Source: Catajapyx aquilonaris
Lineage: Eukaryota
NCBI GenBank assembly: GCA_000934665.2
Contig: JYFJ02000747.1
Span: forward strand, 1 to 64,000
DNA: 64,000 nt
Direction: 5' to 3'
Made by a program: the position numbers and the translations under genes. Positions 1-64,000 of this stretch are shown piece after piece. The notes under the pieces are model-generated. The model was not told the DNA's origin, made no database searches, and saw only the letters and a program-made list of their open reading frames with translations. The stretch's first letter is position 1. Every line of letters starts with the position of its first letter.

Positions 1-94
1 ATTACTTGATACAACATCCCCAATTAAGCTAACAGATACATCTACACTAGCCTTATCACTTGCTGACAGCAAGTCCTTAAAATACTCTCCCCAG

Positions 95-1043
95 CGCAAC
101 TGGGCATATCCTCTTTGGGCCCTCGAAGGATGGCTCTTTCGGCTTCTCCATACAGTGGAAAATCGACAATTTCGGGGGGAAATGTAATAGGAGGATGCAT
201 TCACCCAGCATCTCACTGCCAGCTGGAATTCCTGGAGAATGGAATCTGTGGCTGGACAAAACGGATTGCCCTCACAATGATTTTGCCTTGACGGTCTACC
301 TCCGATACTCACCACCACCCAAGGACACCGTTCATGTTTTTGGTTCACCACAAGGGCACATTGATCTCTTAAGTAATCAACAGTTTCATAGTTTGGGTCG
401 CAAGTCTTTCCAGAAAACATCTTCAGAAAACGTCTGGAATTACACACATGTCGTCTGCGATCATTGCTTGAATGGGTCAACATTATCGGGTTCAACATTT
501 ACAAACCTTACCATAAGTATTGATGGGAAGCTACAGGAAGATTCGCCTCCTACGTCTGGCCTTCCTGACTACATGAAAACGATGTATGCGTTGGGAGCAA
601 TGGGAGGCGACCCCGACGTCATTCTGATGGGAAACGATGACGTTGAAGTGGCTTCCCATCGTCGCATACTGTCCCTCGAGAGCCCTGTCTTTGCAGCCAT
701 GTTCGAGCGAGACATGCTGGAGAAGAAGACTGGAAAGGTGACCATGCCCGACATGAGCTCTGAATTGATCAGGGAGATGCTCCATCATGTGTACACCGGG
801 AAAGAGCCCAGACAACTAGGCCAGATGGCATCGTCTCTTCTGGAGGTGGCAGAAAGGTATATCCTGCAGGACCTGAAGGAAATGTGCGAGGTGCACTTAG
901 CTCGACAGCTGGACATGAACAACTTTCGTACCACACTGGACCAGGCCACCACTTTCAATTGTTCCTATCTGAAGAGAAGGTGCATGGAGTGGGACTTGGA
1001 TCACATTAAGGATGCCATCGAAACAGACACCAACACGGACTAG
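95..1043 (+). CDS. MATH-BTB/POZ (SPOP/roadkill-like) protein, terminal exon; first exon probably upstream of the window
   Basis: BTB motif SHRRILSLESPVFAAMFERDMLEKKTGKVTMPDMS...MLHHVYTG plus BACK-like LLEVAERYILQDLKEMCE. The frame is open upstream of the listed ATG (195) back to an acceptor ctctccccag|95, adding the MATH start FSIQWKIDNF...HSP. Confidence 0.85.
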
Positions 1044-2289
1044 GTATCAGGCAGCTTATTTGATTCAGGATAAAATATTTTGGAAGATGTTAATTTCCCC
1101 ATACCCTAATGTAAAGCAATCTCACTGAAGCTTCCTGCAACCCTCGTGCAATTTCAGTTAAAAGAAAATGTTTACAAGTGTTCATTATGCGGTATTGCAA
1201 CTTGTTGATTTTCAAGCACGACTGTCAAGTTCTTCTGGTCCACTTCAGTTTTCTCAATGTGACTGATGCAACCAAGAATGAACCTCCGATGAGGGATTAT
1301 TATCAGATATGATTTCACGTATAATATTGGATGCTCATGAGATTATTCCATGCAGTGTGTTAGCTCCTCATATAGAGTAGGGAATTTTTTGATTGATGAA
1401 AAAATTCAGATGCAATGTAATCATATATAATGCAATATGGTTTTGCATATGCAGATTAAATATAATAACGTGAGTTGGGGGCAGTTACATTGGCTGATAT
1501 CTGTGAAACTTCCCAAATATTGTCCATCATGTGGTTCAGTCTCGCATTGTACCTGTGAAGCATTTTTTGATCATGTTATTGTAATGAAGTTATATGCATA
1601 AATACACAGACGAATCAAATGTACGGTTACTAGTTTACTTAATCTATGTAGGATAATGGTATATACTTTGATCTTCCCCAAATTTCAATGTTACTATCTG
1701 CCAGTATTTCAAGGCTGATAGGGTCCATTGTCTCAACAGGACTGTGGGTCTGCACGGAGTAAGTCTAGTAAAGTTCATCACATTTTTTTCCAGAATGTCA
1801 CCCGACATTTTTTGATTTGTGTGAAATTTGGGACACAAGATGCCACTGACTACAGCAGTGCAATGCGTGATTTACGGAAGCCTGAGACCAACAGGTCATG
1901 AGTGGGTTAAAAATGGACCTGGGGAAAAAACATGTCACCATATTTCCCTTCCTATCTCAGTAGGTATTAGTTGTATCGGAATGGCTACTAGGACGCAACC
2001 ACATCGGAATAATTTTAAATGCCTTTTCCATTTTCATTTGCAATTGCAATAAATATTAGAACAGCATAAATCCTTTGCCTGATGTTGTATCAGTTACAGT
2101 CAAATTACCCTATCACAAGTGTGAGAATAAGTCAAACATGTCAGTTAAAATAAAACACCATACCATGTGACAAATTTTACTTCATGGAAAGTTGTACACA
2201 ACACTGGCGTCTGTAACAGGATGCTCATATATGATCACAATTATGATTTTTATCTGACTTTTCTAAGGCCAATTAAAAAAAAAAGTGAT

Positions 2290-2993
2290 GTTACCTCCAT
2301 TGCTTGTCGTCTTCTGTACGTATATGCATGCCTTATCACATTAATTGCCTGATCTGACAAAATTAGCAACTGAAGGGTTTCTCCCAGGTGCGTATTCACA
2401 TGTGATTTTTCAAATGACTATGATTAAAATGCTTTTGGCAAACTTTGCAACTAATTGGTGTCTCTCCAGCGAGGGGTTATTCACTTACATTTTTAGCGTA
2501 CACGGTCTACCGGACTACTCCCAAACTACCCAGACTACCCCTTGGACTACCCCTCGGACTACTCACGAAGGTGTACACCTTAATGAATAACCCCTCGCTC
2601 TCCAGTGTGCAGTCTCACATGAACCTTCATTACTTGTTGCGCACTGGATGGTTTTTCTGTAAAGTGCATTCTCATATGATATTTCAAACAATATGTGTTA
2701 TTGAATTCCTTTTCACAACCAGGGATGTGTCTGTCATGTATGAATTTGCGTGACTTTTCTAACAGCTTGGATTACAAAGTTTTTATGGTACAGCACAAAA
2801 TGACATGGTTTCTCTCATGTATGAATTCGAATTCGCATGTGCTTTTTCAAATTACTTGGTTGATTAAATTATTTTTTTCTGGCACACTTCACAAAGTAAT
2901 GCTCTCTTGACTGAATGCATTCGATTGTGAGACTTCAACTGATTCAGAAAATTTTATTTGGCAAATATGGCAGGAAGTGAATTTACTATGAAT
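2290..2993 (-). pseudogene. Decayed C2H2 zinc-finger repeats, the former 3' extension of the ZnF gene
   Basis: Minus strand carries broken CxxC...LKxHMRIH/TGEKP-like units (e.g. CHICQIKFSES, CEVCQKK, LKKHMRI, CKVCQKHF) with stops and frameshifts. Confidence 0.75.
2470..2597. mobile_element. 128-bp MITE with 14-bp TIR and 8-bp TSD
   Basis: TIR CGAGGGGTTATTCA / TGAATAACCCCTCG; TSD CTCTCCAG at 2462-2469 and 2598-2605; internal (G)ACTAC repeats. Confidence 0.85.
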
Positions 2994-3169
2994 CAGTCCC
3001 CACTCACTCTCCCGCTTTTCACGTGACATTAGCTGATCTCCCCCACCGAAGGGGATGAGCCCCAGGCGACGCTAGAGTCATGTACAGAGATGATGGCTGC
3101 TTACCTAGCGGGGCTATTCTGAACCATATGGGTGGACTCCGATTGGCTGGTGTCTTAAAGGTCTCTTGA
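2994..3169. mobile_element. 176-bp insertion, probably a 5'-truncated retroposon 3' end
   Basis: GC-rich non-ZnF segment flanked by ATGAAT (2988-2993, 3170-3175); TGAA-type end on the + strand; removing it restores IH-SKFTSCHICQ. Confidence 0.55.
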
Positions 3170-5196
3170 ATGAATTCGCATGTGCTTCTTCAAATTAAAT
3201 CGCTGACAAAATCTTTTCTGGCACACCTCACAACTGTATGGTTTGTCTCCTGTATGAATTCGCATGTGATTTTTCAAATTACTTCGGCCACGAAAATTCT
3301 TCTGGCAGATCTCACAAGCAAATGGTTTTTCTCCTGTATGAATTCGCATGTGGGTTTTCAAATTACTTAGATAACCAAATCTTTTCTGACACATCTCACA
3401 ACTGTATCTGTATGGTTTGTCTCCCTTAGAAAGTCTGTGAACTTGCATGTGCCATTTCAAATAACTTGGGTCACCAAAATTCTTCTGGCAGACCTCACAA
3501 GCAAATGGTTTTTCTCCTGAATGAATTCTCATGTGAGTTTTCAACCTGGTTGAATCGCAAAACTTTTTTTCGCACACCTCACAAGTATATAGGTTTTCTC
3601 CTGTATGAATCCGCATGTGCTGTTTCAATTTTGTTGACTCAGAATAAAATTTCTGGCACACCTCACAAATGGTTTTTCTCCTGTATGAATTCGCATATGA
3701 GTTTTCAAACGACTTGCGCTACAATATTTTTTCTCGCACAGCTCACAAATAAATGGATTATCTCCTGCATGAATGCGCATGTGAGCTTTCAAAGTACTTG
3801 GAGCCGTATATTTTTTCTGGCACACTCCACAAATAAATGGCGTCTCTCCTGTATGAATTCTCGTGTGATTTTTCAAACCCCGTGATTCGCGAAACTTTTT
3901 CTGGCATATCTCACAAGAAAATCGTTTTACTCCTGAATGAGTTATCATGTGACTTCTCAAACAACTTGAATCACTAAATTTTTTAGGGCAAACCTCACAA
4001 TTAAATGGTTTTTCTCCAGAATGAATTCGCATGTGCTTTTTCAATGTATATGAATCACCATAATTTTTGTGGCACACCTCACAAAGAAACTGCTTCTTTT
4101 CTCTATGAATTCGCATGTGAGTTTTCCGCTGACTTGCACCACGAAATGTTTCCTGGCATATACGACAAATATATGGTTTTTCTCCTATGTGAATTTGCAT
4201 ATGAGCTTTCAAATGATGTGAATCATTGAATTCTTTCTGGCATATTACGCACTCATATGAATTTTTTTTATCACACAATTCCTTGTTCCTTTCCTCTTGT
4301 ATCTCTTGTTCTTCTGCTCCATCATCAGTTGTCACTTGCACAACCTGTAATGTGAATTACATTACATCAATCAGATGCTTTCCACCTGGTTTGGTCATAT
4401 GGAAGGCATTGTATACAGACGAGTCCAACAAATTGGCCAGTGGTTGTTAGGTGGAGCATGAAGGCCCATTCACACAGGCCATCGACGGTTTTGGTTTTTG
4501 GTCTCGTCGACGCCGCGGACCAATCAGAACGGGCCCTCACGTAAACAACGCGTCATGGTTACCGTGAGGGCCCGCTCTGATTGGTCCAAAACCAAAACCA
4601 AAACCGTCGACGGCCTGTGTGAATGGGCCTTGATAATAGTGACTGTTGGGATTTCCGAGATCACCTCTTTCACGGAAGCGATTATGATCACCACTCATAT
4701 CCTGCTCCTTAGGCAACCACTGGCCAATGTTTCTGGTCGCCTACATCCCGCCTACATTTTTGACTTGTTTTGGCTCAAGGAATACGCCTCCGGCCATTGG
4801 CCATACTAGTAAGAAACTCCCTGTACATCGCAATGTACGCTGAGCATATACAATGTGGCAATTTTCAAAACACCTTCCACACCTGGGTGTCTAATTTGGA
4901 TATAATGTGGTGTGACTTGACATTGCGAGACGACATACCCCGGTAATCCTTCCAGAACCAACTGCCAAAGGGTCATCTTCATCTTCCGCAGCCTTGGGAA
5001 TGGCCACCACCATCTCCTCCTCTTCTGGCTCCTGCTTGATCTCACGAAGAGTGTCTTCTATAAGAGTCGAGTCATCATCAAAGCAAGACGGGGTCTCCTC
5101 CTTCAACTGCAACCTCCACGTCTCCTCCGTAGTGATGCTGCCATCATCTCCTTCCTCCTCTGCCTCTTCCTTCTTTATCTTCAGGATCAAAGACAT
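3155..5196 (-). CDS. C2H2 zinc-finger protein (13 fingers) with acidic N-terminal exon; frameshift near 3665-3670
   Basis: Exon 5196-4939 (MSLILKIKKEE...IKQEPEEE, donor GGG|gtatgt) joins in phase 0 to exon 4344-3155 (ttacag|GTT). Seven fingers lie in ORF 3625-4341 and six in ORF 3155-3661, with TGEKPF-type linkers. Confidence 0.85.
4462..4630. mobile_element. Palindromic PIF/Harbinger-type MITE in the ZnF intron
   Basis: TIR AGGCCCATTCACACAGGCC / GGCCTGTGTGAATGGGCCT, an internal second inverted repeat, and 3-bp TSD TGA. Confidence 0.85.
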
Positions 5197-5804
5197 GGTA
5201 CTGCCTGCAGATGAAACAGAATGTTCAGTCGGCCATCTTTTAATGAATTTCTTTCTCTTTATTTTTTATGCAAATGAGGGTGCGTTCATATCATCGTACT
5301 TAAAAGGACGTGATTATACGCTATCCTAACCTCAAGAGTCGCCGCTACTGGTGACGCTGCTCTGTATAATTATGCTATATGCTGCTCATTTCAGTGTAAA
5401 AGAATGGTTCTCACATTGCACCTCATTTTTGCACGTTTGACCAAGAATGACAGAAGTATACATCAGCATCCCATACAATGCCTTGTACTGAAATATAAGT
5501 GAGAAAATTGGCAAGAAGCATATGAAGGAGGATATACGGCAGATGGTTTGTCCAGGGGACAATGTTGGCTGTCCCGACCCTGATGCTGCATGAAAAGATT
5601 TCATCTTTGAAATTCAAGGGATCCCACACTGGAAATGTTAGAAGTGAGAAATGACAACGCCAATTGGGATATGCAATCCTCTATATATTGCATATGCATA
5701 TAAAAAAATAAAAAAATAATGCTGGTAATCCAGCATAGTCCAAGTCAGTCCAGCTGTGATATGATCAAGTTGACTCTACGACATGTGTCCTATCTGCAAG
5801 CTGT

Positions 5805-8529
5805 TCATAGCTTTCGCTCATCATACACTTTGTCCTTGAGACCAGAGTAGAGGAAGGGTGTGACACGAGACTTGAGGGAAGGTCCATGTGGCTTCGCGAC
5901 TCCATCCCTTAAGCATCCAGGTTTCACACTGTAGTTTGTAGGACCAGGCATGTTGTCCACAAGTGTCTTAGACAAGAATCTAGGTTTTAGTGTGTAAAAA
6001 GGGCCATGCTGTACATTATGTGCCGGGTATGCAGCTGGCCCAGGACTAGCCGTCACTGAAAGGGCAATTAAAATTAAGATTCTCACCATGTGTTTCATTA
6101 CTTAAGGTCAACTACACTTTACGTTAGTACATATTGAGTCGTGTTGTATTATCATGTGAATGTCTGATTATCTGCTTGAATTTGGGAATTTTGAGATTAT
6201 AACAACATTCCACCGTCCCTTTTTGATATATGCTTGACATCAGGACTATCCCATCTGCATCTAACAACTAGCACCATTATTTTCCATATTACTCACTGTC
6301 CTTGGCCTTCCGTGCTAATCCAAATGAGTATGAAGGTTCCTTTTTCTTTCGGATTTTGCTATAATTATCCGTCACATAATTGTTTGGTGCTGGGTGCGGT
6401 TTTGGAATCATCGAGGAGTCGGGTAGGCCTACATATCCTCCACGCTTATTGCTGCATGCAGGGCGTTGGATGTCATAGCTATATTGATGGGAATGCCAAG
6501 GAGTAGCATTGCAGAGAGGTAAGAAACAGACATTGTTTCAAAAATATCTGTAGCACACAACCAATTTTAAAATGGAAAAACTGGATTTCTTCAAAATCAA
6601 AATACTGAATGAACTTACTGCCCAGGTGCAGGGGTGATGGTGTAGACCTTTGGTTTTGGAAGGCGTGACTTGAGTGTACAGCCAGGTTTGTGTGTCCCAC
6701 GGAGTGAAATTGGTGTCTCAAAGTACTCGTTGGGAGCTGGGTATCGAGGAGGGTTCAGCGGCTCAAAGGGTCTGAATGTCATCTTGTGACCTCTTTCCAC
6801 AAATTCTTTGGGAATGCTGTTGAAAACATGGTAACATGAGTGTAGAGTGAACTGAAAATGCAATCACAGGTCCTCGTAAATACGTGGGAATCTTACTAGT
6901 ATATGCCTAATATGTTGGGGGTCCTTCCCAGAGTTTTTATCTCCTCCCGGCGAGAGAAAAAACTTTTCCCTGGCTCTAGTTTCAGTGTGGAAGGAAGCTG
7001 GTAATAATTTGCACATGGGAACTGTTTATTGTCTTCAGTCGGCTCAAAGCAGCTCTTACAATGATTTGCGCTGATGGTGTATTTTGGTGGGCTGTGAAAA
7101 TATGAAGAATATTATTTTTAAGAATGTAATTTGGCTAAGGTATTGCCATGGCATGTATGATGTGATTAATCAAGACGTACCTCTTTATCTCTTTTGCCAC
7201 ATAGTAACTATTGGGGGCAGGTGTATTGAAAACAATTGGTTTATGGCGTTGCAGGAATGAGAATTCTGACCCTCTTTGCTTCCACAACTTGTTTGTCTGC
7301 AGGTACAGGTTATCTGGGCCACGAAACCCAGGTGTATCAACAGGCATTATGAATCGGCTGGGATGACCTCCCATAGCTGGAATCCTGGAAGGAAGAACAC
7401 ATAAGAAAGTTGCAAACCTTGTAAGCATGGATTACTTCTGGTGCAAACAACTGTTGCAAATACTGTAAAAGTTTGGGTGTATAGTATTCTACCATATTAC
7501 CCAACATTCCAGTATAATCGGGTTGACTAGATGTTACAAAGTGCCAATGTGGTGGCTACACTCGCACGCCAGCTTAAAGAGACATCAACCTCACTTTACA
7601 CTAGCATGATGTAATATTCCAAGTAATATGGTAAAATGCTGTATATTGTGTTGAGTCATAGAAGTGAACTGACCTGTGACCCATTGAGAATTTGTGTCCT
7701 TCTGTTCCTGTACCCCTGATTGCCTGTGTATTGTACTGAGTTGGGCCAGGAATCCAGGTGTCAATTAAGTAAAGAGGGCGTTCTAAGAGCGTGGAATACA
7801 CTTGTGGCTTGTTACTCTTCTTAGCCCATTGAATAGTGTCATAACCTGCTGGACCTGGTCCTATAGTCTTGTCTGAAGAAACGAAACAAAAATACTGTCA
7901 GGTAATATATAATTATTTAAAAAAACTATCACATGCATAACTCACAGCCCTTATTAGCCTTTTAGAGCAGAGTGTCTGTTATTGTTCATGCATAACATAA
8001 TCATACCGTTTCGTTTTGGTCGCTCTGTAAAGATACATTTGTGTGGAGCTGCTTTCACTATATCAAACTTTGGTTTGTAATCGGCTGGAGCTGGTAGTGG
8101 AATGGCTGCAATAATGGAAAATGAGGTCAGGACTTCTGAAAAACGTAACCTAAGGGACTCACCCAGCGAGGTCAGGGGACCACATCCAATTGCTGGTATG
8201 TACTCGCCCATCGGAGTGCGCCACAGTGCTGGTGAACATATGCAGTTGTAAATAATTTAATACTGAATGTTACTTTCAGCATCTGTTTAGTTAATGTATT
8301 AACAAATGTAAATGAATTGCCTCTTACTTGGATTCCTTCCACTAAGAACGGCTCTAGTGACCATCTTCCTCTGCTTTATTGCATCTGGGTCCTGGGTTGG
8401 TTCTGGGACGATCTTGGTCCTGGACTTCTTTGGGCTCCTCTGAGCCATCAGCTTCGTCAGACCCAAGCCCAGAACAGCAAGGTCATCCAGACTTGCTTCA
8501 TCATCACCATTAAACTTTGGCCTGTCCAT
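5805..8529 (-). CDS. SHIPPO-repeat / sperm-tail PG-rich repeat protein (ODF3/STPG/CIMAP1-like), 7 exons
   Basis: Phase-compatible exons 8529-8328, 8105-8007, 7872-7674, 7384-7181, 6816-6619, 6478-6297, 6055-5805. Repeated P[GA]PxxY motifs: PAPADY, PGPAGY, PGPTQY, PAPNSY, PAPNEY, PAPGHY, PAPNNY, PGPAAY, PGPTNY. Confidence 0.85.
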
Positions 8530-8978
8530 GTCGGAATAGCAGTGGAGGAGGAGCTATCTGGAGCTTCCTCTCTCCTGTACAGCAGGTGACTGGACAATGA
8601 TATTTTTTCATCAACACTTGGTCGCCTTGGCTGCAGACCAGCTGTTTCTGTTGTTCTTGTTGCCCAGGTGATATATGCTGCATTGGTTGCCATGGTTGAA
8701 ATAAATAATAATCATTGAATGTCTCAGTCTCAGTAGGTTTTTTTTTGGTTTTGTTTTTTGTTTAATTACAAAAATGACTGGAACAATGGTAATAATGTGA
8801 ACCTGTCAGTTGTGTATTTTGTTTTTCATTTTAAATTTCAGTTTTCAGAATAGAATCGACCAGAAAATTTTCAATTTTCAAAATCCAAAAGCTGAGGTAG
8901 CAACTACTTTAATTGATATTTAAGGAGGTTGGCCCAGCATTTACCATTCAACCTCCAAGGATAGGGAAGGAAGGAAGC

Positions 8979-10162
8979 TGAAACGTTGATAAGACGGGGT
9001 CAGAGGTCATCTGGGGATGACCCGACCTCCGCTTACTTGCAAACTATCGCGACGAGGGGGGGCGTAAGTAAGTTTGGTGGTTAGACCAACATTACTTGCT
9101 CCATTTGTTCAATTGAGACGCCCAACAACACTTTCCATGAACAATCACATAATTTATTTAATTAGTAAGCAATCATCTTAACTTAATGAACTCAACAAAA
9201 CACCAATAAGTTACTTGGGAGATGTCAACAACAGTCTAGCACCACATCAAACAACAGCCCATTCCGGCAGCCCTAACCCCTTGACAAGTCAGTCTGGATC
9301 TCACCCCTGCTTCCGTTTACGGTTTTGGTAGAGACTGGATTAGACGACTCCTGTCGTCCCCAGCCTCTTCCAGTTTTGGGTGGTCCTTCCTCCAGTCCTG
9401 TATCGTAGTTTCAGGGTTGCCTTCTTCTTCTTCAGCCTCTTCTCCCCTCGGTGTTGGTTGCTGCTGGCCCTTCGGTGTCTTGCCCACATTCTTGGCTTAT
9501 TGCCTGGGGTAGACCCTCCATTTGGCTCCAGCTCCCTCCACGTCGGGTGCCCCTCTGGAGCCTTACAGCGGTTGACGTCCGTTGTGTTGTTGGTTTCCTT
9601 CTTCAATGGTTTTCTCGCTCTTCAATTGGCTTCTAATGGCTTCTGACATCTTCAGCTTGGTCGTCAGGTCTTGTTCTTCTTCTTCTTCTTCTTCTTCTTC
9701 TTCTTCTTCTTCTTCTTCATCTTACAGTAACTTGCTGACTGGTTCGCTGGTGTGCTCTCAAAAACTCAACTCTCCATCTCTCTTGGACTTTTCTCTTCTG
9801 CTCTCTTCTCTCTTCTTCTTTGGCTGGTTTCCGGCTCAACTAGTAGCTTTTCGACGGCCTCCCTCCAACTCTCCTTTCTTGCTTTTTAGCAGCCGCTTAT
9901 ATGGTGAATTTCCGAAGGTTAACACCTCCTCACCAACAATAGTATCGGTGCTTTAATTATTCCAATGTCCTTCCATTCTTATTTGGGTGGGCGCAACTCG
10001 AAGACAATCAGCTCCTGAGCAACGCTCCCGTAATTGTGACATTTTTGTTGAAATCCCGTCGTCAGGGCCTTTTGTGGACAATGCCTTACATTTCAAAGAA
10101 AGTCCTTAAATTCAGCTTAAATTCCTTATCCTTTCTTTGACTTCTGCAATTGCCACCTTACA
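8979..10162 (-). mobile_element. Solo LTR (1184 bp, Gypsy-like)
   Basis: TG...CA termini (minus TGTAAGG...CGTTTCA); 4-bp TSD AAGC at 8975-8978 and 10163-10166; TATA-like CATATAAG near 9900 and AATAAA near 9155 on the minus strand. Confidence 0.8.
9672..9718. repeat. (TTC)n microsatellite inside the LTR
   Basis: About 15 TTC units seen directly. Confidence 0.95.
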
Positions 10163-10429
10163 AAGCGGCTGTGGCCTATTATACGGAAGCGACCCCGGAA
10201 TTATCCTAGAAAGACCGTGGAAAACCAAGGTAGCAACTACAGTAGAACCCCAATTACCCGACAGTCCCACTCCACATCCCACACATTTCGCATCAAATGC
10301 TGTAATCTATTATGCATTAATTTTTTAAATGCAGAAGTTTAACTAGAGAAATGGAAACTGAGATATACATATGAAAGGGCAAGCCTTCCTCTAATTTTAG
10401 ACACCATAAACTTTAGTCACCATACACTT

Positions 10430-10914
10430 TGGTGCATTTGTGCCAGTGGGACACTAGTTTTTCCATACTCCTGCAGAAAAAAAGCGTCAGACTGGGTGGG
10501 AAGCCAGTGGGGGGTGGGCCCTTTCATCCCACACTGGCTGCCACTGAACGTACAATAATAGCCTATGCTGAAGTTCTGACCTGCCAGGTACTTCTTTGTT
10601 GTTCCAAAGAGATGGTTTTAACCATGGTCTACCATCTCTTTGGACCAATGATGAAGCACCTGGCAGGTCTGAACGTCAGTGACATTGAGGAAGTGAAACG
10701 GACTGTCCCCCACTGGCTTCCCAGCCAGCCTGACGCTTCTTTCTGAAGGGGTATAGAAAAACTTGTGTCCCGCTGGGACAAATGCACAAAAGTGTATGGT
10801 GACTGTCTAAACTTAGAGGAAGACTTGCCCTTTCATATGTGTATCTCAGTTTCAGTTTCTCTAGTGAAACTTCTGAATAAAAAATGTTGTCAATTACTTT
10901 CTGATTCTCCCTCA
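10430..10914 (+). mobile_element. Decayed mariner transposase C-terminus with right TIR
   Basis: YHLFGPMMKHLAGLNVSDIEEVKRTVPHWLPSQPDASF*RGIEKLVSRWDKC matches the mariner C-terminal consensus (DYHLF..LK..L.G..F....EV...V..W...GI..L..RW.KC); ends TTACTTTCTGATTCTCCCTCA|TA. Confidence 0.8.
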
Positions 10915-11428
10915 TAAATGCAGTACAGTCGAGTGTATATGTAAAAGATAAATATGTCCCTATTTCTTAGAAAACAGTAACATTGTACATTATTTCACAT
11001 TTTATTTGTTTTATTGTGTTTTCTTAAAGTTTTCTTTGCTCCTTGAATTATCCAACCTTTTTTGTGGTCTGACCATGTCCCAGTCCTGTGGATGATGGAT
11101 AATAATAATAATAATAATCGGTGTTCTACTGTAATAACATTGATAATAATCAATATGGAAGTGATGCTCCTGAAACTCTCAGCTCCAACGAGAGAAAAAT
11201 CTTCTGTCCAATCTGAGGATCAAACGCCTGACCACAGAAATGAAAATCTGGTTTGCAACCACTCATGACCTGATTTCTGCTGTATATTTGCCATGTGATC
11301 ACTTAAAATGCTGTAGCAAAACCTGTCTGTAAGACAGTAACTTCATTCCACTTTGTACAGGATTTCCGTTATTTTTGATAAATGCTTGCAACAATGAAGG
11401 CAACCTGAGGAGTAACTTAATTATAAAA

Positions 11429-11783
11429 GGGGAGGCGGAGTGGTGCTGCGGTAACGTACGCGCCCACGGATGTTAAGGTCCCGGGTTCGATCCCAACCCG
11501 GGGACACCCCGTTCATCTCGTGCAGAGTTCATTGGGTCACCTCTGGCTTCGTCTCGGGTGGTATTTCCTACAGACTAAACCACCCGGGGGAGTTCACTAA
11601 AAATGGCCACATAAAGACATTGCACTGCACCTTGCACATCCCCTCCTGTCATCCTGCCCGTGGGCCCGGGCGCTACGTAAAAAGGCTCAAGTGTACTTGA
11701 TGTAATAAATAAAGGTCCGTGCTGCATACCTCAGATGAGGTCAAGCACTACCCCGGATTATTATTATTATTATTATATTATAT
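11429..11783 (+). mobile_element. Full-length tRNA-derived SINE with (ATT)n tail
   Basis: A box GTGGTGCTGCGG, B box GGTTCGATCCC, 3' stem-loop GTGCT..ACCTCAGATGAGGT..AGCAC; perfect 16-bp TSD TAACTTAATTATAAAA at 11413-11428 and 11784-11799. Confidence 0.92.
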
Positions 11784-12065
11784 TAACTTAATTATAAAAA
11801 TTGATCCAATCATATCACTCTCAGGCCTCTAGTCAGGGTATCAAATTGCGATCCTGCAATGCTTGCTGATGTAATGATTGCAATAATAAAGCAACAGTTC
11901 AAGGGTAATGTTAGTGGCTCTGAAAAGAACAATAGGTTTCTTTTCGCAGGCGAGAACGTTCTTTATTACCTCCATCATATCAGCATTTAAATATTAACGA
12001 GCTGAAACACCTTACAGTCTCCTAAATGCTCAATGTAGCCACAACTTTCAATGCTGCAACTCTTC

Positions 12066-12335
12066 TTATTGCAAATGGACATACAAAATATCTGATGCTC
12101 GCAGGACAGCGTGTGAGATGTTACCAAGGGGTGTGTTCAAGTCAGCGACCAAGAAGTGCCTGGCATCCTGGTCACACGCGATAAGCTTAGCGTCCACCAC
12201 GGTGTCGTCATGCAGCTGGAATCGGCCAGGCATCCCCTTGCTTCCCAGGGCTGCCATTGCCAAGAGGAATCGCTCACGAAGGAATGCACTTGCTTCCTGA
12301 TGCTTAGCTTCATTTCCACTTCCTTCATCAGGCAT
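12066..12335 (-). CDS. GEMIN7: Gem-associated protein 7 (SMN complex, Sm-like fold)
   Basis: EASAFLRERFLLAM...FQLHDDTVVDA...D.D..HFLVADLNTPLGNISHAVLRASDI matches the Gemin7 pattern (RA.LRERYL..L...F.LHE...V.A.F...D.D...F.VS.L.TP.G....A.LR.SDI); single coding exon, ATG at 12335. Confidence 0.9.
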   Translation of the reverse strand: MPDEGSGNEAKHQEASAFLRERFLLAMAALGSKGMPGRFQLHDDTVVDAKLIACDQDARHFLVADLNTPLGNISHAVLRASDILYVHLQ

Positions 12336-12544
12336 CACGAGCCCTCCACAACTATCAGGACGAAAAATGTATGGTGTCCATTACCAGCACCATGTTGAAT
12401 GAACTGTACATACCGGGGACGGACTGGTAGAGAATGTACTGAGCAGAGCGGCAATTACTGCAGGGAAATACACATCGCCTCACAGCTTGCTCACAGTGCG
12501 ACTCGCAGCGACTCACAGTCACAGCCTTAGCTCACAGCCTGGAC

Positions 12545-12833
12545 GGCGCCATCTTGGAACCAGGGTAGCCAACTCAAAGCGGTTGGCACTACCGGACAGG
12601 CGCCCTTTTCAGATGAGAGGCTTTTCAGAGGCAGGAAATCGATCTGCACTCATCCCATGACACGCTAATGGACACAGAGGACGAAGCCGCGAAATGCTAA
12701 AACACAAAGAACCGTGTCTCCTCGAGGGCTTCTGCCACTGATCGGGACGGATATAAGCAGTGATGAAGCACTAGGAAGGGCAAACATTTCAGGACTTGGC
12801 TGCTGAGTGGCAACCATGGTTCAAAATAGACGC
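12545..12833. mobile_element. Degenerate inverted-repeat element (MITE-like) upstream of Gemin7
   Basis: GGCGCCATCTTGGAACCAGGGTAGCCAACTCA pairs imperfectly with TGAGTGGCAACCATGGTTCAAAATAGACGCC; includes a YY1-like GCCATCTT motif. Confidence 0.45.
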
Positions 12834-14943
12834 CGATGCACAGTACAGCAGCATCAGATTGCATTCAAGTTGGTAGAATTAATCCGAAATGACGAGCATT
12901 CATTCCGCTCGTGGTTAATTATCGCATTGAAAAGTTGTGCAAAACAACGCACATTACTCACTTTTAAATACACCAAAATCCATACATAGTTTGGCCAAAA
13001 ACAAAGGCATGGTTTCCAAATGTAGTTTCCATGTACGCAACGATAATGCGTTGTGTAGAGCACTATGCGATGATCCCTCCGCTGCACAAAGGCGCCTTTG
13101 AAGCTGTCGTTACAAAGTCGGTAGAACATTCTGGCACAATAACGAATTATCTGTGTGCCGGTATTCAAACATAAACAAAAGAAAATTATTACGGTCCCTG
13201 CGGCGTAGTCGACGAAAAAGGAAAATTTTTGAAAATTCGTTGCATCAGCTAAACTTCAACCAAAATTGTCGAATACGGTGTACAGATGCAGTGGATCGAA
13301 ATTCCTAAATTAGCATGGATTTTGCAAGAGGATTAAGGTATGCGTGCAATTACCAATCAATGATGGTGTAATTAGATAGTGTGGAAACAACAGATTGTAC
13401 AAATGCTGAAAGCACATTTTATCCCAGCTCAATTTGTGATGATTGGGCACTTGACATGGACCTCCCTGCAACATCATATCGATATGGGTATAATCACTTC
13501 AGAGTGGCAAAAATTGCACTAACAGCATTGTATGAGTGGCATCAATATTATCACATCCACTTTATGAGGCATGTTACTCCCAAAAGCCAAATCTCTCATT
13601 GAATAGATGCAGTAAATTATCTAAAAGTAAATGTCCAATCTGGACTATTTGATACGCCAAAAATCGGCATTTTTCAGTGATAAACAACCAGAAGTTGAAC
13701 AGTTGGACAATGAGCATTTCAGTGATTTACGACGACCAATGACGTGCACAAAACTTACCTCATAAAACAAACAACAGACAACTTCTATATGAAAAGGAAA
13801 ACTTCCAGTGTCCGACAGACGGTCCCATCCTATTCAACCTGTATAAAAAGGGTTTCAGAGATGGCCTAATGATACTCTCATCTTTATCGTTTGATAGAAT
13901 TTGTCGCCTCATTGTTTTGCCTGCATTACCTATTAGCTATTACATCACCTTACCTTGCAATCAATATACACTCACTGTCAGTACAACTGTACAGTGTCTG
14001 TAATGAGGTAGGATCCTCATTGACAATCTACATTGCTAATGCTAGTTATCACTTACACTATATAGGTAGTTTCGATTCCAGACCAAGCAGTTAATCCAAT
14101 TTCCCCTGTGGACAAATGTCATTAGCAACTAAGCTTAATTTGCAGGAAAGTAATTGATTCAGTGCACTAAACAGATGAATCGTTTGTACCATTCTCCTGA
14201 ATTATCTGACATGTCTGTTGCCATTCCTTGCAGACCTAAATGCGGTGGGTTGTTGCTTATGTGGAGATTCATGCTCAAAATGTCATATGTGCAACCAGCT
14301 AACGCCCAGGGTGCGTGATAAAGCCCAATAAAAAAGTGCCGATGACACAAAGTGCGACAAACATGGGACAAAAATAAATATTGACAGCACCAAGGCCACA
14401 TCTCACACCTGGGGCGTTTCAGGGATTCATATTGTTCCATTTACCTGAAAAATATAACGGTCATAATAAATCAGCACAACCATTGGCAATGACACTGAAC
14501 AACCCACTTATTGAAAAACAATTGTATTCATGTCCACTTAAAAAAATAACTTAGCTTATATATATGTACAGACAGAAACCAAATAAATAGGACCCGATTG
14601 ACGCATTCGGTCAGACAAATGATAGCCACTTACAACATACATTGACCACAGTAATATAATTAAGTAGGATACTATAGTAACCTTTGGATTTTACGATACT
14701 ACAGTACTCAAAGTTGAGAAAATATCACACCATATCACACCCTCTAGTCTGGTCGCCAACAATGAAGCCCTAATCTACTAACATTACACAGTTTAAAATA
14801 AGTTACGCTTATAATGGACCTGAAACAATATCGCATCACAGAAAATATAACATTGTACTTGTACTCTCATACCGTACTTTTCACCTCCAGTAATACTGCA
14901 CTGAACTATTACGCACTGAGTTCAGCAATGTCATAATCCTGTT

Positions 14944-17900
14944 TCACACCCGGCTTCCCTCAGGAACTACAAAAGAAGGAAGGCCGCATTCTGGTTTCTG
15001 TTGGTCTTCGTGATTGGGAAGGTTCACAACCCATTCGGTTGAATCACGTGGTTTTCGTATGGATGAGGCGACTTCTCGTTGTGGGAGAAAACCACCAGAG
15101 AATGAGCTGGGGACCGGCGACCGCTGGAAAGGTACAAAAATGTCCTAATCAGTCAACACTATGGACATACTGATGGACACACAGAGGCATCGAAAAACAG
15201 AGGACAGATATGTGAAGAGCGGCTCCGGATGATGGCGATGAATGATGTGATGGAAGGTGATAATATGAGAGAAGAATGAGGCGGATGGTGGTGACAAACC
15301 TTATCCGGTTGTGGTTTGAGGAAGGGGGGCGATAGACGGAGGATCTGCTGCTATTGTTGGTGCTGCTGTTCGTTCGCATTGAAGCGTTGGTGGTATTGCT
15401 TCTACTTCGTACGGAAGACACTGAGTCCTCTGCATCCGTTACAACCGGTTTCAAGCAGCACAATATCGCGCGAAATACGGCTAGGAATCCCTACAAGAGC
15501 AACAAGACAAGTTGATGGCAATGGGAAAGGGATGGCGCCACCTGCACTGCGCCATCTACCGATAGTTTTAAACTAGTCTCCAGCTGAGGTGAAAATCCAA
15601 TTACATGCTGTATTGATGACATCCTGATTCATTTTAGCCAGCGCTTCTGGATGGGAGGTTCTATTCGCAACTTTATAAGAGTCTGAGGGTCAGATCCATC
15701 ATCCAGATGAGTCTGCATGGTCCTTCAAAGAATATTTAATTAACTAAATTACGCCAATTTTGATCAAACTTAGCTCCCAAGTCGTTTGGCTAAAGGAAGA
15801 GTGTGATGGATAACGTAACATTGTGCTCGGATCAGGAATACTGTACGAGAGGCCTTGACGGCTCCAGTTTATCATTGTTCTTCAGGCAAAACCAACTCCA
15901 GCATCATTAATATTGTTTACTCTACCACTTGCCGTCTTCACAAACTCGGGTAATCCGGGCTACAAGTCTCATCGCATTAAATATTAAACGTATCACTTTC
16001 GACATTTAAATGAAAAGTTACACGAAACGTTGCTTACAGTAACTGGAGTACTGGACAGACAGCGGATCCATGTTGACGTTAGAAAATAATAGTCACTTGC
16101 AATGAAGCCATTTCTTGCGACGAGTGGGCGAAGCACTATTGCTTACGGCAAAATGTCGGTGTTCGGAAAATACCCAGACCAATCAGGTGGAAGAATCGAG
16201 TTTCTCAAGGCAGACAGACAACATAGGGCTTCTCTGCTCGGTTCTAGTTGGTTCAAACCAGAATCAAATAAAATTGAAGCACATCCAAATACACGGTGGG
16301 TGGAATACCAAAGCATTATTATGGAATGCTGACCTTAATTGCATCGTGAAAACAACACTTTTGTTTGGTAGAAATTTTACAATTTTGCAATTCCTGTACC
16401 AAGTTTTGCTCTTTAAAAAATAATAATCAGGCGGTGGTATCGAATGGAAACTTACTGTTTAATGTAATATTCAAGAGTGGTGTGGGAAGAAGTTCCCTTG
16501 ACCCGAATCAAATATTTACAGTAAAAACGTGACAAATCTATGCTGTGTGAACTGAACAGTACATGTACAATAGTGTGGGGCTACATATTTTAATAATGCA
16601 ACATTTTAATATTTTGTTTAGTAAATTACATGCAGTCTAACTGCGGTAATTGTGAATCGTCTGGGCAAAAGGTCAAACATACATTATACTGTAGTTATGA
16701 AAAAGGCAACTCGTAATGATTCTAAAAATCAGCTAAGTGTTTTGTGTCCTAAGCCCCCTTATATAATTAGAATTAACTGAAAAAGATAAAACGCTTATGG
16801 AAACATGACATTACCTTCCTGAATCGGACGCTCATAGAGAAGTAGACCAGAGGGTTGATGCAAGAGTTGGTGAATGCGAGGAGGTTGATGCAGAGCATGG
16901 TGAAGAAAAATTGGTGATGGGACAGAAAGTTGTCCTTCTGAAGCACGGTCACCATTGACACCAAGAAGTATGGGCTCCAACAAAGGACAAACGCCATCAC
17001 GATCACCATCACCATCTTGGCCACCTAGTTTTAACGATTAAATTAATGATCACCAACGTGCATGGTATCAAATTATATAAAATATCAGCTAATTATCCCC
17101 CATGGGTTGTAACTACGACGGTTAACTGAAGTTTCTGCAAATGAGTCCCTTCCCGGATATCACAGTCAACCACTGGACTTCCTTAATTACACGAGCATGG
17201 GGAGTCTCCTGTAAACAAGGGCACCCAATTTGCTAACTATCTGGTATTTTCTTAAGAGACACATCGTCAGCCAAAATTCGGGCCAGGACGACGAGTCTCA
17301 GAGCCTTAATTACTGCTTCTCCCTATGTTCATTAAGCCACAAAAAATTTTAGCACACTAATTTCCATAAACGTTACATAAGCTGCACTGTCATGGTCACA
17401 CGTTTCATACTAAAAAACATGCCCCTAAAAATTATTCGCACACATCACATTTTTAAATTGACATTTTCCAGTCTACAAAATGCAACCTGTCAGACTTGCT
17501 TATGGCAACATAGGGTATTGACAGCTCGTGCAGCCCAGTGCAAAAAAATTTCAATATTGCATCCTGAAGTGTGTGCAGCAGCCCGCGAAAATGAATCCAG
17601 CTCACCTTTCTCCTGTTTTTCTCGGCCTGGAGAGTCTTCTGATCGGTCCTCTGCTGAGCAGGAATCTCCTTGACAAGGACTCTAGCGATGCAGAAGCAAG
17701 CTCCGCATATGAAGACTAACGGACATGCGTACATGAACACAAACAAGAAGACAAAGTAGCCTCGTCTGAAGTCATCCGAGAAGCTGCAAAGTATGGGAGA
17801 CATTAGACAATAAAATGTGTCCGAAATACGTGTCCTTACTTGTCAAAGCACATAAGTCGGGTGAAGGATCCGTAGTCCGAGTAGAGGAAGTCCTGATGGG

Positions 17901-20900
17901 CACTGGCAGGGTATAGGTTTGGGGCTGCCACAATGCAAGGGATCAACCAGATGACTAAGAGGACACGACGGATCCTCTTCGTGGTCAGTTTTATTCGCCA
18001 ACTCATTGGGTGAACCACCGCGTAATATCTGGAAAAAGTATCGTAAAAAGGATATATTTCAGCAAATATTTTAATGTCGTGCATTCACCCACGAGTATAC
18101 CAAACAAACAAAGCACATTATTATGAGATTCACGAGTCCTGGCCTGTTAGGCTCCACCCACCTCCTCCCAACGTCAGCGGCGGAAGAAATCAGGCCTGGA
18201 ATGCTATCGTGATTCTCGCGAGTAGGAGCCATTGGTGCGGGGTTCGGTCTCAACAAGGGATAGGTGGTTCGTCGTATTTCCAGGCCTGGTTGTGCCCCCC
18301 CCCNCTCTCCCCCATCCTCCTGGCAGGCGTGTGAGGCCATGGCGGACGCGGCAACCTCGCCTTCAGAGGGCGGAGGACGGGGGAGGAGCCTAACAGGCCA
18401 GGACTCGTGAATCGCATAATAGTTCGACGTGACAAAAGATCCTGGTTGCTAAACACACAATAAGCTGTATTCTCTTATGGCACGTTGCTGACAAGCTGGA
18501 ACAAAAGATGTTCTTCCGGATCGCTATATATATAATACCTGAGGGGTAGAAACCAAACAAAACAAGAGGAACGTCCGGGTCATCGCACTTACGAATACAA
18601 GGTGGGACAATCAGGATTGTTTATACAACAACAAAGGAATTACACCATACTCAGTTTGTTAGGTTCGTCAGGACAGGTACGAACCACCACCAATTGTTTC
18701 GGTCCTGTCTTCGTTACACGTAGGCTATACTGATTAACTCTTCACGACCGATTGTTCCTTCAGTGTCAGCCTTAAGATGTTCTTACATATGTCCACTAAG
18801 GCGTGGCACCATGACAGCCCCACGTGTCCAATTAAACCGAATCATCTACACGTGCTCCAAATCAATCCCAATGACAATAGGTTAGCCTATACCAAACCAG
18901 CACCTAGCATTAGTACATAAAAGTGGACTCCCACGCTGCAATTACCAAAGTGCTCTCAAAGCAATTATCTGTAATCCTCACAGTCGGAGCTAATATTTCA
19001 ACGCGATGGCAAATCCGCAAAGAAAACAAGAGCCCCGGAATTAATTTGTTAAGGGGTCGGGTCAACAACCAACTATAGCCACCGGATATACGGACCAGAA
19101 AGCCGACCTCCCACAAGCCTTTGTGGCTTCATGACACGGATAATGACAAAATCCGGGCCTACAAAGGCTAGTCCTAAGTACGACCACATGCTATATACTA
19201 TATCCAGCATGACACACCTGAAATATATTCACAAGTGCGACAGCGTCGTACAGTACAGTACAGGTGCGGTTTCTAGGGTATCAACCTTTGATCCCATATG
19301 CATACTTTGTTCACAAAGGAACAGCCAGAAGGTAATGGATTATGCAAAATAATACCGTACCTTTCTAAGGAGATCGTGACTAGAGTGAAGACGCTGGTGA
19401 AGACGAAGATGGTCTCGAAGTACCGGACGATGGTGCACAGGGTGTCTGTCATTATGTTCATGTCCGCTTCTGCAGTCAGCTCGAACAGCTGGAGAATAGG
19501 GATTCAGAATCTATTCAGTCAGTTGATGGAACTCTCAGAAACCACTGGCTTTTTATCAATGAACTCTGACACCGGCAGCCACAGGTTACACTAATGACAA
19601 TGCCACCCGCCAGCTCTACAGATTGCTTCTCAGGAGGTTACAAGCCTCAAATTGTGCCATTAAATATTGTGGCTTGTGTCTGACAATACTGCCAGTGTAA
19701 TGAAGCTCCAACTAATAATTGGGTGGTATATTTTGTCAAATTAAAACTGCACCATACGTACAGCATATAAAATCCAAATTCTGCACATTTTTTGAACCTA
19801 CTTGTCGTATCAGTATTGCGGAAAAGAATGCCTGTTACAACAGTGTCCCGCACTATATAAGGATCGATTGTGTCAGAAAGAGTGATGTGACAGGCGGAAA
19901 ACCTTGGCATCAAATCACATTCTAGTGTGCCTCCAGGAAAGGAGGACAACATAAATTTTTATCACGTAAATATCCCCCAAAGGATCTTCACAACCCTATC
20001 GGTTTTAAAATATTCCAAAAATTATTTTGTGCCAATTACATTTTACAGACTATTTTACGCACCTTGATAGGTAGCACAAACGCTCCGACCATGAAGTCGC
20101 ATATTCCCAGGTTGACTATGTAATAATTAACCGGCGAATGCATGCTCTGGTGCTGGTACACAGTGATACCAACCAACAGGTTGCCCACAACAGCCGCCAA
20201 AAATTCCACAGCATACACCGCAATGAAAACGAGTCTAACAGCTCGTATCTGAAATTAAGAGGACAGGTAATCAATCACTTAGAGACCACACAAAGGGATC
20301 AGAAAAAGATCAAAGTCGCCAAAAAAATATGACGTCACAGGATAAGAGAGTCGTAAATGCTATTTGTCGCTACATTTACAGTATGAAAAAAGTTCTATCT
20401 AATGGAACCAAGGAAGCAGGAATTTTATGGTAGACCCAGCACTTCCAACTTGTCCATTACATACTCCTAGCGGGTAGATTCTCTTGGGATACTGAAACAT
20501 TAACTGCCTGTCAGCGATATAGCTACAAGTCTAAAGGCCAGATGACTTGGCAGCATTTGGGGAAAACTGAGAAGAGCTGTGATTGGAGTGTTTCGGGCGC
20601 CAACTTCGTTATCGACCACTGAACGCGAGTGATAAAAAAGACGAGGTGCGAATTTTCCACGAGTGACGTAAGCAGGAAACAAAACAAATAGCTCGGAATG
20701 TTTGGAGATATTTGAGGAATGTTTAATAACCTTGCTTATGAATATGAGTGAATGTTTATCAGGAGCAGTCTATTGCACAGATTGTATGACCAGAAACTTG
20801 CGATAACATTACCTCCATATCCCTTAAGAGAAATGACGTCACAAAAGCTGCTCACTAGGCATGGTATGATTAATACTGACCTTCCCAAACTTTATGGCTT

Positions 20901-23900
20901 GAAAACTTACGGAATGCTTTTTTTCACTAAAAATGGCCGACGTTTATGGCGTGTCGCCAGATTCTCTAACATCCCAGTAGCGACGGTTTTACTATTTCAT
21001 TTTCCTCCATTTCCCCTTTAAAGACGACCGAATTGAGCTCAAAGGCTATTCAATATCTCAAAGCTTTCCCGTTAGTGGAGATTAAATGTGACTTGAATGT
21101 ACAAAATAACACGTTGGTGACGAGCATTTACGTTGACAGTATGCGATGTAACAAAGGACGGGTCAATGGCAGGCACTTCTATGAATTGCACTTTAAGTTC
21201 AATATTGGAGCTTCTATGCCAAAAAATGTATTTAAAGATTGTCCAGGCTTGTGATTAAAGTGATCAAAATTAGATCCATACCTGCGGTTATCTTACAGCA
21301 TTATAATGAAACCAATCTGAAACCTGCCAGAGAAGATGGCATCTGGGACAGCATCTGATTACATTACCGCAACCGAATCCACATCATCTTGACGTGCTTT
21401 ATTCGTCCGAAAATGCAAGGTCCATCTCAACTAATGCGGAAAAGCTTACCTTTCAATCCTATTTGCAGTTCTAACCTGTAGAGCTACAATATCGATCAAA
21501 ATCGTGCTTTCAACCACTCTTTCGTAACACCATTAAGCATCTCAGAAGCATGAGGTTTCACAGAATGGGAACAACGAGTGTAGGAATAACGTGACAATCT
21601 TGTCTCATTAAATAGAAACTAATCCTCAACAGTCACACGATTGTTAAATGAGATATCTACATGCGATCTAACGATGTTCATGTAGGCTACAGTGTTGGAC
21701 ATTAATCGCGTCGTACTGCTAGCGGCAAAGTGCAAAGTGCGAGCCGTGCAAGTAAGAAGAGGTAGGCCTTGAGTGACGTCACCCTCTGGGAGGCAATGGA
21801 GAAAAAGGCTTGTCCCAACCCAGTGACGTCACCTAAGGCCTACCATTTCTTACTCGCATGGCTCTATCACTTCAATTTGCACGTCTGCCGCATCGGAAAA
21901 TGTCGCTAGTAGTGTACCGATTACAGTAAACGTTCAGAAAAAAGTACGGTGTTTGTTCCTAAGCCCAAATTAAGTTAACAGCATGTTAAAATAATTTCCA
22001 ACACGTCGTGCCTAAGGGCTACAGATCTGTTGATCTCAGAACCTTCCAACAATTTATCAACAACGTTTTTTAGGTTGCTGCAGTGCTCCACTTCAGGGTT
22101 TTTACTATCGAAAACTGCAGCGATAAAAAGTCTCATGTAGCCATTCAATCACTCAAAACGATATCCATCAAAGTGATTTTTTTCCCTCCTCCATAAGATC
22201 CTTGATGCTGCTTTATTTCACATCCGTGACGCGAACTCAGAGCATAAAAAGCGAGGAGACACAAAGTTGAATATGATTATTAGCAGATAACAAAGTTCAA
22301 ACAATCTGTTAGATGAAAATTTCAATAAATTTTGTTGTAACGACCTTCAACATTCATAACACTACCTAACTATGGCAGTTACTTTAATATCTTGTTACCA
22401 GTCATAATAGAAGGTATTATATCGCATGACCTACAGGCACAAAGAAGTGGGTCGTTATTGGGTTACAAAACACGTTTGAAGCCTATCAAAACAATCATTT
22501 CATACTCCTAATCAAGGCTAGCTTCTAAGGCAACATCGCAAAGTAAAGAAACACTGGGAAACTTCCTAGATTTTTCTATATACTCTTACATAACGTTCTT
22601 TTTGACACAAGATATCCTTCAAAAGGTGCTCGGCTAATGAGGCAAAGGCTGGTTCAAACAGAAAAAAAAAAAGATCACTGTTGCAGGTAGGTTGTTATGG
22701 TTTTCATTATGAAAGATACAGGATGAGTGCAAAATATCTTATAGGTATGAGCTGGGCTTTAATCAACATTAGATTCAGGTCGTTTTCTGACGATTTCCAT
22801 TTCGTTCCAAAAAAAATCGATTTTGAGAAAAAAAGGTCGTCTGTGGCACATATTCAGCTTGGGAAAAATCCAATCACAGCACTGAACAAATTAATTTCCA
22901 TGTAACTGGATTCAAACGAAAGAGCACATAATCTCCGACAGATTTTTTCTTACATCCTTGATTCTAGGACTTCCAGGCTCCAAATCTTCCCTTCCATACC
23001 AGTAATACGGGCTTGATCAATAAAATGCCTCCCGGCTCTAAACAAGGATTATGATAACGATAAAAATATTTGTCCAGGGATTATTACATCACCTGCAGGC
23101 TTATGTCGTTCAATCCGGATCTAAGTCATAATTCAAGTTTTCAATTATACTGCGCCTTTTATGCTCTTGACTTCCTCACAAATCCTGGATCATCCTCATA
23201 TACTAATAGAGCGATGTTTTCTTCCTATTTCTGCCTAATAATGTGGCTCTATACCCGCAGTATTATACTCACTAATAGCCTACCTTCCAACAAAATTCCA
23301 ATTTAATCTGTACTTGATCATACTCGTTTCAAATTTAAGTACGTGGTTTCCAGACAAAATACCCACCCTTTAGCTGCTGGTAATGCTACTAATGAGACTT
23401 GGAAATAGTGTCATGATAGTATAATTATCTCCAGCTCACTTTACGTACACCCGCATCAAATTCTGAACTTGAGTACATTGCACTCAAAAATTTCCAATTC
23501 CCATCACTCGTGTTTAATTTGCCTGCTGCAATGAGACTCTCTCATGTGTAATCCAACCCTTTGAGTGATCTCCCTATAAAACATGGTGGGTCGAATAATG
23601 CTCGTAATTACTTCTTACTCTTTGATCCAAAATGCGATGCGTTCGAATAAGACATTTGGTTGATCAATATTCTGCGGATGTAGTACAGTACCTATTCAAA
23701 GAACCAAAGGGAAGACAACAAAAACGTTCCTTTGGAGGTCTTCCAAAAGCCCCGTTTTTCATGGAGGAACAGCAAAAACTTTGCGCACTAAGCTTTACAG
23801 CGAAAATATACAGTGGTTGTTTATATACTCGAGGGCTCGCGAGTGAAGAGAAAATTAGGCTGGGAATTGTGGTGGCTTCCCAGAAAGTGATTTAAATGCT

Positions 23901-26592
23901 CCGGTGTCTGTTGTCGTAAACACTGCTTAAACCTGGTTTCAAACTCTGCTTTCATAAACATGGTTTTGAGATAATTAACTCGACTAAAGTGGAATAGGCT
24001 ATACGCAACCCATTGTGTTGGAACATAGGATTTGCACAACTTTCACTGTTATTAATTGGTTTAGTGCATCATAACCAGTTGTTACTGCTAATAGTATCAT
24101 AACAATCAACTGAACAATAATCAATCCGCAAAATTACGCCGCAGAAAGTAATTAAAATGCAAAGCCACAACTAAATGGAAACTAAAGCCTTCCTGTTCAT
24201 TTGTATGTCTGCTATAAGTTAATTAGCTTGGTATGTACTATAGAAGAGCAAACAGGCGAGTTGACCCATAATATTATCTGCAAATTGCTTTCCACATCAC
24301 GTTTCTTGGCCTTATATCAGTTCCATCTCAAACTGAGCTTAAGTTACCCCCACTAAATGGTCAGGGGTTATGTCACTGCACTTCCTCAGGTCACAGAAAA
24401 CGCTAGGACAAATTGCAGTGTTTTTCTAGGCCACTTATTTTGGACTAGACATCCAGCATTTCCCGTTGGAGGGCGCTCAAGTGGAAACAACAATGACGCC
24501 ATCTTTTGGATGGCAGCGTGGGTGGGGGACATTTTGAAAATTCCACAACGATGGATATGAAATGCAGAGAATGCACAAAGGAATATCGGAAGCATCCTTC
24601 CGTTGTTCCTTTTTTAATTAGTCAAACCTTACGGTTTAGTGGGTAGAAACAGCTTTGATGTTCGACATAATTACCACCGATGCAAGCTCCGTTTCCTCCG
24701 CCAATTAAGTCTTGCCATTTATATGGCTCAAGTTGTACTTACTCTCTGCTAACAATACTATTCTCTAATGACAACTTGCATACAATCTCGCAACTATTGG
24801 ATTCCAGCCCAACAGGGTCCAATTGTTTTTTTCTAGAACGGGCAGTATGCTCCATAAAAAATGAGCTATTCAAATAGTAACAATGAACCCAAATGACAAT
24901 TTTACCTTGCATGAACATAATCGAAAGTGATACTTTCAGAGCTAGCCAGAGAGCTAGCTGCAAGTTGAATCACTCTACAAACAATCGGCTTTGTGCAATG
25001 ATACATGAGGATATTCAACTTTTTTTGCGCCAAACTTTATGTCCACAAAGCGCATGGAAATGCAGATAAAATTTTTCATATAAACACTGGCAATCGACAT
25101 ACTTTCCTGACTTCAAAGACTTTCATCCTTGACTCCACTAATTTCATCCGGATTCTAAACTTGAGCTTTCATCTCATCTTGGTACAGCGTTATTTCAACC
25201 TTTGAAAGCCACTTATCGGTTCTATTTTGCCCGCATTCCGCGTCTGCTCAATGCTGACTAATTAGACGCAAAAAAATATGGGTGGTTTTTACGTCGCATC
25301 AAAGCATGCTAATTGCTTTTCGTTGCAAATTCATATACATCCAGATTTGAAACTGGTTTCAGTGCAGATGGCCAATTTCAGCCACGTGTAATCCTCTTAC
25401 AGTGTGGTTGGGAAAAACACTAGAGACTTCAAGAAATACGAGTCCAATTACACCAAGTACATGTCTGAAGGTCAAGGCTGGTGATGGAACTCGAATGGTG
25501 GCAGCAATTTCGGGGATTTGGCTCCGGATTCCTTTATGCTCCCATATATTCCCATAGACGTCATCAGGCTTCTGTCCTGCGATAGCTCCTATTGGGACAG
25601 GTTACGACGCTATATAACACTTCAATATAGCGTAAACGGCAATGGGAAACAATAGTGTAATGAACAGCATTTTTTTTTGAACTATTTCATATAAAATTGG
25701 AATAAGCCACTTCTGACGAATTCAGTCTTATTTCCAACAAAGAAGCCGCGATGTTGGAATGTCCATAGTCGTTGAAACTCTCCGACAATAGTCGACAGCT
25801 TTGCACAGGGCCCGGACAGCCAGCTTATTGAAGTACGAAAAGTTGTCGACAATTTTGCACAATGTTTCCAGCAGCTATACAGAAAGAGCAATACCTGCCT
25901 CCTATTTCAGAGGCAGCGTAGGCGAGACGATGATTATTCTAACACTGGTTAGAAGCACGAAACTTGAGTCCTTAATCGCATTATGGTAATGACTCCATTC
26001 ATGTACATGCTGTTGCAGCTTGTCACGTTTCATGTTTAATCAGCCGTAATACATTTTGATAAATTGAAAAAGATCGATGACCATGTAGCTTTGTCCAATA
26101 TTTACAATGTGCAATAATAAAGAAGCGTGCAAATATTAGTACAGTCTTAAAGCTTCATGACAGGTATGCCTCAGCTTTAAGATAAATCCGACCAAGTACT
26201 GAATGAACAGTACTAGATTAATACTCAGCAAATCCCTGCAATTCCAGTGCAAAAAACCTGCAAAAGTGACCTCGTTCAAACGTGAAGTCAACAAGTACTA
26301 CTCGGATCAGAAAGTTCGTAGATACATGCAAATTGATCACTCGATAAAAAAAAAAGTAGGTAATACATATTCTATCACCAACAAAGTTCCTCTGACGTGG
26401 ATAGAAACTTCCGACATTTAACCCCCCGTATGAAGTTTGCAAAGTGGCAATTTTCTTGGGAAAAACCGCAAGTTTCCTGCCAAAAGTTGACACATGCCAT
26501 TTAATTAAATGTGGTCTTACCTGCGAAAAGTCCGGATATGCATCATCAGTGAGAACTAAACTCTCATTCCCATCCAATTCCACTAGTTCCAT
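14944..26592 (-). CDS. Class A peptide-type GPCR (QRFP/orexin/CCK-receptor-like), paralog A, 8 coding exons
   Basis: Exons 26592-26521, 20248-20063, 19488-19361, 18028-17840, 17783-17606, 17024-16815, 15490-15300, 15123-15024 (alternative stop 14944), all GT-AG and phase-consistent (417 aa). Motifs GN (TM1), NLGICD (TM2), ERY, CWSPY, NPLVY, CC after helix 8, N-glycosylation site NES. Confidence 0.9.
18075..19213 (-). mobile_element. Candidate solo LTR in intron 3 of GPCR A
   Basis: Ends TGTCGTGC / GCATGACA (7/8 inverted), TATA-like run near 18525, GT-rich U5-like end; not seen in paralog B; no TSD found. Confidence 0.35.
18119..18421. mobile_element. MITE with about 37-bp TIRs
   Basis: TATTATGAGATTCACGAGTCCTGGCCTGTTAGGCTCC versus GGAGCCTAACAGGCCAGGACTCGTGAATCGCATAATA (1 mismatch). 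Confidence 0.85.
21741..21864. mobile_element. Foldback/MITE-like inverted repeat carrying two TGACGTCA sites
   Basis: About 42-bp imperfect arms GAGCCGTGCAAGTAAGAAGAGGTAGGCCTTGAGTGACGTCAC / GTGACGTCACCTAAGGCCTACCATTTCTTACTCGCATGGCTC. Confidence 0.7.
23070..23400 (+). mobile_element. Degraded LINE APE-endonuclease remnant
   Basis: Broken motifs GSSSYTNR, PTF and SVLDHT resemble the APE motifs WGS..TN.RG / PTF / S.IDL. Confidence 0.35.
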
Positions 26593-27775
26593 CCTACAAA
26601 CCAGTTAAGAAATATCTCCACTAAAACCCGTCCTATAAGCACCTCTGGCCATGTCAGGCATCGGTTTGAATCGGCGGTGCTTCACGGTGAGGGTTAAATT
26701 GTACGACAAAGTTCAAAATGCGCAATCGCAGTTTGTAACCCCATTTCACCCCCCCCCCCCCCNCCCCCCCCCAACCCCCTGGCTCATCTCTCGCCAAATG
26801 TCTGCGCGTGAACTTGTCCTCGGTTAGTTCCACATCTATAGATATGGTCCAAACACCCTTGACCCTGTCTATGTTCCCGATGGTGATGGAAGCTCATCCA
26901 CATGCAAATTACGTGGAGATTAGTAGAGTTCACTGTGGGTTCGATGCGATTTGACATCTTGATTTGTATGCAAATGCAATGATTTTTAATGCGTTGGTGA
27001 CCCTGTAGAACTTTGCATCAAGTTACTACCTGTTATGTCAGCCGCGAGTTACGGTGTTGTCAGGTGAGAGGGTACGAATTAGTTCTATAGTTTCGGACGG
27101 CAGAGTTCCAAGTTTAGGAACTTGGTCGTTGTCCAATAGTTCAACTCATTACTGAACGTGGGACTTTCTTAGCAGGGCCCAGGACTGGTAGGAAACTTCA
27201 TAATTAGTTCATTAATTAATGACTAGTTTCCTTGGGCACCACCCTGGCCTACGACTGACCTCCCAGTATAATGATAGCCAAGGAGGTAGTTACGATATCG
27301 CAAAACGCACAAACACTGTAATTATTATATATATAATTATATTAAAATCCTTGTGGTGTTTGACCGAGCTCTCTGATTGGTCCGCCGCATATTGTTACCG
27401 CCACCTCCCCATTGGCCCGCGTTCTAATCATGCACCATGGGGTGTATAAACAACTCCTCTGTTGGGTTGCGGGGAAACTGCCCATTCGTTCTCTGCATTG
27501 TTGCCCAATTAGCACTACTGCAAAGTTGTTTACAGAGTCAGTTCCCTTTATGGAACGACAGACATAGGACAGACATGTTCTCACCTCTCACTAATTGGGC
27601 CGTTCGAAGACTGCTGGAGGGTTAACGTTACACCCTCCCCTGTCGTCCCCGGCGATATGGTGCGCCGAATAGGTACCTCAGGCCGCAAGCCTAGAAAAGA
27701 GCGAGCGAAGCGAGTGGTTTTCTAGGCCTACGCCATAGACAAATGTGAGCGAAGCGAGGGTTTTTGTATAGTTAT

Positions 27776-27945
27776 AATGTAAAATTACTAATGTATGTAT
27801 ATTACTGAAATTAAAATTACTAAATTACTAAAAAATTACTAATGTATGTATTACTCAAATTAAAATTACTAATTACTAAAAATTACTAATGTAGTATGTA
27901 TTACTCAAATTAAAATTACTAAATTACTAAAAAATTACTAATGTA
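27776..27945. repeat. AT-rich minisatellite, about 50-bp unit x3
   Basis: Unit AATGTATGTATTACTCAAATTAAAATTACTAAATTACTAAAAAATTACT repeated; follows GAGCGAAGCGAG repeats of a probable non-autonomous element. Confidence 0.85.
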
Positions 27946-30074
27946 GACTACGTATAATATCCTGCTAACTGTAAATACTGTATTTATTTTCATCTGTTTT
28001 GTCTCAGCATGCCAGTGCAAAATTTCGTCATGATAAAACATTGTATATACCACTGATGATATAGGATATCGGAGTGTTGGTTTACTCTATCTTCAGGACC
28101 GTAGCAGACAGGGACGTTGGTTGGTGCCCATCATTATCTGCCAAGGCGCCAATAGCAACTGCAGCTAACGATCTCACGCATAGTGGACAGATCTATCAGC
28201 CTTATTCCTGACATATATGCCGGATGTTCCTTTGCAGCTTCTATCAACATATCCTCTAAAGCTCTGGGAGGCGTACAAAGTGGCGATGAAGTGAACAATC
28301 CTCAAGTGCGTGATAGTATGATGAAGTGTTTAAAATGGTTAAAAACATAATTTCTAACAACATAAATACCAAATGCTAAGTAAAGATAATCCCTTCCCCT
28401 ACCCTACATCCTTGACTCCTTGCACCGGTGTACGAAGAAAAGTGTGTATACACATAGAAAACTGATGGTGGTGAGCCACCCCCCTATAGGGCTTAGGGCC
28501 CACAACGGGGTACATAATAAAATAAAGTTAATTCTGGGAGTGAAAAGTTAGGTAGCTACAGGGTATAGGGAGCTCAAGATGTGTGGAAAGTTCTTAGTTA
28601 CTACAATCAGCATTGTGCTCTAAAGATTTCTTCTCATGAAGTTAGTCAGAATCATTATAAAACTCTTCATATACTGTACATACCATTTTCCACTCATTTA
28701 AAGAGGCGTTTTCTGGGAGGGGCTTCTGATGTAACAATACAGAAACTCAGTAATGAATTCCACTTCTGAAGTCTTAATACTGATGTGATGATTGTCCTTC
28801 ATGCATGCAGTTCTGCAACCTATGAAAAGTTAAGGGTACCGTAGATATGGCTGGCTACATAATGTAAAATTCATTATGCTATAAGGATTAAATGCATATT
28901 AAGTAAATGTAGACTGCGTTGAAAAACTTTAATTGTTCCAACGTCAATATTGAAGTGATGCAATCAAAGCGGGACTACTGCTCATTATACCTGAATGATT
29001 GAAAATGACTTATTATCAAAAATTCCTTCCATTCCTCGTTTATTAGCAAATGATTGTACACACTCTACAACAATCAGAGGCTTACCTTTAAAAAAACCTT
29101 AAAGTCCACTACAGTGCACCTTTATAATCATACACGTTTTCACAGGACATACCATTCAAGGCTGGTTCACAACCATACAAAGTGTAATACATTCCCTTTT
29201 CTGTCCTCATACAGTACATGACGTTCGCAAAAATTTGCCCATGGGGATGCAGCTTATGAAACAGCCCTTACAAAAATAGCGGCTACAAAATTATTTACAA
29301 CTTATTACACACAACAAATTCATTGTATATATGCATATTCAAATACTGCGACATAAAATGAGAGCATGAAGAGTTTGTACTTAAACGTGAGAGAGGAATT
29401 GCAAAATATCTGCAGCCTCTTCTATGCCATAAAACAATACTACTTATTCACTGGAAGCCACATCATGTAAAATCCTGCATAATCAAGGAATTGTACTCGA
29501 AATTAGGACATTACCCAAAAGCTATGGCTGGGCATCTCTCTCAAAAAAATGTAGGAAATGAACGGCCCCATTTTTTGGAAGCTAAACACAGACCTCATTA
29601 GAATCATATTATATGCTTCCCTGAACATACACCAACGTCATTACTTTCATACCACAGCCGACACATAGGATGGAATGTAGGTTAGCATACAAAGAGGCCA
29701 GTAATTCTCGTACAACAAAATGAGCGATTTACTGACTTATTCCAACACCTTGTTTTTTGGCTAGTCATTACTAAACTGAAATATCACCGCATGCCTGACA
29801 CTTATCCATTGAAATTACTTTAGAGAATTTTGGTCTTAGAATAAGTGAATAAATCATTTTGATAATTATGCGGGAGTCACTGCTGACCCCTCTGGTACTG
29901 TACTGTATCATCATCACAGGTCATCACACTTACCATCGGGTTTCTCTTGGCTGGTGAGTGAACTTACTGAGTGTTCATATTTTCTCAGCATAGTCCTGAA
30001 CACCCACTGACCACCCACACCATTTTCTTCATGGTCTTATAGTTGCGTCCGCTCCTTCCACCACACTTCCCACT

Positions 30075-33000
30075 TCACACCCTGCTTCCTGCAGGAACCA
30101 CAACATAAGAAAGTCCATATTCATCGTGATCGATGCTGTCATTGTGTTCCTGCTTTTTCACAACCCATTCGATTGAACCAGGTGACTTTCGAAATGATGG
30201 TAGTATTTCTCTCCGTTTGACAAAACTACCGATGTATGAGATGCGGAACGGCAGTTTCTGCAATGCAACAAGGACAGGTTTTAGAATGGGGTTAAGTTAT
30301 GATCTAACAACAACGTTAAATATAATATAATATAATTGTAATTTTACACAATTCCATACCGACAGCAGGGTCTTTATGATCAGAATATGGCCATATTTAG
30401 GACTAAAAACTATTAAAATATGCTAATAGAATATAAAGTAATCTGCTCAAATCAAGAAGGTCACAAACCTTTTTCCAATAGAGGATGTGGAAGAAGGATG
30501 AAAGATGGAGGACCTGCTGCTGTTTGTATGAGAAGATGTGTTGAAGGTATTGTTCCTACTTCGTATGGAGCAAGTGGACTCCCTTGGCTCCAATAAAACC
30601 CGTTTCGAGCAGCAAAACATGGTGCGAAATACCGCTAGAAATCCCTACAAAAATGAAAAATGTGACATCAAATATAGGAAAAATCAACAAAAAATCACTC
30701 CGTAACTCGAAATGATCCGTAGTATGTAGGAAAAGCAAACTGGAAGTTAGGTGAAACTAGTTTAATTACATTGATGGAAGCTAAATGAATGTAGCCACCA
30801 ATCCCAACACTTCGCTCGAAGGAATGGTTTACTCCCTAAGAGGATCACGTCCATCAGTGGAAAGCCCAGAAAATCCTCTCCATGATGCTACAAAAGTATC
30901 TCAAATTTGAGCTGGCCTCTGCTCTCCTCTCCTCTCCTCTAGTTTGCACTCATGGGTCTTTTTTGTTGAAAAGTTTAGGATAAGAGCATCGTGCCCGAAA
31001 CTTTTTTGACATATTACGTATCAGTGTTTGGCTGTAAGAAATTTAAATGAGTTAACTTAGTTTGGACCACAGATTTATGGCAACCCCATTCCGCAGAAAA
31101 CGAGAAAAGTCTCTGGCGCCAACCTGCGACGTTTGCTACTGCTTTCTTCCGGTGCCTTAAGTCAACTGGCCAAGATTGGTTCCTGCTTATCATTGCTCTT
31201 CAGGCCAAATCGAGTAAGTCAGGCTCATTTACTGCGTCTCCTCTTAGAATTCTCGCAATTCCTACCAAAATGACATTATCAGAAGCAGGCAAAATTGGGA
31301 GTGGGTTTCTTCCAAGAAATAGAAATGACAGCATCAACCCACATCGCTAAGTCTATTTCTAAGACAGAACCAATCTAAAAAAATCGATCTGAACCGGCAC
31401 ATCTTTCGCTAAGAATTAAGTAAAAGTGCCTATTTTTACTATCATGGTTTGATTAAATGTAGGATATTTCAAGGTTAAATCTTACTGAATGTCATCATGG
31501 CTTACCTTACGGAAGCGTAAGCTCATGGAAAAGTACACAATGGGATTGATGCATGAATTGGTGAAGGCGAGGAGGTTGATGCAGAGCATGGTGAAGAAGA
31601 AGTGGTGATGGGACAGAAAGTTTTCTTTCTGAAGCACGGTCACCAGAGACACCAGGAAGTACGGGCTCCAGCAGATTACAAACGCCATCACAATCACCAT
31701 CACCATCTTGGCCACCTGTTGGATCAAAACTTAGCATCAGTAAGGGTTCACACTAACCAGATATTTGATCAATGGCCATTTATTGCGTAATAACCTTAAG
31801 TTATGCAACTACTGGCGGTTAACCACTGGTCTGTACTAATTATACTGTACGAGATAGGGGTTTGAGATTCTGGAGCAGTAAATAAGAGCTTCATAATCCC
31901 TAACTAGCAGGTATTTACTGGCTGTCTGCACGAGAGGATATATGGGACAAGTCTTTGAATTGCTCTCTCTAGATGTTCATAAACCCAATAAAGTTACACT
32001 CTCAGGCAGAAATTGCTACCGCACCATCACAGTCAAGTGTGGGCCACACTTGGCCAAATCGATTTCTATCTATTTTAAGTGAAAAGAAACATGGCCAAGA
32101 ATATTGCATCGATTAGTTCGAACCTTTTCCATCATCATTACGAGGTCAATGTTAGGTATTGAAAAGACTTTGCATAATCACATTTTCCATAAGGCTTCTC
32201 ACCTTTCTCCTGTTTTTCTCAGCCGTGAGAGTCTTCTGATCGGTCCTATGCTGAGCAGGAATCTCCTTGACAAGGACTCTAGCGATGCAGAAGCAGGCTC
32301 CGCATATGAAGACTAGCGGACAGGCGTACATGAACACAAACAAGAAGACAAAGTAGCCTCGTCTGAACTCGTCCGAGAAGCTGCAAAGTATGGGAGACAT
32401 TAGACAATAAAATGTGTCCGAAATATGTGTCCTTACTTGTCAAAGCACATAAGTCGGGTGAAGGATCCGTAGTCCGAGTACAGGAAGTCCTGGTGGGCAC
32501 TGGCAGGGTACAGGTTGGGGGCAGCCACAATGCAAGGGATCAACCAGATGACTAGGAGGACACGACGGATCCTCTTCGTGGTCAGTTTTACACGCCAGCT
32601 CATCGGGTGAACCACCGCGTAATATCTGAAAAAAATGTTAAAAATACCCGGTTTTTACTCTGTGCGTCATACATGGACAGCCATTACTGTCTCCCTTGTC
32701 GACCAGAAAGACAACACAAAAGATGCCTTGTCATCGCGTTTTTTCGGGCGTCGGCTGTCCCTAACGACAAGAGCCCTTATTTTCCAGTTCGTTACCTCCG
32801 GCTCAGAAACCAAACGAAACGTGAGCATCATTAAGTACACAGAACTCTGCCAAGCTGCTTAAGGTGGTTGACCTGTGCTTCACACTTAGTTACGCAATGG
32901 CAACTGAAATTTACAAATAAGCCAACATGCAGATTTGGGTATACCTGTCACTAAGCCATATCAACAAATCGGGCATCGCAACTACAAGGCATATAACTCA

Positions 33001-36000
33001 TTATATCCAGTGCTGTCCACCCAGCAATTACTAATAGCTGTAATCCTCGCAATGAATGCTCATATTTTCAACTATGAGGAGCATAATAAAAAGGGTCAGG
33101 ACGAGGACGTGGGAGGAGGAGTCCGGTCATTAATTTATCATGGACGTCATGTCTCGTCAGTAGTTAAGGTCAACAACCAAGGAACCCCCAAAGTGCGATG
33201 TCCCAGGCAAATGAACGTCACCATTCAAAGCGAACGCTCCTAGAAAGTTCTGGGTATTAATCACACAAATGTCATATACGCCCTGAACGAACCAATTGCT
33301 GCAAAGTAATTAGTAAGTCTAGTTGAAATAGTGTAGGCCGTGCTAAAGGTCATGTTGGTCATGTCATACTGTACACTCTGTGGGTTTTTATCTACTTAAT
33401 TCTATCATCAGTATCACCCACACTCACACTGTCACCTTGAAAATATATTTACACGAAAATATTAGTAGGAAATAGGCCAGTATTTCGCACAGTACTGCCA
33501 TACCTTTCTAAGGAGATTGTGACTAGAGTGAAGACGCTGGTGAAGACGAAGATGGTCTCGAAGTACCGGACGATGGTGCACAGGGTGTCTGTCATTATGT
33601 TCATGTCCGCTTCCGCAGTCAGCTCGAACAGCTGGAGAATACATAGGATTCAGTCCACAGCAGGCGTAGGCGTCTTCTGGCAAAGCAATTTTAACAGTAG
33701 CCTACAGTTGGCCTTTTAATAAAAAGAATAAATTGGAAACATATGTCATTTATAAATTTGGGAAATTTTAAGCGTCAAATAGCGCGACATTAATCCATAA
33801 ATAGCCGCATGATGCAGGCAGAAATTTTGACTATTTTTATTCAAAGAAATAAGTCAGTTGTGTTAACTCAACGAGAATATCAACGAAGACATTGTATTCA
33901 ACCAGTGCCTATTAAAGAAACAATTCATGCTTTAACAAATCGATTTGAACAAATATGGCACGACCTCAGACTCTCATCGTTCAGAAAGGCAAAGAATCTC
34001 CCGCTCTGACGAAAACATCGTCTGCGTTAGTGAAAGTGTTACCAAATCTACAAAAAACGTCAACAAGAAGACGTTCTCAACAATGAAACTATTAGACGAA
34101 ATTTTTTAAATTTTAAACACAATTTTCCTTACAAAATACCCTGACGGTCGTGTCAGTCGTGCCAGGTTCTACTACGTAGGGAACATACGCAAACTAATCT
34201 GTTCCAACTTCCAAGTATCAATAATTCACAATCTGGTGGACATATTCCCAATTGACTCCTAGACATGCAAGGTGAGTACAAGGCTAACCTTGACCTAACC
34301 TACTACACTGACCTACAACCATGCAAGGTCACACACCAACGTACCTTGACAGGCAGCACAAATGCTCCCACCATGAAGTCGCATATTCCCAGGTTAACTA
34401 TGTAGTAATTAACCGGCGAATGCATACTCTGATGCTGGTACACAGTGATACCAACCAACAGGTTGCCCATAACCGCCGCCAAAAAGACGACTGCGTAGAC
34501 GCCGATAAAACCAAGCCTAACAGCTCCAATCTGGAATTACAGAGAGGAAATCAATCACCTTCTCTCACCCACGCCAAAATTGTTACAAATGATCCCACCG
34601 ACAAAGCGAAAAGCATGCTCACCCATTGATCCGACCAACATGGTTCAGCACTTGAATCACGACGTACTAATAATCTATATAACGTTTGTGAGTCTGTCTG
34701 TCTTTCTGTCTATCTGTCCGCCCACCAATGCCATCTGGATGCGGTCCGGGCAACGCCGGGTATCGCAGCTAGTAGTTCATAATTCTGGTGCAAATGACAC
34801 TATTGGGTTCGTAGAATAAAAAACCAGAAATGAGAGAGCACATTTCCTCAATTACATGAAGCCCTTGAGAAATTACAAGGCGATAGAAGATGACCTTGCT
34901 CTACATCTAATAGAGAGCTTTGAAGCTAGTTGTAAGCTTGGTATTCTATACATTAGGAACCGTGTGATGAAATTCTCTCTTTAGAGCGAGCTTAATCCAT
35001 CTTAAGAGAGTCCCATTCATAGCTGATAGTAAGCGTGGGAAGCTGAATTAAAGCATTGAACCAAACTTTCGAGTTCAAAAGTCTTAGGTTTACACCCCAT
35101 TTTAATTACTTCTGCTGATGACACGCCATTGTATTGGGAACTGTAGTAAAACTTAAGTGACGCCTACGTGGTATGAAAGGGTTACAGTTCAAAGAGGTCA
35201 TAAAACCACTAGATAAAACGGCAACGTAAACAACATATGTGTAAACAATTTTCTAAGCCAGAAAGTACTCCCATTTGATGTGGTTTTATGCACTTAAAAT
35301 TTGTCGCATATTCTAAGCCCCATTACGTCAAACCTCCCAGTTCATTAAGATTTTAAACACCTTAATAACAACTTTTCTAAACGTGCCATCACAGTAGGTT
35401 ATTGTCGATATAGTGTCACGGATATTTTGCAAAACTCTTGAGACCAGAAACTGACTTTAAAAATAATGATATACGACTGTCCGATCGATGTGGGTTCTTA
35501 TGCGAAATGGCATCCATGTTATCAACTGGAAATACCGCTTGTATGATACATCTGGAATTATGAACTAATAACCCCCCAGACGGTGCCTTACGAGACTAAT
35601 ATCAAGCGCAACAACGCTATTACCCATATGGATAATGAAGGGTAAGCATAACTAACAAAAATATCCTCCGAGATTTAATCTCCTCCATAGGGAAAGAATA
35701 CACCACAAATCGATGATCTCATTATTCTGTGGTGTAACACTGTGCATTAATAAATTCACAAACGGCATGGGATATGGTTTTTATGTAAGCCTATACTCCT
35801 TTCTTCAAACACTCGCATTTAGTTAATTATGTGCACCGTATTGGTCGGCTCATCAGCATATAATAGGCGTGATGCTCCAAACGTACTGTATACATTTCGG
35901 TTTGCTCATTAAGCCACATTTTAACGACTTGTTATTACCAAGTCGAATAAAGATGCTATTAAAAACCCTCTCAAGTTTTGAAACAACAACGATTTCTCCT

Positions 36001-36554
36001 TGTAATGCGATGGGTGTAAGTTAAGAGTGGGTGTAATCAGCCCGGTATTTCATTCCACTGCCACCAGAAATAACTTTGAAAGTAACGGCGCGGCGCAACT
36101 ACTTAAAACCAACAGTAAACTAAGTTATTATAAAAATTTCACCCCTGCCATTCCCCAAAGACCCACACGTAGACTAATTATTACGCAACTGGCACAATTT
36201 CTCTACATTCCAGTGTCAAAGAGGTAACTAATACGAATCACATTTTAAATAATTGAAAGCAAATATTTTCCCACCAATTACTAATCCTTAATAGCTAAAA
36301 GGCCCATGAGCTTTTTGTGCTGAAATTTTTTTAATAGGCCCGTAATAATGGCATTATATGTATCCCTTCAAAGAGTTCAAAGGACGCCTGGTTACATTAT
36401 CCTTGCAGTATTATTCACAACACTGTTACATAAACGTGGTGACAGTACAAAGGCATGTCCGACAGCACCAGATTTATATGCAAATCTCAATACAGTAAAT
36501 TATAATATTAGTCTTTCAATACTTGTGTTGCATTTCAGTTAAAACATTTTCCAC

Positions 36555-36639
<85 letters not shown>

Positions 36640-39600
36640 TAATAATAATAACAACAATAACAATAATAATTTGTACCTCGTGCTAGAGCCATGGGCCCTC
36701 TTAGGGGGGTGGGATACCACCATATGTTTTTTTTAAAAATCTGGAACTCTTGCTTTTGTTTTTACTTCTCGTATATGGGGATGGGATAGGGACGGAAGGA
36801 AGCGGCTGTGGCCTATAATTACGGACACAACCCCGGAATTTTCCTGGTGAGACCATGGGAAACCACAGAAAACCACGGTCAGGGTCGGCGTCCACCGGGA
36901 TTCGAACCCAGGACCTCCCGATTAGCAGTCGGATACCATATCCTCTCCGCTACCACTGCTTCGGTCATTTCCCACGAGTTTAGAATAAGTTCTGAGTCTG
37001 GCAGTGGAACGTTCGCTTCTGCAAGACTCTTTGGGAGGTATAGATATACTACTGGATCTATTTACACCTCCAAAACTTTCCCTCCCTTGAGCTCCGTGAA
37101 TCATCAACTACTACACTGAAGTCAAATATTACGATGAAAAGGCAGGGCAAGGTAGGCCACCCCACATAGAAACCCGACAAGGTCCTCACTAAGATGCGGT
37201 GTTGTCATATCATGCATGTAATAATTTACAAGCAAATGAATATTTCTCAGATTCATCAGCACAATATTAGCATAAATAATAAAGAAACCGGAACTTCTTC
37301 AACTTAAAACAGGAAATACGCTGTGTATCGGGGTGCGCAATTTTTTTATATTATAACCTGGGGGCAAATAATTTTCGAGCAAACTTAATAATTTACTACA
37401 GAACGAAGGGCAAAAATTTCCCAGAAGATTTGAAACTTGAAAGTTGTTCCGTCCCGGAATTTCTGACATCTGGAAAGATGATTCTCGTGCCTGCAGAGGC
37501 ATAAGCAGACGAGATCGATTCTGCATATTTTAATTTCTAACACAAAATGATTCACACCATTTATGTCCAACCAGTTAGGTTAATGTCAAACAGTGATTAA
37601 ACCACATTTTAGATAACTATTGACGCATCAGGTAGGGAAAAAAAGTGGTCTCTCTCTGAGTTCACAACTGGTACGAACCACCTTGGCAAAATGGTCATTC
37701 CCACAACAAGTATTGTGTGTAACCCCATGTGTTTGATGTAAAATCAATATCAAAAAGCACCGTTATCCACAACACATCTGGCCTGTGGTCACCCCGAAGT
37801 TTAAAGAGAGCCCATTAAAAACCTATAATTATTCTACCACATTAACTGAACAGAATTACAACAACATTTTGCAATGTTGTAACTTCTTGTAAAAATAAGA
37901 GGCTAATGTTAATGTTTTGCTCGGAGATACGAGGCCTGCTCTGGACATCACTGATGGGTCTGGGTCAGACGTAAAGATCAGAGGTCTGGCCCCTGTAGGG
38001 ATTAGCTTCTAGCATATCAAACGTGTAAAGGTAAGTCTGAAGTGGTGGTGCCCATGGGCAAGGAATCGTTAAAGTCCGAGTTGCGCAATCTGGGGGCGGA
38101 CATGGGGAACTGGAGCATACGTTGCCCCGGGTAGTTCAAAAACTGCCAAAAACACCGGACGGTATTATAACCTGTTTCTCCAGAAACTCGCTTTGTTATC
38201 CTTTCGTATCATAACTACCGGCTGAGAACTTCAAGGTACCCACCTAAATCCAACGAAGTCTGAACCTACTGGTCGTATCAAAGGCATTTAGAAATGTCAA
38301 CCTACTTCCTCCAAATCGTTGACATCCTCTAACTCAATGTGACACTTCTCTCCAGGCATTGCCTATTAACCCCCTTTCTTTTGCGAAACTAATATCGAGG
38401 TTACAGTATTTCCCTCAGGGTATAAAATACTAGCACCAAATCAATATATAGCTGAAGCTAGTAATCGGGACTGATTATGGCTTCATATTACTGTAAAACA
38501 TTAGTTATTAAATTATACTGGAAAGAGGAGATAAAATTGGGGAATTTCCAAGCACCGCGAAAACCCTTCAGGGATGAAACTGGATAATGCTGTGGAGAAT
38601 CGAAAACCCTTTTCATGCTGGCCTCTCTTTAATTAAACCATTGGTGTTGTGGGTAGTACCTATACAAACTTTTCTGCTGTATAATTACCCACTAATTTAC
38701 GATGCATCCTTTCAATATTAACTTATCATATTTCAGTACTGTGCTCCAATGAAACTAACTCGCAGTTCGCTTTGAAATACTGATGAAGACAATAACTGCC
38801 GCTTTATGATCTGATTTTCTCCTCCAGGTCTTAGCTTATAAGCTGAAGTTGTCGCTTCAGAGGTATTTGTGCATTGAATTAGGGAAGTTCGTGTCGTACC
38901 ACTTCATTACAGCCATGCACACAATTAAATTCGTTGCATTAAGTCATAAATGAGGTGTTATCTTGTTATCTTTTGCATGTTCCAGACCTCATTATTCCAA
39001 ATGAAAGATTGAGCTTAAAACTTGTGAGAACTGAGCTCTCACAGGTCACCTCAGGGTCGGGGTCGTTGTCCATAATACATCCCTAAGCAAAATCGCATTC
39101 CTTCTGGATGTCTATGAACTTTTCCAACTGAAGTCTCTATCGAAGGTCTTTCTCAGAATCTCCTTCTTGGAAAATTCAATTTAACTTCTGAACTCTCTCG
39201 ATGTTCTCTATATCAGCACCCAACAATCGCCGTATACTTTGATGCATCAGTATTCTACATGATCGATACTTCAGCAACTTTCAAACCCAATTAGAGCAAC
39301 CCTTTGCCTCCGGAGACTGTAACTATTTCCGTACTATCGGAACTAGAGAAAGACAGTGGCCATGAATCCGTACTACAACGAGTTATTGGTCTGGATAGGT
39401 TGGACAGGATTAAAAGGAAAAGAGTGAGCATAGGACAGAACCAGGAGTTTCATTACTTTCGCTACACAAACTCCATTACTCTGCATTCGGATTACCACTG
39501 AGCTCCTATCATCTAAAGCCTCACGTTACATTACATTCTACGCTGTTCAGGTGAATCATTTGTCTGCATAAACCACGAGAATTAAAACCCCATCTTCCAT

Positions 39601-41424
39601 TGATCCTTACCAGTTATTCCTCACCGCATATCCACAAGGCATAGCAAAAAATGGTGGTAAAACCTGCCCAACTTCCACTCTCACACGTCAATGCAGGTAT
39701 TAAATCTCTCATCTTGCTGCAAATGGAAACCTCCCGGCGTTAGCACCAACGCATTTTCATCAGTTACGTCATTTGAAAAATTCGTTCTCAGAGGCCTATG
39801 CAATAATTATTCAGTTATCAAGATGCATTCACTTTGTTGCATATCTACAGCTTCTGCAATTTATTCTCAGGTTGAACAATGGAAGTGCACAATGTCGCAT
39901 TCAGTGTTCAATTCACTTACAAACTGCCAGTACTTTGAACTATATCATTCTTGCTATATTAGTAACGTCTGCTGTAATTAACCCTTACACGTGCAAGGAT
40001 CACTGTTCTGTCCCATTTTTCGTACGTGCTAACTTCAACAATTCACATCCAGTTTATGAAGCTTAAGTTTCAGTGCAATAATGCCATTACATAATTTTTT
40101 TAAATACCGACCGTTTTGCAAGAGTACTGGTGTGCATGCCTAACATTTTTTAAAAAAAGTTCAGCTATGCAAGCAATTTTCATATGCGAAACCAGGCGAC
40201 GGATGCTGTAAATATTTCAAGAGTTCCGTGGAGCAGTCGAATTCCATACATATTCAAGAAGCAGTCTAAGAAAGTGGACAAATCAGTAGATAAGTCAATT
40301 CGGTTAGGCTGCACGGTAAAACCGGATAGAGTGTATCACTTTAAATGTTAAATCGCGGAAATGTACAGTTCAGGTCAACGGAAGTACAGAAATAACTGAA
40401 GTTTTATCTTTCCAGCTGAATCAATAATATCCATCACGTACCTGACGCGTTTCATGTCATATTTTGTGACAGAACGATGCTTTTTCAACACCAACCCACA
40501 TCCGAATAAAATATTGAACGGTGAATCGGAATTGTTTCAAAATTGAATCATGCTGGGAGATGTCAGAAAAAGCTGACAAGGATGAAACAATGACGCAACA
40601 GCTCGTATATGGCCAACGCACAAGCCTTAATAAAAAAAATCTCTATTGTCAACCCAGTGACATAACAGTTGATGTAATATAACGAAGGGCTTTAAAGCGT
40701 GATTCTAGTACAAAAATTGCGAGATGAAGTCTATTAATAGCATTAAATCTCACATTTTCTACAGAATATGAAAATGGCATCTGCTCGATCCACTCCTGTC
40801 CAATCCTCTATTTCCCTTCCTTGACGTCACAAAATGACGAACCTTTTCACAGCCAAAAAATCGACTGGCACCCACGTTCCAATAGCAAAAATCATAAGAC
40901 TTGAAAAGAACTCGGGAGAATCATTTTGTCCCAAGACAGGTCACATCTAATTTGAAAAGTCGTTGCATTATTAATGATCAAACTTGGGAGTTCTAAGCCT
41001 CAAAAGTCAACAACGTTCGTCTTGCAAGATCTCGCGGAAAAAGAATCATCTTTGATATTTTTTGCCAGACTAAAATAGAGGGCAAACTTTTAAATTGAGT
41101 TCTCGCAAAAAAAAAAAAAATTGCGAAGAACCGCTGTCGCCTTGTGAGAATCTAACGAAGCATGAAGGATGTTAGCTTATCACCGCAACGCTATAAGTCA
41201 ATCAGCAACGTGCCACTATGAACTTATCACAATCTCATTTTCTGATTCAGCATTTTAACAATTATTTGAGTTTTTTTTGTCAGTTATGTGCAAAATGCTG
41301 AGTTCACACGTCAACAACAACCATGCAGGTCAAGTGCAACCTGTTGAACTCTCACCTGCGAAAAATCCGGATAGGAATCATCCCCCACAAAACTCCAGTT
41401 ACCAGCCAAATCTGGCAATTCCAT
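30075..41424 (-). CDS. Class A peptide-type GPCR, paralog B (tandem duplicate), 8 coding exons
   Basis: Exons 41424-41356 (MELPDLAGNWSFVGDDSYPDFSQ), 34530-34345, 33631-33504, 32625-32437, 32380-32203, 31715-31506, 30644-30469, 30257-30158 (alternative stop 30075); same intron phases as paralog A (411 aa). Confidence 0.9.
34674..34772 (+). mobile_element. 99-bp non-autonomous mini-Helitron
   Basis: A|TCTATAT 5' end, (CTGT)n-like tract, subterminal CCGGGCAACGCCGG hairpin, CTAG|T 3' end, no TSD. Confidence 0.8.
36560..36965 (-). mobile_element. Full-length tRNA-derived SINE with long (TTA)n tail
   Basis: A box GTAGCGGAGAGG, B box GGTTCGAATCCC, about 110-bp (TTA)n tail; TSD CATTT(T/C)CCACGAGTT at 36545-36559 and 36966-36980. 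Confidence 0.92.
39050..39650 (-). mobile_element. Degraded CR1/Jockey-like LINE reverse-transcriptase remnant
   Basis: Minus-strand fragments GITGK, LDDRS, TPGSVL (PQGSVL-like) and DIENIERVQK with many disablements. Confidence 0.5.
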
Positions 41425-42593
41425 CACTACAGGTACGATCGGAATTCGCTACATTGCCTCTCCAGTTGTACTCAGGTGTCCCAAGTGGTCACCTCCAACT
41501 ATACCTCCACTTCTTGGTTTGGCAGACATCGAAGGTCTGGTTTGAATCCCCGGGGCTCTCCAGAGCCATACGACAAATTCCGAACAGAGGTCTATAAATG
41601 CGCAGTCGCATCCTATCGCGCCTTTCTTCGCTGTCTTCTCTGGACCTCTGCGCGTGAACTTGTCCTCGGATATCGGTATTGCAGAACCCTTGACCCCATC
41701 GCCTTGTTCATAACCTTCGCTGTGATTTTGATGCTAATGTATGGCGATAACAGCTATTTATATCCACTGTCAGTGCTGGAGTTAAACTCTACTTAATATT
41801 TTTTTAAATATAATATAACTATGAAAGCTACTGCGCACACTATTGCGTAACTATCTGCTTGAATTCACGCCTGTCTAGAGACGGTATTGAATAGCCTATT
41901 CAACTTCTGCATCGGACAAACACAATTAGGATCACAATTTCTGCCACACGCACACTCGGCCTTCACCTCCACTCATTATTCGCATCCAACTAATAGAAAC
42001 CGAAACAAAACTATGAACTGATCATAGGGAACTCACTCACATGTGTACATGACATGTTTCACTTTCTGGACTCGGCACAGCTGAAGGTTTATTTATAATG
42101 GTCCTCAGGCAAAGCCTGACAACCCTTTCAAGATCACATTTGGCAGACCTCAACGTTCCAGAGATAATAGACTCGGAATGTCTAAGTCAAGGGTGTCATT
42201 CTTACACGTAAAATAGCGTGCAGAATATTGAAATAAGTATGAAAAGGATTGGATTACAAAAAAATGTCATTTGCGCATCCAGCTAACGCCCAGGTGTATA
42301 CGTGCCGCCCTTGAGTGAAATCAAATGGTCAATGACACCTAGTCATAAAGTATGACAAATGTAGAAAGGCGTGACCAGGAAGCGTGTGCAAATATTGACC
42401 ATTCCCGATGGGGCGTAATAACTCGGTATCTGGTATCAGCTTTGATATAGCTTCAGCGCGAATTTCAACGACATCTATTGGATGCTGGCGGCATAGCACA
42501 GACTTAGCTGACATCTGCAGGATGCTTGGATTCATTACCGGGCATTCAAGAAGTTTTTGTTGTTGTTTTGACAATGTTTTTTTATCGTAATAA

Positions 42594-42928
42594 ATGGATG
42601 ATGTACTGTACAACATAAACTATACGTTGGTTGGATGCTTTTTGTTTTGTAAAATTGACGAACATTGACGCAGATGACTTCTAGCTTGACGCGTTTTTTT
42701 CGTTTGATTTTTTGTTTTGTAGAATATATTGACGTACATTGACGAATCAAGCTCGAAGTCATCATTCTAATGTTTACATTAGATGACTTCTAGCTTGGTG
42801 CGTTTTGTTCGCTTACATTAGATGACTTCTAGCTTGATTCGTAAATGTGCGTCAATTCTACAAAGCAAAAAGCATACAACCAACATAAACTATAGTGTTT
42901 ATGTTGTACTGTACAGTACATCATCCAT
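42594..42928. mobile_element. Foldback MITE with about 70-bp imperfect arms and internal AGATGACTTCTAGCTTG repeats
   Basis: ATGGATGATGTACTGTACA...AATTGACG versus CGTCAATT...TGTACAGTACATCATCCAT. Confidence 0.75.
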
Positions 42929-44169
42929 GCCATTTGTGGTATTGATGTGCAAGTAACAGCGTAGGTAGTTGCAGCTTAATGAGTGGTTACATTCGGATTA
43001 TACCCAACAATATGCCCACAGGCTTGCATGTATTACGCAGAATGTGCTGTTAATTCCAACTGATTTCTAGCCAATGGGAATAGTTTCAGTTTGCTACTTC
43101 ATAACTTCACCTCTATGCAAAATTATGGAACCACCTGCCTTTTTGCACATTAAACTTGCAATTAAAATTATATTTTGCTTCCTATATTATTTTATAAAAT
43201 ATTTGGAGCAAGCCTACTATAATCAAATGAACTTCTCACATTGCTTGAATACCACCTAATGAGCCGGTAAGGGTAGAATATCGCCTCAGTCCTTTTGATG
43301 TCAACCATTTCCGCCACATGCAGGTCAGTGCTAATGGGAAATACCCGTGGGGGGACGTGGCAAATTGCTGGCACTTGCGCTTAACCGGGTGTAAAAGGGC
43401 AACGACTGTGTGGAATTATTGCGCACGCCCTACAAAATATAATTACATTCTGCCCCACTTTCAGAGCCAAGCTTTTGATGGACAAACGAGCGCGGTTCAT
43501 TTTGAGCCCGCAAGGGTCTTGTTGTCAAAAAGAGTGGGTTTCAAAAGCCCCGCCAAATGACCCCATTGCTTCCGAATGCGTTTATTCATATTTTTCCGAG
43601 TGAAATGCACGGAATGATTCCAGTGGGTGCTCATAAGTTATCTAGCATGATATTTAGCATGCTTATGCAACATGGGTTCAGAGTATACTTGGAACGTACT
43701 ATTTTCAAGGAGGATAAAATATAGATGCAACTGTCACGCTAGCAGTGACACTAGTATAATTCGCAGGCATGCAAATGGGTGAAATAATGGCCGTGTTAAA
43801 CGCACCAGCTGCAAATTAGCAGAGTTTTGAGAAATAGCCCTTGATGCAATGAATGGAGAAAGACTGGTTGTAAATATCTGTGAATGAGAAGTTATGGTGA
43901 AAAATGTGTTAGTTACTCCATTTCACACGATAGGGAACCCCTCTGCTTGGTTATCCTCCACCATTCAGTGACAAATCTTCTAATATTAGAAGTTATACGT
44001 CACTGATGTCCCTGTCACTGATTGGCCATGATGTTTTTCATATTTAGAAAAAACATCATGCTTTCCAAGATGAGAAAATGTCTTAAAATTGCATTGCTAT
44101 TAATACTAAAACAAAAAAATCCATATCATTGCTGCAGTCTTGTAGATTTGATGACCATATTTATAAACA

Positions 44170-44580
44170 GAGGTGATGTAGTGGTTAGCGCCACAGCCTT
44201 CCACCTCTGAGGTCCCGAGTTCGATCCTCGTGTCGCACACAGGACACATTTTCTTACTATATAAGTTATTTTTTAAAATTTTATACCTCGTGCTGGAGCC
44301 ATTGGCTCCCTTAGGGGGGGGGGGGGTGAAATACCACCATTATGGACACAGGACTCTTACGTGGATAGAGTTTCGATGGGTTCTCACCATGTTCGCATGG
44401 GTTTTCTAGGGGTTCTCCCGTTTCCTCCCACAATCAAAAACCATCACAGGAGAGGTGATGAATAATGTCGGTTATAGAAAAGATCTCTTAAAAGGCCCAC
44501 GGAAGCCTATCATAGGGTATCCAATATTATAATATACAACTGAGAATAAATCATAATATATTCTTAAATATAAATAAAAA
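44170..44580 (+). mobile_element. tRNA-derived SINE with V/Meta-like core, interrupted by the 3' tail of the other SINE family (44249-44343)
   Basis: A box GTAGTGGTTAG, B box AGTTCGATCCT, core GGGTTTTCTAGGGGTTCTCCCGTTTCCTCCCACA; the insert matches 36673-36722 and is flanked by GGACACA (44242-44248, 44344-44350). Confidence 0.75.
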
Positions 44581-46777
44581 ATTATATCCATGAAATCAAC
44601 GCATCAAGCAGGAATATGTCATGACACATTCATTAGATGCAGGTAGGTCTCATACGTAACCAGCCGGAAGGAAGGCTCTGACGGCTCTGGAGGTATTAGA
44701 AATGGACCTCTCACATAAGTTCAGTGTGACATAGTGCCATTTTCACTCTGCAAGTACGTGCAGGCACTACCAAAAATGGTGGCCTCAAAATGGCTCCAAT
44801 GTGAACGATGGCCATGGATACCACAATTGAATCCCCAGTGGGTGAAAGTTCATGGAAAACATTAAAGGAAGAACTGAAGGAAAATTTTCCGTACATGATT
44901 TACAGTAATATCATAACTGGCAGATGAAATATCTAATTGATCCCATTACTTTGAGTGTACTCAGCTCATTGATGCCCAGTCACCCAACTTCAACTGCGTA
45001 GTAAACCGCCTATATCTCATACACTGCAGCGATGATAATCTCCCACCTGACACCTCGATCGATTCAATTTCCAGCACCACAACAATTTCCCGTTCACCTG
45101 CAACAAATATGAATATCAAGAAGTTTAAAAAATGGCTGTCAAAACCCTCAAAATTGACCTTTTTTCCAATAACGTCAAGTACAGCGTGATCCGCATACAA
45201 AATGTTGATAACGAACACCCACGTACAATGCAGGTCGTAACTAGAATTCCAATTAGAGCACAGTTTAAACCACAATTTTGTAAGAATGTACTACGAATAG
45301 ATTAGGAAACAATGTAGTGGTTTGGAGATCTATCGGTGGGCAAGTGCATCCCTTTGCGGTAGTGTGAACTTGATCGTTAATCCATTTCAAAGGCTTGTTC
45401 CAATCCAGCTTAGTTGGTCACTTTCGTAATTACTGGCTGGTAGCCAACTTTCACAGCTCAGGCTAATATTGACTATCATGTCGAATAGTAATTAGCGGGG
45501 GGAAAAAGTGCCAGGTAACGTTAGAATATTGGAATGGGATAATCGCTTTAGGCACTTTTAAAATTGCAACCAAAAAAATCCCACAAGGTGGGAGGAAAAT
45601 CTAATAATGCAAAATACTGTTCAACATGTGTTTATTCAGCAGCTATTTTCATAGAATTATTTAATTCAATATTATAGCATGGGTGGATATTCGTTTTGTA
45701 AAAATATTAATTTTCCATTTCCGTACAGTACAACGCCAAATTTGGCACAAGCTCATTCTCCAAATCAAAAAGCTATTACTAGGCCTATAGCCCCCTGAAT
45801 TAATAAATCTGCAGTAATAACGTGACATTATTGAACTTCTTATTCTTAGAAATATGAATAAGCCAGTCGAGCAAACGCACTATCGACCCCAGAATTCTTG
45901 ACATGAGGAACGCTTTGATATAAATAGTGCGAATACCTGCAGTATGGGTATAAATATCTTTCTATACTTATTTCCGATTGTTCCACCTTTCAACCCACTC
46001 AAATGAGGATCTCTTATTGAAGTCCAATGATGTGCGCTTGCCCAGTATGGAGGATGCTCAGTGATGTGGCCTCGGTTGGCGGGACCGGAATTTCATTTCA
46101 GTTCGTTCCGGGATCAGGTGAACACACACCTCACATGCATTCCCTCAGGCACACATCTGATACACGTTAATTAGATTGTAGTGTGGAAGTGCGGGCAATC
46201 AGGACATGAGAGGTGAGTAGGCGTACAGTAGTCTCAGGTAGCACCATATATTAAAAATTAAAAATTAAATGCTTGACATGAAAGCCAGAAAGCATCACTG
46301 ATTGGACACTCAACCATGTCTAGTTAGATCACGCGTAACTAACTTTCACTGGAAAGCTAATTACGATGGGTAATAAAATCCTGGGGATAGTGGCATGTGC
46401 TATGGGACAGTGTGATCCACTTTAGTACGGGTCTATTCATCGGCTTACGAACATGGTGAAAAATGGGTAGTGCCTATCCATTGGGAACTATCCGGGTGTA
46501 AATCCTGGAACAAAAAGTTGGGGGAAGACAAATGACCATTTTTTTGTGGTTCTCCCTCCAAAAAAAGGTGAAGCTTACTGCGAGTTGCATAATGTCCACA
46601 AAACCGACCTGACCCTGACCTAATTTGCTATAATTGGCCAATCGGCAAGGAAAAGTTAGCCCTCATTACCTACTTAGTAGATCAATTTAGATGCCTCAAA
46701 CTTTTTCCTTAAAATGGATCCCCTCACTAAATAAAAGTTTCGGTTTTAAAATATGCAAACTGTGGTTCTGTTTTTAG

Positions 46778-49700
46778 ATGGCTCTACACAGCGACACTCC
46801 AGACGACGACAAACTGTCGGATACACATCATGGAACACTCCATCCGTCTACTATGGGTCAGTATATCGATCACCTTTAATCACGTAAATAATTCAGAGAA
46901 ATTACAAAATTATTGTCTCATCGGATTTTGCCAGTTGGTTCACCTCATTAGCGCCACGCGTGGCAGATATCGTAACTCATCCAAGATTCCACAACCCCCC
47001 CTCGTATTTTAATCAGCTAGGATGAACCTTAATGATGTCGAAAACAAGAAATTGTTCTCCGCTCGTGTCTTAAGCCTGCACCCTGCATTCTCCTTTGCAA
47101 ATTAGATCACGTCATCCATTTGTTAAGCTCGTTAGTGGCATCAAGGACGCCTTGAAATCGACACGGATTTGTCCCTACGACCTCTCGACAAATCTGGCGG
47201 CGTCACAGCGTTGCCCAGATTCAACGAAAGGTTGTTCTCAACAATAACCGAAAAGGTCCGAAACTTCTCCTATAACATCGAAAATGGCAATGCACTCGAG
47301 TGTGGACAATTTTCCGAACTTCTGATTTTCTGTCACGATGAAATCGATCGTTTGATGAGGATGAAAGGAAATATGGCATTGGCTGATGGATTGGGTCTGT
47401 TACAGGGGCTTTAAGATTGGGATCGGTTTTAAAAGTGATGAAGCGATTCGGTTGTATATAACAGTCCTATATATACAGTGTGAAAGGCAGTTGACAAAGC
47501 GGTCGCAAAGGGACGAAAAGGCTTTCAAAATGCACTGTCACGAGTCAGACTTTCAGACAATGCGACAATTTTTTTTGAAGATCTGTATGTTGCAAAGGCG
47601 TGCAAAGGTGTACGTAAAAAACACACGAAGGAATCTAATTTATTCCTTGATTTGTTTTAGAACTCCTGAGTGACATCGACGACTTTGTGGAGACGACTGT
47701 CGTGTTGAGAAAAGACAAGAAAAATGAATTAGGTATCAGCGTAGTTGGTGGAAATGACACCTATCTTGTAAGCATTCTTTGCTTCAAGCAATGAAGCGAC
47801 CTAAGGGCTTCAAGCTGGATTAAATTTGCGACAATGTCACTTTAATGAAAATATGCACTTTGATCATCATTTCAGGCTAAATGTACGGAGCTGCTGCATA
47901 AACATCATCAATTTTTCATCACATATCAGTTTGTTGATGTACACTTAGAACAAACACAGTGCAGCACCACAAGCTCTGGTAGTTTCATAAAAATGAGGTG
48001 CCAAAATAGCATGGCTCTTTCACAACCACTTCATCCTCCATAGCAGTCATTCAGCTTGCAAAAGAGACATAATTAAACCCCCCCGCTATTAACTCAAAGG
48101 ATCCAATTTACACCAAGTAAGCAACGCGATCTCGATCCTAATCTACAAGTTCCCTCCAAAGTATTGTTTAGCCTAATATAGACCCTTGAACCTTCCCTAA
48201 AAGCGCAGTAATATGACGAAGCTTCTAGTCAACAGATTCAAAATCACTTGATATCCAACAATGACAGGCTTAACAAAACTTACGTTTCCTTATAAAGGTA
48301 AGATTTCTTCCTTAATGAATCCAGTCGCCCTTAGGCAGCTTTTTGCAATGGATTTTTTTTTGTCATTTTGTCGTCGCAAATTTTGTTAATTTCGGATTAT
48401 GAGCAGGAATGGGTTTGCGTGTCGTCGGTTGATCCTGAGGGAGTAGCGGCCAAGGACAGGAGACTCAGGAAAGGCGACATTCTCCTGGCTGTCAACCACA
48501 TCTCTTTAAAGGTAGGGAAGCTATACATTTTGTGCAAAAAAGAAGATTATAATTAAAGGATCACTATGGCAACGCTATTTGCAGACTACGATGAGGTTCT
48601 GGATGGGGATCAATGCTGGAGATGAATACAGTACTTTTTAGGGCTTCGGTACCTACGGGTTTGGATTAAAAATTTGGAAGAAAAATCAATGAGCCTACAT
48701 ATTCAGTACATTTGAAAAACTGGCCATTAAGTTTTCAATATGACGTCCTTTCCACTGAGCAAATTGAGTGCACTAAACAATAAAGGGCCTCGCCAAAATG
48801 GTGCGCCATGATGAAAGATGACCCTAAAAATACCTAGCCGTTATCAGACCCCCAGCTGGGCCCCCCAAAAATGGAGAAGGCTTGACTGCTCCTAAATCAA
48901 GGGGCACGAAAAGGTGGGCTTTCTGACAAAAATCGAAATTCCTGCACCGACGCCCTAAATTCGTGTGAAAATTGACACTCAAAAAAATAGTTCTCCATCC
49001 CCATGTGACTATTGTCCAACTTGCTGGCCGGCAGATGGCGCAATCATAGGACATGACTTAACTTGTTCTTTTGTTTCACAAGGACGTGGCTCAACAAGAA
49101 GCCCTACGACTCCTAAAAGAAGCTACATCCCCCGTCCAGCTTCTTGTCCTTCGAGAAAACCCACAGATTATGTTTACAACTTCAGAAGGTTAGTATCCAT
49201 TTTATGTACTCAAACGCCATCTGTGATTAGCATTCTATGAAACATATGAGACATCCTATTAAAGTGACTGAACTTTATGTGACGTTTTGGTTAGCCTGTA
49301 AGACATATTTTCCCCTTATAACAGGGACAGCTTCGTCTTTTCTCAAGTGGCAGACATAACAAAGAGGAAAAAATATATATCAATAAATCAACTTCGTCGC
49401 CAGATGCGGTTACCATTATTGCTTGAGATGGCGGGAAAAATATGGTTCTCTCAGACTTGAATTTCCTAGAAATAACGTGTGGGAGATGAGCTTCTCACAA
49501 AGGGCTTTCATGTGGTTCGCGGTACGTCCGACATTCCCAGCGGTTCTTAATGAAGCCACGATGGCAAGGAGTAATGAGATTAAATATTTGAACCCACCGA
49601 TAAGCGCCTCTATTAACTAGAATTAACATAAACGGGGGGGTTATGGGGGTTAATGAGGGCTTTTATAGTAATGCATCCTGGAGAACACAACGGCCTATCG

Positions 49701-52700
49701 CAGTGATACATAGCGTGAGAGATTATACAGCTTATTTGAATAATCCTCTAGTTAAAATAGTGCTGAAGATACCAAGAATATAAACAGTTTCTAGGGAATG
49801 AGATGGGCGGATGTTTTTGTCTACGACTCATTTGTAGCGTGTAGCATGCCACAAACTTATGCAAAATTTGAAAGAGCTTGCAAATTTATGGCACTGTATC
49901 GCGTGTGTAAGGTTTGAGTTGCAAACTTTGTAAGATGACGACGAAAAGGCGGGTAACTTACGAATCGACCGAGCGAAACTGTTCCGCTTGTACTGTTCCA
50001 TCAGACCGTTCCTTTAACTATTAAAGCCTGCCTTTTTCGATGAAAGAACACCCTCGCACTGTAACCGGATTTTATCACTTACACCGTCACCGTACGCCGT
50101 TAAAAGTTTCATAACGAGCGAACCAAAACCAGCGATTTAGTCACAACAATGTCCATATTTTACACTGTCAGCCGTACTCGCACCTTATGCAGTAGATAAA
50201 ATCATGTCTAGAAGTTTCACCTCAACTTTATTCCAGATGAATAACAGCTTGCGAATGTTAACTGCCAGTTAAATCCAACGTCATGGATTCGCATCGTGGT
50301 ATACATTTCTCTCGTACAACATATGCCTTAATGCACACAGGCGCGATATTCTAGGCCCCGCCCTTTCCCTGTCAACCGTCTCTTTCTATTTGTGCAAAAT
50401 GTAACGAGGGCGCTGGTTATTCCGCGATAAGAGCGACCAGCAGCACTGTTGAAAACTCTGGTCACGTGTGTATGTCTCCGAAATCCCGGGTACGTTGCGA
50501 TAAGCGACACTGGTTCCTATCCTACAGGATGAGGATTGTTATGGCCAAGTTCATGTTGCAAACAGACGAGACATTCGGGTTCTACTCCAATGCAAATAAC
50601 ATCTTCTGGTACACTGCAAAATTAATAGCAGGAGAGTTCAGTCTTGTGAAGTTCTGATGCCGTAACCACCGTAACTGTAAGAAAGGTTTCCGGGGGCATA
50701 CGCCTCGAAACTTTTCATCAATTGAGTTGAAAGCATGATATAGAACTAGAACTCTACTGCTGCTTTAGACGTTTTTCTTGCGGCAAAATATGTGGACATA
50801 CTTTAAGAGGACGTAAAATGTCCACCAAGTATTTTAAAAATTGCACACTTTTGACTTTTACGGCTCCATGATCACAGCAATTTCCTGAAAACAAGGCCCA
50901 TTTACCTTCCAAACTACTTGAAAGACTAGATTCCTCATTAGAGTGCATCATCGTCGCGCCAAAGCACTGTATCTTAATTACTGTAAGGGGAAGCTAGCTA
51001 ATATTTGATTTTCCTAAGGGCAAACTGCAAGAGGTTAACGAATCTTACTCCAGTGGAAATTCGTTGGGTTCCGTTGTACCAACAGCTGTACAGTAGGCTA
51101 CTATCGAAAACAACATCAACGGTCGGAAAAACTACCCCTGGCTAGATTTATTTGTGCAAAATCTATAGACCTTGTGTGCCAGTAGGGTTAAGCCACGAAA
51201 TAATGATGGGGTATACTGCCTAGTAATTGGATTCGCGGGATGATCCGTATTATAGACTACTGAAGAACTATACTTCAAAAAGTCAAGTAGCCTATTAATT
51301 ATGTATAGTAATGTCGTTCCCTTCAGATAATTCGGTTCCTGGCAGATCCTATATTGCGGCAGTGCTGGAGTTAACTTATTGTATCTATATTTGTTTTAGT
51401 GAGGTTTTCGCATGAATGATTACATACAGTGTGTATGGGCCAGCAGTAACTCTCACATTTTTCAGGCAGTATAACAAAAATGGAAACTGCACAGAATTTG
51501 CTAGTTTATCGAGTTAGCCGATGTATGCATCAGATAACATGACAAAAACACTCGCTCCAAAATTATCATAACAATTAAAATATTGCACATTCCCTCCGAA
51601 TATCTACTTGCTCCTAACTTTCGGACATACTGTATATACACAAGAAGTGCACCTATGTCCTATGCACCTATTGATTGCTCCCTTTGTTTTCCCGTAACAC
51701 AAGTGCAAAAAGTCACCGGTTGCGCAAATTGACACAAGCAATTGACCTCCACTGCCTCACTTCACGATTCACTCAAAAAAGATCAATGCAAATCACGTTT
51801 ATCTTTCCACTGTGTGTACCCTATCCAAACCATTGTTTAAGCCCCCATTTTAATCAGGCAACAAAACAATACCCTTTCTCTGAAAATTCCTCGGGGCCAG
51901 TCCATTGTTCCATTACTAAATTCTGTTTCCCTGAACTTAGAGCCTCGGAAATTCATCACTGTGGAGCTCAGGAAACCCAACATCACGGACCGCCTGGGAC
52001 TTAGCATTATGGAAAGAGAGTGAGTTGAATTTCAGATCAGCTACTGTATGGCTACTGCTGCATGGCCACACACCTTTCCTATTTTCCTTTTGCAGGAACT
52101 CCGGAGGTGTTTTTGTCAGTTGGGTCGTAAGTACATTTTGATCTGGAAAATTGCCTTTTTTTTGTATCAGTCAGACACCTTTTTGATGCAGCAACCAGGA
52201 AGCATCGCTGCTAGGCATGGTCGTATACTGCAAGGTGATCGTCTCTTAGAAATCAACGGGGTCAGCGTTCGAGATAAGAGCTTGAGCGAAGTCACCCACA
52301 CTTTGCAGGTAAAATATTCAGGGGGTGTTAACCTCAGAAAGTAATTACTCAAGTGTAATCACATCTGAATTGATAACTTGCTGTCTTGGGAATACCGCCA
52401 GGGAATCAACATATCTGGCTCAAACTAATCAGAAAACGACCTGACATTAATCCAGCGCATATTCATGCAACGAGCAATAAGTAATGGGCACTTCGCTTCC
52501 CCCATTAAAAAACAATCGGCTTGAATGCTCCAGCGTGAAATCCTGCAAACGACCTGAATGTCAGCGGGCTCTCTTTTAGTCATGTTGACGACCGCCTATT
52601 TGCACAGAAACTACTATTTAGAAGCCTTACCCCCTCTGGAGGCCCGGATTGCATCTCGCCCAGTCATTCCTTTTGTTTTAATTTAAATCGCACAGCAGGC

Positions 52701-54575
52701 GCGACCATTAACACTAGCTCCGCTGCATTCAGCTGGACCGTTATGATCGCCATTTTGAATCGATCACGCCACGTGGCAGTAACGGTAAAAATGGCATTCG
52801 ATAGATTGGCGTCAGCAAAAATTGCAGGATAAGAGCGAGAAAAACAGAAGCAGGGTTTGGGAGAAAAAGAAGAAAAGGAATCGAGGGATTTATAGAGATC
52901 CCGAGGGAGATGCAGAAGATGAGTGCAGGTCCGGACTGGAGGAATTGGAAATAAATCTGTCAGAAGTGTACGAACCTCTACACATCAGTGGAGAGAAAAG
53001 GAAGGGATCCTCGCTCGATATATACATCCATCGGGCACCATTCCATATCTCCTTTTACGCCAATACTTATATTCAAAACAGAGCATCGACATTATGCGGC
53101 TCCACCACTGGTATAGGCTATACTATACAAACGGGAGTCGATTACACAGTAGCACTTCCCCAGATTTTGATAGTGCAGAAGAATTTGCAAATGAAGCCTC
53201 ATTCATTCCATTAGTGTAATGAGAAGATGTTAAATAAACACGTGTATATACACATACCTACAGTGCAATGCGTACTTTATATGTATGATTGTAGGCCTAT
53301 ACAGTGCAACTATACTCAATTTCTCCTTCATATAAAGTGGAGCTCTCATTTCTTCGCATAGGAGTTGCAATTTGATTCAATGTGGTTCTCTCCTGATACT
53401 GTATGGTACCCTCCAAACTCAGCTGGCTATAGTCAATAGTAGTTGTTCCATAATTTTCACAACGTTTGCGACACTTTGGCGAGTATTATTACACTGCTTA
53501 GATTAAATTCTCAACCTGAAGACTACACTGGCTATTTCCCCCAAAAATTACACGATGGAGTTTGCTTATGATAGCGATAGGATGCCTAGATGGTCACCTC
53601 AAATGGGTTGCACCTACACTGCACAAATTAAAATGCATAGTCTCTCTAAGACTTTAAAAAAACATTACAAAAATAATTATTTGAACTTATCAAACAATAA
53701 CCTTTATTATATTATTTGACAGAACCTGGATGGTGCAATTGTGCTGTTGATGGGCCGAGTTCCAGCCTTAGCCAGTGCCATTCAAGAATGGGCTAGGAAC
53801 AAAGGTGCCGTCTCCCCATCACGACCCAGAACTTCCACCTGGTCATACACTGCGCGAGACAAGTCACCCATGCAGAGACCTAGGTACAGTGCTGTCATCC
53901 TACCAAGAAAAGGCACATTTGCACATTGTGATATGTTGGTTTCTTCATTGAGTTGTCTGGCACAAATAACCTTAAATCACATTGGGTAAAGCTAGGTGCC
54001 CTTTTTCCAGGGGGGATGTCAAAGTTACATTGCTTTTGCAGCATGATTAGTGTGATTACTTATCAAATTCATAGAACCTACAGCAAACGAGAAATTGTTG
54101 CTTTATAACCATAAGTTATTTTCATCAGTTAATATTCTCTCTAATTTTAAAAATGCAATTTGTTATTCAAAATAGTTGTACTTTAAAGCTAAGCTAGCAG
54201 GCAGTTAGTTCTATTAAACAATTTCTTAACATGAAGTAAGAAAATAGTTGTATGTACTCGTAATACAAGGCACATCCCAGTACATCCACTTGCTGTAAAG
54301 ATTTTGAGCAATGCGTACTTATTTCCAGCTTGCCTGATGCATCTGAAGCAAAAGGTACCTGCCAAGATGGTGAGTCCCGAGGCCACTTCAGAGTCCGTGC
54401 CAGCACACAAACTGGGAGGGCACCCTCCAGGAACCTGTTCAGGCACCTCAGGCTGAGCATAAAGAAAGACCGAAGTGGAAGCACCAGTCCAGTGGCCAAG
54501 ATAGTTGAGGAAGGCATAGGAGGAGAAATAGTACAATGTGGCAATGTTCCCTCTGTTCAAATTCAGAGGCTGTGA
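46778..54575 (+). CDS. Tandem-PDZ protein (LNX-like PDZ pair, no RING seen), 9 exons, about 343 aa
   Basis: Phase-consistent exons 46778-46856, 47661-47767, 48407-48511, 49083-49188, 51941-52019, 52096-52126, 52192-52308, 53723-53883, 54329-54575. PDZ1: LGISVVGGNDT...GVAAKDRRLRKGDILLAVNH. PDZ2: LGLSIM...GVFVSWVQPGSIAARHGRILQGDRLLEING. Confidence 0.88.
52730..53100 (+). mobile_element. Decayed THAP-like DNA transposon fragment in PDZ intron 7
   Basis: Frameshifted pieces KNC, GIYR.P and HISGEKRK-DPRS resemble THAP C..C / FYRFP / HF.SG...DP..Y.PS; preceded by a CGCCATTTTGAA motif. Confidence 0.35.
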
Positions 54576-55372
54576 ATGTCGACCAATGCCAATGATACAA
54601 CATGTCATGTCTATTACGATGTTCCTACTATAAAAATCGAATTATTGTGCTTTAAAAGTTGTGGGTCATTGCGATTGTTTATCATGTTGATGCACTTTTT
54701 TATGTAAGAAATACACTTGCATTGTGTCTGTTACCTTGCCTGAAGACATTCATTATAATTTGAACAGCCTCATTTCCAGTGTCACAGGCATGTTAATTAA
54801 TAATAATTACTATGGGACCATCATAAAGCATGCACAGAAAGCTATCAAATTTCATGTGTAATATGCACAATTCACAAATTCAGTGGAACATGTGGCAAAT
54901 AATACGGATCTACCATATCATGTGTTTCAAAAGTTAGCTTACTTCTGCACTGATAAAAATCTCATGGCTGCTCACTTCCCTTTTATTTCGTCCCATCACC
55001 TGCAAGTGTAGCAGTAAGTTATCTTCAAAATTGGGAAGCTCATTTAATGGGCATTCCAATGGTATATGCACAACTGGAGTTGATCCAAGCTAAGTTTTCC
55101 CTGACATGTCGGTCTTTCCAACCCTTCCAACAGCCTCCTTTGAGAACATGTAGGCTATTCCAAAGCAAGTCACATCAAATCTACTGTATGAAGCTGAGCT
55201 ACCATTACAAAGTAACTGCACTTTAGGATAGTAGAGAGGTTAGTAGGATTAGTAGATTAGTAGGCCATTCTATTAGTTTATTTGTCATAACATTTCTGCA
55301 AACACATATGCAGATCTTTAAGTGATAATAAAATAGCAAACTCTTTTATTATCTTACCTGACAGGTAACACT

Positions 55373-55389
55373 CACACACACACACACAC
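55373..55389. repeat. (CA)n microsatellite
   Basis: Seen directly. Confidence 0.9.
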
Positions 55390-56118
55390 TATATTATAAT
55401 CTCTGAGGTAAATACATAATTTTGAAAAAATACCCGGATGTTAGAAGAACGGAGACAGTACATGACGCATCTATGGCACCTAAAATTCCTATGATAAGTT
55501 GTATAGAATACAATGACAGGACATCAAACTGTTGATGAAACTCTCATTAGGGAATATTGAAGAGCTAAGTACAATTCCTCTCTGGTCAAAGAATCAGAAA
55601 CACATTTCCGCACAACACTGTCAATATGCAGGTTATTACATTTTAGCCACACCCAGAAAACTGTGGGGACGTGAAGTATGATGGGCTGCACTCTTTTTGT
55701 GAAGGGCAAAATTCCTCATACACAGTCATGTTTTAGATCTTGTGCTGTAGAACTTCTGTGTTAAGAGGAAAAAATATCACAGAGCATATAATATCACAGT
55801 GCCACAAAAAAAGGTGCAGATTGTCACTCATGTGCACGCTCTCTTTTGTACGATTCCCACCTAAGGAGATCCGCCCTTCAATATTCACCTCACCGCTGAT
55901 ATGATGATAAAAACAAATGGCGGTTAGCAATCAAATCTGCATGGTTAGTGTAGTTAGTCAGTTATAAAAAATTGCAGGGATTTTACCCACTGAACTGGGA
56001 AGCATCAGGAGATCCTTGATGAGACGAAGGCACTGTGTCATTTTTAGAGGTGGGAATTTCACTCTGCAATATTGTCGCTGGTGGATTTATCCTGATGTGT
56101 CTTTCACCCTCTGGAAGC

Positions 56119-59100
56119 TCAGCAGAGCCAGTTGTAGTTGTAGGTGTCATTTCCACTTTTTCTCAGTCCAGTGTAATCAGCTGAAAAATTGAGACGTAAT
56201 TCAGCATGGCAAACATTATGGACAACCCCTAAACTTGAAAATAATAGTTGCAAAAGTGAAAAAAAAACTCCAAATCCAACTTAACCTCCAAATTAAAATG
56301 TAGAAAAGCCTGGTTAAGTACAGGGAGCCTCCAACTTCTGTAGATTCGGGCTTATGCTGTGTAAGAAATCTACAGAACTTAAAGCAACAAACTGCTAACT
56401 TATAAAATGCCACCCTGTTGCAAAATTATTATTTTTTAAATGATGAAATTGCAGAATCTTGGAAACTAGGACCTGCCTGCCTAGACTTATTCCCTCCCTC
56501 AGTTAACATGTGACAGACATTTGCAACCCACTTCTGGGCCTTGTAGGGAATATCTTCCCTCTCTCAGTGGCCTAAATACACAAAAATATTTTGCATTACC
56601 TTGCCAGACTCCTGATGGTTCATCAACGGGAAACTGAGTGTCATTTTGTGGAAATCCCGGTATTCTGGTCATGGGGACAAAGTCCTCAGTGTTCTGCAGG
56701 TCTTCAACGGCATTCCTATGAATGAGCCCCCATCCTTGAGAGTCCCCAGCAACCAAATACAGTCGTCTTTGGTAATCCAATCCATAGACTTTTCCTAGTT
56801 TCTTGTCATACCCAACTAATCCTCCCAAATACAATGGCTGGGCTGCAAAAATATAGCACAATGAGGGCTTTCAAATTAATAATGAGTGGACCACAACTTA
56901 GGAACTTATTCCTGCTGCATGTCAGACAGACTTACCTTGCCAGGTCCCATCACTCACAGAAGCGTAGCACACCTGACCTTTCCGTGGATCAGGATCACAA
57001 AAATATAGAATCTCCTTTTTCTCATTGTGAATAAATTGACGCCAGTTATCTGCCTCTGTTGACACCATTGTTACAGTGTCCCTTTCACATGATGGAGGAG
57101 GTGGCCTCTCCGCAACAGCACATCCAGACAAATCCAAGCTGCAAAACATTGGAATCAGCAATTGTAAAAATAGATGTTGAAAAATCAATAAGAGGCATTT
57201 TAAAATATCCTGTCTCTGTGCCTTTGCCAGATTACAACCCTATAAGATCTTTCTAGCTACTCAGCTGCATAAAACTCTTCACTCTATAAGCATCCAAGGT
57301 TACTACAATTTTTACCAATAAAAATGTGCTTACTTGAGTCCAATTGGGTCAGCAGGATCCCCACTTGCATCCAGGATTATCACCCGAATAAATCGAGAAA
57401 CAATAGAAGGTCGAAGCTTCAGCTTGGGTTCAGGTCCTTCCAAATTGGCCTCCTCGTCACTGGTGTCATACCGTATCCCGTAATCACTGTATTGGACCTT
57501 GACCTTGGTTGTCTGCCTATATCCCGGAGCCATTTTGAATGACAGCTCAGTGACTCTAGTGGTTGCACCCAAGTCCACCTGTATGTATGGTTTCCAGCAC
57601 TTCAATGAGCGAACTACTGGCACCCAAAATGAGCCTGAATTAAACCGGGCATGGGCAGGCATGTGGCTCGAGTCCATGGCAGATGAGGCTGTTATCTGAC
57701 AGTCTGATATCACATTTGGGTCTTGCATTCCCAGAGAGTCAAAGCAGTCTGGAAAAAAAAAGTAGCATTTTCAGTCACACATTACAAAGAAATTTATTTC
57801 ATTGGCAAAATTGAATAACTTTCTACTGATGCAGATTATTCAATTTTATGGACTATACCTTTGTTGGTTATCTCATACAAGGCAGGAGATGGCTGCCCAC
57901 ACCAGATGACCTCTCCTGACGCTGGCCAGCTATTGAATGGTTCCTGCTGGCACAAAGGTATGACCACAGTTGTGGCTGTCTGTGGTCCGTTCAAGTTAGA
58001 TGGGATGTTGGCTTCGTCAACCAAGAGAGTGAAATTAACCTGAACCACATCTGTAAAATATATTACTGGAACCTGAAACCATGAACAATCATTACTCCCT
58101 GATGAACTAGGATGGGACAAACACTATTTACCAGGATGTCAAAAAACCCCTTTGGGTTAGGCTGGAGTGTCACGCCACTTATGTTGGAAGCAAGTTTAGT
58201 AGAATCGTCATACTTCATGTACACAGGCATCAGTACCCTTAGCTGAACTTTGAGGGCTTCTGCTCTTGACAAAGAACTATGCTGCACGTTGGCAACTAGT
58301 GGTACCTTCTCCCTGAAAATCAGAAATTGTAGATTAGTTTAGTCCCCTTGCACTAGAGTTGTTCTGAGATGGTCCATTTTAGTTACATTCAAAAAATAGC
58401 CTATTTCATATTGCTAATTTTGTCTCACATACAGTTTCCCCATGGATAATTCACTTGAAAACTGCATAATTTGATGTTTTCTCACTCACTTGGGATGAAA
58501 TTGCCCATCACTACCAGGTGCCACATTAATGTCCACTAGAAGGTCAGCTCTCTCCAGATTTCTGGTGGGATTTCTTGTCACCTTCACAGTCTTCTTTCCA
58601 TCCACACTTGACTTCCCATACTCCAACTTAACATCTATGCTGGTGGTGGCTCCGTCAATGTTGGCTGGATGATCAGTCAGCTGCACTTCAACCTTAACCT
58701 TCAGAACATCATGAATCCAGGAGTAGTAGGGAAATTGACGCATGGTCATTCCTGAGTTGGCTACATATCCCATTTCCAGCTCTAGGACATTGTTCTGATT
58801 AGGAATCTTCACATCCTGCTGTCCGTACACTCCAGAATAGACAATTGGAAGGTCCAGGCAAACAATATTATCTCCAGAACCCTTCTTATCAACTTGAACA
58901 TCCCGTATGGTTGCAATAGGACGTCCATCTTTGGCTTGACTCCTTGCCGTAAGCTGTATTCAAAATGACATTAGCATTAATACAAATACATTAAGCACTC
59001 ATCATGAGGCAAAAGTGCAGGCTTTTTAGATCTTACTTTGCAGTAGGACTCATGCCATAATATGGCATGACATACCCTTTGTACTGAATCAACTTATAGT

Positions 59101-62100
59101 CTGCTTATTACAAAAATGATGTGCCTTGCACACATGGTCACTCAGAATATATTAGAAGCAGTTTATTTTTAACTATTACTCATAATATATTGCTCCTTGA
59201 TGTATGTATGTTACTTTTCTATTCCATTTTATTTCTGTGTAGCATTCCTGCATAGAGTAGGTCTACTTTGAAAATTGCAAAATTTGTTCTATCGTACCCT
59301 TAGTGGCGCAAAGCTGTCTAGTGGCACCCATATGTCAAGTGGAATCCACACTCTCTGCCCTGGAGCCATGGTAATCTCATCACCCAGATTTAGTCCTATT
59401 CCTTCTCCTGTGGTAGCCACTGGTTTGTCTGTGATACCAAGTGAATAGGTTGGACCATCCGAAACACGCCCTGCACCAGTGATTGTAGTTTGCAAAGCCA
59501 CCTCATTGTGACTATAATCTGGAGGAATTCGAACCCCAAGTTCCACTTGAACCTGTAGGAAAAACATACACATGAAAATAATAGCAACACTCGTTCTATT
59601 AATAGTAATCTTGGAATAAAAAACAAGTATAAGCAGCTTACAATGCTTTCAGCTTCATCCATGAAGAAAGGGTAATGGCAGAGCTTCATAGTGATTGAAA
59701 TAGACTCATATACATGCATCCTGTAAAGTTCAAATGATGAAGAGAATATATTAGTCAAATAATAATATTAATATAATTATGGAGTGTTCTGCAGTGAAGG
59801 TATTACATGGACAGTCATTAATCAAATTCACATGCAAAATAGTGTTGTTCTTCAGTGCTCCATTAATATTCAATAACTGAAGGTTATGATTTGTTCATAT
59901 GAAGTAAGATGCACACATATTTGCTTTTGTATATTTCAAAGTATAAGAAATAACTTCACCTGTTACTTTTGAGATAGCCATTTTTGAACTTGATCTTTGC
60001 TTCTGATGCATTGACACAAGGTAGGTTCCCTCCAATATATGAGATCATAGCACAGCAAAACTCCAATGGTGATGTCTTGTGGTTTGGATTGACTATGTCT
60101 ATAGTCACTTTGGATTGGAAAAGTTTCGGCACAGATATGTTCAGTCCCAGAACTTTTGGAACACCCTTAGCAACTGAGCCAGTTGAGTCCAGGATAGGGA
60201 ACCACTTCAGATCCAGCAGACCATTATCCTACATCATAAGAGCATAGTGACATGTGTTCAACTAAAAACTTTTGAAGTCCATACCTGTGGAAATAATGTA
60301 TTCCCAACTGTGACACCCTGAATGGCTTGTATATTGGTGCCTCCTTTGTATTTCAGTGTGGCAGTGATGTCATGTCTTCTTAGGGCTGCCTTAGATTTGA
60401 CGGAGACAAATGCACCAACAACAATTGTGCTGTCATCGGGTTCGGTAAGTATGGTTGAATCTGATCCACCTGCAGATATGACAAAGCATGAATAGCTACA
60501 CAACAACCATCATCTGCTAGGTGTGCTATTATATGCATTAGGTAAATCTGAGTTGAGTTACTGATGCCAGAGTTAGCATTAATACTTTCACAAATCATTG
60601 TAATCAGACTTTCAGTGGGATGACACTTACCAACATTCGTAACAGTCCCCAAATGGAGCACCGCCTTTCTCCCTTGCTCATTCTCAATATAGTTCACACG
60701 GGTAGTTGAAAATTCGGGTGCTTCATGATACATGGACCTGGACTCAACACATGGGTAGTTGAACCCTACTTGGAGCACTCGTATGCGGCAGAGTCGTAGG
60801 CCATCTTCTGCTGTCACTTCCAGGGTAAAGTTTCCCCGGGCTCCAGCAACCAGGCGTAACATAAACTGGACCATAGCCATCTTCTCATGCATGACGAGGC
60901 TATTCAGGAACATGGTGTTCCCCAGAGGGACCAGTTCAGGAGAAGACTGGCCAAAGAACTCATTCAGGCTACTTGGAACCACCTTCACAGGCCTGGATTC
61001 TGACCAAATTTTTTGTCCACCCACTTGCAATGCAGTGTTTAGCTTGTATGCATCCATGCCTGTCAAAGAGTTAGAAATAAGCACCCTGGCCACACTAACA
61101 AATCTCAAATAGTCAGACCACTCACCTTGTATGGCTGGGTTAAATGGCAGTTCATATGCAACATCCAGTATGATTTGCCTTGCTGCAACATCTCCCACTG
61201 AAACGCAAATGTCACCCGATGCAAGTCCTCTTCTGGCATTGGCCTGAAGGCATGGCACTGCATCTCCCGCATATCTTATATCTGCCCTGCACACCCTGAC
61301 TCCCCAGCCAGTAACATCTGGGTCTCCTCCAGCGTCTAGCAGCATCCCTGCCTGGTAGGACCGCTCCGGAAGGGTCATTATCAGGCGCATGCCCCAGTCG
61401 CTGTTGTAGTACATGTCAGCTGGTGTTGCAGAGTCCTCAACCAACACCTCTGGCGGGGTCTTGATGGCAACTCCAACGATGCTGAACTTGCCCGTGAATT
61501 CGTGTGGGCCAGCAGCCACTCGCACAACTTGTTCCCCACCAGGCGTGACATGCGTTGTAGCGAAGGACACACGAAAAGTGATGGAGTTGGCACACGTGTC
61601 CCCTTCCGCAACCTACCATAACAAGCCAATAATAATTCATCCTTGGTACAAACCGCATGTACCACGCACCCTTCCGATGTTCCTGACCCTCCCCAGACTG
61701 ATAGCAGCGGACCTGCTTCCACCCTGCGGTATGCCCTGAAGAGGTGGCAGCCTCGGGATGTTCCACCCCCGCTGAGCCACTTGGATTCCACATGGCTGTA
61801 CTCCTGTTGACAGTAACTTGTTAATGAAGGTGCCACGGTATGTACTGGTCTGTACAGTACTCACCAGCTGCCCCGTACGCCTCAACGGTCAGATCTGTTT
61901 CAGAGTCAGCCTTGAGAGTGACCGACACGGAAAAGGTGACTGCGCTCCCCGGTGGCGTCTCAGATCTGCCAACCAGGAAGCCCTGCACACATATAAAATA
62001 TCATTACAAAAATACAAAGTCCAAAGTAGCCGCCATATTGCTGCCGGTGTTGCCCAATTAACGTAGCAGCTAATAGTAGCTCATTATTTGATTAACTAAT

Positions 62101-62445
62101 ATAGCAATCACTTCCGAGGCAATTTCTCTGCCATCTACCGGCGGAATCTAGAAGCTGATGTACAGTACCGTAATGCGACAATTAAATAAATAATAAGAGT
62201 AATGTTTAATGCTGTTTTGACACCCACCGAAATGCCAATGGGTTCAGCCTTGATTGGGTCTGGTGGTTTGAAGACTTCTCCAACAGTGACTAAGACTTGT
62301 CCCTTCCACTTAGGTTCCTTCTGGTCTCCTCCTGCAAAGACTGCCACTTCCACAGGAAACTTGAACCCTTCCGGAGTGCTCTCGTGCAGAAAGATTAGCA
62401 CTTCCAATTCGAGTTTGTTGCCTGCCGAGTCCACAGAGGCATCCT
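56119..62445 (-). CDS. 3' part of a large, probably extracellular protein: tandem Cys-motif beta-rich repeats plus an F5/8 type C (discoidin) domain
   Basis: Phase-consistent exons 62445-62228, 61982-61865, 61803-61670, 61612-61126, 61059-60631, 60469-60285, 60228-59960, 59720-59642, 59552-59298, 58953-58490, 58312-58132, 58072-57859, 57748-57334, 57138-56936, 56842-56600, 56180-56119 (...YNWLC*). FA58C: CFDSLGMQD...QITASS...HARFN...WVP...YIQVDLG...RFIRV...LDLSGC. 5' end not located. Confidence 0.85.
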
Positions 62446-64000
62446 CTGGAAATAGTAGAAGAGTGAGAGGTAGAATGGGGGAAAAAAAGAGATCACAGAT
62501 CGAAGCTGCTCTCCGTTTGCATTTGGAACGGGATTAAAACTTATCGATTGGGTCATCACAAGGACCTCAGTGGAATCAACACATAATTACACTAACTTTA
62601 ATCAAGTCCTATGGTACATGGATTCAATCAGTTGCTTTGCTACACAAAAACATTGGGTATCATTCGATTACACGGTTAGTGAAAACAGCCAGTAATCATT
62701 TTTGAGCCACACAACCTATTCCTGTTGTATGCCCGGCAAACCCTCTAATACTCCGAAATAGGATTGAATTCCACTATTGACCGCAACAACGTCAATAAAA
62801 ATGTGCACCGCTTGTGCATAGTTACAACACCCATATTGACATTTACGGTAGGTTACTATTCCCTATACTATAATTAGCCCAACCTAGCAGGTGACTGTGG
62901 TCACTAAACAGCTCTCATTACATCCAACATAATTAACTATTTATTACGATCAGTGCCATAATGGAGCAGACAATACAACATTAAAACAATAGGAGGCGCC
63001 AACTTGAAGAAACCGAGATAAGAGAATAAAGAATTCCTGGCAGAGAATACTATTCTCCAGGTTTCCGATACGAAAGGGACGAATTCCCATTAAAAACGGC
63101 TTAAGAAGGATTTCTTTTCGAAGCTTCCTTTACTCCGTACTTATTATTCTGCTCATCCCATTGAATTTCGTTCAGTCCAACACGGACAATGAGAAAAGAA
63201 GGAAGGAAAAAAGAGGCAAAGACGTACTTGCAATACCCACTGGAAATATATAGAAAGATAGTAATAAATATGTATTATTATTTTACTTCACCTCCCACAC
63301 CACCCTTCTCCCTCCAGCTAATTAGTCCATTCCTGTCCTCATGTTTCCACTTTTCCTATCCTCTACATCTGGCCATGACCCTGTCCTTCTTCCAACCCTA
63401 TCTACCCCAACTTGACCCCCGGAGCGAGGGACCTGATAGTAGCTACGACTCCAACCCTTTCACTTTATTCTCTCTTCAATCCCACCTTATTGGTATAACT
63501 TTTATGGTCTAGGCTTGAAATAGTAGCTTCCCTGCATACTCTTTACAAGAAGTAAACAACACTGTACAGGAGAGACTCGTTATCTGCTAAAAAATCATGA
63601 CTTTAATGTTGGGTCTGTAATAAACATGCCGGCAGACATAATTAAAGTCAGTGTTATAACCCAGTCTCTTTCCTGTTGGTTGCACTGAATTATATGCAAA
63701 TGCGGGCCTGTAGTTGCAACGAAAATGTCCAGTTTGATATTGCAAAGATACTGTGGCAGGCCCAACCTTTGTGGCTTTTTATTCAAGCTCTCATAGAGTA
63801 GTAAATAACAAACAAAAATACACGTCAGTTTGAACCGTACGGTCCATTGTGTGAGTGCCCGTATGTATAAAGCTTTTCCCTTATGTAATCGCTGCCAGGT
63901 TAATTCAACGAGTTTGTGGGGATGAAACGGTCGCTCCATATCGTATGTGGGTCTGTATAGGTCAATGAGTGGGATTTATGTACAAAGACTAGCTAGGCTG

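Follow-up and report, generated by a model that had tools for sequence, protein, structure and literature searches.

Tandem GPCR genes of Catajapyx aquilonaris with a last exon open in two reading frames: a possible splicing switch between two receptor C-termini

Introduction

The exon-skipped 'b' forms of the PMCA pumps end in a PDZ ligand, and one of the C-terminal ends of the ion channel subunit GluN1 bears a PDZ-binding motif. Variants of the receptors 5-HT4 and 5-HT7 use different terminal exons and are not known to read one exon in two frames. In the PMCA genes (ATP2B1-4), the frame of the last coding exon is set by a non-triplet cassette exon near the 3' end, which gives the 'a/b' variants (10.64898/2026.05.28.727796). 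Tress et al. have reported in the same preprint that dual-coding exons are annotated in more than one third of human genes, with selection on both frames in 105 transcript pairs, and that the ATP2B family and others have kept dual-coding regions in all paralogs, implying an origin before the duplications (10.64898/2026.05.28.727796). In GluN1 (GRIN1), an alternative acceptor in the last exon has been described that shifts the frame and alters the C-terminus (PMC8257547). The GPCRs 5-HT4 and 5-HT7 are described as having isoforms that are alike up to a splice point in the tail; a PDZ ligand is present in only some of them, and their partners and localisation differ (PMC2644495). The class I PDZ ligand is defined in the same source as S/T-X-hydrophobic.

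A preliminary description of a 64,000-nt stretch of Catajapyx aquilonaris DNA (contig JYFJ02000747.1, positions 1 to 64,000, here called the window) proposed that the last exon of two GPCR paralogs is open in two frames, one ending in NGL and the other in GSRV. It further proposed that skipping of exon 7, or a shifted acceptor, gives a second isoform from each gene by a splicing switch older than the duplication. In the follow-up analysis reported here, the two-frame last exon has been confirmed in both genes. The interpretation in terms of isoforms is plausible and has been somewhat strengthened by the comparison of the two copies and of their relatives.

Gene structure and receptor family

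The window holds a pair of tandem rhodopsin-type GPCR genes, both on the minus strand. Gene A (14944-26592) and gene B (30075-41424) have eight coding exons each and encode predicted proteins of 417 and 411 aa, respectively, when exon 7 is included. Without exon 7, the spliced models of both genes give 380 aa, in agreement with the length described earlier. No third copy was found in the 64,000-nt window by tblastx comparison. The similarity between A and B is confined to the exons, and the introns are unalignable with the exception of the 58-nt intron 4. Exon 6 lies at 16815-17024 in gene A and at 31506-31715 in gene B and ends in phase 0 with ...RFRK (at 16815 and 31506) in both, as had been claimed. 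The gene A exon encodes TM6-TM7 with NPxxY and has the boundaries tag/GTGG and AAG/gtaatg. Exon 7 is 191 nt long in A (15300-15490) and 176 nt long in B (30469-30644), and both lengths are 2 mod 3 as originally given. In gene A it encodes the start of helix 8, GFLAVFRAILCC, and a Ser/Thr/Asn-rich tail. It is separated from exon 8 by the 176-nt intron 7 (15124-15299).

Exon 6 alone scores 45.2 bits against PF00001, where the cut-off is 30.5, and is thus of the rhodopsin family; the Pfam 7tm_1 match of the gene A exon has an E-value of 1.1e-11. The spliced models have ERY after TM3 and NPxxY in TM7. The best protein matches are from a pseudoscorpion, springtails (Allacma fusca with 73% identity to exon 6 of gene A, Folsomia and Orchesella), a centipede and chelicerates, followed by molluscs, annelids and nemerteans. 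Going by these matches, the animal is probably a non-insect arthropod. Two motifs of the group, YPDF[ST]Q before TM1 and MSxRFR after NPxxY, are found in A, B and the relatives. The closest solved structures, with the Allacma homolog as the query, are those of bombesin receptor subtype 3 and of galanin and somatostatin receptors. The automatic names of the matches are in conflict and include QRFP-like, cholecystokinin-like, galanin-like and tachykinin-like. By their matches and motifs, A and B are assigned to an orphan protostome receptor group, and a functional name is unjustified because the source names disagree. Protein searches with exon 6 returned nothing closer than the A. fusca protein and nothing from this or a closely related species, and a search among longer proteins with the GSRV reading frame gave no match and no annotated protein with this tail. 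A metagenome scan with exon 6 gave nine loci, all of them GPCRs at 33-40% identity, none of which entered the comparison.

The tails of the relatives were surveyed in 100 proteins, among those fetched, that bore the signature of the family and whose tail was 80 aa or longer. Ends of the type [ST]-x-[VLI] were found in 15 of the 100 tails as compared to 3.4% of within-tail positions (binomial P 1.5e-6). Merging three groups of near-identical tails by eye left 11 distinct PDZ-type ends. Examples are ...ESSIV in Allacma, ...DETIV in Strigamia, ...EQTSL in a millipede, ...ETSYL in a scorpion paralog, ...EETFL in a sea spider, ...TSTQL in a spider mite and ...NTEI in an oribatid mite. Many of the surveyed models end otherwise, and some of these are surely incomplete predictions. 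Judged by the excess over background, a class I PDZ-type C-terminus recurs across the receptor family. In the relatives, one polypeptide carries helix 8, the Cys site and the PDZ-type end together, and a form that lacks the first two is without precedent in the family.

The Allacma tail was also compared with both frames of exon 8, with insignificant results. Of 500 shuffles, 441 and 303 reached its score with the NGL tails, and 307 and 382 did so with the GSRV frames. A likeness that is likewise not significant can be seen among ...HLAQESSIV of Allacma, ...GHLVQL of a mollusc and ...HLVQSNGL of gene B.

The last exon in two reading frames

The acceptor of exon 8 is homologous in A and B and places the first base of the exon at 15123 in gene A (14944-15123) and at 30257 in gene B (30075-30257). 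Entered from exon 7 in phase 2, the exon is read for 32 residues to an end in NGL in both genes, and 15 of the 32 residues are identical between the copies. The NGL stop is the TGA at 15026-15024 in A and lies at 30160-30158 in B. Entered from exon 6 in phase 0, the same exon is open for 59 codons in A and 60 codons in B and ends in GSRV (...VVPEGSRV with TGA 14946-14944, and ...VVPAGSRV with TGA 30077-30075). In gene A, the dual-frame part, including the NGL stop, spans 15024-15123, and the stretch past this stop, open in the GSRV frame only, spans 14944-15023. The paralogs differ in length by 3 nt (180 vs 183 nt), and both stops are at homologous places. All that the preliminary description says of this exon was confirmed. 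A non-triplet exon upstream of a last exon with two frames open to a stop is thus found in A and in B. The GSRV end is, as first suggested, a class I PDZ motif in both genes (S-R-V; [S/T]-x-hydrophobic, PMC2644495), a sequence motif that would serve as a ligand if the frame is translated. The NGL end does not fit this motif.

Open frames are frequent in the surrounding DNA. In the non-coding part of the window, 3431 of 16344 27-codon windows (21%) and 543 of 15358 60-codon windows (3.5%) are stop-free. Several exons, exon 8 included, also have open alternative and antisense frames. An open second frame by itself is weak evidence.

Conservation around the two stop codons

The dual-frame part of exon 8 is identical between the copies at 64 of 97 nt (z 10.4 against shuffles). 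Between the NGL and GSRV stops (80 nt in A and 83 nt in B), 56 of 74 aligned columns are identical (z 8.6). The flanks are at random level. Intron 7 of gene A is unlike that of B (z 0.7), and past the GSRV stop the z-score is -1.3 for the first 80 nt, -0.9 for the first 200 nt and 0.7 for nt 201-400. The blastn alignment of A and B terminates 1 base past the GSRV stop, and at the other end conservation of exon 8 sets in at about the sixth base in both genes. Conservation past the NGL stop is roughly on a par with that of the undisputed coding tail, exon 7 having a nucleotide identity of 70%. Two blocks, which have a GGGT(T)GTGAA core in common, are nearly invariant. Block 1 surrounds the NGL stop and is identical at 20 of 21 nt (15023-15043 in A, 30157-30177 in B), and block 2, around the GSRV stop, at 24 of 28 nt (14943-14970 in A, 30074-30101 in B). 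The middle of the inter-stop stretch, between the blocks, has 28 of 44 nt identical (z 3.8). The high z-scores against random-level flanks, together with the two near-invariant blocks, argue that the inter-stop stretch is under constraint and that this constraint ends where the GSRV frame ends.

Substitutions between the copies show no pattern that would mark out the GSRV frame. A comparison of dN/dS in both frames had been proposed at the outset for orthologs and was run here on the A/B pair. Nei-Gojobori values are 0.51 in the NGL frame, and 0.85 (overlap) and 0.88 (the 25 codons past the NGL stop) in the GSRV frame. Exon 7, which is undisputed coding sequence, has a dN/dS of 0.73 and is thus a fast-evolving tail. 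In a permutation test, the observed differences were re-dealt over the sequence in 5000 simulations and a BLOSUM score was obtained for each frame. In the controls, the coding frame gave P < 0.0002 for exon 6 (0 of 5000 reached the score) and P 0.003 for exon 7, which backs the coding frame of the latter, and the other frames gave 0.48-0.90. In the overlap, P was 0.037 for the NGL frame, 0.115 for the GSRV frame and 0.26 for the third frame. Past the NGL stop it was 0.048 for the GSRV frame, 0.053 for +1 and 0.98 for +2, the GSRV frame doing no better than +1. With tblastx, the three sense frames and some antisense frames of the exon 8 region score alike. Sorted by position mod 3, the A/B mismatches number 13/12/9 for the overlap and 10/7/12 past the NGL stop. 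Codon-usage log-odds are powerless here, the score of exon 8 being like that of intron or non-coding DNA even in the NGL frame. The frame tests are low-powered because they cover 25-33 codons in two sequences and exon 7 itself is at a dN/dS of 0.73. Taken together, they speak neither for nor against translation of the GSRV frame. The synonymous pairs GGC/GGA, GTA/GTG and CGG/AGG, cited originally in favour of coding, are present in the codon alignment, yet they are three sites among about 30 differences in the stretch.

Routes into the second frame and alternative explanations

Exon 7 skipping is the favoured route because the open frames are homologous, the conservation ends at the GSRV stop, PDZ ends occur in the family and the exon 7 donor is weak. 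This donor is GTTTGT in both genes, the sole non-GTR sequence among the 14 donors, of which the other 12 are GTA or GTG. That both copies have retained a weak donor is consistent with exon 7 being included in a regulated manner. With the non-triplet exon 7 (191/176 nt) included, exon 8 would be read to ...NGL, and the product would carry the start of helix 8, a CC pair as the likely palmitoylation site and a Ser/Thr-rich tail. If exon 7 is left out, the phase-0 end of exon 6 would be joined straight to exon 8, which would then be read one base out of register. The skipped form would have a tail of 59-60 residues after ...RFRK, running 27-28 codons beyond the NGL stop to the predicted PDZ ligand ...GSRV. 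Stops in a last exon are, by an established rule, not expected to cause nonsense-mediated decay, and decay of the skipped form would be unexpected since its stop is in the last exon. Skipping would also put a Pro-rich sequence at the place of helix 8, and such a receptor could fold or traffic poorly. That each gene makes two C-terminal forms from one last exon by exon 7 skipping is proposed tentatively, with a likelihood somewhat below even. Translation of the GSRV frame by any route has about an even chance. The evolutionary form of the proposal is a cassette switch that would have arisen before the duplication in an orphan peptide-type GPCR of a non-insect arthropod. It would trade helix 8, the CC site and a phosphorylation-rich tail for a tail that lacks helix 8 and has a PDZ ligand at its end, and both frames would since have been kept by selection. 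This, too, is possible and falls somewhat short of an even chance. The ancestral PDZ anchor of the family would then survive only in the alternative frame.

Among the routes tried, exon 7 skipping alone appears to enter the GSRV frame through homologous splice sites in both paralogs. The shifted acceptor offered earlier as a second route has fared less well, as the frame-compatible downstream AGs, at 17 nt (A) and 32 nt (B) from the start of exon 8, are by inspection not homologous. Phase-0 GTs are present at two homologous places of exon 7 in both genes and are weak as donors, also by inspection. Mini-introns within exon 8 as a bridge from the NGL to the GSRV frame were rejected, being either non-homologous or yielding ...NGRV. 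The sole homologous one, with a donor in block 1 and an AAG acceptor in block 2 (77 and 80 nt), gives ...NGRV, not ...GSRV, and has a poor acceptor. A programmed -1 frameshift at the NGL stop was set aside on inspection of block 1, in which there is no slippery heptamer, and a +1 frameshift would lead to the wrong frame. An internal start was rejected as well, there being no Met in the GSRV frame of exon 8 in either gene.

The same conservation would be expected if the NGL form is the only product and the roughly 80 nt that follow its stop codon constitute a conserved 3'UTR element, bound for instance by a protein or a small RNA, that is incidentally stop-free in one frame with a TGA near its end. 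This explanation is possible and somewhat less likely than exon 7 skipping. It would account for conservation at the nucleotide level without clear codon periodicity, in the mismatch counts of both the overlap (13/12/9) and the post-stop stretch (10/7/12), for the equal tblastx scores of all frames and for the concentration of identity in two blocks (20/21 and 24/28 nt) with a common core; a stop-free run of 27 codons is also found in 21% of non-coding windows. An Rfam match is absent at E up to 1, and the consensus fold is weak (-10.5 kcal/mol) with compensatory change in 0 of 15 pairs, although such elements often have neither an Rfam family nor a covarying fold. The stretch between the blocks, however, exceeds chance too (28/44, z 3.8), and the conservation halts at the stop of the open frame, with a triplet length difference and a family-typical end motif. 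By a rough, uncomputed estimate, these coincidences would occur jointly in about 1 in 100-200 cases.

Translation of the GSRV frame through a different splice is unlikely. It would use a phase-0 donor in exon 7, after GFLA or ..CC.K. and with part of helix 8 kept, or a downstream acceptor in exon 8. The GTs at two homologous exon 7 places in both genes and the compatible AGs 17 nt (A) and 32 nt (B) into exon 8 would allow it, and relatives do have helix 8 and a PDZ-type end together in a single chain. Within exon 7, however, the donors are weak (GTATTT, and GTTGTA/GTTTTA), the internal acceptors are at non-homologous positions and the mini-introns are non-homologous or end in ...NGRV, while conservation of exon 8 from about the sixth base in both genes fits one shared acceptor. 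Less probable still is a functionless open frame, with the similarity past the NGL stop left over from gene conversion between the tandem copies or from slow decay. Conversion is clear in this pair, exons 3-5 being 92-96% identical (dS 0.28 for exon 4, 0.14 for exon 5) and intron 4 matching at 57 of 58 nt, and alternative open frames are frequent. A converted tract would nevertheless need to stop exactly at the exon 8 acceptor and at the GSRV stop, with intron 7 at z 0.7, and the divergence of the stretch resembles that of exons 2, 6 and 7, unlike that of the converted exons. Gene conversion is not an easy explanation because the stretch is bounded by the unconserved intron 7 on one side and by a stop codon on the other.

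Implications and comparison with known systems

If the switch by exon 7 skipping is real, a neuropeptide-type receptor would be given, by a single choice of splicing, either a phosphorylatable, lipid-anchored tail that regulates it or a tether to PDZ scaffolds, and the location of the receptor and the duration of its signalling would change. A standard gene model of either copy would give the NGL form alone and would label the conserved 80 nt as UTR, which is a warning for annotation. Even without such a switch, the conserved 80 nt are a candidate regulatory element common to old paralogs.

Dual-coding regions in general are backed by many species and by peptides, whereas the present case is a comparison of two paralogs. 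The PMCA genes encode a vertebrate pump with transcript and peptide evidence, whereas the locus described here encodes a GPCR in two copies in one invertebrate genome and is described from its sequence. GluN1 differs in that its route is an alternative acceptor, not exon skipping, and in that the protein is an ion channel subunit. Like the PMCA genes, A and B have a non-triplet exon near the 3' end that precedes the last coding exon and could set its frame. Overall, if the GSRV tail is made, an invertebrate orphan GPCR would join a documented kind, that of terminal-exon frame-switching by upstream non-triplet splicing as in PMCA and GluN1, and an invertebrate GPCR would be added to the dual-coding C-termini that have so far been documented mainly in vertebrate neuronal genes.

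Sequence Conservation Between the Paralogs

In the two tandem receptor genes, A and B, the segment on the minus strand that runs through exon 4, a 58-nt intron, and exon 5 (17601-18049 in A and 32198-32644 in B) has 94% identity between the paralogs, and the intron itself is identical at 57 of 58 positions. The dS between A and B was 0.28 for exon 4 and 0.14 for exon 5, and ranged from 0.64 to 0.70 for exons 2 and 6. The high identity of exons 4 and 5 and their intron, together with the low dS, points to gene conversion in this central part of both genes.

Outside the coding exons, the genes have in common a 26-nt element on the minus strand (26801-26826 in A and 41647-41672 in B; 25/26 identical), which lies about 210-250 nt 5' of the start codon in both and is followed by further, weaker colinear matches. 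This element may be part of the promoter or 5'UTR of both genes. Intron 7 begins with GTTTGTSACC on the minus strand in both genes (15290-15299 in A and 30459-30468 in B; 9/10 identical), and beyond these 10 nt it is not alignable between them. Translation into a retained intron 7 would continue as ...RFVT... in either gene and reach a stop after 52 further codons in A and 7 in B.

Repeats and Assembly Features

Intron 3 of gene A may contain an inverted repeat or a transposon remnant, as suggested by similar reading-frame fragments on the plus and minus strands at about 18050-18450. Intron 1 of gene B contains a long (AAT)n-type microsatellite (about 36540-36740) with open frames of poly-Asn, poly-Ile, and poly-Leu. 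The spacer between the genes carries a tandem repeat of two adjoining 67-nt copies that are 94% identical (27781-27945). The only two N bases in the window, at 18304 and 26763, each lie within a long C run on the plus strand and are probably homopolymer assembly uncertainties.

Differing C-Terminal Models in a Springtail Relative

Two deposited protein models of the springtail Folsomia candida, P0006 and P0153, represent one paralog related to these receptors. They have a common tail up to ...RRIANSER, past which one ends in ...NFWRTV and the other in a 50-residue extension. Going by these differing ends, alternative last exons, or else models that are uncertain at the C-terminus, occur in a springtail relative as well.
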